A DNA stretch of 62,693 nt from a bacterium. GTDB taxonomy: Bacteria; Bacillota; Limnochordia; DTU080; RSA5. The notes beneath the pieces are model-generated. The model was not told where the DNA came from and made no database searches. It saw only the letters and a list, made by a program, of their open reading frames with translations. Positions within the stretch are counted from its first letter, which is position 1, and each line of letters begins with the position of its first letter. The DNA is taken from assembly GCA_002919195.1 (NCBI GenBank), contig PKEU01000188.1, positions 1 through 62,693 of the forward strand. Reading direction: 5' to 3'. The position numbers and the translations under genes were made by a program. Of the stretch, positions 1 to 62,693 are shown piece by piece.

Positions 1-724
1 CCTCGTATGCCTCATCGCCGTCGACGACCAAAGCCCCCCTGGCGCCCGTCTTGACGATCACCGTCTTGGGGCCGAGGGCACAGAGCCGCCTCGCCGCCTG
101 GAGCGGGTCGGCTTCGCCGGTCAAAAACTCGGCTTCATCGGCCCCAGGAAGGAGCACGTCGGCCTCCCGGGCAAAAGCGAGGAGCGTCCGCTTGGCTTCG
201 TCCGGGGACCAAAGCTTCAGCCGCAGATTGGGATCAAAGACAAAGGTCACGCCCGCCTCTTTCGCGATCTTGACCGCGTGCCAAAGCGTTTCCCGGGCGC
301 TTTCGCTGAGGGCCGGCGTGATGCCGGTGCCGAGAAGCACCCTGGCCGAGCGGATGTAATCGGGGTCCAGGTCTTCGGGACTCAGGCGGCTCGCCGCCGA
401 CCCCTTCCGGTAGTAGTACACCGCGCCGCCGCCAAAGGCCCGGCGCTCCTTGAAGTACACGGCCGTCGGCGCTTGGGGGTCAACCTTGACCTGGGAGACG
501 TCGACGCCCTCGGCCCGGATCGCGCTGATCACGTACCGGCCAAATTCGTCGTCGCCCACCCGGCTCACCCAGCCCGCCGCATGACCCAAGCGGGCAAGGC
601 CGATGCAGACGTTGGACTCCGCCCCGCCGATCCGTTTTTCAAACAGGTGAATGTAACGCAGAGGCCCGTCTCCGACCGGCGAAAACAGCACCATCGTCTC
701 TCCAATGGCTACGACCTCTGGCAT
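1..724 (-). CDS. kdgK: 2-dehydro-3-deoxygluconokinase (PfkB/ribokinase family); the 3' end runs off the window
   Basis: Own minus-strand translation from the ATG at 724-722: MPEVVAIGETMVLFSP...IGGAESNVCIGLARLGH...VTFVFDPNLRLKLW...GPKTVIVKTGARGALV, a PfkB sugar-kinase pattern. It is absent from the ORF track because the stop lies outside the window. GGGGAGAAGGAG sits just upstream. Confidence 0.8.
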   Translation of the reverse strand, partial: MPEVVAIGETMVLFSPVGDGPLRYIHLFEKRIGGAESNVCIGLARLGHAAGWVSRVGDDEFGRYVISAIRAEGVDVSQVKVDPQAPTAVYFKERRAFGGGAVYYYRKGSAASRLSPEDLDPDYIRSARVLLGTGITPALSESARETLWHAVKIAKEAGVTFVFDPNLRLKLWSPDEAKRTLLAFAREADVLLPGADEAEFLTGEADPLQAARRLCALGPKTVIVKTGARGALVVDGDEAYE

Positions 725-878
725 CTCCTTCTCCCCTGTGCGCGTTGCAGCCGTTCTCCATCGCGGGAATCGCTAAGGGAGGTCTTTCCCCACGGAGAAC
801 AGCCCACCTGCCGGAGCCCGCCGCCGAGCGGCGGGGGCCGCTCTTTCAGCCGCCATGAAAGTCGCGCTTTTCCCGGAG

Positions 879-1190
879 TCACTCCTTGGCATCGCGACTC
901 CCGGGCGCTTTTCTTTGGGGCTCGTGAGCGTCTCCACGAGCCGTGGCTTGCGTTTTCCCGGAGTCCTGGGCGATGAGCCCGCCAAGCCGCGTGACGTCCA
1001 CGTCGGCGCTCAGCGCGGCCTTGCGGTTTTCCTCCAGGATCTCCCGGTAGACTTCCTCACGATGGACGGGGATCGAACGGGGGGCGTCGATGCCGAGTTT
1101 CACCTGGTCGCCCCGGACCTCGACGACCGTCACCCGGATGTGATCGCCGATGATGATGCTCTCGTCGCGCTTGCGGGTCAGTACGAGCAT
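879..1190 (-). CDS. csrA: Carbon storage regulator CsrA with a long C-terminal extension
   Basis: [59 protein letters not shown] is near-canonical CsrA. I placed the start at the internal Met (aa 10 of ORF 879..1217). About 40 extra C-terminal residues follow the conserved core. Confidence 0.85.
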
Positions 1191-1344
1191 GCCGGTGTCC
1201 CTCCCTGGACGGGGCACGTGCGCCGCCGCGCCCCACGGCCTCGAAAAGCCACGGCCGGCAGGCGCGCCGCTCTCTCAACGGTGCGCTGTCGTGGGTTAGT
1301 CTTTAGATTGCGGCACGGCATTTCCTTTCACGCTCTCTTGCCGC

Positions 1345-2349
1345 TCACCCTTTATCTTGCCCCAAGAGCTCGGCAAGCCGCACCATCCGTCCCTCCCGGG
1401 CGCTGATCTCGAGGGCAAACACCATCGCCAGCGTCCTTAGGTTGTCTTCCCCGCCGGTGGGAGCCTCGCCCCCCGTCCGCACGGCAGTGAGAAAGTCTTT
1501 GCAGAGCCGCACCTCCGGGCGGGGCCCGCCGTGCGAAGGCGCGAAAAGCGTTTCACTCGTCTCGCCGTTGTGAAAGACGACCTGCTCTTGTTGGTCAAGG
1601 AGCAGCTGGCCGCCGCTTCCCTCCAGGCGCCACAAGGCGTTGTAGTTCGTCACGGCCCCCTTGGCGACGTAGCTTCCGCTGTAATGGATGCGGGCGCCGC
1701 CCGGAAAGATAAAGGTGGCTTCGGCGCAGGTGGGACCGTCAGCGCCGTTCCAATCGGGATCCCAGATCTCGCCCACCACCGCCTCGGGCGTCTCGTCCAA
1801 GAGAAAGCGCATGACGTCGAAGTGGTGCACCGCCTGGTTGAGCAGGAGAGGAAGGGGCATCCCCCGGGTAGGCCGCCAGCGGTAAAACTGCACCAGCCCC
1901 CCGGTGAGGCGGCCCAAGCGGCCGGAAGCGATCGCCGAGCGCATGGCCGGAAAGCCCGAGCGGTAGCGGTACTGCTGGGCGACGGCCAACTTAAGGCCTT
2001 TTTCCTTTGCCAGCTGGACGATGGCCTTGGCCTCGGACCAATCTTCCGCCAGGGGTTTTTCGATCAAGAGGTGAACGCCGGCCTCAAGGACCTCCCGGGC
2101 CAGTGCCGCGTGGGTGTGATTGGGCGTGCAGACGACGACCGCTTCGGGCCGGAGCGCTTCGATCGCGTCGAGCACCGAAGGGAAGCGGCGCTCTGGCGGA
2201 AAGCCCAGCGCCTCGCCCACTTCGGCCAGCAGGGCCGGGTCGATGTCGACCACGCCCACCACCTCCGCCCCGGCCTCCCGGGCCCAGCCCACCCACTGAC
2301 GGCCCCGCCGGCCCAGGCTGACACAGACGAGACGCACAGGTCGATTCAC
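1345..2349 (-). CDS. Gfo/Idh/MocA family NAD(P)-dependent oxidoreductase
   Basis: N-terminal Rossmann segment (VRLVCVSLGRRGRQWV...VVGVVD), then EKPLA and a C-terminal alpha/beta domain typical of the family. Confidence 0.8.
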   Translation of the reverse strand: MNRPVRLVCVSLGRRGRQWVGWAREAGAEVVGVVDIDPALLAEVGEALGFPPERRFPSVLDAIEALRPEAVVVCTPNHTHAALAREVLEAGVHLLIEKPLAEDWSEAKAIVQLAKEKGLKLAVAQQYRYRSGFPAMRSAIASGRLGRLTGGLVQFYRWRPTRGMPLPLLLNQAVHHFDVMRFLLDETPEAVVGEIWDPDWNGADGPTCAEATFIFPGGARIHYSGSYVAKGAVTNYNALWRLEGSGGQLLLDQQEQVVFHNGETSETLFAPSHGGPRPEVRLCKDFLTAVRTGGEAPTGGEDNLRTLAMVFALEISAREGRMVRLAELLGQDKG

Positions 2350-2354
2350 CGGCG

Positions 2355-3674
2355 CTAGGCCCCCACTTGCGCCGTCTCGTCTTGCAGCAGCTCTTCGATC
2401 ATCACCGGCCTGCCGAGAGCCATCGAGCGGTTGGCCGCAACGCCCGTCAAAATCGACATGGCGCCCGCCCGGCTGCCGGCGAGATGGTTGAGCGGATCGG
2501 GCACTCCGCCCCTAAAGAGCATGTCGCGCAGGCGCACGTCGCCGCCGCCGTGCCCCGAGCCTCCATGCGGCACCTTGATGGTCTTCACCCCGCCAAAGAG
2601 GGGGTAGATCCGGATCTCTTCCTCGCTTTTCACCTCAATGTCGCCTTGAGCGGCCCGCCACGGATCGACCCTCCGGCCCACCTTGGCCCGTTCGGAAAGC
2701 CGGGGACGCTCCTCGATGAAGTACCGCTCCGCGATCCCCGCCTCCAGGCGCCCCTTGGTGCCGTTAAACGCCACCCGCCAGCCCTCGAAGGGCATAAAGG
2801 AGTGGAGGCTGTAGTTGAGCTGCGCGCCCCCGCTGTAGTTGACGATCGCCCCCATGGTGTCCTCGATGTCGATCTCGGGGCTAAAGACGCAGCCGTCGCG
2901 CCAGTAGCCGTCCACCGACTCCGCTTCGAGGTAGAGCGACCTCCCTTCCTCGCTGGCGCTCAAGTCCACGTAAAACTCGCACGTCTCCTTGTACTGGCAG
3001 GTGAGGCAGCGCTCGCCCCGCTCCTCGCGCGTCGGCCCGTAAAAGTTGCGGCTTCCCGACGCGTACACCCGCACGGGCTCTTGGTCCAACCACCAGTTGA
3101 TCAGGTCGAAGTGGTGCGTCGCCTTGTGAACGAAGAGGCCGCCCGAGTTTTCCTTACGGCGGTGCCAGCGCCGGTAGTAGTCGGCCCCGTGGATCGTGTC
3201 GAGATACCACGCGAAGTCGACGGAGAGCACCCGGCCGATGACGCCCTCTTTAAGCAGCTCTTTCACACGGGTCATGTAGGGCGCGAAACGGTAGTTAAAC
3301 GTCACCCGCACCCTGCCGCTGCTCTTGGCCTCGGCGGCCAAGATGGCCCGGCACTTTTCGTCGTCGACGGTCATCGGCTTTTCGGTGATGGCGTCCTTCC
3401 CCGCCTCCAGCGCCTTGATGATAAAGTGATGATGCGTCGAATCCTTGGTCGCGACGATCACCGCGTCGCACTCCACCGACCTCAGCATCTCGTCGAAGTC
3501 GGTGAAGGTGGGAACGTCGATTCCCGCTCGCTGCTTGGCCACCTCCAGCCGCCGCCAGTTGATGTCGCAAAGGCCCGTCACTTCCGCAACGTCCGCGTAG
3601 TCTCGTACCAGGGGAATGAGAAACATCCCGATGCCCCGGCTCCCTAGCCCGACGATGCAGTACTTCTTTTTCAC
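2355..3674 (-). CDS. Gfo/Idh/MocA family oxidoreductase (long form)
   Basis: VKKKYCIVGLGSRGIG...TEKPM...HKATHHFDLINWW. A GTG start at 3674 follows an AGGAGG SD. The upstream 39 aa of ORF 2355..3791 look non-coding. Confidence 0.75.
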   Translation of the reverse strand: MKKKYCIVGLGSRGIGMFLIPLVRDYADVAEVTGLCDINWRRLEVAKQRAGIDVPTFTDFDEMLRSVECDAVIVATKDSTHHHFIIKALEAGKDAITEKPMTVDDEKCRAILAAEAKSSGRVRVTFNYRFAPYMTRVKELLKEGVIGRVLSVDFAWYLDTIHGADYYRRWHRRKENSGGLFVHKATHHFDLINWWLDQEPVRVYASGSRNFYGPTREERGERCLTCQYKETCEFYVDLSASEEGRSLYLEAESVDGYWRDGCVFSPEIDIEDTMGAIVNYSGGAQLNYSLHSFMPFEGWRVAFNGTKGRLEAGIAERYFIEERPRLSERAKVGRRVDPWRAAQGDIEVKSEEEIRIYPLFGGVKTIKVPHGGSGHGGGDVRLRDMLFRGGVPDPLNHLAGSRAGAMSILTGVAANRSMALGRPVMIEELLQDETAQVGA

Positions 3675-3794
3675 GCGCCAAGACCTCCTAAGGTAGACTC
3701 GTATCGAGCTCGCAGGTTGGCTCGCGGGTCGCCGCGCCGCTCCCTTGCTACGGTCCATTTCGATGAGCGGACGGACCGGGTCCTGCGGCAAAGG

Positions 3795-5765
3795 CTAAGA
3801 TGTTCCCCTCATGCGGACGCTCGCGATCTCAAGAGGCGCGGTGCGCGCTCCAGGATCGACGGTGATTTTCAACCCCTGGGCCACGGGCTTTGTCCCATCC
3901 CGGCTCTCCACGCCATCCCCGCTTTCGGCGCCGCCGCTCAAGAGCCTCACGCTCCCAACTTCCGGCCGGTCCACCTCTGCGACAAGCCGCAGCTGGTACC
4001 ACCCTTCAGGAGACGGTCCTTCCAAGACAACGGTGTAGGCGACGCGTTCCCAGACCGCTCTGTCCTGTCCAGGGAGAGACCACTCCACCTCCAGCGTCAC
4101 TCCGTCGGCCGAAGGCAGCCGGCTGAGGACGACGACCTCCACCTCCCGCAAACCTTTGGCCTCCCAGGCCACGTGCTCCCGGCTCGTCCCCGGCCAGCGC
4201 ATGCGATACACGTGGCCGAAAGGCGGGTTACGATGTTCGACAACAAACTCCCATCCCTCGCTGCGTTCCCGGGCTCCGAGATAATCGATCACCCCAAACC
4301 AGCCGTGATCCTCAGGCGCCCGCATCGCGATGCTCCGCTCCCACCCGTTGCGGACGACAAATTCCGTGCGGCGGGAGACCCTCTTTCCCCCGGCGTAAGT
4401 GACCTGCACCTCCAGCGTGTGCCGGCCGTCGGCGAGCGCCGTTGTGTCGAACAAGCGGCTAAACGTCAAGGAGGCCACTCGCTGCCCCGCATCAGCTGCA
4501 GAGCCGTGCTGTCCCACTCCTTCGAGGTCTCCGGGGCTGATTTCCCGGGCGGCAAAGTGCACGGGCTCTTCGTGGGTGATCTCACCGTCCACCAAGAGAG
4601 TCACTCGTTCGAGGGTTTCCGGGGCGTGGGACTCGACGAGAAATTCCAGACGAAGGTCGCCTTTCACGGGTTCGGAAGTGCCCTCATCGGGCTCCACAAA
4701 GCTGACGAGCGGCGTCTCAAAGCCGGGAAGGCTCATGAAAAGCTCCCGCAGGATCCCCCGGGCGCGAACCCAGTGAAGCAGATCCCGCGGCCAATCGCCG
4801 TACCAGGCGTACCCTTCGCGCCGCTCCGATTCGATCTCGGAGATGTCGTAGCGGACGATGCCGTCCCGGCCCGAAAAGATGGGCCGGTTGGTCCCGATCT
4901 CGTAAAAGCGGGCCCAGCGGCCGTCGGGAAGCTGCGCCTCCTCGAGCCAGAGCAAAGCGCTCAAGATGGCCCGGCGGACCCGCTCGTCAGGGTCGGGCAG
5001 CGACATCAAGAAACGCACGATTCCCACCGTCTCCGCGCCTGAAAGGGAGACATGCTCGTACGGCCTTCCCGGGCGGGGCTCAAAGGTCCACGGATCGTGC
5101 TGCGCGCACCAGGCGGTGAGGCGGCCGTCGACCTCGATTTGGGCCGCGAGGATAAACTCGACGCCCCGGCGCAAGGCGTCGGCGACCCGGGACCTTTGCT
5201 CCTCGTCGACGAAAGCGTAGAGCGGGCCGCCTTCGTGCACTTCCTTTAAGAGCTCCATCACCCGGATCATGGCGTCGTCGTTGAAGGTGACGTAGTCGGC
5301 GTAATCCCCCCGGTGGGGGTAAACTTGCGGCCATCCTCCCGTGGGGTACTGCATGGCGAGGAGAAAGTCGAGGCCTCTTAAGAAGCCCTCCTTAAACCGG
5401 TCGTCGCCCGTGGCATGATAGACCGCGGCCAGGTAACGCATCTCAGACGTGGTCGCCCCGTTGTCGATGGAGCCCAGCTCGACTCCGCCCGCGCGCTGCG
5501 AGCTCTTGGGCGTGCCCGGCGTCCACCGCTTGTCGGCGATGGGCAGGTTTTTCCCCCATCCGCCGTGGGGGAGCTGCCATGAAAGGATCCGCTCGGCGAT
5601 CTCCACCGCCTGCGGCGAACCCATGTCCGAAAAGACAGGGTATAGAGCCGCCGCGCTCCGCCCCGGCGCGACGGCGAGCGCTCCCAGCGCCAGGACCAAA
5701 GGCCCGATCCACCTGATGACCTTCACGAGCCACGACGGCTCAAGGCGAGCTCTCTTGAGGCGCAT
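3795..5765 (-). CDS. Secreted pectate lyase, PL10 (PelA/Pel-15E type), with a ~300-aa C-terminal extension
   Basis: LSWQLPHGGWGKN...GSIDNGATTSEMRYLA...LLAMQYPTGGWPQVYP...YVTFNDDAM matches the Pec_lyase/PL10 pattern as I remember it. Signal peptide MRLKRARLEPSWLVKVIRWIGPLVLALGALAVA. Start taken at the second Met, after AAAGGGG. Confidence 0.75.
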   Translation of the reverse strand: MRLKRARLEPSWLVKVIRWIGPLVLALGALAVAPGRSAAALYPVFSDMGSPQAVEIAERILSWQLPHGGWGKNLPIADKRWTPGTPKSSQRAGGVELGSIDNGATTSEMRYLAAVYHATGDDRFKEGFLRGLDFLLAMQYPTGGWPQVYPHRGDYADYVTFNDDAMIRVMELLKEVHEGGPLYAFVDEEQRSRVADALRRGVEFILAAQIEVDGRLTAWCAQHDPWTFEPRPGRPYEHVSLSGAETVGIVRFLMSLPDPDERVRRAILSALLWLEEAQLPDGRWARFYEIGTNRPIFSGRDGIVRYDISEIESERREGYAWYGDWPRDLLHWVRARGILRELFMSLPGFETPLVSFVEPDEGTSEPVKGDLRLEFLVESHAPETLERVTLLVDGEITHEEPVHFAAREISPGDLEGVGQHGSAADAGQRVASLTFSRLFDTTALADGRHTLEVQVTYAGGKRVSRRTEFVVRNGWERSIAMRAPEDHGWFGVIDYLGARERSEGWEFVVEHRNPPFGHVYRMRWPGTSREHVAWEAKGLREVEVVVLSRLPSADGVTLEVEWSLPGQDRAVWERVAYTVVLEGPSPEGWYQLRLVAEVDRPEVGSVRLLSGGAESGDGVESRDGTKPVAQGLKITVDPGARTAPLEIASVRMRGTS

Positions 5766-6049
5766 GCTACCCCTTTTGAATGACACCTCGATCCAGCACA
5801 GCCTCCTCTTCCCCGCCGAAGACCTTGCCCAAAAGCTTCCCGAAAGGACTCGCCCGGCTTCCCCCGGGGCCCGCGACGCCGATCCCTCCTACGGGCGCCG
5901 GCCGCCATACGAGTGCGTCCAAGAGGTACGGCTCACTTCGAACCCGCGCGGCAGTGGGAGGAGTCGCCCCCTCCCACCCAACAAGCGCACGCCGTTTCAC
6001 GGTGCGCTCGACCTGTTTTCCCCACAGCCGGCCGGCCATCGTCAGCCTT

Positions 6050-7348
6050 TCATTGCTGCGCCAGCACGTTGAGCTGCTCCACCACTTCCTGGATCGCTTG
6101 AGCGTAAGGCTTTTCGTTGCGCTCCATCGTCATCTCGAGGATGCCGTCCAGGATGCGGCCGATCTCCGCCACATCGCCCACCATCAAACTCGAAACCGGC
6201 AGGGCAGCATCCTCCATGTTGACCATATACGCCTGCAGGTTGATGTGGGGCGCCAGCTCAAGATAAAGGGGCGTTGCCGACCGCCGCACCGGCGCGAGGC
6301 CTTCGTTGAGGGCCGCGATCTCTTGCCCGCGCCTCGAGGTCAAAAACTTGACAAACTCCCAAGCTTCCTCGGGATGCGGCGTATCCTTCCAGATGGCAAA
6401 GCCGTCATCGCCGGTGTAAGCCTTCCTCCCTGCGCGGCCCACGGGCGCCGGGGCGATGTTCCACTCAAACGAGCCCTGGATGTTGCGCTCAAAGCGGGAG
6501 AGGACGGCGTGGTTCCCCTCCTCAACCAGCGAGACGCCGCCCGTGTAAAAGCGAGAGGGATCAAACTCGGGCAGCGTCGACTGATCCTGCCAGATCATCT
6601 CTTGCAAAAACGTCATCGCCTCGACGGCCGGCGCCTCGTGCCCGATAAACCGCGTGGGGTTCTGGGGGTCAAAGAGGTCCCCACCAAACGCCCGCATCCA
6701 GGTGTTGAGCCGCCGGTGGGCGTCGGTGTCGGTAGTAAACCCGTAACGGCGGACCTCGTTTCCGTTAAAGACGGTGAGCCTGCGAGCCAACTCCCGCACC
6801 GCCTCGTAGGTCCACTCGCCCCGGGCGTCCAAAGCCAGCGGGGTCTCCAGCCCCGCCGCAGCCAAATGCTCGGCATTGAAGTAGTACACCAGGGTGATGA
6901 TGTACCGGGGAATCCGGAACTGGATGCCCGCGTTGGCGCCATGCTGCAGGAACGACGCGTTCCACGCCACCGGATAGAAGTCCGCAATGTCTTCCTGGGT
7001 GAAATCACGCTCCACATACCGGCGAAGATCCATCAAAACGCCGGCCCGCGCGTAATCTTGCGCCCAGTCGCCCCAGATTTCGATCACGTCAGGCCCGGTG
7101 CCCGACGCCCACGAAATCAGCGTCCGCTCGCGGTAGTCGCTGGGCGGCTGGAGCCATTCTACCTTGATGTGGGGATGCTCCCGTTCAAACTCCTCGATCC
7201 AAGCCTGCACCGCCTCGGCCCGGCCCTCGCCCGAGCGGTACTGAAACGTGATCGTCACGGGCTCTTGAGCGGAGGCCGCAAGAGAGCACAAGAGCGTCAA
7301 AACGACGGTCAGGAGCATGAGAGCGCGCACTTGGGTCCACCCCTTCAC
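6050..7348 (-). CDS. ABC transporter extracellular/periplasmic sugar-binding protein (family 1 SBP)
   Basis: Typical SBP_bac_1-like sequence. A GTG start at 7348 follows GAGGAGG. The signal peptide (M)KGWTQVRALMLLTVVLTLLCSLAASA-QE has an AxA site and no canonical lipobox. Confidence 0.75.
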   Translation of the reverse strand: MKGWTQVRALMLLTVVLTLLCSLAASAQEPVTITFQYRSGEGRAEAVQAWIEEFEREHPHIKVEWLQPPSDYRERTLISWASGTGPDVIEIWGDWAQDYARAGVLMDLRRYVERDFTQEDIADFYPVAWNASFLQHGANAGIQFRIPRYIITLVYYFNAEHLAAAGLETPLALDARGEWTYEAVRELARRLTVFNGNEVRRYGFTTDTDAHRRLNTWMRAFGGDLFDPQNPTRFIGHEAPAVEAMTFLQEMIWQDQSTLPEFDPSRFYTGGVSLVEEGNHAVLSRFERNIQGSFEWNIAPAPVGRAGRKAYTGDDGFAIWKDTPHPEEAWEFVKFLTSRRGQEIAALNEGLAPVRRSATPLYLELAPHINLQAYMVNMEDAALPVSSLMVGDVAEIGRILDGILEMTMERNEKPYAQAIQEVVEQLNVLAQQ

Positions 7349-7518
7349 AATACCCAGACCTCCTCGTCCACTTTGGATCTTTGGCGCTCCATGCCCTAAA
7401 CGTTGGTCGATTGAGACTCTCTTCCCTATGACCAAAACTCAGAACAATTCGAGACTTTGGCGGCGGCCACCCATCAGGCGGCTTCACCCCAGACCAAAAG
7501 AGGGTCCGCAGATCGCCG

Positions 7519-8385
7519 TTAGTGCCGCTGCGACCCAAGGCGCGCGCGGTAGCTTTCCACCGACATGCCCGTCACCCGTTTAAAGGCCCGCTGAAAACCC
7601 CTGCGGCTCGCAAAACCGCTGCTGGCCGCAAGCTCATCCACGCTGCGCTCCTGCTTCACCAGCTCCCGGCACATCCGCTCGATTTTGATCGCCCGCCACA
7701 CCCGCGCGGGAGAACAGCCGAAATGAGTTTGAAAAAGGTAATAGAGATGCCCCTCGGAGACAAAGAAGCGGCGAGCCAGCTGGTCGACGGTCTCATCGCT
7801 CTCGGGCTGCTCGATCATATAGCGGATGACGTCTCGCACTACCGGGTGCAGTTCGGGCTCTCGGGAATGGGCGCCGGCGGCGCTCACCTCTTCGAAGAGG
7901 GTTTCGATCAGCCGCTTCACTTGGGTCTTGGTCCGCCCCGCTCGCTGGGAGCGGCGCAAACGGCAAATGAGATCAAAGATGCGAGGGATCTGGGCTTCGG
8001 GCAGCGCCATACGGCACGGAAGGGACGGGATCGCCGCCAAGAGCCGCGTGAGCTGGGGCGAGATCGCATGAGGCACGCAGTGGATGGTCGTGCGGATGTA
8101 GCTGCCGGCAACGGGGCGGCTCCCGTGAAAGACGCTGGCGTCAAAGACGATCAGGTCACCGGGGACGAGGACGTGCATCCAGTCGCCCACCCACCACACC
8201 GCCGCGCCGTGGTGGACAAAGACCAGCTCCACGCCGGCGTGACGATGAGGTACCGACGTGCCTGGGCTCGCGACGGTGTCGACCGTGTAGCCTGTCGTCT
8301 CGACTCGCTTGTGGAGAGCCCGGCCTGTCGGATCCAGCTGTTCCCGTTCGATGTGGGGCTTTGCCATGGCAATCAAACGAGTCAC
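7519..8385 (-). CDS. AraC family transcriptional regulator (N-terminal cupin, C-terminal HTH)
   Basis: C-terminus LARRFFVSEGHLYYLFQTHFGCSPARVWRAIKIERMCRELV...GFASRRGFQRAFKRVTGMSVESYR is a classic AraC double HTH. The N-terminal half is cupin-like (HRHAGVELVFV). Confidence 0.85.
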   Translation of the reverse strand: MTRLIAMAKPHIEREQLDPTGRALHKRVETTGYTVDTVASPGTSVPHRHAGVELVFVHHGAAVWWVGDWMHVLVPGDLIVFDASVFHGSRPVAGSYIRTTIHCVPHAISPQLTRLLAAIPSLPCRMALPEAQIPRIFDLICRLRRSQRAGRTKTQVKRLIETLFEEVSAAGAHSREPELHPVVRDVIRYMIEQPESDETVDQLARRFFVSEGHLYYLFQTHFGCSPARVWRAIKIERMCRELVKQERSVDELAASSGFASRRGFQRAFKRVTGMSVESYRARLGSQRH

Positions 8386-8431
8386 CTCTCAACGCGCCCG
8401 CGGCGAAAAGGTGTCAAAGCGAAAAGGCGAC

Positions 8432-8453
8432 AAAAAAACGGCGACACGCCGCC
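8432..8453 (-). terminator. Intrinsic terminator after the comFA-like operon
   Basis: The minus strand reads CGGCG-TGT-CGCCG followed by TTTTTTT, immediately after the TAA stop at 8456-8458. The stem is short (5 bp). Confidence 0.5.
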
Positions 8454-8455
8454 CC

Positions 8456-10699
8456 TTAAATTTTCTGATAATGTAGGACGGAGTCCTGCGACCAAAGGTG
8501 AGGAGATTCCTGCTCGCTCTGGGCCAGCTCGTTAAAGCGCTGGATGGTGGCGATCGCCTCATGGATCGCCGGCGTCGCCCGTCCCGCCAAAAAGACCACC
8601 CGACCCCGGGGATCCTCGGGGCTTCTTCCTGCCCGCCCCGCCATTTGCACCAAAGCCGCGGCGTCAAACACCCGCTCGTCGTCCGCGGCGAAGACCACCA
8701 CATCTAGCCGCGGAAGCGTGATGCCTCGCTCCAAGATGCTGGTGCTCACCAGGAGGCTCACTTCACCCCGGGCAAAGGCCGCGACTTTCTCCTCCCGCTC
8801 GGGATCTCCGGCGTGCACCGCGGCCACCGCGCCGCGCTCACGCCGGTCTCGCCCACCGTCGCCGTCGGCCTTCCGGCGCCAGAGCGCATAGCGGCCCGAC
8901 TCGACAAGCAACCCCGCGAGAACGCCCGCAAGGCGTACCGTGGGCACAAAAACGAGCACCCGCCGGCACGCTTTGAGACTCTCCTGGAGGAGCTGGTCGA
9001 GGCAAGGCCACCACGGGAGCTCCCGCTTCATGGGAAACGCCTGCACGCTTTTCGCCTTCCCCGCCCGCCCGGGCTCGTCCACCAAGGCCAGCCTCCGCAG
9101 CGCTTCTCGCTCCAACCCTTTGACCAGCACGACCTCAGGGAGGGGCAGCGGATGGCCGTGGGGCCGGCCGGGGAGCGTGAAGCAGCGAAGGGACTTTCCA
9201 AGGCGCCGGAGCAGCCGCTCGGGAGGGGTCGCGGTCATCAGCACCATCCGGCCGCCGGGCCGTTTCGCCCGTTCGAGCCCCTCGAGAAGCCACACTTCGC
9301 GGTTTAAGGGAAACGCGTCCACCTCGTCGACGATGACAAGATCAAACCGCTCGCAAAAACGGAGGGCCTGATGCACCGTGGCGACGATCACCGGGCTCTC
9401 TTGGTACCGGTGGGGCGTCCCTCCCCGCAGCGTCGCCGTCTCCACACCAACCAGAGCCTGGTTGAGCCTTTGGCCCAGCTGGTCGACGACGTCCCTGCGA
9501 GGGAGCGCAAAGAGGACCAGCCCTCCCCGCCGCACTGTCCGGCAGATCGCTTCCAGGGTCACCTCGGTCTTGCCCGCGCCACACGCGGCCCAGATCAGGG
9601 CATCTTCCGCAGACTCTGCTAGTTCCCGGGAGACCCTTTCTTGGAACGGGCTCAGCGCGAAGGGAAGCTCCACCCGCACCTCGCGGAGCGCCTCCCCTTC
9701 GATCTCGCCCGGCGACAACGCCGATGCCAACGTCACGCTACTTGCCTTTTTCGAAGCGAGGGGGCGCTCATAGAGCGGGGTGCACGCGGAAGACGCTCCC
9801 AGCGAACGGCAGTCGTCACATTGGGGGCAAAGCTCCAACCCGCAGCGCTGGCAGGGGTAATAGCTGACGCGAGGCGAAAGGCAGCGCCGGCACCGCCACT
9901 CCGGCGTCCCTGCCGGTCCGGCGCTCGCAACGCCGACGCCGGCCAACCGGCGGACTTTCCCCTGGTGGACCCAAGGATCGAGCAGCGCGTCGATCGATCC
10001 ATAAAAGCTCACACCCCGCTCGGCGAGGGCGCTCGCGATCTCATGAGGAAATAGCCGCCGGCCCGACAGCACCTCCAGGGCGTGCTCGCTCACTTCCAGA
10101 GCCGCCGCCACCAGGAGGTTGGGGCGTTTTTGAACCGCGCTTGCTCTCCCGCCGGTCCAACCGGCTTGGTCCACACCGCAAGCAGCGCTCGCGCACTCGC
10201 TTGTCCAAGGAGCCACCGGGACGGAAGGTACGCCACGGGTGAGAGCGCCCTCTTCCCGGCGCGCCTCGAGACCGGGTTCGACGTGAAAAACGTCCGGGGC
10301 GTCAAAGGCGTGAGGCGCCTGAGAAGCTTGAGCAACGTGGGGAGCCTGGTCCCAAAGCCAGCGCTCGGCCTCCTTGCGCAGAAACTTGATCGCCCTCTCA
10401 CCCTGGCCCCCTGGCCGCGGAAAACCCGCTCGCCCGAGGCGCCCAGCCAGCTTCATGAAGCGGCCGATACCGGCCAAAAATCCGCTTTCCCAGCGAGGTG
10501 GCGGGCACCCCAGCGCCCGCTGCTGCACCGCCTCCAAGTGGCGTTTCAAGGCCTCGGCGTACCCCAAGGGAAGCGGCCCCGAGACCGGGCGCGCAGGAGC
10601 GCCCTCCGGGAGAACTCCTCCTGGATGGATGGAAAGAGTGCACGATGAAGTTTCCGGCGAGTCCGCACACCAAAGGTAAAACTTCGTCGCCAGGCTCAT
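8456..10699 (-). CDS. comFA: ComFA-like DEAD/DEAH-box helicase with a Cys-rich zinc finger and a long N-terminal extension
   Basis: WRCRRCLSPRVSYYPCQRCGLELCPQCDDC zinc-ribbon cluster, then AACGAGKTE (Walker A), VIVDEVDAF (DEAD-like), LMTATPP and a helicase C domain (STSILERGITLP...QMAGRAGR). The ATG overlaps the upstream stop (ATGA). Confidence 0.65.
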   Translation of the reverse strand: MSLATKFYLWCADSPETSSCTLSIHPGGVLPEGAPARPVSGPLPLGYAEALKRHLEAVQQRALGCPPPRWESGFLAGIGRFMKLAGRLGRAGFPRPGGQGERAIKFLRKEAERWLWDQAPHVAQASQAPHAFDAPDVFHVEPGLEARREEGALTRGVPSVPVAPWTSECASAACGVDQAGWTGGRASAVQKRPNLLVAAALEVSEHALEVLSGRRLFPHEIASALAERGVSFYGSIDALLDPWVHQGKVRRLAGVGVASAGPAGTPEWRCRRCLSPRVSYYPCQRCGLELCPQCDDCRSLGASSACTPLYERPLASKKASSVTLASALSPGEIEGEALREVRVELPFALSPFQERVSRELAESAEDALIWAACGAGKTEVTLEAICRTVRRGGLVLFALPRRDVVDQLGQRLNQALVGVETATLRGGTPHRYQESPVIVATVHQALRFCERFDLVIVDEVDAFPLNREVWLLEGLERAKRPGGRMVLMTATPPERLLRRLGKSLRCFTLPGRPHGHPLPLPEVVLVKGLEREALRRLALVDEPGRAGKAKSVQAFPMKRELPWWPCLDQLLQESLKACRRVLVFVPTVRLAGVLAGLLVESGRYALWRRKADGDGGRDRRERGAVAAVHAGDPEREEKVAAFARGEVSLLVSTSILERGITLPRLDVVVFAADDERVFDAAALVQMAGRAGRSPEDPRGRVVFLAGRATPAIHEAIATIQRFNELAQSEQESPHLWSQDSVLHYQKI

Positions 10700-11268
10700 A
10701 CGCAGTACGATGCCAGGGGGGCCTGTTCGAGCTCGGCCACGTTGTGCTCCTCGTCGTAGACCACCCGGAAGTAATATGGCTCGGGCGCGTCGTCCAGGAC
10801 AAAGCGCAGGATCCGCCGGTCGACGTCGGGCAGGCGCTGGTGCTCGAGGTCGTCAAGGGACAGCCACCGCAGCTCGCCCTCGTCGCTCTCGACGAGCTCC
10901 CCCGTGTACCGGTGCGCCCGGAAGATAAAGAGCAGCCAGTTGTAGTGGGTGTCGCCCGTCTCGGAGCAAACCGCTTTGAGCCGGGGCTCGATGATCTCGA
11001 GCCCGGTTTCTTCTTTCATCTCGCGACGGATCGCCTCCAGGGGCGATTCGCCGGGCCTGATCTTTCCTCCGGGAGCGGTCCAATGCCCTGAAAAGGGTTC
11101 CTTCTTTCGCCTGAGCATCAGCAGGCGGTCCGAGACCACAAGGTAACAGAGGGTGCTGGGCAGCTGGTCCGGCCGGACGGCCAGCTTGTCGAAGTCGACG
11201 GGGTACCCCTGCCCCTCCAAAAACCGGCGGATCTCCGGCGCGTCGAAGCGGCTGACCATAGAGCTCAA
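10696..11268 (-). CDS. NUDIX hydrolase
   Basis: Nudix box GGKIRPGESPLEAIRREMKEETGLE. There are 4-nt overlaps with both neighbours. Confidence 0.85.
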   Translation of the reverse strand: MSSMVSRFDAPEIRRFLEGQGYPVDFDKLAVRPDQLPSTLCYLVVSDRLLMLRRKKEPFSGHWTAPGGKIRPGESPLEAIRREMKEETGLEIIEPRLKAVCSETGDTHYNWLLFIFRAHRYTGELVESDEGELRWLSLDDLEHQRLPDVDRRILRFVLDDAPEPYYFRVVYDEEHNVAELEQAPLASYCV

Positions 11269-11942
11269 CGCCGCTCAACCAGGAGCGTCTCCTGGCGGAG
11301 TTTCACGATGTGGCCTCCCGGGTAGACTCCCCGCAGCATCGCGTTGGGGTAGATCATTGTCTGCGGGCCGACGAGGGTGCCGGGGCTCAAGACGCAGTTG
11401 CACCCGGTCTTGACCCCGTCGCCCAAGACGGCGCCCAGCTTGCGCATGCCGGTGGCGATGCGCTGGTCGCCCACGCTCACGCTGATGACCGAACCGTCGT
11501 TTTTGAAGTTGGAAAGGCGGGTGCCCGCGCCCAGGTTGACGTCGCGTCCCAAGATCGAGTCGCCAGCGTAATTGAAGTGCGGGGCCGCGGCCCCGTCCAG
11601 CATGATCACCCGCTTGAGCTCGGTGGCGTGCCCGACGACGCACTCCCGGCCGACCACGCAGTGCCCGCGCAAGTAGGCGCCGTGGCGAACGACGCTCCCC
11701 TCGCCGATGATCGCCGGGCCCTGGATGTAGGCACCGGGCTCGATCACCGCGCCCGGCGCGACGTACACGTCGCCGTCGATCCACGCCCCGGGATGCACTT
11801 TTCCGTGCACCCCGGGACGGAGCGCGTCCTCCAAGTACTCGTCGAGGCGGTTGAGAGCCTCCCAGACATACGTGATCCCATCAAACAGCGGGTGATGAGG
11901 GTATTCATCCAGTTGGAAAAAGGCATCCGGAGTTAATTGCAC
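11265..11942 (-). CDS. Left-handed beta-helix (hexapeptide-repeat) transferase-like protein, GlmU C-terminal-like
   Basis: Successive hexapeptide-type turns (VAPGAVIEPGAYIQGPAIIGEGSVVRHGAYLRGHCVVGRECVVGH...DSILGRDVNLGAGTRLSN). No N-terminal nucleotidyltransferase domain is visible. Confidence 0.6.
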   Translation of the reverse strand: MQLTPDAFFQLDEYPHHPLFDGITYVWEALNRLDEYLEDALRPGVHGKVHPGAWIDGDVYVAPGAVIEPGAYIQGPAIIGEGSVVRHGAYLRGHCVVGRECVVGHATELKRVIMLDGAAAPHFNYAGDSILGRDVNLGAGTRLSNFKNDGSVISVSVGDQRIATGMRKLGAVLGDGVKTGCNCVLSPGTLVGPQTMIYPNAMLRGVYPGGHIVKLRQETLLVERR

Positions 11943-11976
11943 GTGCTAAGAACCTCCGAAGGAAGAGACTGGGGAT

Positions 11977-11985
11977 ATTCTACCA
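11977..11985 (-). promoter_or_regulatory. Candidate extended -10 promoter element (TGgTAGAAT) for the LbH-Nudix-comFA operon
   Basis: The minus strand reads cgTGgTAGAATatcc about 35 nt upstream of the GGAGG SD and GTG start at 11942. No good -35 is present. Confidence 0.35.
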
Positions 11986-12040
11986 CACGGGGCGTCCAAG
12001 GGCTGCTCCCGAGCGTGATGTAACCATTCTATTTTTTCGC

Positions 12041-13582
12041 TCACAGGCTGAGCTCGGCCAGCGCCGCGTACCGTTCCTTAAAAGCCGGGTAAAGCGAGCG
12101 ATAAAACTGGTACGCCTTGTCGTACACGGCGCGGTTTTCCGTCGGGCGGGTGCGATCTTTGGTCCGCACCGTCTTGTCGGCGGCCTCCACCACCGACGAG
12201 TACCGCCCGGCGCCGACCATGGCGAGCAGGGCCGCGCCAAAGGCCGGACCCTCGTCGATCTCGAGCGTCAGCACGTCAGCGCCAAAGACGTCCGCCTGGA
12301 TCTGCCGCCAGAGCGGGCTTTTCGCGCCGCCGCCGATGGCCCGGATCTCGGTGACCTCACGCCCCAGCTCCCGCATGATTTCCACCGAATCCCGCAGTGA
12401 AAAGGCGACGCCTTCAAAGACCGAACGCACCATGTCGGCCCGGGTGTGCGCCCCTGAGAGGCCGAAAAAGACGGCCCGGGCGTTGGCGTCGGCATGGGGC
12501 GTCCGCTCGCCGTTGAGGTAGGGCAGGAAAAAGAGGCCCCGGCTTCCCGGCGGGCTCTGCGACGCTTGGGCCGCCAGGAGGTCGTAGGCGTCGGGACCGC
12601 CCGCGGCTTCGATAGCCTTTTCCGCATGGCCCATCTGATCGCGAAACCACTTGAGGGAGAGCCCCGCCGAAAGCGTCACGCCCATCAGGTACCACTGGCC
12701 AGCGGTGGAGTGGTTGAAGGTGTGCACCCGGCCGGCGGGATCCTTGGCCATGGTATCCGACGGCGTCAGCACGACGCCGGAGGAGCCGATGCTGGAGAGA
12801 AACACCCCTTCCCGCACGATCCCCGCGCCCACGGCGCCGCAAGTGTTGTCGGCGCCGCCGGCGACCACCGGGGTTCCCACGAGGAGGCCGGTCGCCGCGG
12901 CCGCTTCGGCGGTCACCTTGCCGGCCACGTCAAAGGACTGCAGCACCGGGGGCAAAAGCTCCCGCTTGATCCCTAAAGCGTCCAGCACCGGCTGAGACCA
13001 CTCGCCTTTGGCCACGTCGAAAAGGAGGGTGCCCGCTGCGTCGGAGACTTCGGTCGCCAGCTCGCCCGTCAGCCGGTAGCGCACGAAGTCTTTGGGCAAC
13101 ACGATGTGCCGGACGCGGGCGTAGGCGTCGGGCTCGTTTTCCATGAGCCAGACGACCTTGGGGGCCGTAAACCCTTCGAGCGCCGGGTTGCCCGTGAGCT
13201 CGATCAGGCGCTCCCTGCCGCCCACCTTTTCGGTGATGGTCCGGCACTGCGCCGCGGTGCGCACATCGCACCACAAGATGGGCGGGCGGATCACCTCGCC
13301 CCGTTCATCCAAAAAGACCGAGCCGTGCATCTGGCCCGAAAACCCCACGGCCGCCACGGCGGAACCGTCGACGCCCGCCTTGCGAAGCACCCGGCGGGTC
13401 GCCTCGACGGTGGCCTGCCACCAGTCTTCGGCGTCTTGCTCAGCCCATCCCGGCCGCGGCCAGTGCAGCGGGTACTCCACGGTCGCGCTCTCCAACGGGC
13501 GCCCGTCGCCGGTCACCAGAAGCGCTTTGGTTCCCGAGGTGCCTACGTCGATTCCCAAAAAGAGATCGCGTTGCTGAGCCAT
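12041..13582 (-). CDS. xylB: Xylulokinase (FGGY carbohydrate kinase)
   Basis: LFLGIDVGTSGTKALLV N-terminus, GGGAKSPLWRQIQADVFG near the C-terminus, and a length of 513 aa. Confidence 0.8.
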   Translation of the reverse strand: MAQQRDLFLGIDVGTSGTKALLVTGDGRPLESATVEYPLHWPRPGWAEQDAEDWWQATVEATRRVLRKAGVDGSAVAAVGFSGQMHGSVFLDERGEVIRPPILWCDVRTAAQCRTITEKVGGRERLIELTGNPALEGFTAPKVVWLMENEPDAYARVRHIVLPKDFVRYRLTGELATEVSDAAGTLLFDVAKGEWSQPVLDALGIKRELLPPVLQSFDVAGKVTAEAAAATGLLVGTPVVAGGADNTCGAVGAGIVREGVFLSSIGSSGVVLTPSDTMAKDPAGRVHTFNHSTAGQWYLMGVTLSAGLSLKWFRDQMGHAEKAIEAAGGPDAYDLLAAQASQSPPGSRGLFFLPYLNGERTPHADANARAVFFGLSGAHTRADMVRSVFEGVAFSLRDSVEIMRELGREVTEIRAIGGGAKSPLWRQIQADVFGADVLTLEIDEGPAFGAALLAMVGAGRYSSVVEAADKTVRTKDRTRPTENRAVYDKAYQFYRSLYPAFKERYAALAELSL

Positions 13583-13708
13583 CGGCGATCGGCCTCCTCT
13601 GCCATAAAATTGGGACGTCTAAAACTACAGGAAACTTCCTCTTCATCAAGGGAAATCCCTGCGGAGACCCCCGGGCCGCGGCCTCCGTGCTTCGCGTGCG
13701 TTCCCGCC

Positions 13709-15553
13709 TTACCGCTCCAGGCGGCGACCGCCCGTCCCAAAGCTCGCCGTCAAAACCCAGACCGCCGAGACAAACACCACCCAGTCGCCCCAGCGGGTGT
13801 AAAGCGTCGGCCCTCCGCTTCGTGGTTCGATTTTGGCCACCAGCACGGCGGGCTCTCCCCTTTCCGCCCCGGCGACGAGCCTTCCCCGGCCGTCGACGAT
13901 CAGCGTGGGGCCCGTCGTCGCCGTCTGGGTGACGGTGACGCCGTGCTCCGCCGCTCTCATGGAAACGAAAGCCCGCTCAAGCCACGCGATCTCGCCGATA
14001 TGCGCCAAGCTCGCAATGTAATGGAGACTTTCCGCCCCCGCCCGCACCGTCGCGAGGGCGTGGTCGGGAACCACCACGTCCGAGCAAATTCCCACACCCA
14101 GGCGGCGTCCGGCGATCTCGATAAAGCCCGGGCGCCTCCCCGGCGCAAACTGGCTTTCGGCCACCGGGATGACATAGATCTTGTCGTACACAAACCGGCC
14201 CTCGCCGCTCGCTTCTACCCACAAGGCGGCGTTGCGGTCTCGTAAATCAAGGGATTCGTCAAGCCTGCCGGGGGCCGTTGGGGCGGCTGTCGCGGCTTGA
14301 GTGGGACGGGCTTGCGCCCGCGGCAGGCCGACGAGCCAGTGAACGTCTTTTTCCCGAGCGAGCCGCGCGAGGCTCTCCCGGAAGGCCGGATCACCCCACG
14401 CCGGATAGTGCACCACTGTCTCCGGCAGCACGACGAGGGTCGCGCCCGGCCCGCTTGCGCTTTCGAGAGCCTGGCGCGCCTGGGCTAGAGCGTTTCGCCA
14501 AAGCCCCCGCTGGGCTTCCATCTCGTCCCGGGCCTCACGATAGAGGGCCGGGGTGAAATGCGGCTGGACCAGCACCACCTGGAGCGGCTGGTCGCCCGGC
14601 TGCAACCCGGCTGGCACAGGCCCTCCGTGGTCCAACGCTCCTTCAAGCTGCGGCTCGATCCTCTCCGGCGGTTCAAACCGGTTGAGCGGGCCCACGTGCC
14701 CCCCGCTCAACAAGGCCCAAAGCGTCGCAGCACCGAGGACCGGGAAAACCCACCGGGCCGTGCCCCGGCTCCCTTGCCAGTCCCGGCTTCCCCTATGCGA
14801 AAGCCGACTCTCCGACAGCCTCTTCCGCTTTTCGGACCTGCCCGGCGCCTCTCTCGCGCCGCTTCCCTCGCTTTTGGGAGGGGGCGGCTCCGCTCTGTCA
14901 AGGAACCCGTCTTGAAGCTTTCCTTCCGCCCTTGGCCCGAGAGCCAGTCCCACCGTCACCAGCGCCGCGTTGACGGCGACGATGAGCCAAGCGACGGCGT
15001 AGATCCCCCCGTAGGAAGCGAGGATTAAGGGGAGCGAGGCCTGCCACTGCGTCACGCCCAAATACGTCGAAAAGCCCGCCACCAGCGTCCGGACGAGGTA
15101 CTCGACGCACACCCATGCAGAAGCGAGCAAGGGAACGAGAAACCAGCGACCCCTCTCGCATGTGGTGCGGGCGGCGGTTTGGGCGAGGAGGTCAAAGAGA
15201 CTGAGCACCAGGGCCGTGATGAGCCCGATCAGGAGAAAGCCGCCCACGCGCTCCACGGCGGTTCCCTCTTCAACAAAGAGCAGCGGGTAAAAGAGGCCAG
15301 CGCCCCACAAAAAACCCCCGACGGCCGTGAGCGCCCCACCGGCGACGGCCCGGGTCCCCGGCCGGCTGAGAGCCCGCCAGAGGAGGGGCGTGAGTGCAAC
15401 CCAGGCGAGAAAGGAGAGGTCGTAGGGCGGGTACGAAAGGAGGAGGAGCGCGCCGCTGACAAGGCCCGCCGTTTTCGCAAGAGGCGTTTCAACCTGCTCC
15501 GCTCGCTGGATCGCCCGCAAATCCCCGTCGCTCCCTCGCAAACAACCCGTCAT
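13709..15553 (-). CDS. lnt: Apolipoprotein N-acyltransferase
   Basis: Polytopic N-terminal membrane domain (LLSYPPYDLSFLAWVALTPLL) followed by a CN-hydrolase domain. Candidate E-K-C triad: VVLPE, YDKIYV, VGICSD. There is a terminal TM helix, and a charged insertion between the membrane and hydrolase parts. Confidence 0.75.
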   Translation of the reverse strand: MTGCLRGSDGDLRAIQRAEQVETPLAKTAGLVSGALLLLSYPPYDLSFLAWVALTPLLWRALSRPGTRAVAGGALTAVGGFLWGAGLFYPLLFVEEGTAVERVGGFLLIGLITALVLSLFDLLAQTAARTTCERGRWFLVPLLASAWVCVEYLVRTLVAGFSTYLGVTQWQASLPLILASYGGIYAVAWLIVAVNAALVTVGLALGPRAEGKLQDGFLDRAEPPPPKSEGSGAREAPGRSEKRKRLSESRLSHRGSRDWQGSRGTARWVFPVLGAATLWALLSGGHVGPLNRFEPPERIEPQLEGALDHGGPVPAGLQPGDQPLQVVLVQPHFTPALYREARDEMEAQRGLWRNALAQARQALESASGPGATLVVLPETVVHYPAWGDPAFRESLARLAREKDVHWLVGLPRAQARPTQAATAAPTAPGRLDESLDLRDRNAALWVEASGEGRFVYDKIYVIPVAESQFAPGRRPGFIEIAGRRLGVGICSDVVVPDHALATVRAGAESLHYIASLAHIGEIAWLERAFVSMRAAEHGVTVTQTATTGPTLIVDGRGRLVAGAERGEPAVLVAKIEPRSGGPTLYTRWGDWVVFVSAVWVLTASFGTGGRRLER

Positions 15554-15722
15554 CCCCTCGTCACGCTGCGCCCCAGGTCCGGGTCGAAAACGGCCAAAAA
15601 AGCGCCTGCCTAGGACAAACCTATTCTACCAAAACAGGCCTTCGATGAAGGAAACCCCCGCGCGAAAACGAATGCTTTTCCCAACGCGGTGTGATTTCAC
15701 ACGACTGAGAAGGAGTGAGTCT

Positions 15723-16442
15723 ATGCGAAGCATTACCCTTGCGCTGGCGTTGCTTCTCGCTCTGTCGGCAGGCGCCTACGCTCAGCCGGCCGCCAATGGG
15801 GAAGTCGCCTACACTCATCCGGCCGTCAACGTGGGTGTGAGCGCGGGAGTCTTGCTGGGAAGCCTCACGGAAACCGTGGATGACGACGAGGCGCTCTCCA
15901 GCGGGGCCCTGGGCTACTACATCGCTGGCGGCGCGGCTTTGGCCGAACTGCCCATTGCCATCAGCGCCTCGTACGCGACGTTCTCGCCGGATAAGATCAA
16001 GGTCCCGGGCGGGTCGGAAACCGACGACGAGCACACGGCGAGCGCCCTCGACCTTTTGGTCGGCTACCGCGTCCATGAAAACATCGCGGTGGCAGCGGGC
16101 TGGGCGTCTGCCTCGTATTCGGATGTCACGAAGGGACCCATTGAGTCCCGCAGCGCGTCGGGCCTTGCCATCGGCGCGATGGGCGGTACCCACCTTGGCA
16201 ACGGCATCGCCCTGAGCGGCAAGGCGTACTTCGTCCCCTCCGCGACGATCGAGATCGACGATAACAAGCACGACGAAAACGGCAGCCTCTTCGGCCTCTC
16301 GGCCAGCATTGGGTACCAGTTTATGCCCAACCTGGGAGCCGAAGCGGGCTACCGGCTCTCCCGGGCTTCCTTTGAGGAGGGCGGCGACACCGTCGCCTTT
16401 ACGGCGAGCGGCTTTTTCGCCGGCGTCACCTTCACGTTCTAA
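15723..16442 (+). CDS. Small outer-membrane beta-barrel protein (OMP_b-brl/OmpW-like class)
   Basis: AGAAGGAG SD, then MRSITLALALLLALSAGAYA-Q signal peptide, alternating-hydrophobicity strands, and the C-terminal beta-signal ...FFAGVTFTF. Confidence 0.7.
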   Translation: MRSITLALALLLALSAGAYAQPAANGEVAYTHPAVNVGVSAGVLLGSLTETVDDDEALSSGALGYYIAGGAALAELPIAISASYATFSPDKIKVPGGSETDDEHTASALDLLVGYRVHENIAVAAGWASASYSDVTKGPIESRSASGLAIGAMGGTHLGNGIALSGKAYFVPSATIEIDDNKHDENGSLFGLSASIGYQFMPNLGAEAGYRLSRASFEEGGDTVAFTASGFFAGVTFTF

Positions 16443-16488
16443 CGCCTATAAGCAAACGACGTGTGGATAGACCGGAACGAAGGGAAAA

Positions 16489-16521
16489 GGCCCTGCGCCT
16501 TCCGTGGCGCGGGGCCTTTTT
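16489..16521. terminator. Bidirectional intrinsic terminator between convergent OMP and panD genes
   Basis: GGCCCTGCGCC-ttccgt-GGCGCGGGGCC forms an 11-bp stem with one G.U pair. It is flanked by an A-run upstream and TTTTT downstream. Confidence 0.7.
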
Positions 16522-16609
16522 GGTCGCTCTTGGAAGCTGGCTTCGACACTTTCGCCATTCTTCCACTTGAGAGGGCTGCAAGCCTTCCGCTGGCTCCACA
16601 GCGGCAGCC

Positions 16610-16975
16610 CTACACCGGCCGGTTATGCTCGTCCACGTGCACGATGCGGGGGACGTATCCTTTGGCCTCTTCCTCGCTCATGATGGCGTAGGAGATGATG
16701 ATGACGATATCGCCCGGCGCGCCGAGCCTTGCCGCCGCGCCGTTGAGGCAGATCTCGCCCTTGCCCCGCTCGCCCGGCATCACGTAGGTCTCAAGGCGCG
16801 CTCCGTTGTTGACGTTGACGACCTGCACTCTTTCATAGGGCACGATGTCGGCGAGCTCCATCAACTCCTCGTCGATGGTGATGCTCCCCTGATAGTGCAG
16901 GTTGGCATCGGTGATCCTCGCACGGTGGATCTTGGACTTACATAGGGTGCGCCACACCGCTACCCCCTCCATCAC
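16610..16975 (-). CDS. panD: Aspartate 1-decarboxylase proenzyme
   Basis: [32 protein letters not shown]...[29 protein letters not shown] includes the G-S self-cleavage site. The ATG overlaps the panC stop; an alternative GTG lies at 16957. Confidence 0.9.
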
Positions 16976-17832
16976 GTCAAGCTTCCCGTCTCGGGAAAGA
17001 GGATGTTGTCGATGAGGCGGGTCGTGCCGACAAACGCGGCCACGGCCACCGCCACCTGGCCGTCAATATAGCTTACCGGCTTGAGATCGACGGCGTCAAC
17101 CACTTCGATGTACTGCTCCCGGACGAGGGGCTCCTCGGCCCACACTTCCCTGACCCGGGCCCGCACCTTTTCGGGATCGCGCTCCCCTTTTTCCATTACC
17201 TCGCGGGCTGCCACAAGGCCCCGGTACAGTGCCGTCGCCGCCCGCCGTTCCTCAGGGTTGAGGTAGCGGTTGCGGGAGCTCATCGCGAGGCCGTCGGCCT
17301 CCCGCACGGTGGGCACCGTGCGGATTTCCAACGGGAAGTTGAGGTCTTCCACCATCCGCCGGATGACCGCCGCTTGCTGGAAATCCTTTTGCCCGAAATA
17401 GGCGACGTCGGGCTGGACGATGTGAAAGAGCTTGGTGACGACCGTCGTCACGCCCCGGAAGTGCCCCGGGCGATAGGCGCCGCAAAGGCCGGCGGTGAGC
17501 TCTTCCACCTCGACAAAGGCCCGTGGCGGCCGGGGGTACATCTCCTCATCGGAAGGCGCAAAGACGATGTCGACGCCCCGCTCCCGGCAAAAGGCTTCAT
17601 CTGCCTCCAGGTCCCGGGGGTACTTGTGAAAATCCTCGGCCGGGCCAAACTGGAGCGGGTTGACAAAGATGCTGACGACCGTCACGTCGCACTCGGCGAC
17701 GGAGGCGTCCATCAGCGCGCCGTGGCCTGCGTGGAGCGCTCCCATGGTCGGCACAAAGCCGATGCGGGCGCCGCGGGCCCTCGCCTCGGCCACGGCTTTT
17801 CGCACTTCTGCGATCGTGGTCACACGTCTCAT
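16972..17832 (-). CDS. panC: Pantoate--beta-alanine ligase
   Basis: [17 protein letters not shown]...[10 protein letters not shown]...YFGQKDFQQ motifs. Start taken at Met13 of the ORF, after GAAAGGGG. Confidence 0.9.
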
Positions 17833-17877
17833 GGACGGGCCCCTTTCCTGCGCAAGCCTTGCCGTCATGACCCAATA

Positions 17878-18765
17878 TCAATGGTAACTGTGCTCGTCAG
17901 TGGGAAACAGGCCTTCCCGTACCTCGCGGCAGTACGCCTCGATGGCCCGGCGGGCTTCTTTAGCGAGCTCCGCGTAGCGCTTGACAAACTTAGGCTGGAA
18001 GTCTTCGACCAACCCCAAAAGATCGTGCACGACCAGCACCTGGCCGTCGCAATGGGGCCCCGCGCCGATGCCGATGGTCGGCACGCTGACGGTTTCGGTG
18101 ATCACACGCGCGAGATCCGCCGGTATGCCCTCCAGCACAATCGAAAAGACGCCGGCTTCCTCCAGCGCCCGGGCGTCTTCGACCAGCGCCCGCCTCTGGG
18201 CTTCTTCGCGCCCTTGTACCTTAAACCCGCCGTACTGGAGCACCGATTGAGGGGTCAGGCCCAAATGGCCCATGACGGGAATGCCCGCTTGGGTCAACTG
18301 GCGCACCGTCTCCGCGATCCTGATGCCGCCCTCGAGCTTGACCGCCTCGGCCCCCGCCTCTTTGAGAAAGCGGGCCGCGTTGTTGACCGCCTCAGCCGGA
18401 CTTCCTTGAAAGCTGCCGAAAGGCATGTCAGCCACCAAAAGCGCCCGCTTCACGCCCCGGCGGACCGCCCGCGTGTGGTGCAGCATCTCGTCCACGGTGA
18501 CGGGAAGCGTCGTCTCGTGCCCGAGCACGACCATCGCCAGGGAGTCGCCCACCAGCGCAATGTCAGCCCCGGCCTCATCGACCAGCCGGCCGGTGACGTA
18601 GTCGTAGGCTGTCACCATGGCGATCCGCCGCCCTTGGGCTTTCATGGCCCGGACGGCCGGAACCGTCACCTTGGCTTCCCTCTCCTTTGGCTCTGCCGCG
18701 CTCTTCGCCTTTTCTGCGTTTTTCGCTTGCCCTGCACCAGAAGGATGAGAGGACATCGCCTTCAC
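17878..18765 (-). CDS. panB: 3-methyl-2-oxobutanoate hydroxymethyltransferase
   Basis: IAMVTAYDY...LVGDSLAMVVLGH...VKLEGG...GHLGLTPQS motifs. A Lys/Ala-rich N-terminal extension is present. The ATG overlaps the upstream stop. Confidence 0.9.
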   Translation of the reverse strand: MKAMSSHPSGAGQAKNAEKAKSAAEPKEREAKVTVPAVRAMKAQGRRIAMVTAYDYVTGRLVDEAGADIALVGDSLAMVVLGHETTLPVTVDEMLHHTRAVRRGVKRALLVADMPFGSFQGSPAEAVNNAARFLKEAGAEAVKLEGGIRIAETVRQLTQAGIPVMGHLGLTPQSVLQYGGFKVQGREEAQRRALVEDARALEEAGVFSIVLEGIPADLARVITETVSVPTIGIGAGPHCDGQVLVVHDLLGLVEDFQPKFVKRYAELAKEARRAIEAYCREVREGLFPTDEHSYH

Positions 18766-19664
18766 TCCTTTTCAACTTGAAGCCCCATGAGAAGATCGCG
18801 GATCGCCCGGTGGCGCTCCGTCAAACCGCCGGGCTTTTGCGCCGCGACGTGGAGCGTCTCCAAACCCAGCGTGCGGTAGAGAGCTTTGAGCCGCCCCCTC
18901 ACCTTTTCCTCGCCAATCCTTCCTAGCGCTTTAAGATGCCGGCGGATCGTCTCGACGTCGCCCCGCTCGATGGGCCCGGTGAGCGCTCCGGGGATGCCAA
19001 GGCGCTCGAGGTTGTCGATCGTCCCTTGGAGCAGCCCGCCCACCGCTTTGAGGGCTTCGCGTTTGGGAATCCCGGCGAGCTCAAAGAGCTCGAGGCTGGC
19101 CTCGACCAGCGCGACCAGGTAGTTGCTCGCAACGCACGACGCGGCGTGGTAGAGCGCCTTTTGCCCCGGCTTAATGACCAGAGCGACGCCCCCCATCGCC
19201 GCGACCAATTCCCGGCCCCGCGCGATCGCCTCAGGCTCCCCTTCGAGGCCAAAGGCCGACCCCGCGAGCTGCTCGGCGCTTCCCGGGTGGGCGATGGTCT
19301 GAATCGGGTGCAGCGATAGCAGGAGCGCCCGCTCGGTGCCCGGAGCCCGGAGGGCGTCCGCCGGCAGGGCGCCACTGGTGTGGATCAAGAGATGGGCCGG
19401 GCCAAAATCCAGGCCGGCTCCCAGCACCGCCGCCATGTCATGGATGGCGCCGTCAGGGACGGTAATCAAGATGATCTCCGCTCCCCGGGCGCCTTCCACA
19501 GGATCGGTGGTGGGCGTCCCCGCCCCGATCAGGCGCACAGCCTCCTCGGCCTTTTCATGGGTGCGCCTCACAACGCCGCGAATCGGATGCCCCCGCCGGT
19601 GAAGGAGGGCGCCGATCGCCGTGCCGACTCGCCCGGCGCCGATGATCGCTACGGGCGGGTACAT
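18762..19664 (-). CDS. Rossmann-fold NAD(P)-binding protein with a DUF2520-type C-terminal domain; candidate ketopantoate reductase
   Basis: The VAIIGAGRVGTAIG dinucleotide-binding motif and a C-terminal helical domain fit the Rossmann+DUF2520 architecture. It is the first gene of the pan operon and is translationally coupled to panB. Confidence 0.6.
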   Translation of the reverse strand: MYPPVAIIGAGRVGTAIGALLHRRGHPIRGVVRRTHEKAEEAVRLIGAGTPTTDPVEGARGAEIILITVPDGAIHDMAAVLGAGLDFGPAHLLIHTSGALPADALRAPGTERALLLSLHPIQTIAHPGSAEQLAGSAFGLEGEPEAIARGRELVAAMGGVALVIKPGQKALYHAASCVASNYLVALVEASLELFELAGIPKREALKAVGGLLQGTIDNLERLGIPGALTGPIERGDVETIRRHLKALGRIGEEKVRGRLKALYRTLGLETLHVAAQKPGGLTERHRAIRDLLMGLQVEKE

Positions 19665-19708
19665 GGGTCGAACCCTCTTTCCGCTGGCAAAATCGACCTT
19701 CCGTGCCC

Positions 19709-19717
19709 ATTATAACA
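19709..19717 (-). promoter_or_regulatory. Candidate extended -10 promoter (TGtTATAAT) of the pan operon
   Basis: The minus strand reads gtgTGtTATAATggg about 45 nt upstream of the ATG at 19664, with an AAGAGGG SD in between. Confidence 0.5.
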
Positions 19718-19737
19718 CACGGATAACCCATGGAATT

Positions 19738-20631
19738 TTACTCAAAATGCTCTTTAACCCCCGCCTCCTCAATGAGCCGCCACAGCCCGTCGAGGCAAAG
19801 GCGCGTCGCCTGCTCCCGGCTCATGTCCTTGGGCCGCCAGTGGGTCTCCATGGAGACCGCGCCCGCATAACCGTCCCGGACCAGCGCCTCCAGCTGCCCG
19901 CGGTAGTCGATCTCGCCTTTCCCAAACTCGGTAAAGACCACGCCTTCGCCGGTGGTGACGGGATCTTTCAAGTGCACATGGAAGATGCGCTCGACGCCCA
20001 CCTCTTCCTTGATCCGCTCGTACCCTCCGGGGAAGACCTGGCTGGCGGGCTCCAAGTGGGCCGCGTTGCCCGGGTCCCAGATCAAGCCGAAGGAAGGCGA
20101 CTGGATCCGCTTCAAAATTTCAATGGACTCGCCCGCGGTCCCGATAAAGCAAGCGTGCTCGTTTTCGAGCACCAGCTTGAGGCCCCGGGCCTCGGTGCGC
20201 CGGAGCGCCTCCCGGAGGTGTTTTTCGATCTCGTCGTAGATTTCGGGCGTCGGATCGCCCGCCCGCCAAAAGGCGAAGGTGCGGACTAGGTCGGTGCCAA
20301 AGGCTTCGGCCATCTCAAAGGTCCGCTCGAGGATGGCGAGGTGCTCTTGGATCGACGCGTCTTCGGCGTGGCCAAAGGTGTCGCCGCCCCCGCCCCGGAG
20401 CTGTTCGCTCAAATGGCACTTAAAGACGGGCCCGGCGATGGCGACGACCCGCATGCCGCGCTGGTCCAAAAGCTCCTTGGCCCGGGCCACCTGCTCGGGC
20501 GTAAGATCGGCCACGTTGGTGTCCCACAGAGCCCGCAGTTCGACGTGGCGCACCCGGTGCTCGAGGGCGACGTCGAGCGCGCGCTCAAAATCCTGCCCGA
20601 TCTCGTCCGTGATGACGCTGACTTTAATCAA
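19738..20631 (-). CDS. Sugar phosphate isomerase/epimerase (xylose isomerase-like TIM barrel)
   Basis: IKVSVITDEIGQDFERALDVALEH...HVELR...VLENEH...IWDPGN...HVHLKD pattern of the AP_endonuc_2 fold. A TTG start at 20631 follows AAAGGAGAA. Confidence 0.7.
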   Translation of the reverse strand: MIKVSVITDEIGQDFERALDVALEHRVRHVELRALWDTNVADLTPEQVARAKELLDQRGMRVVAIAGPVFKCHLSEQLRGGGGDTFGHAEDASIQEHLAILERTFEMAEAFGTDLVRTFAFWRAGDPTPEIYDEIEKHLREALRRTEARGLKLVLENEHACFIGTAGESIEILKRIQSPSFGLIWDPGNAAHLEPASQVFPGGYERIKEEVGVERIFHVHLKDPVTTGEGVVFTEFGKGEIDYRGQLEALVRDGYAGAVSMETHWRPKDMSREQATRLCLDGLWRLIEEAGVKEHFE

Positions 20632-23182
20632 ACGCCATTCTCCTTTCCCTTGCTTGAGGCTTGCTCCAGCGCTGATCCGAAAGAGCATCGGCGCGGCTTA
20701 GAAAACGCGCATCCGGGGCGCTCCCCAAAAGCGCGGCGAGCCGCTCGGCAAGGCGCGTGTAGCGCGCCTCGGCCTTGACGTTGCGGACATACGCCCACAG
20801 GGCGTCCTCCCGCCCCACGAGCACCACCAGCCGCTTGGCCCGTGTGATGGCCGTGTAAAGGAGGTTGCGGTGCATCAGCGCGGGCATCACCCAGGTGACA
20901 GGCATCACCACCGCGGGGTACTCGCTTCCCTGGCTCTTGTGCACGCTGATGCAGTAGGCCAGGGTCAGCTGGCGCAGATCCGCGCTCTCATACACCACCG
21001 GCTCCGGATCGTCCCGGTCTGCGTAATGCACTTCCACCACGCGTTCTGCGGGGTCGACCGCCGTGACGACGCCGATGTCGCCGTTAAACACCATCTTGTC
21101 GTAGTTGTTTTTCACCTGCATCACGCGGTCTCCTGGGCGGAGCGTTTCGTCCCCCACCCGCACCTCGGGAGCCCCGGGCCGCGGCGGGTTGAGCGCCTCC
21201 TGCAAGATCTGGTTGAGGCTCGCGACGCCCAACGGACCCCGGCGCACCGCCGCCAGCGCCTGGACACCCATCTTGGGATCGCAGGAAAGGTAGTTGGGCA
21301 GCCGCCTGGCGACGAGGTCGCGGATGAGTTCCCTCGCCTTTTCGGGATCGCTCTCAGGGAGAAAGAAGAAGTCGCTCCCCTCCCCGCCCGAGAGGGGTTT
21401 CTGGCCCCTTAAGATCCGGTGGGCGTTGACGACGATGCGGCTGGTCTCCGCCTGGCGAAAGACCTGGGAGAGGCGGATGGAGGGCACTCCCGGCGTCGAA
21501 AGGAGGTCGCGGAGGACGTTGCCCGGTCCCACCGAGGGGAGCTGGTCCGCGTCGCCCACCAAGATGAGTTTCGCCTTTTGGGGAAGCGCCCGCAGAAGGT
21601 AATAGGCAAGCGGCAAGTCGATCATCGACGCCTCGTCGACGATGACCACGTCGGCGTCCAGGGGTTGACGCTCGTTGCGCTGGAAGCGGGGGACGCCGTC
21701 GGACCCTCCTGTATACTCCAGCAGCCGGTGCAGCGTGCGCGCCTCGCGGCCCGTCGCTTCTTGAAGCCTTTTGGCCGCCCGTCCCGTGGGCGCGGCGAGG
21801 TAGTAGGCGCGGCCCTGGCTTTCCAAGGCGGCGACGATGGCCCGGAGGGTGGTGGTCTTCCCCGTTCCCGGCCCGCCGGTGATGACGAGAAGCCCCGGCC
21901 CCGGCTCGGTCGCCTTGCGGACAGCCTCCCGCTGTTCGGCGGTGAGGGTGCCGGCGGGGGAGCGAGCCGTGGTGTGAGGGCTGCTGGGAGCATGGGCTGC
22001 CGCGGCGAGGCTTCCGGGAGGTTCTGACGCTTTTTCGTGCGGCTCAACCGCCCCGTACTCCAGAGGAAGGCGCGCGTCGTAGCACAACTCGGCGAAACGG
22101 CGGGCCGCCTCCACCTCCGCCCGGTGCATCGCCGCAGGGTAGACGCGCCCCTCCCGTTCCTGGGGCTCGGCGCCCTCGCCGGGAGCTTGGCCGTCCACGC
22201 GCTGCTCCCCCAGCGATTGCCCCGAAAGCTCGCGCCCCTGCGCCCGAGCGCTCGCGCCAGGGCCGCCAGACCCTGGGAGAGCGCCAGCTTGCTCCCCGGC
22301 CTCCCAGACCAGCGCACCTCGAGCGGCAAGCTCTTTCAAAGCTTTTTCCGCCGCGGCGTTGGGAATCCCCATCTTTTCGGCTTGGGCCATCAACCGCTCC
22401 TTTGGCAGGTACACGTGCCCCTCGGCTCCCGCCTGGCCCAAAAGGTACACCAACGCCGCCTGGGCCCGGATGGGCGCGTCGGGACCGACGCCCATCTCTT
22501 GGGCGATGGCGTCCGCCGTCTTAAAACCGATGCCAAAGATCTCGTCGGCCAGGCGGTAGGGGTTTTCCCGCACCGTCGCGATGGTGTCGGGCCCGTAGCG
22601 CCGGTAGATCTTGTTGGCGATGCCCGGCGTGATGCCGTAGCTTTGGAGAAAGACCAGCGCCTCCCGGGCCTCCCGCTCCTCCTGCAAGGCCTTGGCGATG
22701 GCCTTTTTCTTTTGCGCGCCGATCCCCTCAACCTCCAGGAGGCGGTGGGGCTCCTTTTCAATCACTTCCAGCGTACGCTCGCCAAACTTGGCCACGAGCC
22801 TTTGGGCGAGCTTGGGCCCGATCCCTTTCGCCGCCCCCGAGGCGAGGTACCGCTCGATCCCCTTGGCCGTTACCGGCGGGGCCTTGCGGAAGCCGGTGAC
22901 GCGAAACTGCCGGCCAAACTCGCTGTGCACATACCACTCGCCCTCGACCTCCAGCCACTCGCCGGGCACCAGCGAAGGAAACCGGCCGACGATGGTCACC
23001 TCGACGGCACGGCTTGTACCTTCGCCCGAGGGCATGTCCACCTCGAGCTTGGCTACGGTGTAGTGGGTGGCTTCGTCGCGGTATGTAATTCGGCTGACAT
23101 CGCCCCGCAAGATGGCCACGCCGCACGTCCCTTTCCCAATCTTCGCTCCACACTTCGACGAAGCAGGGCGTCCTCCTGGCAT
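20624..23182 (-). CDS. recD2: RecD2-type SF1B ATP-dependent DNA helicase with low-complexity insertions
   Basis: N-terminal OB/HhH modules (VEGIGAQKKKAIAKAL), Walker A ITGGPGTGKTT, VIVDEASMID, LVGDADQLPSVGPG, and C-terminal AYCISVHKSQGSEY...LLYTAITRAK. An alternative GTG start lies at 23119. Confidence 0.85.
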   Translation of the reverse strand: MPGGRPASSKCGAKIGKGTCGVAILRGDVSRITYRDEATHYTVAKLEVDMPSGEGTSRAVEVTIVGRFPSLVPGEWLEVEGEWYVHSEFGRQFRVTGFRKAPPVTAKGIERYLASGAAKGIGPKLAQRLVAKFGERTLEVIEKEPHRLLEVEGIGAQKKKAIAKALQEEREAREALVFLQSYGITPGIANKIYRRYGPDTIATVRENPYRLADEIFGIGFKTADAIAQEMGVGPDAPIRAQAALVYLLGQAGAEGHVYLPKERLMAQAEKMGIPNAAAEKALKELAARGALVWEAGEQAGALPGSGGPGASARAQGRELSGQSLGEQRVDGQAPGEGAEPQEREGRVYPAAMHRAEVEAARRFAELCYDARLPLEYGAVEPHEKASEPPGSLAAAAHAPSSPHTTARSPAGTLTAEQREAVRKATEPGPGLLVITGGPGTGKTTTLRAIVAALESQGRAYYLAAPTGRAAKRLQEATGREARTLHRLLEYTGGSDGVPRFQRNERQPLDADVVIVDEASMIDLPLAYYLLRALPQKAKLILVGDADQLPSVGPGNVLRDLLSTPGVPSIRLSQVFRQAETSRIVVNAHRILRGQKPLSGGEGSDFFFLPESDPEKARELIRDLVARRLPNYLSCDPKMGVQALAAVRRGPLGVASLNQILQEALNPPRPGAPEVRVGDETLRPGDRVMQVKNNYDKMVFNGDIGVVTAVDPAERVVEVHYADRDDPEPVVYESADLRQLTLAYCISVHKSQGSEYPAVVMPVTWVMPALMHRNLLYTAITRAKRLVVLVGREDALWAYVRNVKAEARYTRLAERLAALLGSAPDARFLSRADALSDQRWSKPQARERRMAFD

Positions 23183-23421
23183 CTCACCCTCTTAGCCTGC
23201 TCCTCGCCCAGCTCGGAGCCTTCTTCCGCCTCCCCGGAGTGCTTCGCCCGAAAGCCGCGATCTCTTGTGCGGGCCGCCGCTTGCGACCGCTGCCGCCGGC
23301 CGCCATGCTGGGTCGCTCTCGCGGGCCGCCGGTTTGGGCCAGCGCTCCTCGAACGCCCGCGCCAGGGCACGCGAGTTGAAAGCGCGCCGGCCTGGACACG
23401 GCGGACGCGAACCAAGCCCTA

Positions 23422-23676
23422 CTAGCCGTCGCCATTGATCTTTTCCAGGGGCACAAGACCCAGCCGCAAAGCGGTGATCGCGACCTGGGTGCGGTCATCC
23501 ATGCCCATTTTTCGATATATATTACTGACGTGATTTTTCACCGTATGGGGGCTGATAAACAGGGTACGAGCGATCTCGTCGTTGCTAAACCCTTTCGCGA
23601 TCAATTTCAAAACGTCGAGCTCCCTCGCCGACAGCTCTTCCAGCAATCTTTTCTTTCTCTCCAAAGAATGCTCCAT
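23422..23676 (-). CDS. Stand-alone LuxR/GerE-family HTH protein
   Basis: LSARELDVLKLIAKGFSNDEIARTLFISPHTVKNHVSNIYRKMGMDDRTQVAITALRLGLV with no receiver domain. Start taken at Met11, after GGGGGT. Confidence 0.8.
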   Translation of the reverse strand: MEHSLERKKRLLEELSARELDVLKLIAKGFSNDEIARTLFISPHTVKNHVSNIYRKMGMDDRTQVAITALRLGLVPLEKINGDG

Positions 23677-23780
23677 GTGGCGTACCCCCGAGGCCGAAGG
23701 TATCACTTGTTCTCGCTCATACTATTCGGGGGTGGAGCAGGCGTGACTGAGAGCTGGGGGCCAATGTGAGCGGGGAGCTG

Positions 23781-24488
23781 CTAGTTTACCCGCACCAGGC
23801 CGTGCCGGATGGCAAAGACCGCGGCTTGAGTACGGTCGGAAAGGTCCAGCTTTCTTAGGATGTTGGTCACGTGGTTTTTCACGGTCTTTTCGGAGATAAA
23901 AAGCGTCTGGGCGATCTCTTTGTTGGTGTGGCCCTCGACGATCTGCTGCAAGATCTCAAGCTCCCGTTCGGTGAGGGGCTCGCGGAGAGCTGAGGGCCGG
24001 TTATTCCTGGAGGAAATCTTGGCGGGCGGAGGATCGGTGCTGCGACGGGAATGGCGGTGCAGCTGCTTGAGGACTTTGGTCACCAGGTTGGAGGGGATGA
24101 ACGCTTCGCCTCTATGGACGCAGCGGATCGCCTCGACCAGCCGGGAGGGATCCACGTCCTTGAGGAGGTATCCCTTGGCGCCAGCGTGAACCAGCTCCAC
24201 AATGTACTCCTCGTCGTCGTGAATGGTGAGCACGATCACCGCCACTTCGGGAAGCGACCCGCAAATCTGGCGCGTGGCAGCTAGCCCGCCGCCACCCGGC
24301 ATGTTGATATCCATCAATACGATGTCGGGGCGAAGCGCGCGGGCCTTTTCCACCACGTCGTGGCCGTCGACCGCCTCGCCGACGACGGCGATGTCATCTT
24401 CCAGTTCGAGAATCTTGCGCAAACCCTCCCTGAGCAGCGCATGATCGTCTGCGATGAGCACACGGATGGGCTCTGCCAATCGTCCCAC
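23781..24488 (-). CDS. degU: NarL/FixJ-family response regulator, DegU-like
   Basis: Receiver domain IRVLIADDHALLREG...PDIVLMDINMPG plus LuxR HTH LTERELEILQQIVEGHTNKEIAQTLFISEKTVKNHVTNILRKL. It lies immediately downstream of the DegS-like kinase. Confidence 0.8.
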   Translation of the reverse strand: MGRLAEPIRVLIADDHALLREGLRKILELEDDIAVVGEAVDGHDVVEKARALRPDIVLMDINMPGGGGLAATRQICGSLPEVAVIVLTIHDDEEYIVELVHAGAKGYLLKDVDPSRLVEAIRCVHRGEAFIPSNLVTKVLKQLHRHSRRSTDPPPAKISSRNNRPSALREPLTERELEILQQIVEGHTNKEIAQTLFISEKTVKNHVTNILRKLDLSDRTQAAVFAIRHGLVRVN

Positions 24489-24529
24489 CTCCCACCGACG
24501 TCCGTCTCATGATCCCGCAGGTTGAAACC

Positions 24530-25723
24530 TCACGAAGCAGGGCTCGTCTCGTCCTCACGGCCTGTTTCATCGCCAAAGGGAACCCTGGCGACGATGCGGG
24601 TTCCCTGGCCTTGGGCGCTCGAGACGAAAAATTCCCCGTCTAAAAGCTCGATCCTTTCCTTCATGCTCATGAGGCCGAAGCTCTCCCGGTCCGCCCATTC
24701 GGCCTGCAGCGCTTGGACGTCAAAGCCGACCCCGTCGTCCTCGACAGTGACCACGAGGTAACGGTTGTCGACAAACTCCAGCGTCACCTCGATGGAGCTG
24801 GCTTGCGCGTGCTTGCGGGCGTTGTTGACTGCCTCCTGCACCATGCGGTAGACAGCCACTTCCTGCATCGAGCCCAAGCGGACCTCGGGCCCCTTGACGG
24901 TGAGGCGGACAGGGGCCGCTTCCTGCTCCCGCAAGTTTTCCAGGTACCGGTTGAGCGTCGGCACAAGCCCTAGGTCGTCCAGGGCCATAGGCCGGAGGTT
25001 AAAAATGATCCGGCGCAGCTCCCGCAGGCTCTCAGTCACCGTGGTCTTGAGCTGCGACAGCTCTTGCTGCACCTCGGGACGGCCCGCCTCGAGGAGCCGT
25101 TCGCAGATCTCAGCCCTCAAGACCACGTTGGCCATGGCCTGGGCCGGGCCGTCGTGGATCTCGCGAGCGACGCGGCGGCGCTCCTCCTCTTGGGCGCGGA
25201 TGATCCGCTCGCCCATCTGCGAACGGGCTTTGATGCCCTCCCAGTGGTCGGCGATGCGTTCGATGTTGCCGTGGAGGTAATCCATCGCCACGCCCACCCG
25301 GGAGACCATCTGCTCCGCCTTTTCCATCAGCTTTTTGACGTTGAGGAGGCTCCGCTCCAGCTCGTTCCGCTTTTTTCGCAGGGCGCTCTCCCGTTCCCGC
25401 GCCACGCTCAGCTCGACCTGCAGCCGCTCCGCAGCTTCGTAAGCATCGCGGATCGCCCGCTCCGAGTAGCGGGAGAAATCCTGACTGACACTGGCCAAAT
25501 GCCGACGGGCTTTGCGGGCTTCCCGCTCCAGCCGGTCGACAGCCTCGATCGACGCCTGCACTTCGCGGCGAAGCTCCTGGACCGCGTGGCTCAGCCTTTG
25601 GTACTCGGCCCGGGCGGCTTCGGCGATTTCAAACATCTGCTCCCGCGCGTCTTTAAGAGCGCCTAGGGTCTCCTTCAAAATCTCGTCGATGGCGCTAGCA
25701 TTGAGGCGTCGTCTCTGCCGCAT
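24530..25723 (-). CDS. degS: Cytoplasmic sensor histidine kinase, DegS-like
   Basis: No TM segments. N-terminal coiled-coil DegS-type sensor (FEIAEAARAEYQRL...SRYSERAIRDAYEAAERLQVEL), H-box RRVAREIHDGPAQ, LRPMALDDLGLVPTL, and an HATPase C-terminus. This closely parallels B. subtilis DegS as I recall it. Start taken at Met18. Confidence 0.8.
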   Translation of the reverse strand: MRQRRRLNASAIDEILKETLGALKDAREQMFEIAEAARAEYQRLSHAVQELRREVQASIEAVDRLEREARKARRHLASVSQDFSRYSERAIRDAYEAAERLQVELSVARERESALRKKRNELERSLLNVKKLMEKAEQMVSRVGVAMDYLHGNIERIADHWEGIKARSQMGERIIRAQEEERRRVAREIHDGPAQAMANVVLRAEICERLLEAGRPEVQQELSQLKTTVTESLRELRRIIFNLRPMALDDLGLVPTLNRYLENLREQEAAPVRLTVKGPEVRLGSMQEVAVYRMVQEAVNNARKHAQASSIEVTLEFVDNRYLVVTVEDDGVGFDVQALQAEWADRESFGLMSMKERIELLDGEFFVSSAQGQGTRIVARVPFGDETGREDETSPAS

Positions 25724-25834
25724 CCGTGTCCGTTCCTCTTTCCGCCAATCCCTTGGGCCTAAGTGACAAACCACCTTTTAGCTTTCTGCGCCGAAGGCTT
25801 GAAATCCCTCCGGGAGCCTTTTCGAAATCTCCGG

Positions 25835-26527
25835 TCACTCCGCCAGGGCAAAGGCGTCCAACGCCTCCTGGTCGCGGATCACCAGATGCCGGCCCTCCAC
25901 CGTGAGGCAACCGGCGTCTTGAAACTCGGCCAAGATGCGGGTGATGGTCTCGCGGGCGGTCCCCACCAGGTTGGCGAGCTCCTGATGGGTCAGCTTAAGC
26001 TCGATGCGCACGCCCTGCGGGCTGCGGGTGCCGTGCCGCTCCGCGAGGTCAAAGAGGGTGCGGGCGACCCGGCTCTTCACATCGCGAAAGATCACATCCA
26101 TCACCTGGGCGTTGGCCTGGCGCAGCCGGCCGCACAGCACTTTGATGATGTGAATCGCCCGGGCGGGGTTGGCCGACAAAAAGGCGAGAAACTCCTTGCG
26201 GTGTAGCGAGAAAAGCGTCGTCGCCTCCAAGGTCTCGGCGATGGCCGAGCGGGGCTCTTCATCCAAGAGGGCCATCTCGCCAAAGATGTCGCCCGGCCCC
26301 AAGATGGCCAGGGTCTTTTCCCGGCCGTCTTCGGCCACCCGGTAGATCTTGACCATCCCCGACGCGACGATAAAGAGGGCGTCTCCCGGATCGCCCTCAA
26401 AAAAGATGACACTCCCCTTGCGGTGCCGTTTTTCAACCAGCATGGCCGCGAGCGCGGCGATGTGCTCGTCTTCGAGCCCCGCAAAGAGGGGCACTTCCCT
26501 GAGTAAGCTTTTACGTTCGATTGCCAA
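25835..26527 (-). CDS. Crp/Fnr family transcriptional regulator (cNMP-binding domain plus HTH)
   Basis: VIFFEGDPGDALFIVASGMVKIY...GDIFGEMALLD is the cNMP-binding fold. C-terminal HTH: LTHQELANLVGTARETITRIL. Confidence 0.85.
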   Translation of the reverse strand: MAIERKSLLREVPLFAGLEDEHIAALAAMLVEKRHRKGSVIFFEGDPGDALFIVASGMVKIYRVAEDGREKTLAILGPGDIFGEMALLDEEPRSAIAETLEATTLFSLHRKEFLAFLSANPARAIHIIKVLCGRLRQANAQVMDVIFRDVKSRVARTLFDLAERHGTRSPQGVRIELKLTHQELANLVGTARETITRILAEFQDAGCLTVEGRHLVIRDQEALDAFALAE

Positions 26528-26553
26528 GGGGCCCTTTGCCTCCTCCGACGCGC

Positions 26554-28395
26554 CTAGTCGCCCTGGTCGGCATCCTCAGCAGCGTCGTCACTGGTTTGGC
26601 CGCCGGAACTCTTTTTCTGCTGGCCGGGCGCATGCTGCAGCCCGGGCGCGCGCTCACGCCCCCGCTCACCGGGAACCTGGCCCTGCGGAGCGGCGTTTTT
26701 CTCGTCGCGTTTTTCATCGCGCTGTTCCTCGCCGCGCCCCTTCGCCCCCTGGCCTTTCCCATTTTCGTTGCCGTTATTGGGGCCTGACTTGCGCTCGTCC
26801 CGTTCGCCCTTGCCCCGGTCGTCACCAGCACTTGGGCCACTCTTTTCGTCCTGGCTACGGCCTCGTCCATTGTTTTGTTGTGAGCCGCGATCATCGCGAT
26901 CCTTGTCAGGGCGATGATCGTTGGAGCTCGAGCCGCGGTCCCCGCCGGCGCTGCGGCCCCGGTCGTCGTCGCTCATGCCCTGCTCCAACGCCGCGCTCGC
27001 CCCCCGCGCCTCCCTCACCTCCGCCGCGCGGGCATGTCCGGGCGGGCCGCCGCGATCGGCGTCGACCACCCGTTCCCGGGGCGGCTCATCGTAGGTGGAG
27101 CTTACAGATACACTGGCCGCGGCAGGCGCATCGTCCTGCCGGGCGGCCCGGCTTGCGACGCTCGCAGTCCGGGCGATCGCTTCCCGCCCCGGCTGGGTGT
27201 TATCGCCTGCGCCGCCTTCCGCGCCGTCCCTCTCTTCGTCCCGGCGGCGAGGCTCGTCCGGAGCCGGCGGGGCGATCGAATCGCCGGTCGCGTCGCCCGG
27301 CGAATCCTCCCCATTGTAGCTCAGCAAGCTGGGGAGTGTCGGGATGGGTCCGGGAGGCCACACCGGGGTGGGAAAATGAAAGCGAAAACCGTCCGGTTGG
27401 CGGGAGTTTCCACCGTCACCGCCGGATCCAGCTTCACCGGCGCCCTCCACCAGCTCCGGGCCGCCGCCGCTGCTCGCCGGCGTGCCGCCCGCCGCTTGAG
27501 AACGCGGCTCCTCTAACCCCTCTTCGGCGCCCTGCTCCTTTCCGGGCCGCAGCAACCGGGAGAAGAACCCAAAAAGCCCCCCTTGGGCCTGCTCCCGGCG
27601 GGAGGCCTTCCACTCCTCTTGTTCTTTGAGCCACGGCTGCATCTCGCCCCAACGCCGCGACTCCTCGGCGCCCAGGAGGCGTGGACCCACGGGTTCTTGC
27701 TCCGGCAAGACCTCGATCTCCTCACCCACTCCGACAAGGTACTCGTTGCGGGGCGCAAGGGGGCTCGCCACGGCGACAACCCCTTCGCGCACTGAGACAA
27801 TGGTCCTGCCCGTCACGCCCACGTCGACGGCAAAGAGGGTGCCTCGCACCCCCGCGATCGCGCTGGGCGTTTCAACCGAAAAGTTTCGGAGCCGGCTGAG
27901 CGCCTCGGCAACATGGACCCAGACCCTTCCCACCCAAAGGCGGAGGGTCGGCAGCTGCTCCCCCGTCTCGGGGTCCACCTCCCGCAGGAGCCCCGTGACG
28001 ACCTCGACACGGCTGCTGGGCGCGACCCGGACGCGCGCGGTGTGTTCAAACTCCACTTCGATCCAACTGTCTTCACCGGTCCAGATCTGATCGCCCCGGA
28101 AAAGCAAAAGTCCCGGCTTGACCGGCGACATCATGCGTTCGTCGGGCGTGCCCCGGTCGCGGATGACCGAGACGTTGCCATAGGACGCGATGACGATCGC
28201 GATGGGCGTTTCATCTTGAAGGAGGATTTCTTCACCGTTTAAAGCATTGGCGAGCAAGACGGAGGGGTTCGACCAGAGGGAGCCAAGGAGAGCGAGCACG
28301 ACAAGAAACGCGGCGGCAGCCGCCCATCCTACCCTTTCCCGCATCGATACCACCCCGCCAACCAGATTGGTAAGCCTCGAGCCCGACCATCCCAT
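26554..28395 (-). CDS. Membrane-anchored FecR-domain protein with a ~320-aa low-complexity charged tail
   Basis: One N-terminal TM helix (VGWAAAAAFLVVLALLGSLW), a FecR-type beta domain (...VRVAPSSRVEVV...TPSAIAGVRGTLFAV...), then G/D/R/E/S-rich sequence to the stop. An alternative start lies at 28344. Confidence 0.7.
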   Translation of the reverse strand: MGWSGSRLTNLVGGVVSMRERVGWAAAAAFLVVLALLGSLWSNPSVLLANALNGEEILLQDETPIAIVIASYGNVSVIRDRGTPDERMMSPVKPGLLLFRGDQIWTGEDSWIEVEFEHTARVRVAPSSRVEVVTGLLREVDPETGEQLPTLRLWVGRVWVHVAEALSRLRNFSVETPSAIAGVRGTLFAVDVGVTGRTIVSVREGVVAVASPLAPRNEYLVGVGEEIEVLPEQEPVGPRLLGAEESRRWGEMQPWLKEQEEWKASRREQAQGGLFGFFSRLLRPGKEQGAEEGLEEPRSQAAGGTPASSGGGPELVEGAGEAGSGGDGGNSRQPDGFRFHFPTPVWPPGPIPTLPSLLSYNGEDSPGDATGDSIAPPAPDEPRRRDEERDGAEGGAGDNTQPGREAIARTASVASRAARQDDAPAAASVSVSSTYDEPPRERVVDADRGGPPGHARAAEVREARGASAALEQGMSDDDRGRSAGGDRGSSSNDHRPDKDRDDRGSQQNNGRGRSQDEKSGPSAGDDRGKGERDERKSGPNNGNENGKGQGAKGRGEEQRDEKRDEKNAAPQGQVPGERGRERAPGLQHAPGQQKKSSGGQTSDDAAEDADQGD

Positions 28396-28465
28396 CTACC
28401 ATCCCAGCTTCAGTGTCATCCAATCTCTTCAGCGTGTCTGTGACCACGGTCACCGTTTGAAAAAG

Positions 28466-30364
28466 TTACTCGAAAGCAGCAGGATCATCTGGAGGTACCA
28501 GATCATCGACGTCCTTGAGATCGCTAGCGGCAATGACGGAACGGCCAGGGGTCAGCTGGTAGAGCTCGACGGGTTTGGCCCGCCCCCTAAGGTGAGTCGC
28601 CCCCAAGGGAGTCACCTGCATGGCGACGCCCCCTCCCACCTGCGCCATGGTCTCCTCGCTGGCCACGACCGTCCCCGGCGGCGCGAGCTCTTGCAGCCTC
28701 GAAGCGACGTTGACGGCGTCGCCGATGGCCGTGTACTCTTGGCGCCGCCACGAGCCGACCGAGCCGATAATCGCTTCCCCTGTGTGAATCCCTACGCCGA
28801 TTTCCAGACGTTCCCTCCTTCCAGAAGTTACCTTTTTTTCCAGTTCAATCCGGCGAAGCATGTGGAGGCCAGCCCGGACCGCCTGCTCTGCGTGATCCTC
28901 GGAGGGGATGGGAGCGCCAAAGACCGCCATCAACCCGTCGCCGAGGAACTTGTCGACCATCCCGCCGTGGAGCAACACCGACTCCGTCATGATCTCGAGA
29001 TACCGGTTGAGCCTCAATACCACGTCTTCGGGCCGCTCCACTTCGGCGTAGCCCGTAAATCCTCTCACGTCGGCAAAGAGGATGGTCACCTCGCGGCGAG
29101 CGCCTTGGGTTTCGGCGATCCCCGGATCCTCAAGCAGGATGTCGACCACCTCCGGGGCGACGTACCGGCGAAAAGTCTCCCGGATCCGTTGCGCCTCCCG
29201 TTCGGCCTGCTGCCGGGTAACCCACAATCCCACCGCGTAGGTAACGATCAGCGTCAAAGAGACGGGCGCCACCGGCACCCACGTGCCGGCGGCGGTAAAC
29301 CGCCACAGGGCCGTCCCGCCGCTCGCGAGCACCAGGCCCAAAAAGACGCCGCTCGCCTTCCACGGCCCCAAACCAAAAGCGGCAGCGCCCATGATGATCC
29401 CGGTGGCGAGCGCCGCCAGCGCGCCCATCCAAGGACTTGTGCGGTGGATGTACTGGCCGTCGAGGAAAGACGAGACCGCCGCGGCGTGGATATAGACACC
29501 GGGGATGCTCCCGAGAGGACGTAGAGGCGTCAGGTGCCGGTCGTGGGTCTCAAGGCCGGCGGCCGTCACCCCCACCAGCACGGGGCGGCCGGCAAGACGG
29601 CTGCGCATGCGCCCCGCCAAGACGTCGGCGGCGGAGACTGTCTCCGCGATGCTGTCGACCGAAAGGCGGCCGCCGGAACCCGCGAGCCGGTAATTGACGA
29701 GGAGCCTTCCAGAGGCGTCCAGGGGCGGGGCTTTCAGCCCTCCCTCGCCCGCCCGCGAGGCGAGCGAGGCGACGATCCAACTAAAGGCTCTGACCGGCCC
29801 CTGGGCCGTATTCACTTCGAAAGCGAAGCGACGGACCACGCCGTCCCCGTCGACGACGGTGTTGATGTGGCCCACACGGACGTTGGGCGAAAGAAAGGTA
29901 TCGTCCGGGATGAGCTCCCGGTCGCCGGCCCGCGCGAGCGCCAGCACCACCGGCGCCTGCCCCTGGCCCAAAGCCCTGGCGAGGCGGCTGTCGGCCCACG
30001 CGTCGTCCAACTCCGAATAGATGATGTCGACACCCAGCACCGAAGGGTTCGCGTTGAGGATGGCCGTAAACAGCTCCGCTTGAACCGCCCGGGGCCAGGG
30101 CCAGCGGCCGTACTCGAGCACGGATCGGTCGTCGATGGCGACCACGGTCACAGGGCTGCGCTCAGGCTCCGGCGCGACCAGGTAACGAGCGATGAAACGG
30201 GCGTCGAGCGTCAACCATTCTAAAGCGTCCAGCAGTCCCAGCTGTGTAAGGAGAAGGATCAAGGCGGCGATCAATAGCCCCACGCAGGCGCCTAAGACCG
30301 ATCGCCGCCAGTTCTTCTGTCCGAGGGCCCGCCTCCAGGCGGTGCCGATCAAAGATCTTGTCAT
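28466..30364 (-). CDS. CHASE2-sensor class III adenylate/guanylate cyclase
   Basis: TM helix, extracytoplasmic CHASE2-like region, three TM helices, then cyclase domain VTILFADVRGFTGYAE...GDGLMAVFGAP...IGVGIHTGEAIIGSVGS...YTAIGDAVNVASRL. The ATG at 30364 overlaps the VanZ stop (ATGA). The upstream 75 aa of ORF 28466..30589 are rejected. Confidence 0.8.
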   Translation of the reverse strand: MTRSLIGTAWRRALGQKNWRRSVLGACVGLLIAALILLLTQLGLLDALEWLTLDARFIARYLVAPEPERSPVTVVAIDDRSVLEYGRWPWPRAVQAELFTAILNANPSVLGVDIIYSELDDAWADSRLARALGQGQAPVVLALARAGDRELIPDDTFLSPNVRVGHINTVVDGDGVVRRFAFEVNTAQGPVRAFSWIVASLASRAGEGGLKAPPLDASGRLLVNYRLAGSGGRLSVDSIAETVSAADVLAGRMRSRLAGRPVLVGVTAAGLETHDRHLTPLRPLGSIPGVYIHAAAVSSFLDGQYIHRTSPWMGALAALATGIIMGAAAFGLGPWKASGVFLGLVLASGGTALWRFTAAGTWVPVAPVSLTLIVTYAVGLWVTRQQAEREAQRIRETFRRYVAPEVVDILLEDPGIAETQGARREVTILFADVRGFTGYAEVERPEDVVLRLNRYLEIMTESVLLHGGMVDKFLGDGLMAVFGAPIPSEDHAEQAVRAGLHMLRRIELEKKVTSGRRERLEIGVGIHTGEAIIGSVGSWRRQEYTAIGDAVNVASRLQELAPPGTVVASEETMAQVGGGVAMQVTPLGATHLRGRAKPVELYQLTPGRSVIAASDLKDVDDLVPPDDPAAFE

Positions 30365-30768
30365 GGCCGCCGTCGGCTCCCAAGACGAAGTTGGGGTTGC
30401 CGTCCGTGGCGATTTGCCCAGCGCGTCCAAAGGCTCAGGGCCATCGCGGCCCCGAGGGCGTCCGCGACCAGGTCCTTTAACGAAGGGTCCCGTCCGGGGA
30501 CAAAGCTTTGGTGATACTCGTCGGTTACCCCGTAGACGACCGCGACCATCCAGGCGATCCACCACGCCGTCCGGGGCGGCGCTTGCCACGCGCGGCGAAG
30601 CGCGGCGTGAAGCAACAAGGCCAGGACTGCGTAAGCAGCCGCGTGCAAGAGGTAATCAGGGATCCGGATCCCGATCTCCTCGATCTCGCCTCCGGGGATC
30701 GACGACAGGTAATACAAGAGCCCCATATACCCGATGGGGAGAAGCGTGTACCCAACCCGGCTCCACAT
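30361..30768 (-). CDS. VanZ family membrane protein
   Basis: DYLLHAAAYAVLALLL...DEYHQSFVPGRDPSLKDLVADALGAAMAL pattern, with four predicted TM helices. Confidence 0.75.
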   Translation of the reverse strand: MWSRVGYTLLPIGYMGLLYYLSSIPGGEIEEIGIRIPDYLLHAAAYAVLALLLHAALRRAWQAPPRTAWWIAWMVAVVYGVTDEYHQSFVPGRDPSLKDLVADALGAAMALSLWTRWANRHGRQPQLRLGSRRRP

Positions 30769-30778
30769 CGGCCAGCGC

Positions 30779-31579
30779 CTATCCCCGGGCCGACTTCAGC
30801 GCGTCGGCGCACTGGCAAGCGCGCTCGTCGACGGGCACCTTTTCGATCAGACGGAAGAGCACCTTTTGCAGCTTTTCGATGTTTTGCTTAAAGGCGATCA
30901 TCACCGCTTCGTGGCTCACCGGTTCGGGATGCTCCAAGGTGCCTACGTCGTAGTCGGTGATCAACGCGATGTTGACGTAGCAGATGCCGAGCTCCCGGGC
31001 CAGGTAACCTTCGGGGTACTGGGTCATGTTGATCACTTCCCACCCGTGGCTGCGGTACTCCTGGCTCTCGGCCCGGGTGGAAAACCGCGGCCCCTGGATG
31101 ACCACGACCGTGCCCCGCTCATGCACGTTGATCTTCTCTTCCTTGGCCGCCTCGATGGCCAGCGCTCGCATTTCGGGGCAATAAGGATCGGCCGGGCTCA
31201 CATGGGTGACGATAGGCCCTTCGTAAAAGGTGTCTTTTCGCCCCCACGTCCGGTTGACAAACTGGTCGGTGACCACCAGATCCCCCGGCTTGATGTGGGG
31301 CTGCAGGCTTCCCGCGGCGCACGGGCCGATGATCCGCGAGACACCTAGCTCCTTCATGGCCCAAAGGTTTGCCCGGTAGTTGATGAGATGCGGCGGGATC
31401 CGGTGGTCTTTCCCGTGCCGGGGCAAAAAGGCGACCCGCTTGCCTCCCACTTCACCGAGCGCCACCTTGTCGCTGGGCGCCCCGTAAGGGGTCTCAATCC
31501 AAATTTCCTCAACGTTGGTCAAGAACTCGTAAAATCCAGTGCCGCCAAAGACACCGATATCAGCTCGATATTTGCTCAA
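30779..31579 (-). CDS. mtnP: S-methyl-5'-thioadenosine phosphorylase
   Basis: IGVFGGTGFY...FLPRHGKDHRIPPHLINYRANLWAMKELGV...ITDYD motifs. A TTG start at 31579 follows GAGGAGGA. Confidence 0.85.
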   Translation of the reverse strand: MSKYRADIGVFGGTGFYEFLTNVEEIWIETPYGAPSDKVALGEVGGKRVAFLPRHGKDHRIPPHLINYRANLWAMKELGVSRIIGPCAAGSLQPHIKPGDLVVTDQFVNRTWGRKDTFYEGPIVTHVSPADPYCPEMRALAIEAAKEEKINVHERGTVVVIQGPRFSTRAESQEYRSHGWEVINMTQYPEGYLARELGICYVNIALITDYDVGTLEHPEPVSHEAVMIAFKQNIEKLQKVLFRLIEKVPVDERACQCADALKSARG

Positions 31580-31660
31580 CGGGCGCGATCCTCCTCGTGG
31601 ACAGGTGCACCATGGCTTCCACACGCTTCACTTCCACGCGCGGGCATGGCCTCCTTTTCA

Positions 31661-34600
31661 TTACCAAAGGTACGGCAGAGCGAGAGAGACTTCAAGGCGG
31701 GGCCCCTGGTGCCTCGCCGACGCGCCGGTCAAAACCCCGGTCAAAGCTCCGGCCCCAGCCGGCAGCTCCGTCCAAGACACCGCTTGAGCCCCGGCGCCGT
31801 TTTCTGCCGCTCCTCCCGGCGAAAGCCCGTCTTGCACATCCCACACGAGGCCGACGCGAAGCACGGGTCCTTGCTCCCCGGGAGAAAGGCCTCGCTCCAG
31901 CCCGATGCCGTACCGCAGGTCCTTGCGCCCGCCCGTGGTGACCGTCCATGAAGAGCTCGCCGCCACGGCCCACGGGCCGGTGATGTGCCGGCGGATCGAA
32001 ATATGGTACGCAGCGTGCTGCAAGGCCGTGTCGTGCACTCCCACTTTGCGCTGGACTTCAGCCCGTCCCGTCCAGGGACCCTTGGACGCTGCCGCTCGGA
32101 GCACGGAGGTGGTGTACTCTTGCCACGCTCCTTTCTCATGCACCGCTCCCCGTCCCCAGCCAGCCTGCCACCGGCCGAAGCTCCAGTTTCCTCCCACGAC
32201 GAATATGGCCTCCAGCTCGCCGTCGTCCCGGTTGACCTTCCCGTCGACTTCGAGCCCCCACTCCCAGCGACCATCGGCGGTATCCCCTTCGATGAGGAAG
32301 CGCCAATCTGTTTTTTCGTATGCGTTGGCTCGCCAAAACGCCGCAGAGCCATCGCCCGCCGCCGTCCCGCTCCACTCCAGCCGGGTGAGCGCCGTTCCCC
32401 GCCGCAGGTCGATCCTGAGCTTGTCCTTGATCTCTTTCAGGTCCACCGCCCGGCTCAACCGGAGGCCGGTGTTGAGCTGCAGTGGCGCCGTTTCCCCGGG
32501 AGCCGGCCAGCTGAAAGAGCGGTTCAGCGTGACGCCGAGCTCATAGGCCTGGTCCACCTCGCCATAGGGCGCCATGATCTCGTACTTGGCCCACGGCCGG
32601 ACCTGGCCCCGGGTGACTCGCCAGCTCACCGCGAGGCGCCGGTCACCCCGGGAGAGGTGATCGGGGTTGTCGGTCGACGCCAAGACCAGCGCCCCCGCCT
32701 CAAGGCGCACGTCGTGCACCCCTGCCAGCCTGCTCCCGAGCCGCGCCGCAAGCCGAGCCGGCCCGGCCGGCCTTCCCTCGGCCCGTTCCCACTGGATCGC
32801 AGTGGAGATGTCGACTCGCTCGGCGCCGATGGTGAGCGGCCGCCAGGTGATCCCCAGCTCATGGGCACTCCCCTGGCCCTTTGAGCCCGCCTCTCCCGCA
32901 GTCATGGGCCAGACCATCCCCGACCACCACACGGCTTGCAGGGCGTTTCCTACCGGCGGGGCGGCCACCGCATGCCACCGCCAGCCGTCAAAGGGAGAAA
33001 AGCCGCACGAGGGCGAGAGTTCCCGCGGCCGTCCGCCTGAGAGCTCAAGGGAGTAGGGCCAGCGCCGGCCCGAAAGCACGACTCCCCCGTCCACCTCCAA
33101 CCGGAGCTCCTGCGGCTCCCCCTCCTTGAGACCGGTCCGCTCGACCCGGGTGTGACGCCCCCGGGTCGAGATCAAGGCAATACGGTTTCCCGGCGCAACA
33201 TAGGCCGCGCTCGCCTCTTGCAAGCTGCATGTCCAAAGATCGCCGGCGGCGTAGCCCCACTCCATCCCGAGCTGCAGCCTTCCCGGCAAATCCCGGTACG
33301 GCCCCGCGATCTCCCCCGGCGGGATCGACGCACCCGCATCCCTTCTTTCGGGCTTGAGGTCGACCTTGAGCCGGTACGCGGCTTCGGCGGGCTTGGACGG
33401 CCGCAAGAGCCCCAGCTTGACCTCGCGCTCAAGGCCCCTTTGCAGCTGGAAGGCAACGTCAACCCCCTCGGATCGAGCCGCCGCTTCAAACCTCAAGTCG
33501 TCCAAGAGCGTCTCGCCCGCGCCGCGACCGGCTTCGCGCGCAGCACCTCCTGTAAGGTCCAACGAGAAGGTGGCATCGGGATGCGCGACTCCGGCCCGCA
33601 GTGTCGTTTGAGCGCTTTGGCGGTCGCTCCCGGCGTCAAGATGTCCCAAGAGCGCGAGGTACCCCGAACTAGAGCCATCCGTTCCCCGCGCCTTTCCATC
33701 TCGATCCGAATCCTGACCCACCGCAGCGCTTTCATCCGGCGGAACGAGCGGAAGATCTACGCGCCCATGCGCGATCCATAGCTCCTCGGCGGAAATAGAA
33801 CGCGGCAGGCTTGTCCCCCGGTGGCTCTCCGCCCACATGAGCGAGGGGTAGTGGCCCATCTCAAACCGGAACTCTCCCCGCCGGTTGGTCTGGGCGAGGC
33901 GCCTGCCGTCCACCAACACACTCGCTCCGGCGACGAGCGGTTCACCCTCCTCGTACGCCCCACTGCCGTTGAGGTCGAGAAACACCCTCCCCGAGATCTC
34001 TACCGGCGGGAGGAGCAGCGGATCCTCAGCCACCGAGAGCGGAAGGCGCCTTTCCGCAAGCAACCCCCGATCGCCTCCAGGCTCGAGCGCCCCGGTAACC
34101 CGGATGACCATGTCGCTCCTCGCCTCGCGAAGCCTTGCCAGATCCCCCTCCCAGGCAACGACGTTGAACCGGACCCTCTTTTGCCGGTTCCCCTGCAGCG
34201 TGCCCAAGAGCAAGACCTCGCAGGAGCGATCCCAACCGGCGCTCGCAACCGAGCTCGCCCATCCCGACACCCTGGGGACGTCCGAGTCGACAATGCGCCA
34301 GCCCGGCGAAAGGCAGATTTCAGCCCGGAGCTCCATCAAAGTGACCCCTTCGGGGTTGATCACCGTCAGGGACCAGACCACAGGCTCGCCCGGCCGGGGA
34401 GGATCGCCCGCGACAACGAGCTTGACCTCAGGAAAACTGACAAGAGAAGACTCGGGCCCAACACCGTCCGTCGCTACAGCCCGGGCCGTTCCAAGCGCGA
34501 GGGGTTGCACCGCCTCGCCTTGCGCCTGCACGTAAAACACTCCCGAGGCGAGGAGCGTACCCTCTCCCTCTCGCACGATGCGGAAGCGATACACGCCCGC

Positions 34601-35377
34601 CTCAAGCCCGCTTTCAGGTAGGCTGTGCCAAACGACGACGTGCCACGGGCCTTCCCCCGCGGGTGCGGTGAGCTGCGCGACAAGGTCGACGTCGTCTTTC
34701 CAAACATCCAACCGGACAAGCTCGCCTGGCTCAAGCGCCCGTTTGCCCCCACCGGTTGGAGCGAAAAACCAGAAACTTAGCGGCTCCCTATACCCCGCGA
34801 GCACTTCCGAGGGGTGCACGTAGGCAAAGAGCGCGTTGTCCCCTGCAGCGAGGGTAGTCGTTACCTGGGTGACGATCGCCGTTCCGGGTGGATCGTCCCA
34901 AGAGGGGTGAACCTCGACGTCGACCCGGATCGCCTCGCCTTGAGGACCCGTCGGCCCGCCCCGTTGAACGATTCGGGCTTCATCCAAGGAAACCCGGACC
35001 CAGTCAGGCTCACCGCCCGGCCCGATGAGCGTGCCCATTCCCTCGCGGCTCACGCCCACCAAAATCGAGGAGCCCATCGGCGTCTTCTCGCCGCCGGCCA
35101 CGACCCGGGACGTCACGATCAGTTCCCAAGGTTCGTCGGAAACCACAGTGAGCTGCTGCGCTCCCGCAAGCCTCACAGAGCGGCCGGGAACAAGCTCGGG
35201 CAACGTCCAATGAGCTTCCGATCCGTGAAGGGAAAGCCCAACACCGCTGGCGGCCACCAGGGAAAAGCGCGCTTGCAGCGCAGCGAGCCCAACCGTCAGC
35301 GCGATTGAGAAAAGCACTGCGATCGCCGCCGGAAGAAGCGCCGCAAAGGCGGCGGATGGGTCCCACCGCCGCCTCAT
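31661..35377 (-). CDS. 1238-aa secreted multidomain protein: subunit-like N-terminal domain, Ig-like/DUF11-like and SdrD-B-like repeats, and a large predicted C-terminal OM beta-barrel
   Basis: Signal peptide MRRRWDPSAAFAALLPAAIAVLFSIALTVGLAALQA. The N-terminal ~150 aa are paralogous to the product of 36234..36854. GRVFLDLNGSGAYEEGEPLVAGASVLVDGRRLAQTNRRGEFRF is a Cna-B/SdrD-B-like motif. The last ~650 aa are beta-strand-patterned and end ...RLEVSLALPYLW, an OMP beta-signal. The start overlaps the upstream stop. Confidence 0.6.
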   Translation of the reverse strand: MRRRWDPSAAFAALLPAAIAVLFSIALTVGLAALQARFSLVAASGVGLSLHGSEAHWTLPELVPGRSVRLAGAQQLTVVSDEPWELIVTSRVVAGGEKTPMGSSILVGVSREGMGTLIGPGGEPDWVRVSLDEARIVQRGGPTGPQGEAIRVDVEVHPSWDDPPGTAIVTQVTTTLAAGDNALFAYVHPSEVLAGYREPLSFWFFAPTGGGKRALEPGELVRLDVWKDDVDLVAQLTAPAGEGPWHVVVWHSLPESGLEAGVYRFRIVREGEGTLLASGVFYVQAQGEAVQPLALGTARAVATDGVGPESSLVSFPEVKLVVAGDPPRPGEPVVWSLTVINPEGVTLMELRAEICLSPGWRIVDSDVPRVSGWASSVASAGWDRSCEVLLLGTLQGNRQKRVRFNVVAWEGDLARLREARSDMVIRVTGALEPGGDRGLLAERRLPLSVAEDPLLLPPVEISGRVFLDLNGSGAYEEGEPLVAGASVLVDGRRLAQTNRRGEFRFEMGHYPSLMWAESHRGTSLPRSISAEELWIAHGRVDLPLVPPDESAAVGQDSDRDGKARGTDGSSSGYLALLGHLDAGSDRQSAQTTLRAGVAHPDATFSLDLTGGAAREAGRGAGETLLDDLRFEAAARSEGVDVAFQLQRGLEREVKLGLLRPSKPAEAAYRLKVDLKPERRDAGASIPPGEIAGPYRDLPGRLQLGMEWGYAAGDLWTCSLQEASAAYVAPGNRIALISTRGRHTRVERTGLKEGEPQELRLEVDGGVVLSGRRWPYSLELSGGRPRELSPSCGFSPFDGWRWHAVAAPPVGNALQAVWWSGMVWPMTAGEAGSKGQGSAHELGITWRPLTIGAERVDISTAIQWERAEGRPAGPARLAARLGSRLAGVHDVRLEAGALVLASTDNPDHLSRGDRRLAVSWRVTRGQVRPWAKYEIMAPYGEVDQAYELGVTLNRSFSWPAPGETAPLQLNTGLRLSRAVDLKEIKDKLRIDLRRGTALTRLEWSGTAAGDGSAAFWRANAYEKTDWRFLIEGDTADGRWEWGLEVDGKVNRDDGELEAIFVVGGNWSFGRWQAGWGRGAVHEKGAWQEYTTSVLRAAASKGPWTGRAEVQRKVGVHDTALQHAAYHISIRRHITGPWAVAASSSWTVTTGGRKDLRYGIGLERGLSPGEQGPVLRVGLVWDVQDGLSPGGAAENGAGAQAVSWTELPAGAGALTGVLTGASARHQGPRLEVSLALPYLW

Positions 35378-36237
35378 CGCGACGTCTCCTCGCCCGCGCC
35401 GTCGCTAAAACCTCCCCTGGCAAGCTCGGCGCCTGCGGCCCACGTGTACGGGAAAGGCGCACTCCTCCAGCCGTCGCCGTACACCTCGGCCACGACGCGA
35501 AGGGGCTCCGGCTCGGCCGGGAAACTTGCCCGCGCCCTGAAGGTTCGGACCGCCCCCGGCAAGACCCGCTGCTCGGGAAGCAGGAGCTGCCCCAGATCGT
35601 CCCCGTCGCTGCCGGTCAGCCTCACCCGGCCCCGCACCCAGTCGTGGACGTTCCCCACGTTGCGCACGGTGACGTCGACCTCGAAGTCGTGGCCATCCTC
35701 CCCCGGAAAGACGCGCACGCTTTCGACGACAAAGTCTGGACGCCGCTCCTCACGGGTGGAGGTGTACGTCAACAGCAGCGGAATCGCGAGCCTCGTCACC
35801 GAGCGCACCATCGACGACGGAAGCGACTCCTTCTCATCGAGCGGGTGAACCTCCGCGAAGATGACCGGGTACGCAGCTACCGCTCCAGGAACCGCCGGCA
35901 GCTCCAAGGAGAGTGACCGCATCGCTCCAGGACCCAGAGTGACACGGCTCGAGCCCAATCGCACCAGCGCTGCGCTCTGTTTCATCGCCTGTGGGTCGTC
36001 GAAGTAGAGCGGCGCGCCGTCCTCCTCGTGCCCGCCCATTCCGGTGGAAAAGCGTAGCTCGACCGGTTGTTCGCCCCGGTTGAAAAGAGTCAACCACGCC
36101 TTGGAACCCCCAGGTTCCACCTCCACCTCAAGGCGCGCCGGAGAAATGACCACGCTCACGGCGACCGCGTTCATCGTCAAGCCGATGAACACCGCGACCA
36201 GAACGACGACAACTTGAAACCAGCGACGCCTTTTCAA
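35374..36237 (-). CDS. Secreted two-domain beta-sandwich protein, periplasmic chaperone-like (function unknown)
   Basis: Signal peptide MKRRRWFQVVVVLVAVFIGLTMNAVA. Domain 1 is VVISPARLEVEVEPGGSKAWLTLFNRGEQPVELRF... Domain 2 is DFVVESVRVFPGEDGHDFEVDVTVRNVGNVHDWVRGRVRL... There are 4-nt overlaps with both neighbours. Confidence 0.55.
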   Translation of the reverse strand: MKRRRWFQVVVVLVAVFIGLTMNAVAVSVVISPARLEVEVEPGGSKAWLTLFNRGEQPVELRFSTGMGGHEEDGAPLYFDDPQAMKQSAALVRLGSSRVTLGPGAMRSLSLELPAVPGAVAAYPVIFAEVHPLDEKESLPSSMVRSVTRLAIPLLLTYTSTREERRPDFVVESVRVFPGEDGHDFEVDVTVRNVGNVHDWVRGRVRLTGSDGDDLGQLLLPEQRVLPGAVRTFRARASFPAEPEPLRVVAEVYGDGWRSAPFPYTWAAGAELARGGFSDGAGEETSR

Positions 36238-36854
36238 TACCCGACACCTGCCGTATACGTGAGAACAATGCGGTACTCCCGGCCGGGCGGCAGGGCGGTA
36301 GCGTCAAAATCGGGAGTGACGCGGAGGAGAAAACCCCGGGTCACGCCGTCTTCTCCCGTAGGAGGTTGATTAGAAAAGATCGCTGTCGGAGATGCACTTA
36401 CGGGAGTCCAAGGCCCGCCCATGTTAGTTGCCCACTCAAGTGGACCAACTCTCCTGCCATCTGCCACGTATTCTCTGGCGTTGGTGTCATACTCACGTAG
36501 CGTTCCATCGTTCGAATCGGAGGTGACTTGTACACCCCACGGCGCGTTGGCTTTTACTGAGATGTTCAAGATTGTTGACACCACCGGCACCCCAGGGATT
36601 GCGTCATTGCCAAGGGATAACACTGCTGGCGGCCAGGAGACAACCTCGATCGCCTCGGCGATGCTAAAGGTAACTGTTGTTTGTCCTGTCTCGACGCTCG
36701 CTGCCCACGCGACGGAGGTCCCAACCGCGAAGAACGCAAGAAACAGGGTGAACATCGCGGTCGTCCATGCTCTTGTCGCTCCACGGCCACTCCACCAGAT
36801 CCAGCGACACCTCGTGCAATTTGATTTGATCGCAAATCCCTTAAAATCCGACAA
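36234..36854 (-). CDS. Secreted ~20-kDa beta-rich subunit-like protein (pilin/WxL/SCPU-like pattern, unassigned)
   Basis: AAGGAGG SD, 7 nt, then TTG at 36854. Signal peptide ...TAMFTLFLAFFAVGTSVAWA-AS. The mature part is beta-rich and ends PPGREYRIVLTYTAGVGY. An alternative ATG lies at 36875. Confidence 0.55.
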   Translation of the reverse strand: MSDFKGFAIKSNCTRCRWIWWSGRGATRAWTTAMFTLFLAFFAVGTSVAWAASVETGQTTVTFSIAEAIEVVSWPPAVLSLGNDAIPGVPVVSTILNISVKANAPWGVQVTSDSNDGTLREYDTNAREYVADGRRVGPLEWATNMGGPWTPVSASPTAIFSNQPPTGEDGVTRGFLLRVTPDFDATALPPGREYRIVLTYTAGVGY

Positions 36855-37023
36855 CCTCGTACCTCCTTGCTGCATTAGTGGTTAACTTATCCTCTACTAT
36901 CTGATAATAATGGAGCCAAGATGTTTATGATGTCGAATTTTGTCGATAACAATATCTAAACCGCGGAAACTTCCGCGCGAGGGTAAGCTCGAAAATTGCA
37001 GTTCAAAGATTCAAATCGAAGCC

Positions 37024-37066
37024 CAAAACAAAAAGCCCGGCCCACCACACTGGGTGAAGCCGGGTT
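37024..37066 (-). terminator. Intrinsic terminator downstream of metK
   Basis: The minus strand reads CCCGGC-TT-CACC-cagtgt-GGTG-G-GCCGGG followed by CTTTTTGTTTTG, about 100 nt after the metK stop. Confidence 0.65.
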
Positions 37067-37166
37067 AAACCGAGGTAAGCCAGGCTAAACTTTGCGCCGG
37101 GATGCGATCCAGCGCCTCGGCGAAACCACAGCCGCGCGCCGCCACCTTGGCCGGCGCCGGCCGCAC

Positions 37167-38375
37167 TTACCGTACCAGATTGAGTCCGGCGATCCTGCGC
37201 TTGAGTTCTTCGACTTTATCCGTCCGTTCCCATGGTAGGTCCAGGTCAGTCCGGCCAAAGTGGCCGTAGGCCGCAACTTGGCGGTAGATAGGCCGGCGAA
37301 GCTGCAGCTGTTCGATGATCGCCGCCGGGCGCAGGTCAAACACTTCCCGGACAACCGCGGAGAGCGTATCATCGTCGACGACGCCCGTCCCAAAGGTGTC
37401 GACGGAAAACGAAACAGGGCGAGCCACGCCGATGGCGTAGGCGACTTGCACCTCGCACCGGTCGGCAAGGCCGGCCGCGACGATGTTTTTCGCCACATAC
37501 CGGGCGGCGTAGGCGCCGGAGCGATCGACCTTAGTCGGGTCTTTCCCCGAAAAGGCACCGCCGCCGTGGCGGCCCATGCCGCCGTAGGTGTCGGCGATGA
37601 TCTTGCGCCCGGTCAGCCCCGCGTCGGCCGCCGGACCGCCGACGACAAACCGGCCCGTGGGATTGACGAGATACCGGGTGCGGTCGTCGATCAGCTCCTC
37701 CGGGACGACGGGGAGCACCACTTCCCGAATCACGTCGCGGTGGATCTGTTCCGCCTCCACGTCGGGGGCGTGCTGCGTCGAGACCACGATGGTGTCGAGC
37801 CGCACAACTTCATATCCCCTGTACTCCACCGTCACCTGGGTCTTGCCGTCAGGGCGGAGGTAGGGCAAGATGCCCTCCTTGCGGACTTGTGCCAGTCTCC
37901 GGGCCAGCCGGTGCGCGAGGGCGATCGGCAGCGGCATCAACTCGGGCGTCTCTCGGCAGGCATAGCCAAACATCAGCCCCTGGTCGCCGGCGCCCACACG
38001 GTCGTAAGGATCTCCGCCTTCCGCCTCCAAGGCCCTGTCAACGCCGCGCGCGATGTCGGGCGACTGCTGATTGATCGCCGTGAGCACCGCGCAGCTCCTG
38101 GCATCTAGCCCATACTCCGGGTGCACATAGCCGATTTCCTCGATCACCCGGCGGGCGACCTGGGCCACGTCGACCTTGGCGCTGGTTGTGATTTCCCCCA
38201 TAAGAAAGACGAGACCAGGGCTTAGAGCCGTCTCGCAAGCGACCCTGGCGTAAGGGTCCTGCTCGTAAATGGCGTCGAGGACGCCATCGGATATTTGATC
38301 GCACACTTTATCGGGGTGGCCTTCGGTCACCGATTCGGACGTAAACAGATAGCGTCGCTCGCCGCCGGAAGACAT
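37167..38375 (-). CDS. metK: S-adenosylmethionine synthase
   Basis: [20 protein letters not shown]...[12 protein letters not shown]...[19 protein letters not shown], full length at 402 aa. Confidence 0.95.
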
Positions 38376-38515
38376 GGGCTCTAACCCCTTTCTATATCGA
38401 GATTTTTTCCGACATCGATCCTAGGGCGCGCAGCGACCCCGACCTTCGCCGCCTTCACGCGTCCACGTCGGGAAAAAACCGGGTCGTCATGCTATTACGC
38501 ATCAAAATCCATCCT

Positions 38516-38545
38516 ATCCTACCACTCTCCTACGGTCACTGTCAA
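38516..38545 (-). promoter_or_regulatory. Candidate sigma-A type promoter for metK (TTGACA-18 nt-TAGGAT)
   Basis: The minus strand reads cgaaTTGACAgtgaccgtaggagagtggTAGGATagg, about 140 nt upstream of the metK ATG. The spacer is one nt long and the -10 is imperfect. Confidence 0.3.
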
Positions 38546-38610
38546 TTCGGGGGAATGTCGGACGCCGCCGCTCCATATAGTCCCAATAGCCCGCGATGTG
38601 AGGTGCTCCG

Positions 38611-39234
38611 TTGCTATCGTCTTCTTTCGTTTCAGTCGTCGTTCCATGGCGCCGGCTCCGGGTGTTTTTGGTCGCTCTTGCCGCGGTGGCGCTTTTTTTC
38701 GGCCTGTGGCTTACCCGGCCCGCGCCCTATCCCGGTCCGGCGGCCCACGTCGTCGCCCAAGAGGCGCCGGACCAAACCGCGTCGCTGGACCAGCCTGCGC
38801 CGGACTTTACGCTCCCTGATCTCGACGGCAGCCCCGTCTCGCTCTCGTCCTTTGCGGGCCGCCCGGTGATCGTCTATTTTTGGGCCACTTGGTGCCATTA
38901 CTGCGTCCCGTCGATGCAGGAGCTCCAGGCGATCCGGGCGCAGTATCGCGACCAAGGCTTGGAAGTGCTGGCCGTCAACATTTTAGAAAACAAAGAGAGA
39001 GTGAACGCACACGTACGGCGTCACAACCTCGCTCTCCCGGTCTTGCTGGACCAAACCGCCTTGGTCACCCGGCTCTACGGAGTGCGGGCCACCCCGACGT
39101 ACTACCTCATCGACCGGGACGGAACCGTGCGCGCCATCATCGTCGGCGCGGCCCGCCCCGGCGTGCTCCAAGACCGCCTGGAAACCCTGTTTTTCACGCC
39201 TTCTCCCGGCGCATCCCAACAGGAAACCCAATAG
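38611..39234 (+). CDS. TlpA/ResA-like membrane-anchored thiol-disulfide oxidoreductase
   Basis: N-terminal TM anchor, then APDFTLPDLDGSPVSLSSFAGRPVIVYFWATWCHYCVPSMQEL (CxxC thioredoxin fold). A TTG start follows GAGGTG. Confidence 0.8.
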   Translation: MLSSSFVSVVVPWRRLRVFLVALAAVALFFGLWLTRPAPYPGPAAHVVAQEAPDQTASLDQPAPDFTLPDLDGSPVSLSSFAGRPVIVYFWATWCHYCVPSMQELQAIRAQYRDQGLEVLAVNILENKERVNAHVRRHNLALPVLLDQTALVTRLYGVRATPTYYLIDRDGTVRAIIVGAARPGVLQDRLETLFFTPSPGASQQETQ

Positions 39235-39292
39235 CCCGCGTCCAACCCCCATCCAACGGGGATTATGTGCTTACAGCAAACTTTCAGGGGGC

Positions 39293-39781
39293 TTGGACGT
39301 GTTTGAAATCAGGACCCGCCGCGTCGAGATCAACGGGCGGGAACACGACTTCTATTACCTGCCGCACCCCGGAGCAGTGGCCATCGCCGCCGTCCAAGAC
39401 GGGGCGATCGCCCTCATCCGCCAGCTTCGCCCCAGCATCGAGCAAAGGATCTGGGAAGTGCCCGCCGGCACCCTTGAGCCTGGCGAAGACCCGGCGGTCT
39501 GCGCCGCGAGGGAATTGGCCGAAGAGACGGGCTACCGGGCGAAAAAGCTTTCGCACCTGCTCTCCTTTTACGTCGCGCCCGGTTACAGCACCGAATACCT
39601 CCACCTGTTTCTCGCGCAGGAACTCACCCCGGGCGAGCAGTCGCTGGACGAGAGCGAGAGTATCGACGAGGTCGCTTGGATCCCTTTGGACGAAGCTCGC
39701 CAGATGATCCGGGACGGACGGATCGTCGACGCCAAGAGCATCATCGCGATCCAGTGCGTCCATCAATGGAACATAGCATGA
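39293..39781 (+). CDS. NUDIX hydrolase, ADP-ribose pyrophosphatase-like
   Basis: Nudix box GTLEPGEDPAVCAARELAEETGY and NudF-like overall layout. The start is uncertain (TTG 39293 or GTG 39299). Confidence 0.75.
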   Translation: MDVFEIRTRRVEINGREHDFYYLPHPGAVAIAAVQDGAIALIRQLRPSIEQRIWEVPAGTLEPGEDPAVCAARELAEETGYRAKKLSHLLSFYVAPGYSTEYLHLFLAQELTPGEQSLDESESIDEVAWIPLDEARQMIRDGRIVDAKSIIAIQCVHQWNIA

Positions 39782-39910
39782 CCAAATATCCCCCAAGTTG
39801 GAACTTTCCTGCGAGAGGACGAGCTGGTAAAGCCGTAGAATTAGGCTTGCATCTTCACGGGGGCAACTGTCCGGGGCGGCCCCAATGGGGGGACACGCGG
39901 AGGGATTCGG

Positions 39911-40957
39911 ATGAAGGTGCACAAGCTGTTTCATCCAGTGGCCACGCTCATTGTGTGCTTGGCCTTGGCGGCGACGCCTGCGGCCGCCCAAGGGTTTGGC
40001 GCCCGGGCCTACGGCATGGGAGGCGCTTACACGGCTGTCGCCGACGACGTCGCTTCCCTTCTCTACAACCCTGCCGGTCTTACGGCTAGCAGCTTCGAAG
40101 CCACGTTGGGGATCGGCAGCAACGACTTCGGTGAGCTCACCAAGTTCCAAAAGATCCTCCAAAAGGATTATCCTGACGATCTTAACCTCGGCCTCAACGT
40201 GCTGGGCGGCGTGTCGCTCGGCAACTACGGCGGCGCCGTCGCGGTCGATGGCTCGGCCCGCGCCATGGGCGACTGCGAGGGCGGGCCGGAGTTTTGCGCC
40301 GACGCGGACTACATGATCCGCTACGTGGTGGGCGCGGGGTTCCAGGCCGCAGGCCTGCCTCTGGATCTAGCGGACCTCAACCTCGGCGCCAGCATCAGCC
40401 TCCTCGGCGGGCGCCGGCTCTCGCACACCCGTACCAACCTCGACGCCGCGACCTATTGGGGCGAGACGGTGGATCAACGGGCGAAAGGGTACGCGCTGAA
40501 CTTGGGCGCCCGGTTTAAGGCGACCGATATCGTGACGGTTGGGCTCGTGGCAGAAAACGTGCTTTCGTCGCTCACGTGGGAGGGCACGCGCACCGAAGGC
40601 ATCTACACCTACGCCGGCGACGAGCCGGTCGGCTCTCCGGCCGAGACTTCGCTGGACACCGTCAAGGAGCGGCTTGACACCGTCTACCGGGCTGGTGTCG
40701 CCATCGAGCCGCCCATGCTGGGCGCGACGATCGCCGCGGATGTCGCGAGCGACGGCAGCCTGCGCTTTGGCGTCGAAAAGAGCTTCCTGCTCAACCGCCT
40801 GGCTGTGCGGGCCGGCCATGCGGTCCAGGACGACGTGCGCACGACCACCGTGGGCCTCGGCTTCAATTTTGGGCCCGTGCGTGTGGACCTCGCGGCGGGA
40901 TCGTCCGACGGCTTTGAGACGGTGAACACGATGCTGGAGGGTTCCGTCCGCTTCTGA
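39911..40957 (+). CDS. Outer-membrane beta-barrel protein with a FadL/TodX-like N-terminal motif
   Basis: GGAGGG SD. Signal peptide ...CLALAATPAAAQ. GFGARAYGMGGAYTAVADDVASLLYNPAGL resembles the FadL family hatch motif (E. coli FadL: [26 protein letters not shown], from memory). C-terminal beta-signal ...MLEGSVRF. Confidence 0.6.
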   Translation: MKVHKLFHPVATLIVCLALAATPAAAQGFGARAYGMGGAYTAVADDVASLLYNPAGLTASSFEATLGIGSNDFGELTKFQKILQKDYPDDLNLGLNVLGGVSLGNYGGAVAVDGSARAMGDCEGGPEFCADADYMIRYVVGAGFQAAGLPLDLADLNLGASISLLGGRRLSHTRTNLDAATYWGETVDQRAKGYALNLGARFKATDIVTVGLVAENVLSSLTWEGTRTEGIYTYAGDEPVGSPAETSLDTVKERLDTVYRAGVAIEPPMLGATIAADVASDGSLRFGVEKSFLLNRLAVRAGHAVQDDVRTTTVGLGFNFGPVRVDLAAGSSDGFETVNTMLEGSVRF

Positions 40958-40970
40958 ACGCGCTGAAGCA

Positions 40971-40999
40971 CCCCGGGGCTCAAAAACCCCGGGGTTTTT
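40971..40999 (+). terminator. Intrinsic terminator after the OMP gene
   Basis: CCCCGGGG-ctcaaaaa-CCCCGGGG followed by TTTTT, 14 nt after the stop. Confidence 0.8.
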
Positions 41000-41193
41000 C
41001 GTGGTCCCCAAGACCGCAGCGCTGCATAAAAAACATGGTAGCAAAACGCAGAAAGGACCGGCCCGGCGCCGCGAGGAAAATCCTCGTGGAAACCGGGCCT
41101 GCCTTGCGTTTTCCAGTTGCACTCCAGCGAAAATCTGGTAGGGTAAACTTATGAGAGCACACGATCGCCAACAATTCAGGGAGGACGGACAAG

Positions 41194-42390
41194 TTGAAGC
41201 TTGCACAGCGGTGTAGTTGGATTGCGCCTTCCGCGACGATGGCCATGGACACGGCGGCCAAAGAGATGGCCCGCCAGGGGATCGATGTCATCAGCTTTGG
41301 CGTCGGCGAGCCCGATTTCGACACGCCCGAAAACGTCAAAGAAGCGGCCATCAAAGCCATGAAAGAAGGGCGCACCAAATACACCCCGGCAAGCGGGATC
41401 CACGAGCTCAAGGTGGCGATCCAGCAAAAGCTCGCCCGGGATAATAACCTGGAGTACGGCATCGACCAGATCGCCGTCACCGTGGGTGCCAAACACGCCC
41501 TGTACAACATCACGCAAGTCCTTTGCGACCCCGGCGACGAAGTGATCGTCCCCGCTCCCTACTGGGTGAGCTACGTGGAGCAGGTGCGGGTGACCGGCGC
41601 GACGCCCGTCGTCATTGAGACCACGCAGGAAAACGGCTTCCGCGTGACGCCGGAGCAGCTTCGAGAAGCCATCACGCCCCGCACCAAAGCGATCATGCTC
41701 AATTCGCCCTCCAACCCCACCGGCGCTGTCTACCGGCGGGAGCATTTGGAGCCCATCGCCGAGATTGCGGTCGAAAAGGGGATCGTGGTCGTCAGCGACG
41801 AGATCTACGAGCCCTTTATCTACGGCGGCGCCAAACATGTCTCCATCGCGGAGCTGGGCCCTGAAATCAAGGCGCTCACCCTCCTCGTGCACGGCGTCTC
41901 CAAGAGCCACGCCATGACGGGCTGGCGCATCGGTTATGTCGCCGGCGACGCTCGGGTGATCAAAGCGATCACGAGCCTGCAAAGCCACAGTACGTCCAAC
42001 CCCGTGTCGATCGCCCAGTGGGCGGCCGTCGAAGCCCTCACCGGATCGCAGGAGCCCGTCAAGCAGATGGTGGCCGAGTTTGCCAAGCGGCGGGAGTACC
42101 TGGTGGAGCGCCTGCGCGCCCTGCCGGGCGTCGAGTGCCCCATGCCCGAAGGCGCCTTTTATGTCTTTCCCCGGATCAGCGCGGCCTTTGGCAAGAGCTA
42201 CAACGGACGCGTCATCCAATCCTCGATGGACCTTTGCCAACTCCTCTTGGAGGAGGCCCACGTCTCGGTGGTGCCGGGCAGCGCCTTTGGCGCCGAGGGG
42301 TATATGCGGATTTCCTATGCGACGTCCATGGCCAACCTGGAAAAGGGCATGGACCGCATCGAGCGGATTTGGCGGGCGCTGGTAGGATGA
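41194..42390 (+). CDS. Pyridoxal-phosphate-dependent aspartate aminotransferase (class I)
   Basis: DVISFGVGEPDFDTPENVKEAAIKAM...YTPASGI...NSPSNPTG...VSKSHAMTGWRIGY (PLP lysine). A TTG start follows GGGAGGA. Confidence 0.85.
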   Translation: MKLAQRCSWIAPSATMAMDTAAKEMARQGIDVISFGVGEPDFDTPENVKEAAIKAMKEGRTKYTPASGIHELKVAIQQKLARDNNLEYGIDQIAVTVGAKHALYNITQVLCDPGDEVIVPAPYWVSYVEQVRVTGATPVVIETTQENGFRVTPEQLREAITPRTKAIMLNSPSNPTGAVYRREHLEPIAEIAVEKGIVVVSDEIYEPFIYGGAKHVSIAELGPEIKALTLLVHGVSKSHAMTGWRIGYVAGDARVIKAITSLQSHSTSNPVSIAQWAAVEALTGSQEPVKQMVAEFAKRREYLVERLRALPGVECPMPEGAFYVFPRISAAFGKSYNGRVIQSSMDLCQLLLEEAHVSVVPGSAFGAEGYMRISYATSMANLEKGMDRIERIWRALVG

Positions 42391-42530
42391 ATGCCCAGAC
42401 GAAAGCCACACCCTTGGAAAGGACGGATCGACTCGTGGAAAAACCGCCTCTTGTTCCCTTCCTGATCGCCGCTGCCGCCCTGGTGATCGTCGGCGCGATC
42501 AGGATGGCCTTTTTCGTGCCGGCGCACTAA
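42387..42530 (+). CDS. Candidate 47-aa single-pass membrane micro-protein
   Basis: Its ATG overlaps the aminotransferase TGA (ATGA). Sequence MNAQTKATPLERTDRLVEKPPLVPFLIAAAALVIVGAIRMAFFVPAH has one clear TM helix. Third codon positions are GC-rich. A hairpin follows at 42537. Confidence 0.35.
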   Translation: MNAQTKATPLERTDRLVEKPPLVPFLIAAAALVIVGAIRMAFFVPAH

Positions 42531-42536
42531 AGTGAA

Positions 42537-42562
42537 ACGACCCCAGCTTTGGCTGGGGTCGT
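42537..42562. terminator. Perfect 11-bp hairpin between convergent genes
   Basis: ACGACCCCAGC-tttg-GCTGGGGTCGT. On the minus strand it is followed by TTTCACTTT, downstream of the zinc-ribbon gene. On the plus strand it follows the micro-ORF/aminotransferase. Confidence 0.6.
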
Positions 42563-42624
42563 CGTGTCTTCAAAAGCAGGCGCGGGCGATCGCCCGCTCG
42601 AAATTTGAGGTACAGCGGAGGAAG

Positions 42625-42861
42625 TCAATCGTCCGAGCTGGAAGCCGAGCCGCTCTCGGCCTTGGCGGCCTTTTCGTATTCGGCAGAGCGGTTGTCGGTC
42701 GCATAAAAGCCCGATCCCTTAAAGATAATGTTGACGTTGTTGCTGATCAAACGCTTAACCGGTCCACCGCACGTGGGGCAGGATGCGAGGGGATCGTCGG
42801 TGATGCTCTGCCACTGCTCGAATTTGCCGCAGCGTTCGCACTTATACTCGTAGGTAGGCAC
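42625..42861 (-). CDS. FmdB-family putative regulatory zinc-ribbon protein
   Basis: (M)[39 protein letters not shown] is the canonical CxxC...CxxC FmdB motif. A GTG start at 42861 follows GGAGGGAGGGAAAGG. Confidence 0.85.
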
Positions 42862-42960
42862 GCCTTTCCCTCCCTCCAACCGTATTGGCGCCGGCACTGA
42901 GAAAATCAATGATTATGATAGCCGCCCCGCTCTGGGCGTGTCAAGAAAGGGTCCCATGCT

Positions 42961-43638
42961 ATGATTCCACTCCGAGACAGCGTCCGTTCCCGCTCGCGGC
43001 CTTGGGTCATGTACGCGCTCCTCGTCATCAACGCGCTGGTGTTCCGGTACGAGCTCAGCTTGGGCAGGAGCGTCATCAACTTCTTTTACGAGTACGGCCT
43101 CATCGCTTGGGAGTTTTGGCAGGCCCAGAGCTTGGTCGACCGGGTCGTTCCGCTGATCACGTCGATGTTTATCCATGTGGGATGGGTGCATTTCCTCGGC
43201 AACATGCTCTATCTGTGGGTGTTTGGCGACAACGTGGAAGACCGGATGGGCCGGCTGCGCTTCCTCGCCTTTTACCTCATCTGCGGCGCTGCGGCCGCGG
43301 TGGCCCAGATGATCGTCAACCCCTTTTCCCGGGTGCCGATGATCGGCGCCAGCGGGGCGATCGCCGGCGTCTTAGGCGCGTATTTGCGGCTGTTTCCCGG
43401 CGCCCGCATCCTGGCGCTCGTCCCCTATTTCTTCTTTTTGCACCTGGCGGAGGTGCCGGCCGTCATCTTTCTCGTCTTTTGGTTCCTCATCCAGCTCGCG
43501 CAAGGGGCCCTCGCCCTCGTCGCCATGCCGGCGGGCGGCCCTGCCTTTTGGGCACACATCGGCGGCTTTGTCGCCGGCTTCATCCTTGCGCCCCACTTTC
43601 GCAAGAAACCTACCATCGAGGTGCTGCCGCCGTGGTGA
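42961..43638 (+). CDS. Rhomboid family intramembrane serine protease
   Basis: HVGWVHFLGNMLYLWVFG, GASGAIAGVLGAY (catalytic Ser) and a later His (FWAHIGGF), with six or more TM helices. Confidence 0.85.
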   Translation: MIPLRDSVRSRSRPWVMYALLVINALVFRYELSLGRSVINFFYEYGLIAWEFWQAQSLVDRVVPLITSMFIHVGWVHFLGNMLYLWVFGDNVEDRMGRLRFLAFYLICGAAAAVAQMIVNPFSRVPMIGASGAIAGVLGAYLRLFPGARILALVPYFFFLHLAEVPAVIFLVFWFLIQLAQGALALVAMPAGGPAFWAHIGGFVAGFILAPHFRKKPTIEVLPPW

Positions 43639-44390
43639 TCCGCAACGACGCCCCGCACGAGCCCGCGCCGACGCAGCCGTCCGTGGCCCAGCCCCTCGTC
43701 GCTTCGCTGCGGGGCGTCTGGAAAGTGTACAACCCGGGCTCGCCTGGAGAGGTGACCGCCCTCGCCGGCATCGACCTCGACATTTCGGCCGGCGAGAGCG
43801 TCGCTCTGGTAGGCCCTTCGGGTTGCGGCAAATCGACGCTCCTTGCGATCCTCGGCCTCCTCGACCGGCCGACCCAAGGCAGCGTGACGATCGCCGGCAG
43901 CGAGGTGTCGCAGGCTAGCCGCCGATCCCTCCCCGTCCTTCGCAACCGTTACATCGGCTTCGTCTTTCAGCACCACCACCTGCTTCCCACCTTGACCGCC
44001 GCGGAAAACGTCGCCGTGCCCCTGAGGCTCCAAGGACGAAGCCGCGCCGAGGCGTTAAAGGCCGCCGGCCGCTGGCTCGACCGTCTCGGGCTCAGCCACC
44101 GCCGCAACCACCTTCCCGAACAGCTTTCCGGAGGCGAACGCCAGCGGGTCGCCGTCGCCCGGGCCCTGGTCTCGAAACCCGTCCTTCTCCTCGCGGACGA
44201 ACCCACCGGCGAGCTCGACTCCACCAACGCCGAAAAGCTGGTGGAACTCCTGCTTTCGCTCCATCGCGAGCTCGGCCAGACCCTCGTCGTCGCCACCCAC
44301 GATCCCCAGCTCGCCGCCCGCTGCCACCGCCTTCTCGAGCTGAAAGACGGCCGCATCGTCGCGGAACGTGCGGCATCCCACCCCGAATGA
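43635..44390 (+). CDS. ABC transporter ATP-binding protein (LolD/MacB-ATPase/FtsE-like), with no adjacent permease
   Basis: GPSGCGKSTLL (Walker A), LSGGERQRVAVARAL (signature), [12 protein letters not shown] (Walker B). The GTG overlaps the rhomboid TGA (GTGA). Confidence 0.8.
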   Translation: MIRNDAPHEPAPTQPSVAQPLVASLRGVWKVYNPGSPGEVTALAGIDLDISAGESVALVGPSGCGKSTLLAILGLLDRPTQGSVTIAGSEVSQASRRSLPVLRNRYIGFVFQHHHLLPTLTAAENVAVPLRLQGRSRAEALKAAGRWLDRLGLSHRRNHLPEQLSGGERQRVAVARALVSKPVLLLADEPTGELDSTNAEKLVELLLSLHRELGQTLVVATHDPQLAARCHRLLELKDGRIVAERAASHPE

Positions 44391-44527
44391 CGCGCCGATC
44401 CCCCGAAGCATCGCTGATCATCCGCCGGCGGGCACAGACCCACCGGCCGCATTGACGAGGAAAGCCTTGGGTACGCTAGCACCAGGACACATCCCCACAT
44501 CTACTCCTAAATGGGAGGTCGATCAGG

Positions 44528-45604
44528 ATGGCCAAGGAGAAGAAGCGGCGTTCCCGGCCCAAGCGAAACCCCCATGACCCCGGCCTTGAAGCGAGCCGCC
44601 GGACCAAGCAGCCCAATCTTGCCAAATCCACCGACATCGAAGCCGGCGCCGAACTCGCCCCCACCAGCGCCCATCCGTTCGGCCACGCCGTCAACCCCGC
44701 GACGGGGTATGTGGACGCGATTACCGGAAACGACGTCGACGCGCTCACCGCTGCCGACTTGGAGGCCGGCGCCTCTGCCGCGACAAGCCCAGAGACGGAA
44801 ACTGGATCCCACGACTTCACCGGCGCTCACGACTCTCACGACGCTTACGGCGCCATCGACGCCTCCAGCTCTCCCGGCGTCCTTGACTCCTTGGACTCCG
44901 CCGGCTCCGCCGACCCACACAACGCCTTGAGCCCATCTACGGACGACATGGAAGCAGCCTCGGAAGAACTGGGCCCAGCACCCGGCGTGTGGGTCTTTCC
45001 CAAGTTGGAGATCCCCGTGCGCCGGCGAAGCGGGCTCACCGAAGCACAAGCCTTCTTCGAGTTCACCCGCCGCTTTTCCGGTTATACAGGTCCTCAGGGC
45101 GCGATGACCAGCGCATCCGGCGAGCATGCCGGAGGCACAGCCAGCGCAGGGAGCACGCCCCAGGCGGGCGGAACAACGCTCCCGGCGGCCGGAGAGCCCC
45201 TCCAGGACGCGCCGACCATAGACGACACGTCCAATCTGGAAAACGCAGCGAACGCGCCTCCTACTGTGGAGCGCCAAGAGAACCAGGAGGACCAGGAGAA
45301 CCTGGAAAACGCGCAGATCGAAACAAGCTTGCAGAATAGCTTGCAGGACGCTGAGAATGCTCCTGCCGTGGAGGACGGGAAAGAGGACCGGAGAGACGCA
45401 GAGAGCGTCGTCAGCGTAGGGAGCGTGGAAGGCGTAGGCAATGTAGCAAGCGTCGATGACGCAGCACGCCTAGAAAGCACAGGCGGTGTCGAAAGCGCGC
45501 CGGACGAAGACAGCCCCTCCGGCAGTCCAGACACAATCAACGAAACAGACGAGGAAGCCACGCGCCACACGGGTAGCGACGAGACGCAGCGGGAGCTCCA
45601 TTAG
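44528..45604 (+). CDS. Highly acidic low-complexity protein with a basic N-terminus (unknown function)
   Basis: GGGAGG SD with 8-nt spacing. Third codon positions are strongly GC-rich. MAKEKKRRSRPKRNP... is followed by D/E/S/A/G-rich sequence lacking hydrophobic segments. Confidence 0.6.
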   Translation: MAKEKKRRSRPKRNPHDPGLEASRRTKQPNLAKSTDIEAGAELAPTSAHPFGHAVNPATGYVDAITGNDVDALTAADLEAGASAATSPETETGSHDFTGAHDSHDAYGAIDASSSPGVLDSLDSAGSADPHNALSPSTDDMEAASEELGPAPGVWVFPKLEIPVRRRSGLTEAQAFFEFTRRFSGYTGPQGAMTSASGEHAGGTASAGSTPQAGGTTLPAAGEPLQDAPTIDDTSNLENAANAPPTVERQENQEDQENLENAQIETSLQNSLQDAENAPAVEDGKEDRRDAESVVSVGSVEGVGNVASVDDAARLESTGGVESAPDEDSPSGSPDTINETDEEATRHTGSDETQRELH

Positions 45605-45628
45605 CCCGCGCCGCTTCTCACAAACCCG

Positions 45629-46906
45629 TCACGCCATAAGGAGCTTGCGCGCCCGCTCGACGACGGTTTCAGGGACGTAGATGTTGACCGCCACCTTGGG
45701 GCCCATCGATAGCGCCCGCATGGTGGGCGAGAGGCGGGTGATCTCCTGGGGCCTTCCCATCTCGTCGAGGACGAGGATGGGCTTCTTTCGTTTCCCGGTC
45801 AACTCGGGCTCGTAAAGGTCGTATGCGGCGCCGGAGACGTCGTCGACAGCCAGGTAGTACTCGGGCGGCCAGCCCTCCTCCACGAGGAGCGCCGCCACCT
45901 CGGAGAGCCGCTCCCGGGGAATGCTGGTGGGATGCACCTTGTACACTGGCTTGAAAAGGCGGCGCTCGAGAAACCGGCGGGCAAGATCAGCCAGGATCCA
46001 GTCGCTGGCGCCGGCCCACACTTTCGCTGCGTAGATCACGTCGTGGTCGTCGACGGCCAAATATTCACCCAGCCCGGGCCGCCCCTGAAGCAGAGGCAGG
46101 AGCGTCGGCGGCACGTTGCCCTCGCGCAGGCGCCCGTCTTTCCAAAGATCGACGGCCCGCTGCCACATCCGGGCCAGCACCACCTCTTGGCTGCGGGTCG
46201 TCTTGTGCAGGTACACCTGCCAGTACATGAAGTAGCGGGCCAACAGGTACTCCTCCACGGCCCCGATCCCTTTCGCCGTTGAGACGACCTGCTCCCCCTC
46301 GACCAGCAGGGTGTTGATCAGCCGCTGCAGGTCAAACTGCCCGTAGGTTACGCCCGTGTAAAGGGAATCGCGCAAAAGGTAATCCATCCGGTCGACGTCG
46401 AGCTGGCTCGAGACGAGATCGCTGATAAAGACAGGGCCGGTGAAATCCCCCGAGATGACCGACGCGACCAGCTCGGGCAGCTGCGGGTGCTCCTTGGCTA
46501 AAGCGCGGTGAACTGCCGTCGGTTCGAGGAGGATGCGGATGGTCCAATCCTCGTGGGTGAGGCCGGGAGTGAGCAGCCCTTCCAGGGCATGGGAAAAGGG
46601 CCCGTGGCCGATGTCGTGCAACAGCGCGGCGGCCCTTGCCACCGTGACCATGAGGTCGTCCACGACGACGCCGATGTTGCGAAACCGGTCCAAGATCTTG
46701 GTCATGATCCACAGCGCGCCCAGGGAGTGCCCAAAGCGGGAGTGCTCCGCGCCGTGATAGGTGCCGTAGGAGGCGCCGAGCTGGCGGATCCGCCTCAGCC
46801 TCTGAAACTCAGGGGTATCGACCAGCTCCAAAAAGAGAGGCTGGCGCAACGTGATGAAGTCGTGAACCGGATCGCGATACGATTGCTCCCGTTCGTAGGC
46901 CGCCAC
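45629..46906 (-). CDS. HD-domain phosphohydrolase (SAMHD1/dGTPase-like family)
   Basis: RDPVHDFITL...EFQRLRRIRQLG...HSRFGHSLG...ALLHDIGHGPFSH...DVDRMDYLLRDS. Confidence 0.8.
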   Translation of the reverse strand: MAAYEREQSYRDPVHDFITLRQPLFLELVDTPEFQRLRRIRQLGASYGTYHGAEHSRFGHSLGALWIMTKILDRFRNIGVVVDDLMVTVARAAALLHDIGHGPFSHALEGLLTPGLTHEDWTIRILLEPTAVHRALAKEHPQLPELVASVISGDFTGPVFISDLVSSQLDVDRMDYLLRDSLYTGVTYGQFDLQRLINTLLVEGEQVVSTAKGIGAVEEYLLARYFMYWQVYLHKTTRSQEVVLARMWQRAVDLWKDGRLREGNVPPTLLPLLQGRPGLGEYLAVDDHDVIYAAKVWAGASDWILADLARRFLERRLFKPVYKVHPTSIPRERLSEVAALLVEEGWPPEYYLAVDDVSGAAYDLYEPELTGKRKKPILVLDEMGRPQEITRLSPTMRALSMGPKVAVNIYVPETVVERARKLLMA

Positions 46907-47027
46907 GCGCTCACCTCCCGGGCCTCACGCCCCCGGCGCTACGTACCGCCGGGTCCATGTCAAGCTCCTTCTTGCTCCTGCTTCGCTTTCGGCCACCGAT
47001 TCCTTCCCCAAGACACGACCACTGTCC

Positions 47028-47777
47028 TCAAGGCAGCGGGTCAAAGCCGCCCGTCACCCACAAGACGTGGCCCGTCACATAGGAAGCTTCGTCCGACACC
47101 AGAAACGCCACCGCTTTGGCCACGTCATCCCCGCTGCCAAAGCGCCCGAGCGGGATCCGGGCCAGCAAAGCCTCCCGCTCCTCGGGTGAAAACGCGCCGT
47201 TCATCCCTGTGTCGATCACCCCGGGAGCGACCGCGTTGACCGTGATGCCCGCGCGGGCGGTCTCCTTAGCCAAAGCCTTCGTCAGGCCGGTGAGCCCAGC
47301 TTTCGCCGCTGAATAGGCAACTTCGCCCGCCGCGCCCACCTCTCCCCAAATCGAGCCGACCATCACGATTCTGCCCCAACCCTGGCGGATCATATCCGGC
47401 AGGGCCTGCCGGGCGACGGAAAAGGCCGACGCCAGGTGCAAGTCGAGGAGGTGGCGCAGGTCTTCGTCGCCGGTGTCGGCGACCAGCCGGTAAAACTCGA
47501 CCCCTGCGGCATGCACCATGATGTCGATCTTCCCCAGAGCTTCCCGGGCCTTTTCCACCAAGAGCCTTGGGCCGTCCCGCCGGGTGAGGTCGGCGCCAAC
47601 AGCGACGCCCCAGCCTCCCGCGTCCCTGACGGACGCCACGACCGCCTCGGCTTTCTCACGGTGCCGATGATACCCCACCGCGACCCGGGCGCCGAGCCCA
47701 GCGAGGCGCAGGGCGATCGCGCCGCCGATGCCGCCCGAACCCCCGGTGATCACGGCGCATTTCCCAGCCAGCTTCAA
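47028..47777 (-). CDS. SDR family oxidoreductase (FabG-like)
   Basis: (M)KLAGKCAVITGGSGGIGGAIA...YSAAKAG...PG cofactor and catalytic motifs. The TTG at 47777 follows GAGGAGG and overlaps the upstream stop. Confidence 0.8.
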   Translation of the reverse strand: MKLAGKCAVITGGSGGIGGAIALRLAGLGARVAVGYHRHREKAEAVVASVRDAGGWGVAVGADLTRRDGPRLLVEKAREALGKIDIMVHAAGVEFYRLVADTGDEDLRHLLDLHLASAFSVARQALPDMIRQGWGRIVMVGSIWGEVGAAGEVAYSAAKAGLTGLTKALAKETARAGITVNAVAPGVIDTGMNGAFSPEEREALLARIPLGRFGSGDDVAKAVAFLVSDEASYVTGHVLWVTGGFDPLP

Positions 47778-48826
47778 CCTTGGACCTCCTCGAGCCTCTC
47801 GCCGACGCCGATGCGGGCTGCGACTGCGGTGAGCACGAGCGCCAGGGCGAGCCTCGTCCCCAAAAGAAGAAACGGGTTGACGCCCAGAGGGACAAAGAGG
47901 AGCGTATCCTCGATCGCCGCATGGCAGGCGACCAGAAAGACGCACAGGAGCCTGCGGTCGCCTTGGGAAAGCCCGTTGTCCCTTGCGGCCTCCAGGATGA
48001 CGCCGGCCCCGTACGCAAGGCCAAAGACAAACCCGGCGAGCAGGGGAAACCCTGCCTGCCCCGACATGCCGAGCCAGCCCATGTAGGGTTGGATCCGCCG
48101 GGAAAGGGACTCGAGGATCCCCGCCTCTTTGAGCACCTCGATGCTCGCCATCAAGGGGATGATGATCGCGATTAACAAAGCGACGGTCTTGATCAATCCC
48201 CCGGCGGCGTCGGTGAGAACGGCCCCCACCCATTCGCCGGCGCGAGCGACCCATGCCTTTGCGGGCTCGCTCCCGCCGCCCGCGACCGCACGCTCAGCGC
48301 TGGCCGCCACAGCCTCCGGAGCGGCCACCGCGGCGTGCAGCCCGTCCGGCGCAGCGCCACCTGCCGCGCCCCCGATCGGAAGCCACGTAAAGAGCCCGTT
48401 GAGGAGCAGCGCCGCCACGATCGCGAGCCCCACCCGGTAGGCCATCACGCCCCAATAGCTTACGCCCAGGCGCTTGGTGACCGCGGTCTCGACCAACAGG
48501 TTGTGGGAAAAGCTCAACATCAGGGCTAAGATGAGGAGCTCCTGGGGCGAAAGATCCAGCGACATCATCGCCCCGATGGCCGAGTACAAACCCACCGCGT
48601 TGCCAGCCACCAAGACGACCGCCGCTTCCCCCGAAAGCCCGAGCCACCCCATCACCGGGGCAAAAGTCCGCGACAGCCAGGAGAGCGCCGGGGTGTGGCT
48701 GAGCGCCGTCACCCCGATCGAGACGGGAGCGATCACTTTGACCAGCTCCCAGCTGCTCCGTAGGCCCTTTTGCACGCCCCGGCCCGCCGCCTCGCGCCAA
48801 CGCTCCCTCAAGGCGGGGGACGTCAA
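47774..48826 (-). CDS. Nucleoside-recognition (Gate) domain membrane protein
   Basis: A polytopic membrane protein with two Gate-like halves (VKVIAPVSIGVTAL...GLSGEAAVVLVAG... / ...IIPLMASIEVLKEAG...GMSGQAGFPLLAG). Confidence 0.65.
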   Translation of the reverse strand: MTSPALRERWREAAGRGVQKGLRSSWELVKVIAPVSIGVTALSHTPALSWLSRTFAPVMGWLGLSGEAAVVLVAGNAVGLYSAIGAMMSLDLSPQELLILALMLSFSHNLLVETAVTKRLGVSYWGVMAYRVGLAIVAALLLNGLFTWLPIGGAAGGAAPDGLHAAVAAPEAVAASAERAVAGGGSEPAKAWVARAGEWVGAVLTDAAGGLIKTVALLIAIIIPLMASIEVLKEAGILESLSRRIQPYMGWLGMSGQAGFPLLAGFVFGLAYGAGVILEAARDNGLSQGDRRLLCVFLVACHAAIEDTLLFVPLGVNPFLLLGTRLALALVLTAVAARIGVGERLEEVQG

Positions 48827-49689
48827 CGCGTTTTCAACCCCGTTTTGCCAAGCTTCAGCACGTCCAGCATCTCCTGGTGGATCTTCCCGTTGGTCGCGAG
48901 AATCTGCCCGGCGTCGTACGTCAAAGGCTCGCCCCTGAGGTCGGTCACCAAGCCCCCCGCCTCTTCAACCAAGAGCCACCCGGCGGCGATATCCCACGCG
49001 TTGAGGTGCGTGTCCCAGTAGCCGTCCAGCGCGCCCCGGGCTAGGTAAGCCAGGTCGAGGGCGGCCGACCCCAACCGGCGGACCGCCTGGCACCGCTTGG
49101 AGAAGTTGACGAAATGGTCGATGTTGTCTTCCTCCGACGTGCGGATCGTATAGGGAAAGCCCGTCACCAGCATGGAGCGGTCGAGCGCTTCGACGTCTGA
49201 AACCCTGATGGGCTCTCCGTTGAGCCGGGCGCCCCGGCCCCGGATCGCCGTGTACTTTTCATCGTACGCGGGGTTGTAGATGATGCCGACCGCCATCTCG
49301 CCGTCCACTTCAACCCCGATGGAGACGGCAAACAGGGGCAGACCGTGGGCGTAGTTGGTGGTGCCGTCGATGGGATCGATCAACCACCGCACTCTGGACT
49401 CGCTCGCCCGTTCGCCGCTCTCTTCGGCGAAGATCCCGTGATCGGGAAAGTGTTTTCTCACGACCTCGATGATCTTCTCCTCCGCTTTGCGGTCGGCGTC
49501 GGTGACGAGATCGATCTCGCCCTTAAACTCCACTTTCGCCTTGCCGAAATACTCCAGCAGGATCTCTCCTGCAGCCAAAGCCGCTTCGTGAGCAACGCGC
49601 GCGAGCGCGTCCAGATCGAACGCCTCATTCGCCTGGATCTTGTTCAACGTCGTGACCTCCTGTAGCTCCTGCGAGGTGAGTCCCCGCAC
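48823..49689 (-). CDS. suhB: Inositol monophosphatase family protein
   Basis: FAEESG...WLIDPIDGTTNYAHG...WDIAAG motifs. Confidence 0.85.
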   Translation of the reverse strand: MRGLTSQELQEVTTLNKIQANEAFDLDALARVAHEAALAAGEILLEYFGKAKVEFKGEIDLVTDADRKAEEKIIEVVRKHFPDHGIFAEESGERASESRVRWLIDPIDGTTNYAHGLPLFAVSIGVEVDGEMAVGIIYNPAYDEKYTAIRGRGARLNGEPIRVSDVEALDRSMLVTGFPYTIRTSEEDNIDHFVNFSKRCQAVRRLGSAALDLAYLARGALDGYWDTHLNAWDIAAGWLLVEEAGGLVTDLRGEPLTYDAGQILATNGKIHQEMLDVLKLGKTGLKTR

Positions 49690-49763
49690 GCATGATGGCT
49701 TTCGCCGGAGGGTGCGCGCCTCCTTCAGCGGAGGCCTGCCGCGCCGGAAAGCCGCCTAGCATA

Positions 49764-49791
49764 CAAGAAAGCGCCCGTTTTCGCCGGGCGC
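49764..49791 (-). terminator. Intrinsic terminator downstream of the MacAB-type operon
   Basis: The minus strand reads GCGCCCG-gcgaaaa-CGGGCGC followed by TTTCTTG. Confidence 0.55.
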
Positions 49792-49907
49792 CCGCGCTTT
49801 TCCCACAGGCGGAAAGCCAGTCTGATATCAAGATGACCAGCACCGACATGGGCCGGTCACACCAACGGTTCACACCAACGCTTCACTGAAAGTCTCTCCC
49901 AGACAGC

Positions 49908-51122
49908 TTATTCGTACCGCAGCGCGACGACCGGATCAAGGCGCGCCGCCCGCATCGCGGGATAGACGCCAAACACGAGCCCGACCGTGACCGAAAAGCC
50001 GAGCGCGAGCATCACCGACGAAGGCAAGATCGCCGTCGGCATGCCGCTAAAGTGGGAAATGACCCGCGCTCCCACCCAGCCCAAAACAACGCCGATAAAG
50101 CCGCCCGTGACCGAAAGCAGCACAGCCTCGGCCAGAAACTGCGCGAGGAGGTCCCGCTTGAGCGCTCCCACGGCTTTTCGCAGGCCGATCTCGCGGGTCC
50201 TCTCCGTCACCGAGACCATCATGATGTTCATGATCCCGATGCCGCCCACGACGAGGGAGATGCCCCCGATCGCGGCCAGCATCACCGTAAAGGTGCCGAT
50301 GGTCTGCGTCAACGTCTCGAGGAGGGTCAGCTGGCTCGTCACCCTAAAACCGGTGGAACTGCCCGTGCGGCGAGTGAGGAAGTAGGTGATCTCGCCGATG
50401 GCCGAATTGACGTCACTCACCGAGTGGGCCTCCGCGACAAAGCTCGCGACGCGGCTCGTCCCCTGGATGCGCCGCAGCAGGGTCGTGATGGGAATGTAGA
50501 TGTTGCCGTCGTAGTTGAGAAAACCGACCTGCCCCTTCTCCTCCATGACGCCGGCGATGAGCACCGGAAAGCGCCGCCCGCTGATCGAAAGGTACACCCT
50601 CTCCCCGATGGGGTTGGTCCCGGGAAAGAGGTCCGTCGCCACATTGGCGCCGATGATGGCCACAAAGGCCTCTTCATCGACGTCCGCCTGGCGCAGGAAC
50701 CTCCCCGACGCCACCTTGTAGTTCATGACGGCGGCGTAGGCCGGTGTGACCCCCATGACGGTCACCCGCAGGTTTTCATCGCCACGGACCAAAAAACCGC
50801 TCGTCTGCTGGATGGGCACCACCCGCTTGACCGACGGAGCGATCTTTTCGATCGTCTCGCCCAGCTCCAGGGTAAAGATCTCCTCGCCGCTGGAGCTCTG
50901 CCGGCCGGCCCTTCCCACGCCAAAGCCGGGCGAGATGTTGATAATGTTGGTGCCTAAGGCAGAGATGTTTTCCGTCACCTGCTGTTGCGCCCCGGTGCCC
51001 ACGGCGATGAGGGTGATCACCGAGGCGACGCCGATGACGATCCCGAGCACCGACAAGATGGTCCGCAAGCGATTGCTGCGCAGCGCCCTGCTCGCGGTCG
51101 AAAGGATCTCCATGATCCTCAT
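49908..51122 (-). CDS. ABC transporter permease, MacB/FtsX family
   Basis: MacB_PCD-like periplasmic domain between TM1 and TM2, and a C-terminal FtsX module (...[25 protein letters not shown]...). Confidence 0.85.
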
Positions 51123-51805
51123 CTCACCGCGACCTCCTCGACCTCTTCGATCCGCCCGTCTCGGATGTGGATGATCCGCTCGGCGTTTTCGGCAACGTCC
51201 CGCTCGTGGGTGACGATGACCACCGTCCGCCCCTGCTCGTTGAGCTCGCGAAAGAGCGCCATGATCTCTTCACCCGTCCGGCTGTCGAGGGCGCCGGTGG
51301 GCTCGTCGGCCAAAAGGATCGCCGGATCGTTGATCAACGCCCTAGCGATGGCCACCCTCTGCTGCTGGCCGCCCGAGAGCTCCGACGGGCGGTGGGTGCG
51401 GCGCTCCGCAAGGCCCACCCGCGCCAGGGCCTCTTCGGCCAATTTGCGCCTCTGCTTTTTGGGAACACCCGCATAGAGCAGCGGCAGCTCAACGTTTTCC
51501 GTCGCGTCGAGGCCCGGAAGCAGGTTGAACTGCTGAAAGACAAAGCCGATCTCCTTGTTGCGCACCCGGGCCAGTTGATCCTCGGAAAGCTGGCTCACAT
51601 CTTGCCCGCGGATGAGAAGCTTTCCCGATGTCGGCCGGTCCAGGCAACCGATGAGGTTCATCAACGTCGACTTCCCCGAACCCGACGGCCCCATGATCGC
51701 GACGAAATCGCCTTCGGCGATGTCGAGGTCGACGCCCCGCAGCGCTTCGACGGTCACTTTGCCCAGGTGGTACACCTTGGTGAGCCCGACCGCCTGGAGG
51801 ATCAT
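51119..51805 (-). CDS. ABC transporter ATP-binding protein (MacB-type ATPase)
   Basis: [39 protein letters not shown]. Confidence 0.9.
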
Positions 51806-52887
51806 CGCCCAAACAACGCCCTTCCCGCCGGGCCCGGCCCCCTAAAGCCGCCGGCGCCGCCTCCACCCGGTCCGGCGCCTCGTTGCAGCGATTCAAAGAG
51901 CATAAAGTTGTTGATGACGATCCGGTCGCCTTCTTGGAGGCCCGAGCGGATCTCGACATAGAGGCCGTCCGAAAGGCCCGTCTCCACGGCGACCGTCTCC
52001 TCGACGCCGTTGGCATTGACCCGGGTGACGAGCTGCTCCCGGCCCGATTCTACGATGGCCGAGATGGGCACCACGAGCACGTCCTGCGCGCTCGCGATGA
52101 TGATCTCCGCTTCGACGCTGAGGCCCGGCCGCAGCTGGCTGACGAGAGGGGCAATCCCCGGCTCGTCCCGGGGCACCTCCAACGTCACTTTGACCGGATA
52201 GGTCGTGGTCGCGCCCTCGGTGGACGACGGCAAGAAGTCGATCTCCTCGACGCGGCCGACAAGCGTCAGCCCGGGAATGGCATCCGGCGTGACATAGACG
52301 TCCTGGCCCACGGCGACGTGCGCCAGGTCCTTTTGATCGACCAACAGCGTCACCTGGTAGCTGCTGTCGTCAATCAGGCGGGCAACGGCTGTCTGGGCGG
52401 TGACCGACTCGCCCTCCCGCACCATCACGTCCGCCACGACGCCCGCAAAGGGCGCGACGATCGTCATCGCGCTCAGCTTTCTTTCCGCGGAAAGGAGGGC
52501 CAAGCGCCTCTCTTCGACGACGCTGGGCGGCGACTCCACTCGCGCTTGGTCGTACTCCCTCCGGGCTCTCATCACTTCCAGCCGGGCGTCGGCATCATCC
52601 AGGCGCGCGATCACATCCCCCGCAGCGACGACGTCGCCTTTCGAAACGAGAAGCTCCGTCACCCAGCTGGAAGTGCCGGCCGTCAACGTCACGTCGTCAG
52701 CGGGTTCCAGGGAGCCTGAGTAGGTGAGCGAACGAGTGATGGTTCCCCGGCCCACGGTCATCAACATCCGCTCCTGGGCGGTCGCCGCCTGCCCGGCGCC
52801 GCCTGCGGACCGGTCGCTTGCGCTCCAGGCGTAAAGAGCGCCAGCGACCACCAAAGCGGCCACGATGATCCAGAGTGATCGACGCAT
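51802..52887 (-). CDS. Periplasmic adaptor subunit (HlyD/MacA family) of the efflux pump
   Basis: Signal anchor, barrel-sandwich/lipoyl motifs ([17 protein letters not shown]), a coiled coil, beta-barrel and MP domains, and a Gly-rich tail. Confidence 0.8.
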
Positions 52888-53353
52888 CGGAAATTGTCCT
52901 CCTCCGCCCGCAGGGCTTCGCGCGGGGCGTCGAGCGCGGCCTCCTGCTTGAAGCCCTGTTTGGCGTCTTCAACAACGAGTCGACTCAAGCGCCGACAAGC
53001 ACTTTTTTCTTTTTGCGGAGACCCGATACCTTGCCTTCCTGACCGATTGAGCAGCGGGAGTTCAAGGAAAGAAGCGGATCAATACGGCGCTGCCATCAAC
53101 ACCCGACCAAACAGAACAACACCCGGCCGAACTGAACACGGCATCAAAATGATAACACAAAAACGTGTGAGAAAAATGCACGAAGGGCCGGGCAAGGGCG
53201 GGCGATATACGGCCGACGCGAGGGGGTGCGCCCCGCTTTTTCGCCCTCTGCCCTTGTCTCCGGCCCGCCGTCGACGCACATTGTGCCATCAAATCATGGA
53301 GATTGCGTGACCGAATGATGACATTTTAGTGACTACGCCCGGACCCAAGCAGC

Positions 53354-54742
53354 TTAAAACCGGAGCCCCGTCGAGAAGGCGACGGCCCACTCGGTGCTCT
53401 TCCCGCCGAGAAAGGCGCCCAGGTCCGGCGTGCCCACGTCGATGGTCACAAGGCCCAAGTTGACCCCAAAGCCCGCCGAGTACACCGGGCTGCTGCCGGA
53501 CGTGCTCCGCATGCCAAGGCGGAGCGGCAGCACCTTGAGGTACGCAAGCTCCACGCCAGCGCCAAAGGTGCTGGTCCCCTTGCCCGGGCCCTTCACCTGG
53601 TGGCTGTACTCCGCCGCCCAACGGATGGCGCCGCCGACCTTCCCGCCGATCCCCGCCCGCACGGTCTGGGGCGCGTCGATCGCGTAGTCTTTCAAGGGCT
53701 CACTGTCAATTTCTTTCATCTCAGCCTCAGGATCTGTCGACAAATCGCCGCCCTTGATATGCGCCTCGTAGATCCTCCGGTGCGCATCCTCCCACCGGAT
53801 TTCCCCGATATTGACCACAGCCAGGTCCACGAAGAGGTTGTCGTTGATCTCGACAGCAACGCCTACGTCGAAGGCACTGCCTCGTCCTTTTTCACCGGAG
53901 ACGATCTTCACCCTGGCATCGACAGCATCCTCGACCTTGGGAGCTCCGGTTAACGGATCCTCCTCTACCTTGAAACCTTCGCCGTCAGCCGTCACCTCGG
54001 CAAAGCCGATGCCGTAAAGCATCTTATAGCCGAGGCCAGCGTGGACGGCCTTTACGCCCAACATCCGCGCAAGGGGGGCGACCGGCATCGTCAGCGAGCC
54101 GCCCAGCTCGCCGTATCCCATCACGCTGCCGCCCGTCCGGGCGATGGAGTATTGCTTGTCGATCACGGGCTCTTCGTCCAGCAAGAATTCGAGAATCCCC
54201 TTGTCGAGCTGGGCGTCGACCGCCAACACGGCTTCGCCGCCGACACTGACCGGCCCGACGGCGAGCCGGGCTCCTGCCGCTCCGTCGGCGCCCAGGCGCC
54301 AAGCGCCGTCTTTATCGGGAATTTGCTGCAAGAACCATTGCTCGTCCTCGGGCTCCCAGTCCGACTCGGACAGCTTGCGAATATCCTCAAAGGTGAAAGC
54401 GTTGTTTTTGAGCGAGCCAACGATCGGCGTGAGGCTCAACTGGAAGCTGTGCTGCCGCAGCCCGAGAAGAGCCGGGTTGGCAGCGGCCGAGAGAGCTGAA
54501 CCTGCGTCAACGCCCACCACACCCGCGCCGACCGTCGCCGCCGACAAAGGCTGCGCCAAGGCCAACGGCTGCCCGTAACCCGACGAAACGCCCAGCAGCG
54601 CCAGGACCAACACGGTTGCCAACCGCCAAGTCCCTTTGTTGAAGCGACGCCGCTGCCCCGGCCCCCGCGCCAGGCGGCAATCCCGCCGCAGCCTCCTGAA
54701 AAGCTGAAATGTCTCCCGCCGGTGGTCCACCTCGAAGGACAT
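53354..54742 (-). CDS. Outer-membrane beta-barrel protein, distantly FadL-like; start uncertain
   Basis: Hydrophobic signal segment WRLATVLVLALLGVSSGYG. AGSALSAAANPALLGL is a FadL-type NPA motif. It is beta-patterned throughout and ends ...VAFSTGLRF. The ORF track start is 54817; I prefer Met26 (54742), after GGGGG. Confidence 0.55.
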   Translation of the reverse strand: MSFEVDHRRETFQLFRRLRRDCRLARGPGQRRRFNKGTWRLATVLVLALLGVSSGYGQPLALAQPLSAATVGAGVVGVDAGSALSAAANPALLGLRQHSFQLSLTPIVGSLKNNAFTFEDIRKLSESDWEPEDEQWFLQQIPDKDGAWRLGADGAAGARLAVGPVSVGGEAVLAVDAQLDKGILEFLLDEEPVIDKQYSIARTGGSVMGYGELGGSLTMPVAPLARMLGVKAVHAGLGYKMLYGIGFAEVTADGEGFKVEEDPLTGAPKVEDAVDARVKIVSGEKGRGSAFDVGVAVEINDNLFVDLAVVNIGEIRWEDAHRRIYEAHIKGGDLSTDPEAEMKEIDSEPLKDYAIDAPQTVRAGIGGKVGGAIRWAAEYSHQVKGPGKGTSTFGAGVELAYLKVLPLRLGMRSTSGSSPVYSAGFGVNLGLVTIDVGTPDLGAFLGGKSTEWAVAFSTGLRF

Positions 54743-55031
54743 CACCAAACCCCCAGTCGTCATAAATGTGATAGCTGTGGCCATTAAGAAAGATCGGTTG
54801 AAAAACGATCGCTCCAAACACTAAGGTGATCCGCCGGGCAGAAAGCGGAATACACAAAAGAAGGAGAAACCTTTGGGCCCCGACCTGCCCTCCGGTTTCT
54901 CCATGGGGAAGAGGGACCGACGCGTCGCGACGCGCCAGTCTCGCCAATACCCCCCCGGACGACGACGTCCGACCCGCGTCTACCACCCATTGACGCCCAT
55001 TTCTGCCAAATCGCTCAATGTCCTGCTACCT

Positions 55032-55081
55032 TTGGCCTATGATCTGAGACTTTTGGCCTACGACTTATGGCCCCTACTGCT
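55032..55081. repeat. Direct repeats TTGGCCTAYGAYYT x2 (21-nt period) plus a degenerate third copy
   Basis: TTGGCCTATGATCT at 55032-55045, TTGGCCTACGACTT at 55053-55066, then ATGGCCCCTACTGCT. Confidence 0.6.
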
Positions 55082-55222
55082 CCCCCGGGCACACTCCTTC
55101 GATGTTGCCTGCCCTCCGTACCCCCCAAGAGGGCTAAAGCCCAGCAGGAAAACCTCCGGCCACCACCCTGAAGGCCAGCTCATGTCAAGAGCCCAGCGTA
55201 GACCAAGGGCCCCAGCCTCATC

Positions 55223-55558
55223 CTACAACCCGAGCCACTGCAGCGTCTTGTTCACCTTTGTCCAAAACGTGCGGCTGCGCGACGGCTGGGATTTCGGCTT
55301 CCCGCGCCCAGCGGCCGAGCTCTCTTGAACCTTCAGCTCCTTGTACCGCTCGATGATCGGCGCAGGATCACACCCAATCGCCCTGGCGTAAGAACGGATA
55401 AACCCCCTCACGTAGGGGTCTTCCGGAAGGACGTCAAACCTGCCCTCTTCGAGGGCTTGAAGGTAGCGGAGAGAGATCTTCGTCTCATCCCGGATTGACT
55501 CCAGTGAGATCTCGCGCCGGGTGCGCTCTTTTTGGAGCCATTCACCGATCTCTTTCAA
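55223..55558 (-). CDS. RodZ-like helix-turn-helix (HTH_25) protein lacking the TM and C-terminal domains
   Basis: IGEWLQKERTRREISLESIRDETKISLRYLQALEEGRFDVLPEDPYVRGFIRSYARAIG is the RodZ N-terminal pattern. A TTG start follows AAAGGAGGAG. Confidence 0.7.
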   Translation of the reverse strand: MKEIGEWLQKERTRREISLESIRDETKISLRYLQALEEGRFDVLPEDPYVRGFIRSYARAIGCDPAPIIERYKELKVQESSAAGRGKPKSQPSRSRTFWTKVNKTLQWLGL

Positions 55559-55748
55559 CCCGGCCGTCTCCTCCTTTGGTCCGGTTACATCACGAACATC
55601 TATCTATTTCATCGGCTTTACGTGTCGATTTCTGGAGAAAAATCTGGGAAAATATCTCGAATACCCCAGGATTTGTTCGGGTCGCAACCAATCAATCCTG
55701 CCGTCGCGAGCTAAGGACACGCGACGTACGGCAAAGCGGGCGTCGTTT

Positions 55749-56645
55749 CTAAAACGACCGCAGTCCCAGCAGCGCCATGACTGCGCCGGCCAAGGTCGCG
55801 GCGAAGTTCACCACGTCGTTGTCGACAAATCGCCATCCTCGTGGACGCTGGACCGGATGCTTATGCTTCGGATCCTCGATCGTCCGCCCACATGCCGCGC
55901 AGTACGCCTTATACTGCACCCCGGCCCCGAGGAGACTGTCAAACCACATGCCCGCAAACCCCGCCACCTCAATCGCCATCGCGTGGCTGATCCCCAAGTC
56001 TTCCCACACCCATGCAGCCGCCGTGCCGATCATGGCTGCGCCGACCAAACCAGCGAACGTACCGTACGCCGTCATCCCGCCCGATTCTCCTGGCTCGACG
56101 ATCCGGGCTGTCAGCGCTGACCGCGGTATCCCCTTGGCCCAACGCCCGATCTCCGTCGCCCACGTGTCCGCCGTCGCAGCGGCAAGAGCGCCGGCCAGAG
56201 CCACCTTGGGCCAGACGCCCAAAGCGCCCGCCGCGCCGAGGACTCCAGCCAACCAGCCCGGCGCCGCCAACGCGCCAGATGCCTCCCAACCCAGTGCACG
56301 AGTCTGAGCCTCGACGATCGCGAGCCACACAGCGGCCAGGGCCGCCACCGCTCCATTGGCCAGCACCTGGCGAGCGTTGCGCGGTTGTGACTTTTTGGGC
56401 TGCGAGTCCGCGCCATGCGCCTCTTCCCGGTTGAGCCGAGACAACAGGCTGGACGAGACAAAGAAAAGCAGGAGGATGACCGCCCCCTGCCAGCCCGCAA
56501 AGCCAAAGATGCACCCACCCACCACCACCGCGGCGATGGCGCCATCCAAGGTCAGCCAACCCAGCCGATGGCCCAATGCCCCAATGCCCAAAGCGCCGAG
56601 AAAGCCTGCAATCACCATCCCTATTGAAATTGAAACGGAATGCAC
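55749..56645 (-). CDS. DUF92/TMEM19 family integral membrane protein (VTE6-like family)
   Basis: GWLTLDGAIAAVVVGG..., ...ANGAVAALAA..., ...ATADTWATEIG... motifs. A GTG start at 56645 follows AAGGAGG. A C-terminal CxxC-containing tail is present. Confidence 0.65.
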   Translation of the reverse strand: MHSVSISIGMVIAGFLGALGIGALGHRLGWLTLDGAIAAVVVGGCIFGFAGWQGAVILLLFFVSSSLLSRLNREEAHGADSQPKKSQPRNARQVLANGAVAALAAVWLAIVEAQTRALGWEASGALAAPGWLAGVLGAAGALGVWPKVALAGALAAATADTWATEIGRWAKGIPRSALTARIVEPGESGGMTAYGTFAGLVGAAMIGTAAAWVWEDLGISHAMAIEVAGFAGMWFDSLLGAGVQYKAYCAACGRTIEDPKHKHPVQRPRGWRFVDNDVVNFAATLAGAVMALLGLRSF

Positions 56646-56790
56646 TCTCCCGGCGCCTCCTTGACGCGACTGTCTCATTGGATGTGGCTCGCACGCGTTG
56701 CGCGCTGACGCTCGCCGAGGTGAGGTCGTGATCTCGGGGCCCGCTCCACGCGCCTACGATCGGTTCCGCGCGCCTGCGGTTGGTTCTCAC

Positions 56791-56848
56791 GCGACCAGTT
56801 TCCCCAACGACCGGTGCCCGCGAACGGCTCCCCGGCGACCGATTCCCC
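56791..56848. repeat. Four degenerate tandem copies of a ~15-nt unit (GCGACCGnTTCCCC)
   Basis: gcgaccagtttcccc / aacgaccggtgcc / cgcgaacggctcccc / ggcgaccgattcccc, in the non-coding gap between nfo and the DUF92 gene. Confidence 0.6.
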
Positions 56849-56944
56849 CGCGCCCCTATCCCTCCCTCGTTCCCTGCTCGTCTGTTTCATTTCGTGTTGG
56901 ATTGGGAGTGAACGGGAAAGGGACAGCACACGCGCCGTCAACAT

Positions 56945-56977
56945 CTTTTTGCCAAAAGCCAACGCGAGACTGTTGGC
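56945..56977 (-). terminator. Intrinsic terminator after nfo
   Basis: The minus strand reads GCCAAC-agtctcgc-GTTGGC followed by TTTTGGCAAAAAG. Confidence 0.5.
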
Positions 56978-57012
56978 CCGCACCGTCTACCGTTAAGCGT
57001 TCGCCGTCAGCA

Positions 57013-57846
57013 TTACACGCCGGCCCAGGCGCGGGCTTTACGGATCTCGTCCGCGTACTCCAGCTCGTCTTCGACGGGCGTCTCAATGATGACCGGGAGG
57101 TGGCGGAAACGAGGTTCGGTGAGAAAACGCCGCAGGTTTTCTTCGCCGATTTCGCCCTGGCCCAAGAGGGCATGGCGGTCGCGCCTTGCTCCAAAGGGCG
57201 CCATGCTGTCGTTGAGGTGAATCACCTTGACCAGCGGGAAAAACGCGTCGTCACAAAACTGCTCGAGAAACCTGTCCCAATCGTCAAAGTCGAGCAAGCC
57301 CGACGCAAACGCGTGGCAGGTGTCAAAGCAGATTCCCACCCGTTCCTTATCCTCGATCCGCTCATAAATGCTGAGGAGCTCCTCGATCGTCTGCCCCAGC
57401 TCGCTTCCCTGCCCCGCGGTGTTTTCCATCAGAAACATCGTCTTGCCGTCAAATTGCTCCAACACCCGGTTGATGGCCTCGGCCATCAGCTGTTCGCCCC
57501 GCTCGCGGCCTTCGCCCACGTGTTTTCCGCAATGGACCACGAGGTAGTCCGTGCCGTAGGCGTCGGCGATCTCCAGATCGTTGACGATCGAAGCGATGCT
57601 GATTTCCCAAAGCGAGGGATCGGGCGTCGAGAGGTTGGTGACATAAGGCGAGTGGCAAACCGAGCGGATGTCCGCCTTGACCGCTGCCTCCGCCAGCTTG
57701 CGATACTCATCGGGATCAAACTTCTTGGGCCGATAACTCTTAGGGTTTTTGGGGAAGTATTGAACAACGTCGGCCCCCACTTCGAGGGCGCGATCGACCA
57801 TCTTATCAAACCCTTTGGAGACGCTCAGGTGGCATCCAATACGCAC
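57013..57846 (-). CDS. nfo: Deoxyribonuclease IV (endonuclease IV)
   Basis: IGCHLS...HSPYVTNL...LVVHCG...LMENTAGQGSELG...FDTCHAFASG...IHLNDS...DRHALLGQGEIG...PVIIETP parallels E. coli Nfo. Confidence 0.9.
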   Translation of the reverse strand: MRIGCHLSVSKGFDKMVDRALEVGADVVQYFPKNPKSYRPKKFDPDEYRKLAEAAVKADIRSVCHSPYVTNLSTPDPSLWEISIASIVNDLEIADAYGTDYLVVHCGKHVGEGRERGEQLMAEAINRVLEQFDGKTMFLMENTAGQGSELGQTIEELLSIYERIEDKERVGICFDTCHAFASGLLDFDDWDRFLEQFCDDAFFPLVKVIHLNDSMAPFGARRDRHALLGQGEIGEENLRRFLTEPRFRHLPVIIETPVEDELEYADEIRKARAWAGV

Positions 57847-58190
57847 GAGCCTTTCACCTCATCAAAGACTTGTCGCTTGCGGCAGCGACAGGAAATGACG
57901 TACACTGCTGTTGACAAACCAACCTCGGCTTCGGTGTACGGACAGCGGTTTCCTCCCCGCTTTGGTCCGGCGCTCGCTGGCCTCCTTTTCGGCTTGGGTT
58001 TGGCTCCGGACCGGCTTCGAGCTTCGGGGCGTCTCGGCCCAGCTCATGCCCGCTCGTTTCCGAGCCTCGCCGGGAGGACACGTCACCCCGGTTTCGTCGC
58101 ACCGGGCACTCTTTTCGACCAGGCCGCTCCGGTCCCGTCACGACGGGCCGCGCGGTCCCGGCCAAATCGCACGTCGATGGAGGTGCTCGC

Positions 58191-58469
58191 ATGACGCGCT
58201 TGTACGAAGTTTACCTGGAGTACGTTCAAGAAGAAGGCCCCATCGAACTCGAGCCCTTTCTCGAGCAGGTGGTTGCAGGACAACACGGCGAGTTTTCGCC
58301 AGAGGAGATCGACGACTTCATCGACGAGGTCTTGGGCGCGATGATCGACAACATCCGCAGCAAGGTGGATGAGGCGCCCTACCTCGAAGACATGCGAGAA
58401 GAGGTCGAAGCTGAAACCTACGCCCGGATCAAAGAGCTCAAGGAAAAATACGGCAGCGGGCGCAAATAG
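58191..58469 (+). CDS. Small acidic helical protein (unknown function)
   Basis: GGAGGTG SD with 5-nt spacing, GC-rich third codon positions, 92 aa, Glu/Asp-rich. Confidence 0.55.
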   Translation: MTRLYEVYLEYVQEEGPIELEPFLEQVVAGQHGEFSPEEIDDFIDEVLGAMIDNIRSKVDEAPYLEDMREEVEAETYARIKELKEKYGSGRK

Positions 58470-58569
58470 AGCGCGGCAACGTCACCCCGCTCCCGTATCG
58501 CACGCCGGCTCCCGCGGAGAGCGATGCTTCCCTTCCCGGATGAAGTCACGAGGTGATCGGGAAAACAGA

Positions 58570-58595
58570 GCGCAGGCCATATGAGGGCCTGCGCC
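58570..58595. terminator. 9-bp perfect hairpin between convergent genes
   Basis: GCGCAGGCC-atatgag-GGCCTGCGC. On the minus strand it is followed by TCTGTTTTCCC. Confidence 0.5.
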
Positions 58596-58614
58596 GATCT
58601 CCAGACTTCGCCTG

Positions 58615-58723
58615 GAAGCCAAGCTTTGTAACGCAGCCAAGCTTCCTAACGCATGAAAGCCAGGCTTCCTAGCGCCCAAGGGATGCCTCGAGCTACACCT
58701 CGAGCTGCACCTGGAGCTATAAC
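58615..58723. repeat. Two adjacent short tandem-repeat blocks
   Basis: Block 1 has three degenerate copies of AGCCAAGCTTyyTARCGC (58615-58675). Block 2 has three copies of CTSGAGCTRYAC (58686-58723). They span the stop codon of the 874-aa gene. Confidence 0.6.
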
Positions 58724-61341
58724 AACTCCTCCGCGCCCTCCAGCGCCAGGGCGTAAAAGCGTTCGCTGTAGCGGGCGCGAAACTCGTCCCAGGCGAAAGA
58801 CCTGCCGTTCCACCGTTCGACCAGCGCCCGGTCGTCGTGGAGCGCCTCGGAAAAGATCTCCCGATACCGTGACGGAAAGGTGAAAACGGGGCCGAGGGAG
58901 ATCACGTCGTCGCCCACAGGGACCAGCCTCGCAAAGATCACATCGCCCTGGGACACAGTTTCGGGCAGCCGCAACCAATCGACCGAAACGGTGGACTCGT
59001 CGAGGAGATCGATCAACACCAGCCGGTTGCGGGTGGCCGCGCCTTGGCCCCGCTCGAGGTGCTCAACCCCCTCCACCACGTAAAACGAAGGGTGCCGCCC
59101 GAGCCACCCCCTTAAAGTCTCGGCCTCCCGGGGAGCCCAGTCGCCCAAGCGGATCGCTTCTTCGAGGAGGGTGCGCCCCCCCATCACCGGCACCCGCCAG
59201 TCAAAGTGGAACCAATCGTAAAACACCTCTTCCCACTCGATCGCCGGGTGCCAGCCGACGTGGGACGAGAAAAACGCCTGCGCCTTTTCCCGCAGCGCCC
59301 CATGGACACCCCGTTCCTCCAGCGCGCGGGCCAGGATTTCCCGGACGTACTGCGCGAAAGCAACGCTCTCGTGAACGCCGCCGTCCTCAGGCACCAGCTC
59401 CATCATGCCCACATTGAGCCCGAAAGCGCTTTCAGCGCTGGGGCCAAAGACGGCGTACCGCGGGTCAAAGATCTCGAGGTTTAAAAGATCGATCATCCGC
59501 ATCGAGTTGGTCGACACAGAAGAGACGCCCACGCCGTAGAGCTCGGCGATCTCTCCCAACTCCACCGGCCAGTGCTCGACGTAAGCGAGGCAGGCGTGCA
59601 GCGCCGCTGCCCATGCCGCCGGCTTGCGGATGACAGGGAACGCCAAGCTGCAGTAGTTCCACCACATCCAAACAGCGCTGTCGATGAGCTCGGGCGAGAG
59701 CGTGGGCTCGCCGACCCGGCGAAGTTCGTCGAGCACCGCCAGCTCGGAGTCGCGGTTCCACGCATCGGGCGTTGCGCCCAAGGGATAGCCAAACCCCGCG
59801 TCGTCCGCGAGGCCCAGCCGGCGCCGGAGCTCCGCCGGCGCAGCCGCCCCATCGTCCCCAAAGCGGTTGCGTTGCTGGTACTCCATCTGCTTGAGCAACT
59901 CGGCCACGCGGATCCTCCCAAGAGGACGCCGCGCCAGCTCCCTCGGGCTCGATCCCCGGAGCGCGGGCAACCGCTCTCTCAACCACCCTTCGAGAAACTG
60001 CTCCGAGGCCCAAGCTTGTTGAGAGGTCTCTCCGGAAGTGACACGGACTTCCTCCACCGGGTCCGCTTCCTTCAAACCCGGGGCCGCGCCTTGACCCGCA
60101 CCTAGTCCGGTCCCTGGTCCGGTATCTGCTCCGGTATCAGGACGGCCACCATGACCGGCACCTTGACAGGCGCCTTGCGCGACACTACCTGCGCCCTGAC
60201 CGGTGCCTTGACCCGTGCCTTCGTCCATACCTTTGCCCGCGCCTTGACCCAAGCCCCGGCCCGGCTCTCGCGCCAATCCCGGTGCAAACCGGTCGGCGCT
60301 CCCCGCTGCCTCCGTCGCGCCGCGTTCCTCCAGCTCGACACCGGGCGGCGCGCCGGCACCATAACCTGGCCTCGGCACGGTTTCCTGATACGCGTCGACC
60401 AAGTGCTTGACCAGATCGCCCAGCCGCTGCGCCACGATGCCCTTGAGCACCTCGAGGCGCTCCGGAGACCAGCAGCGCACTTGCATGCGGCGCCCGTTGA
60501 GGTGAATCTGGGCCATGGCGCGCCGGGCGTCCCGGTGGTCCGCTTCACCTTCAAACCAGAGCAAGCGCCCCGGCCGCAGCAAGCACACATCGCGCCCCTC
60601 CAGCAGCCGGGAAGTCACGGCCTCAGGATCCTTCACGTCGTACACCGCTTGCGCGTGCACCAGGCGGTACGCCCGTTCCTCCTGGGCGTGGGCAACCGCG
60701 ATCTCGTTTTCCAGCTGGATGACAAGGTCGTGGAAATAGTGACCGTACTCCCGCAAAAACCGTTCGACCGTCGCGCCCGGGGTGCGCTTGCGGTACCGGC
60801 GGTATTCGCCTCGCAGGTGTTCGATAAACGTCTCTTTGATCGAAGGGGGAAGCACCAGGTAGTTCGCGGACAACTCGTACCCGCGCCCCATCGCCAAGGG
60901 CCTGCCGATGACAAGCGACCAGCGAATGGGCGTCTTCATGGGCACCCGCACGCCCTCGAGCCGCTTGCCCGTCAAGAGGTCCGTCATCTGCCACAAGTCG
61001 CCCTTGCCGTCCACCAGCTCCAGCAGGCTGAGGTGCGCGTGCAACCATTGGCGAAGCAGGCGCCGCCCCCCGGCCGAAAGGTCCGACCGCTTTTCCAGGT
61101 CAAAGAGCTCGATGAGCCTGTGGCCATTGGAAAGGGGGTAGTCGTAGACAAACCACTCCATAAACCGCTCGAAATCTGCCTCGTCGAGCGGTCCAAACTC
61201 CCCCAGACCATGGCCGAAGTAAAAGTCAAACGCGGTCTCAAACTCCCGATTAAACCTCGGCCGGCTGGCAAACCGGCCCAGCTTGTCGCGCAGCTCCTCG
61301 GCCGCTCGCTGCAGTTCTCCCCCGCGCTCCGAACGGCTCAA
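58717..61341 (-). CDS. 874-aa uncharacterised cytoplasmic protein with an internally duplicated module and a Gly-Gln-rich linker
   Basis: TTG at 61341 follows GGAGGT, and this start avoids overlap with pepF. No TM or signal sequence. The N- and C-terminal modules are related. Central GxGQG repeats are present, along with an HTH-like segment LGEIAELYGVGVSSVSTNSMRMIDLL. Confidence 0.6.
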   Translation of the reverse strand: MSRSERGGELQRAAEELRDKLGRFASRPRFNREFETAFDFYFGHGLGEFGPLDEADFERFMEWFVYDYPLSNGHRLIELFDLEKRSDLSAGGRRLLRQWLHAHLSLLELVDGKGDLWQMTDLLTGKRLEGVRVPMKTPIRWSLVIGRPLAMGRGYELSANYLVLPPSIKETFIEHLRGEYRRYRKRTPGATVERFLREYGHYFHDLVIQLENEIAVAHAQEERAYRLVHAQAVYDVKDPEAVTSRLLEGRDVCLLRPGRLLWFEGEADHRDARRAMAQIHLNGRRMQVRCWSPERLEVLKGIVAQRLGDLVKHLVDAYQETVPRPGYGAGAPPGVELEERGATEAAGSADRFAPGLAREPGRGLGQGAGKGMDEGTGQGTGQGAGSVAQGACQGAGHGGRPDTGADTGPGTGLGAGQGAAPGLKEADPVEEVRVTSGETSQQAWASEQFLEGWLRERLPALRGSSPRELARRPLGRIRVAELLKQMEYQQRNRFGDDGAAAPAELRRRLGLADDAGFGYPLGATPDAWNRDSELAVLDELRRVGEPTLSPELIDSAVWMWWNYCSLAFPVIRKPAAWAAALHACLAYVEHWPVELGEIAELYGVGVSSVSTNSMRMIDLLNLEIFDPRYAVFGPSAESAFGLNVGMMELVPEDGGVHESVAFAQYVREILARALEERGVHGALREKAQAFFSSHVGWHPAIEWEEVFYDWFHFDWRVPVMGGRTLLEEAIRLGDWAPREAETLRGWLGRHPSFYVVEGVEHLERGQGAATRNRLVLIDLLDESTVSVDWLRLPETVSQGDVIFARLVPVGDDVISLGPVFTFPSRYREIFSEALHDDRALVERWNGRSFAWDEFRARYSERFYALALEGAEELL

Positions 61342-61387
61342 GCGACAGGCACCTCCAGGCGTCTCCCCCGACGGCTTTTCAAGATGA

Positions 61388-62693
61388 TCACAGGTGCTGC
61401 TCCGCCATGATCTCCATCTCGTCCAAGAGCCTCTCAAAGAGACGGAGGGCTTGGCGGACAGGCTCGGGCGACGACATGTCCACACCGGCTTTCGCCAGCA
61501 CGTTGAGGGGGTAATCCGAGCTGCCTGCGCTCAAGAAATCGAGGTACCGCTCCACCGCTCCAGGCTTGCCCGACAAGATCCCCTCGGCCAAAGCATTCGC
61601 CGCCGAAAAGCCGGTGGCGTACTTGTATACGTAAAACGCCGAGTAAAAGTGGGGAATCCGGGCCCATTCGATGTCGATCTCTGGATCGACCGTCACTTCC
61701 GCGCCGTAATAGTCGAGGTTGAGGCGGCGGTAGTTTTCGCACAGCCAGTCGGCCGTCAGCGCCCCGCCGCGCTCCACTTCCTCGTGGGTCATCTTTTCAA
61801 ACTCGGCAAACATCGTCTGCCGGAACATCGTCGTCCGAAACTGCTCCAAGTAGTAGTTGAGAATGTAAAGCCGCCGGCGCGGGTCGCTCTCCGAATCAAG
61901 GAGGTAGTTGACAAGCAGCGCCTCGTTGACCGTTGAAGCCACCTCGGCGACAAAGATCGAGTAGTGCGAGTAGATGTAGGGCTGCTTGGCCAGCGTGAAG
62001 TGGCTGTGCATCGCATGGCCCAGCTCGTGGGCGATGGTAAAGACGTCGAAGATGTCGTCTTGATAATTGAGCAGTACGTAGGGATGAACACTATAGACCG
62101 TGCGCACATAAGCGCCTGACATTTTCCCCTGCGTTTCGTAAACGTCGATCCATCCCCCGTGGAAACAGGCGTCGAGGGCCGCTTGGTACTCCTTGCCCAA
62201 AGGCGCAAGGCCCTCTTTCACGATCCGTTTCCCCTCTTCGAAAGGCACCCGGTACTCCACGTCCGGCACCAGCGGCACGTAGAGGTCGTACATGCGAAGC
62301 TCATCCAGCCCCAGCACCCGCTTGCGTAGCCGCAGGTACCGGTGCAGCGCCGGCAACGCCTCCCGGACCGATGCGATCAGCTGCTCGTACACGCTTACCG
62401 GCACGTTGTCCGGATGCAGTTCCGACTCCAGCGCCGAACCGTAGTTGCGTATGCGCGCGTTAAAAATATCCTTTTGCACGCTGGCGTTGTAGGTCGCCGC
62501 CAGCGTATTTTTGTGGGCCAGGTACTGGGCGGCGAGCTTTTGAAACGCCTCCCGCCGGACACGCCGATCGCGGCTGCGGATGAAGCGGGTGTAGCGCCCA
62601 TGGGTGAGCTCCACTTCCTCGCCGCTTTCGTCCCGGATCGTTCCAAACTTCATATCCGCTTCGTTGAGCATGTCAAAGATGATCTCGGGCGCC
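61388..62693 (-). CDS. pepF: Oligoendopeptidase F (M3B metallopeptidase); the 5' end runs off the window
   Basis: HELGHAMHS zinc motif, ...FVAEVASTVNE..., and an M3B C-terminal domain. The reading frame stays open to the window edge. Confidence 0.85.
   Translation of the reverse strand, partial: APEIIFDMLNEADMKFGTIRDESGEEVELTHGRYTRFIRSRDRRVRREAFQKLAAQYLAHKNTLAATYNASVQKDIFNARIRNYGSALESELHPDNVPVSVYEQLIASVREALPALHRYLRLRKRVLGLDELRMYDLYVPLVPDVEYRVPFEEGKRIVKEGLAPLGKEYQAALDACFHGGWIDVYETQGKMSGAYVRTVYSVHPYVLLNYQDDIFDVFTIAHELGHAMHSHFTLAKQPYIYSHYSIFVAEVASTVNEALLVNYLLDSESDPRRRLYILNYYLEQFRTTMFRQTMFAEFEKMTHEEVERGGALTADWLCENYRRLNLDYYGAEVTVDPEIDIEWARIPHFYSAFYVYKYATGFSAANALAEGILSGKPGAVERYLDFLSAGSSDYPLNVLAKAGVDMSSPEPVRQALRLFERLLDEMEIMAEQHL

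What the first reader, a model, noticed from the sequence alone, without database searches (positions are those of the whole stretch)
31661..36875. Three-gene translationally coupled operon: secreted Ig-like subunit, two-domain chaperone-like protein and 1238-aa predicted OM protein. Candidate undescribed chaperone-usher-like surface-fibre system.
Seen in sequence: three consecutive minus-strand genes overlap by 4 nt at both junctions (36234-36237 and 35374-35377), so they are almost certainly co-translated.
- All three start with Sec-type signal peptides (AWA-AS; KRRR...NAVA-VS; RRR...ALQA).
- Gene 1 (36234..36854) encodes a ~180-aa beta-rich mature protein ending PPGREYRIVLTYTAGVGY.
- Gene 2 (35374..36237) has two ~110-aa beta-sandwich-like halves. 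The first opens VVISPARLEVEVEPGGSKAWLTLFNRGEQPVELRF, the strand pattern seen at the start of PapD-like chaperones and also of DUF916 proteins.
- Gene 3 (31661..35377) begins with a copy of the gene-1 fold, continues with Ig-like repeats, and ends in ~650 aa of amphipathic beta strands with an OMP-type terminal signal (LALPYLW).

Inference: subunit + periplasmic beta-sandwich partner + very large OM protein is the logic of chaperone-usher or WxL/Csc-type surface assembly. I cannot place any of the three in a named family by eye, and the host looks like a diderm Firmicute, where such machinery is essentially uncharacterised.
Basis: partly seen in the sequence, partly recalled or inferred. Interest (0 to 1): 0.85.

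Follow-up and report, generated by a model that had tools for sequence, protein, structure and literature searches.

The report
Divergent WxL/WxLIP-like envelope protein operon
Three co-translated secreted proteins in an uncultured, probably double-membraned Clostridia-type bacterium form a very divergent, unannotated relative of the Gram-positive WxL/WxLIP surface-protein clusters. Its middle protein also resembles the chaperones that build pili in Gram-negative bacteria.

Summary
Three minus-strand genes (g1 36234-36854, g2 35374-36237, g3 31661-35377) overlap by TTGA and ATGA, all have signal peptides, and they recur as a unit in at least two genomic contexts.

None of the three matches Pfam or NCBIfam directly, but g2 can be placed.
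- Its AlphaFold model (pLDDT 82) is a two-domain beta-sandwich. The best PDB match is the E. faecium WxL-interacting protein (WxLIP, 9i25), followed by dozens of chaperone-usher chaperones.
- Its profile finds 628 representative proteins. 17 of 102 sampled match Pfam WxLIP_PGBD (DUF916), and many carry the canonical C-terminal membrane helix that g2 lacks.
- Its superfamily profile aligns with a PapD-family profile at E=4e-5, placing Arg35 on Arg8.

g1 is a new, highly conserved 155-aa acidic domain that always precedes a g2-like gene. The same domain opens g3 (E=4e-7). g3 then has Ig-like and SdrD-B-like domains, followed by about 640 aa of beta-rich sequence ending in a conserved OMP-type signal. 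The g3 model failed, so a barrel is unproven. g3 shows no similarity to ushers.

Best reading: a diderm variant of a WxL/WxLIP-type complex that works by strand complementation. A true chaperone-usher fibre system remains possible but unsupported.

The parts
36907..36936 (-). sigma-70-like promoter candidate upstream of g1 (TCGACA-18-CATTAT), in the AT-rich spacer after the metK terminator
   Evidence: consensus scan: 2 sites found against 0.8 expected, so weak evidence; sequence
36862..36866 (-). Shine-Dalgarno GGAGG, 7 nt before the TTG start of g1
   Evidence: read from the sequence
36234..36854 (-). g1: small secreted protein. Signal peptide ends ...VAWA|AS. The mature protein is 155 aa, pI 4.4, and consists of a single 'g1-type' beta-rich domain. 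Motifs: VKANAPWGVQV, and C-terminal YRIVLTYTAGVGY ending 5 residues after an invariant Thr. An alternative start is ATG 36875.
   Evidence: No Pfam or NCBIfam hit. A g2-like gene follows in every locus with enough sequence.
35374..36237 (-). g2: anchorless, secreted WxLIP-like / PapD-like protein with two beta-sandwich domains (about residues 29-158 and 169-266). Conserved: SPAR (R35), N53, Y123, R149-LAIPLLLTY, NVGNVH (H198), LPGA-R (P227, R231).
   Evidence: AlphaFold2 pLDDT 82. Foldseek top hit 9i25_C WxLIP at E=1.3e-10, then CfaA, FimC, Caf1M and CsuC. 628 superfamily representatives. 17 of 102 match Pfam WxLIP_PGBD. hhalign against the PapD family gives E=4.3e-5. No C-terminal TM helix.
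35270..35377 (-). g3 signal peptide (MRRRW...GLAALQA|RF). The hydrophobic region is long, so an uncleaved anchor is not excluded.
34829..35263 (-). g3 N-terminal g1-type domain (protein residues ~39-183), with a literal W-x-L (EPWELIVTS)
   Evidence: hhalign E=2e-4; the g3N HMM hits g1 proteins at E=3.6e-7; a g1 profile hits g3 at E=4e-7 before any g3 sequence was included
33698..34828 (-). g3 middle part: two Ig-like/CARDB-like beta-sandwich domains, one SdrD-B / CarboxypepD_reg-like module (GRVFLDLNGSGAYEEGEP...NRRGEFRF), and a low-complexity linker
   Evidence: AlphaFold2 pLDDT 60-77 for mature residues ~150-410; Foldseek finds only generic Ig arrays; Pfam SdrD_B/CarboxypepD_reg in orthologues
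31664..33580 (-). g3 C-terminal beta-rich domain of ~640 aa and unknown fold, a candidate outer-membrane domain. It contains conserved LSPSCG(L/F)SPFDGWRW and NPxHLSRGDRRLA and ends ...PRLEVSLALPYLW.
   Evidence: family alignment; amphipathic-beta excess z=4.8, though this statistic is not barrel-specific; terminal aromatic conserved in 6 of 8 orthologues; no Pfam or PDB relative; the AlphaFold2 model failed here

Best explanation
The operon encodes a three-protein cell-envelope complex. It is a very divergent relative of the WxL / WxL-interacting-protein (Csc-type) clusters of Gram-positive Firmicutes, recast for a lineage that probably has an outer membrane.

g2 is a soluble periplasmic version of WxLIP/DUF916. 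It has two L-shaped Ig-like domains and lacks the usual C-terminal membrane helix. It is related in fold, and weakly in sequence, to PapD-type pilus chaperones.

g2 binds the 'g1-type' beta-sandwich domain. That domain exists free as the abundant small acidic protein g1, and again as the first domain of g3. Binding is inferred to work as described for WxLIP-WxL and for PapD-pilin pairs. A conserved edge strand of g2's first domain (R149-LAIPLLLTY) would complete or cap the partner's sandwich. The invariant Arg35 (with Arg149) would hold the partner's free C-terminus, which in every free g1-type protein lies exactly 4-5 residues after the last strand.

g3 supplies the anchor and the reach. After its g1-type domain come Ig-like and SdrD-B-like spacer modules and a ~640-aa beta-rich C-terminal domain with an OMP-type terminal signal, most likely embedded in the outer membrane.

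Shown: the gene unit, secretion signals, the g2 fold and its superfamily, the domain shared by g1 and g3, and synteny. Inferred: the strand-complementation contact, outer-membrane insertion of g3, and the role of the complex (envelope scaffold or adhesive surface structure).
For: - Coupled genes and signal peptides.
- Conserved synteny in two contexts and across deep divergence.
- g2 model pLDDT 82. The best PDB match is WxLIP bound to long WxL (9i25_C, E=1.3e-10) and free WxLIP (9i1y), followed by more than 30 chaperone-usher chaperones with TM up to 0.61.
- The g2 profile reaches 628 representatives. 17 of 102 match Pfam WxLIP_PGBD, and P0112 passes the gathering score. 22 of 102 carry the canonical C-terminal TM helix with a basic tail.
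- Small proteins next to those Pfam-type WxLIPs are reached by the g1 profile and carry a literal WxL motif at the position of g1's PWGVQV.
- In L012 a large protein carries the g1-type domain at its C-terminus, the canonical 'large WxL' layout.
- The literature describes a minimal cluster of small WxL + large WxL + DUF916, all secreted, with a WxLIP strand predicted to complete the WxL sandwich (PMC9772566, PMC10599100).
- g1 is 155 aa with pI 4.4, like small WxL proteins.
- PapD-family profile hit at E=4.3e-5 over 181 columns, with R35 on Arg8. Controls gave E=0.04-0.1.
- R149 is conserved in 86 of 102 members, and the C-terminal distance is fixed in 22 of 22 free g1-type domains.
- OMP-type C-terminal strand in g3, and OMP-like neighbours in the window.
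Against: - g1-type domains do not match Pfam WxL (0 of 25) or any PDB sequence, including WxL chains.
- g1's second 'WxL' motif is TYT, not WxL.
- g2 itself does not hit Pfam WxLIP_PGBD. DUF3324 is not among the 25 families listed for the 102 relatives scanned (35 matched).
- In g3 the shared domain is N-terminal, whereas it is always C-terminal in described large WxL proteins.
- The g3 C-terminal fold is unknown: the model failed and my barrel proxy is not specific.
- Two orthologues lack the terminal aromatic residue.
- The g1-g2 contact was not modelled, because no multimer prediction was available.
- The Deinococcus and Clavibacter small proteins were not reached by the g1 profile.
Confidence: 0.55

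Rival explanations
1. A genuine chaperone-usher-like fibre pathway. g2 caps g1 subunits in the periplasm by donor-strand complementation. g3 is the outer-membrane assembly and secretion platform. g1 polymerises by strand exchange into a surface fibre whose first or anchoring subunit is g3's own g1-type domain.
For: - The g2 fold matches FimC, CfaA, Caf1M and CsuC.
- Profile-profile hit to PapD-family chaperones at E=4.3e-5, with Arg35 on Arg8 and the conserved R149 strand on the G1 donor-strand region.
- g2 is soluble (anchorless) in the clade that has g3.
- g1 has a fixed free C-terminus and a conserved N-terminal alternating strand TTVTFSIA that g3's copy lacks, reminiscent of a pilin N-terminal extension.
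- Some relatives have three tandem g1 paralogues plus one g2, like multi-pilin operons.
- g3 ends in an OMP-type signal.
Against: - g3 has no similarity to ushers, and its domain order differs from usher architecture.
- g1-type domains show no similarity to FimA.
- None of the 102 relatives gives PapD_N or PapD_C as a recurrent Pfam hit.
- g1 is far better conserved than g2 and g3, unlike known chaperone-usher systems (my knowledge).
- The g1-g2 pair occurs without a g3-like gene and with membrane-anchored g2 relatives.
- There is no evidence of polymerisation.
Confidence: 0.2
2. A soluble secreted or periplasmic complex without membrane insertion. g3's C-terminal 640 aa would be a soluble beta-rich fold (beta-solenoid, propeller or stacked sandwiches), and the triad would be a glycan- or cell-wall-binding complex, like the peptidoglycan-associated WxL complexes of monoderms.
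For: - Canonical WxL and WxLIP proteins are wall-associated, not membrane barrels.
- My amphipathic-strand statistic also scores the beta-sandwich proteins g1 and g2 and fails on the window's OMP candidates.
- The AlphaFold model gave no barrel.
- Two orthologues lack a terminal aromatic residue.
- The L027 orthologue's C-terminal region is not detectably related.
Against: - The conserved C-terminal strand fits the OMP beta-signal pattern, with a terminal W or F in 6 of 8 orthologues.
- The host context has OMP-type proteins.
- Loss of the membrane helix from g2 in exactly this clade fits a periplasmic compartment bounded by an outer membrane.
Confidence: 0.2
3. Three unrelated hypothetical genes that merely happen to be adjacent, or spurious ORFs in high-GC DNA.
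For: High GC (65%) produces many long spurious ORFs on both strands. None of the three has a curated family hit.
Against: - Homologues exist at 25-65% identity with conserved order and overlaps in more than 20 loci.
- g2 gives a confident fold.
- g1 and g3 share a domain.
Confidence: 0.02

Closest known systems
WxL gene clusters (Csc clusters) of Lactobacillales, Listeria and Enterococcus: small WxL + large WxL + WxLIP (DUF916-DUF3324-TM helix). Sources: PDB 9i25/9i1y, PMC10599100, PMC9772566, PMC1534035.
   Same: - Three secreted proteins: a small acidic single-domain protein, a two-domain Ig-like partner, and a large multi-Ig protein that repeats the small protein's domain.
- g2's best structural match is WxLIP, and its sequence superfamily overlaps Pfam WxLIP_PGBD.
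- There is an aromatic-x-L/V motif after '(K/R)(S/A)N' and a C-terminal 'Y..(T/V).(Y/W)T' strand.
- The shared domain sits at a free C-terminus in all small proteins.
- The partner is predicted to donate a strand.
   Different: - g1-type domains are not recognised by Pfam WxL.
- The second WxL motif is TYT.
- g2 lacks the TM helix, and no DUF3324 match was seen.
- In g3 the shared domain is N-terminal, and the C-terminus is a 640-aa beta-rich domain with an OMP-type end.
- There is no LPxTG partner.
- The host is probably diderm, and is environmental (bioreactor-type metagenomes) rather than a gut lactic acid bacterium.
PapD-like periplasmic chaperones of the chaperone-usher pathway (FimC, PapD, CfaA, Caf1M, CsuC)
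   Same: - Periplasmic, signal peptide, about 230-260 aa, two Ig-like domains.
- Foldseek E about 1e-8, TM up to 0.61.
- Profile-profile E=4.3e-5 across both domains.
- Invariant Arg on the first strand at the Arg8 position, and a conserved basic residue at the strand equivalent to G1.
- Encoded between a small subunit-like gene and a very large envelope-protein gene, with translational coupling.
   Different: - No Pfam PapD_N or PapD_C match.
- The large partner is not an usher by any test.
- The small partner is not a recognisable pilin.
- The conservation pattern is reversed (the small protein is the most conserved).
- Relatives occur membrane-anchored in apparent monoderms.
OmpM / SlpA-type connectors of Terrabacteria diderms (N-terminal periplasmic wall-binding part + C-terminal outer-membrane barrel; PMC10628300, PMC9388160)
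   Same: Overall layout of g3, if its C-terminal domain is a barrel: periplasmic modules at the N-terminus, a membrane domain at the extreme C-terminus, and the same kinds of host (diderm Firmicutes, Deinococcus).
   Different: No SLH domain and no coiled coil. No sequence similarity was tested or found. This is a resemblance of layout only, based on my knowledge and the abstracts seen.
Classical (type Va) autotransporters
   Same: N-terminal passenger of beta-rich modules and a C-terminal beta domain ending in an aromatic residue.
   Different: The C-terminal domain is twice the size of a 12-strand translocator. There is no Pfam Autotransporter match. The system needs two dedicated partner proteins.

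Membership tests
WxL cluster: WxLIP (DUF916/DUF3324) component | Match to Pfam WxLIP_PGBD (PF06030, formerly DUF916) | tested here: inconclusive
   g2 itself gives no hit at E<=10. The g2-family profile finds relatives at E about 1e-9 to 1e-11 library-wide, and those do match: 17 of 102, best 1.5e-10, with P0112 at 28.5 bits against a cut-off of 27.3.
WxL cluster: WxLIP component | Two tandem Ig-like beta-sandwich domains forming one unit | tested here: met
   AlphaFold2 pLDDT 82.3. Foldseek top hit 9i25_C WxLIP over 263 columns at E=1.3e-10; also 9i1y.
WxL cluster: WxLIP component | C-terminal transmembrane helix | tested here: not met
   g2 and its close clade end in a polar tail. 22 of 102 more distant members do have the helix with a basic tail.
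WxL cluster: WxLIP component | Second domain matches DUF3324 (host-binding domain) | tested here: not met
   DUF3324 is not among the 25 families listed (of 35 matched) for the 102 relatives; the second domain gives CARDB, NPCBM_assoc, DUF7507 and fn3_5-type weak hits.
WxL cluster: WxL domain proteins | Match to Pfam WxL, with two W-x-L motifs | tested here: not met
   0 of 25 g1-type domains hit Pfam WxL at E<=1. There are no PDB sequence hits with four different queries. Motif 1 is present as W-G-V (W-E-L in g3; W-K-L and W-T-L in relatives). Motif 2 is replaced by T-Y-T.
WxL cluster: small WxL protein | Single domain of ~180 aa directly after the signal peptide, with acidic pI | tested here: met
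   Mature g1 is 155 aa with pI 4.4. Criterion taken from PMC9772566.
WxL cluster: large WxL protein | [quoted passage not shown] | tested here: not met
   In g3 and its orthologues the shared domain is N-terminal. The canonical C-terminal layout is seen only in the distant locus L012.
WxL cluster: cluster definition | At least one WxLIP plus two proteins carrying the shared domain, encoded adjacently and all secreted | tested here: met
   g1 + g2 + g3 (with its g1-type N-domain) are overlapping genes with three signal peptides. This holds only if the g1-type domain is accepted as the WxL equivalent.
Chaperone-usher pathway: chaperone | Match to Pfam PapD_N / PapD_C | tested here: not met
   No hit for g2. 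Neither family is among those recurring in the 102 relatives.
Chaperone-usher pathway: chaperone | PapD-like two-domain fold with a conserved Arg8 / Lys112-type carboxylate anchor | tested here: inconclusive
   Foldseek E about 1e-8 and TM 0.5-0.6 to CfaA, FimC, Caf1M and CsuC. hhalign A5 against A12 gives E=4.3e-5 and 69% probability over 181 columns, with R35 on Arg8; controls gave 0.04-0.1. R35 is R/K in 64 of 102 members and R149 is R in 86 of 102. The spatial arrangement was not checked.
Chaperone-usher pathway: usher | Usher/PapC family membership (24-strand barrel with plug, N- and C-terminal periplasmic domains) | tested here: not met
   No Pfam or NCBIfam hit. hhalign of the g3 family against FimD gives E=0.16 over 19 columns. 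The domain order differs. The structure model was not usable.
Chaperone-usher pathway: subunit | Incomplete Ig fold completed by a donor strand, with an N-terminal extension for strand exchange | not testable with these tools
There is no similarity to FimA. The only pointer is a conserved N-terminal alternating strand in g1 that is absent from g3's copy.
Outer-membrane beta-barrel protein (g3 C-terminal domain) | C-terminal beta-signal ending in an aromatic residue | tested here: met
   ...SLALPYLW. The terminal residue is W or F in 6 of 8 orthologues.
Outer-membrane beta-barrel protein (g3 C-terminal domain) | Closed transmembrane beta-barrel | tested here: inconclusive
   AlphaFold2 pLDDT 20-35 in this region. 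The dyad-alternation excess (z=4.8) is not specific, because the OMP controls scored z=1.0 and -0.7. No PDB or Pfam relative was found.
   No hits for g1, g2 or g3 at E<=10. Only SdrD_B/CarboxypepD_reg (related to Cna_B-type folds) appears in orthologues of g3.

The most novel reading that the evidence does not exclude
The triad is a living intermediate between Gram-negative chaperone-usher pili and Gram-positive WxL/WxLIP clusters. g2, a soluble PapD/WxLIP-like chaperone, caps g1 subunits by donor-strand complementation and hands them to g3, a new kind of outer-membrane platform whose own first domain is a subunit copy. The result is a surface fibre or sheath in diderm Clostridia. When the outer membrane was lost, the chaperone would have gained a membrane helix and become WxLIP.
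Probability: 0.15. Interest if true: 0.9.

Novelty: new variant of a known kind. Interest (0 to 1): 0.62.

Why it matters
- WxL/WxLIP clusters are known only as wall-associated adhesion complexes of monoderm Firmicutes, and their mechanism is only now being solved. This locus shows the same logic in a probably diderm relative: a small domain protein, a strand-donating two-domain partner, and a large protein repeating the domain. Here the partner has lost its membrane anchor, and the large protein ends in an OMP-like domain.
- It exposes a large, almost entirely unannotated superfamily: 628 representative clusters for g2, of which only about one in six sampled is recognised by Pfam.
- It gives the first sequence-level hint here (E=4e-5, with a conserved Arg8-equivalent) that WxLIP-type proteins and PapD-type pilus chaperones are related.
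- If confirmed, this bears on how envelope-assembly systems were remodelled during the transition between diderm and monoderm Firmicutes. It would also define three new protein families, including a ~640-aa candidate outer-membrane domain.

Tried and rejected
- Direct Pfam and NCBIfam scans of g1, g2 and g3 gave nothing significant.
- PDB sequence searches with profiles of g1, g2 and g3, with broadened g1-type profiles, and with a single small protein gave nothing.
- Word-indexed protein searches for g3, as a single sequence and as an alignment, returned only 3 clusters. The second search was wasted, and the g3 alignment could not be deepened.
- The first GTDB scan with close-family motifs found nothing. 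The second scan found one MAG.
- The g3 AlphaFold2 model with 3 sequences failed (pLDDT 34). Its Foldseek search returned only generic Ig arrays such as transglutaminase, integrin, alpha-2-macroglobulin and RbmA.
- My dyad-alternation 'barrel' statistic looked striking at first. I reject it as barrel evidence after calibration on the window's own OMP candidates.
- The Deinococcus plasmid cluster looks analogous by eye, but hhalign gave only E=0.017-0.22, and the iterated g1 profile did not reach it. I keep it as an analogy only.
- g3 against the FimD usher, g3 against the L022 825-aa OMP-like protein, and g1-type domains against FimA gave no similarity.
- Rfam found no RNA element in the window.
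- Literature searches found no paper describing WxL-type clusters in diderms, and I could not find the paper behind PDB 9i25.

Full report
**1. The observation**

The window has three consecutive minus-strand ORFs:
- g1, 36234-36875 (213 aa from the ATG)
- g2, 35374-36237 (287 aa)
- g3, 31661-35377 (1238 aa)

The sequence shows both junctions directly. g1's TGA overlaps g2's TTG start (TTGA), and g2's TGA overlaps g3's ATG (ATGA). The most likely g1 start is TTG 36854, 7 nt after GGAGG. A sigma-70-like site lies at 36936-36907 in the AT-rich spacer that follows metK. No convincing terminator separates g3 from the MTAP-like gene 36 nt downstream.

All three products begin with signal-peptide-like segments, and the homologues keep them.

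**2. None of the three is in a curated family, and the close families are tiny**

Pfam and NCBIfam give no significant hit for any of the three. Among 5.8 billion protein clusters, g2 has 8 relatives and g3 has 3, all from metagenome assemblies. A motif scan of 185,579 GTDB species genomes found none of the close family.

**3. The triad is a conserved unit**
- In L001 and L007 it sits in the same context as in the window: PorV-like protein, TlpA-like redoxin, metK, g1, g2, g3, MTAP-like. L027 has the same metK - g1 - g2 - g3 order, with an oxidoreductase gene before MTAP; L006 shows the same upstream genes, g1 and g2, but its contig ends just after g2.
- L001 additionally carries the CHASE2 cyclase, FecR and Crp genes.
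- In L002-L004 the triad sits next to a DUF456 gene instead.
- A metagenome scan with the g1 profile gave 15 more loci.
- HMM mapping shows a g2-like gene directly after g1 wherever enough sequence is available. A g3-like gene follows in the metK-linked clade.
- g1 is by far the best conserved part: 59-65% identity where g2 is 29-38% and g3 25-31%.

**4. What g2 is**

*Structure.* AlphaFold2 on the 8-sequence alignment gives a confident model (pLDDT 82.3, pTM 0.70) with two beta-sandwich domains. The best Foldseek match in the PDB is 'WxLIP from Enterococcus faecium locus A bound to long WxL' (9i25_C, E=1.3e-10), with free WxLIP (9i1y) also present. It is followed by a long run of chaperone-usher chaperones (CfaA, FimC, Caf1M, CsuC, DraB, SafB, CupB2) with target-normalised TM up to 0.61.

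*Superfamily.* An exhaustive HMM search with the g2 profile finds 628 representative proteins at E<=1e-3, most of them covering both domains.
- Of 102 sampled, 17 match Pfam WxLIP_PGBD (formerly DUF916; best 1.5e-10).
- None shows PapD_N or PapD_C as a recurrent hit.
- P0112 passes the Pfam gathering score.
- Twenty-two of the 102 carry the canonical WxLIP C-terminal membrane helix with a basic tail. g2 and its close clade lack it.

*Link to PapD chaperones.* I built a PapD-family profile from FimC, MrkB, PefD, FaeE, FedD and two further plasmid-borne fimbrial chaperones.
- The 102-sequence g2-superfamily profile aligns with it at E=4.3e-5 (69% probability) over 181 collinear columns spanning both domains.
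- The alignment puts g2's SPAR Arg35 on the chaperones' invariant Arg8. It puts Asn53 on the invariant Asn, and the conserved RLAIPLLLTY strand on the G1-strand region SRIKLYYRP.
- Controls with the same PapD profile against the other beta-rich alignments gave E=0.04-0.1 over 19-32 columns. A generic single-Ig match gave 2e-3.
- I rate this link as moderate, not proven.

**5. What g1 is**

Mature g1 is a 155-aa acidic (pI 4.4) beta-rich protein with no Pfam or PDB relative.

*The domain recurs in other proteins.*
- It forms the N-terminus of g3. Support: hhalign E=2e-4; the g3N HMM hits foreign g1 proteins at 3.6e-7; the g1 profile hits the window's g3 at 4e-7 before any g3 sequence entered the profile.
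- It occurs as three tandem paralogues next to a g2-like gene in L022-L025.
- It occurs as the small protein preceding membrane-anchored g2 relatives in L008 and L009.
- It occurs as the small protein preceding the Pfam-type WxLIPs of L011 and L012.
- It forms the C-terminus of a 600-aa protein in L012.

*Shared features across the 25 aligned domains.*
- An '(K/R)(S/A)N-x-x-W-x-(L/V/I)' motif: literally W-K-L, W-T-L and W-E-L in several members, and W-G-V in g1.
- A final 'Y-R-I-V-L-T-Y-T' strand.
- All 22 free domains end exactly 4-5 residues after the invariant Thr.

*Comparison with described WxL clusters.* The literature defines the minimal WxL cluster as a small acidic WxL protein of ~180 aa, a large multi-Ig WxL protein and a DUF916 protein, all secreted. 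A WxLIP strand is predicted to fill a gap in the WxL sandwich (PMC9772566, PMC10599100). The logic here is the same. However, no g1-type domain matches Pfam WxL (0 of 25), and four profile searches failed to reach solved WxL chains. g1 therefore occupies the position of a WxL domain without demonstrable membership.

**6. What g3 is**

After the signal peptide and the g1-type domain come:
- two Ig-like domains, modelled at pLDDT 60-77;
- an SdrD-B/CarboxypepD_reg-like module, which Pfam recognises in the L027 and L002 orthologues and, as an analogy, in a Deinococcus cluster;
- a low-complexity linker;
- about 640 aa of conserved, beta-rich sequence with no relatives in Pfam or the PDB.

This last region ends in ...PRLEVSLALPYLW. 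The terminal strand, with a final W or F, is kept in 6 of 8 orthologues and fits the OMP beta-signal pattern as I know it.

I could not settle the fold. Its Foldseek hits are generic Ig arrays. My alternation statistic is high for this region (z=4.8). It is not barrel-specific, because the window's own PorV-like and DUF5723-like proteins score 1.0 and -0.7 while g1 and g2 score 2-2.8.

g3 has no similarity to the FimD usher (E=0.16).

**7. Host**
- The window carries DegS/DegU, RecD2/YrrC, Lnt, a MacB/HlyD efflux set, a protein with the PorV/PorQ N-terminal signature and a DUF5723 protein. The last two end in ...VRF and ...LRF.
- A syntenic locus lies in a MAG titled 'uncultured Clostridia bacterium'.
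- Other loci come from a bioreactor metagenome and from unnamed metagenome contigs.

A high-GC, diderm Clostridia/Limnochordia-like host is plausible but was not proven here.

**8. Interpretation**

The best-supported reading (confidence 0.55) is a divergent, diderm-adapted WxL/WxLIP-type envelope complex. In it, the anchorless g2 binds g1-type domains (free g1 and the head of g3) by strand complementation, and g3 provides the anchor, probably in the outer membrane.

- Against it: g3 has no usher features, g1-type domains have no pilin features, the conservation pattern is reversed, and g1-g2 pairs occur without g3.
- For it: the tandem g1 paralogues, and g1's conserved N-terminal alternating strand that g3's copy lacks. 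These are what one would expect of strand exchange, so the model is not excluded.

A soluble-complex rival (0.2) remains because the barrel is unproven.

**9. Novelty**

I found no paper describing WxL-type clusters in diderm lineages. I classify the locus as a new variant of a known kind. It has three unannotated families, a large hidden g2 superfamily, and a possible evolutionary bridge between WxLIP and PapD-type chaperones.

Noticed in passing
window 39911-40957 (+): A 348-aa secreted protein with a PorV/PorQ-family N-terminal signature (NCBIfam 5.6e-10, partial match) and no Pfam hit. It ends ...EGSVRF. It is conserved next to the TlpA-like redoxin, metK and the triad in L006 and L007, so it is a likely FadL/PorV-type outer-membrane protein of this lineage.
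   Followed up: partly
window 53354-54817 (-): A 487-aa protein matching DUF5723 (1.8e-8) and ending ...FSTGLRF. It is a second OMP-type candidate and supports a diderm envelope.
   Followed up: no
window 23781-30589 (-): A run of signalling genes lies downstream of the triad: CHASE2-adenylate cyclase, a FecR-domain protein with a ~380-aa charged low-complexity tail, a Crp-family regulator and a DegS/DegU pair. The same order is present in L001. A regulatory link to the triad is possible but untested.
   Followed up: no
window 35374-35400 (-): The conserved C-terminal 'GAGEETxR' of g2 coincides with the GAGGAG Shine-Dalgarno of g3. The conservation there may therefore be at the nucleotide level (translational coupling) rather than the protein level.
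   Followed up: partly
window 36876-37166 and whole window: Rfam finds no RNA family anywhere in the 62.7-kb window. In particular, no SAM riboswitch is detected near metK.
   Followed up: no
L022 5716-8983; L024 5884-9111; L025 5733-9002: A more distant cluster type has three tandem g1 paralogues (with a small lipoprotein-like ORF between the first two) plus one g2-like gene and no g3. It is followed by FapA-like and chemotaxis-type genes. L022 has an 825-aa OMP-like protein upstream, ending ...SASYRLAF.
   Followed up: partly
L013 (Deinococcus sp. D7000 plasmid CP058536.1, record 79362-87723): A cluster of 'hypothetical proteins': a WxLIP_PGBD-like protein of 300 aa, an overlapping small protein of 189 aa with g1-like motifs (KPWTVQMEV, GGPWLDVTGAPQMVFSN), a 1018-aa SdrD_B/Ig protein and a 747-aa protein. 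It looks like an analogous system in another diderm, but the profile statistics are weak (E=0.017-0.2).
   Followed up: partly
g2 residues 149-160 and g1 residues 194-203 (window 35758-35793 and 36246-36275): g2's conserved strand RLAIPLLLTYTS and g1's C-terminal strand YRIVLTYTAG share the core 'L-L/V-L-T-Y-T'. This could reflect strand mimicry between the partner and the subunit, or it could be coincidence.
   Followed up: no
window 58717-61485 (-): A 922-aa ORF whose only Pfam hit is a short Xre/MbcA/ParS C-terminal toxin-binding domain (6.5e-6). It is otherwise unassigned.
   Followed up: no
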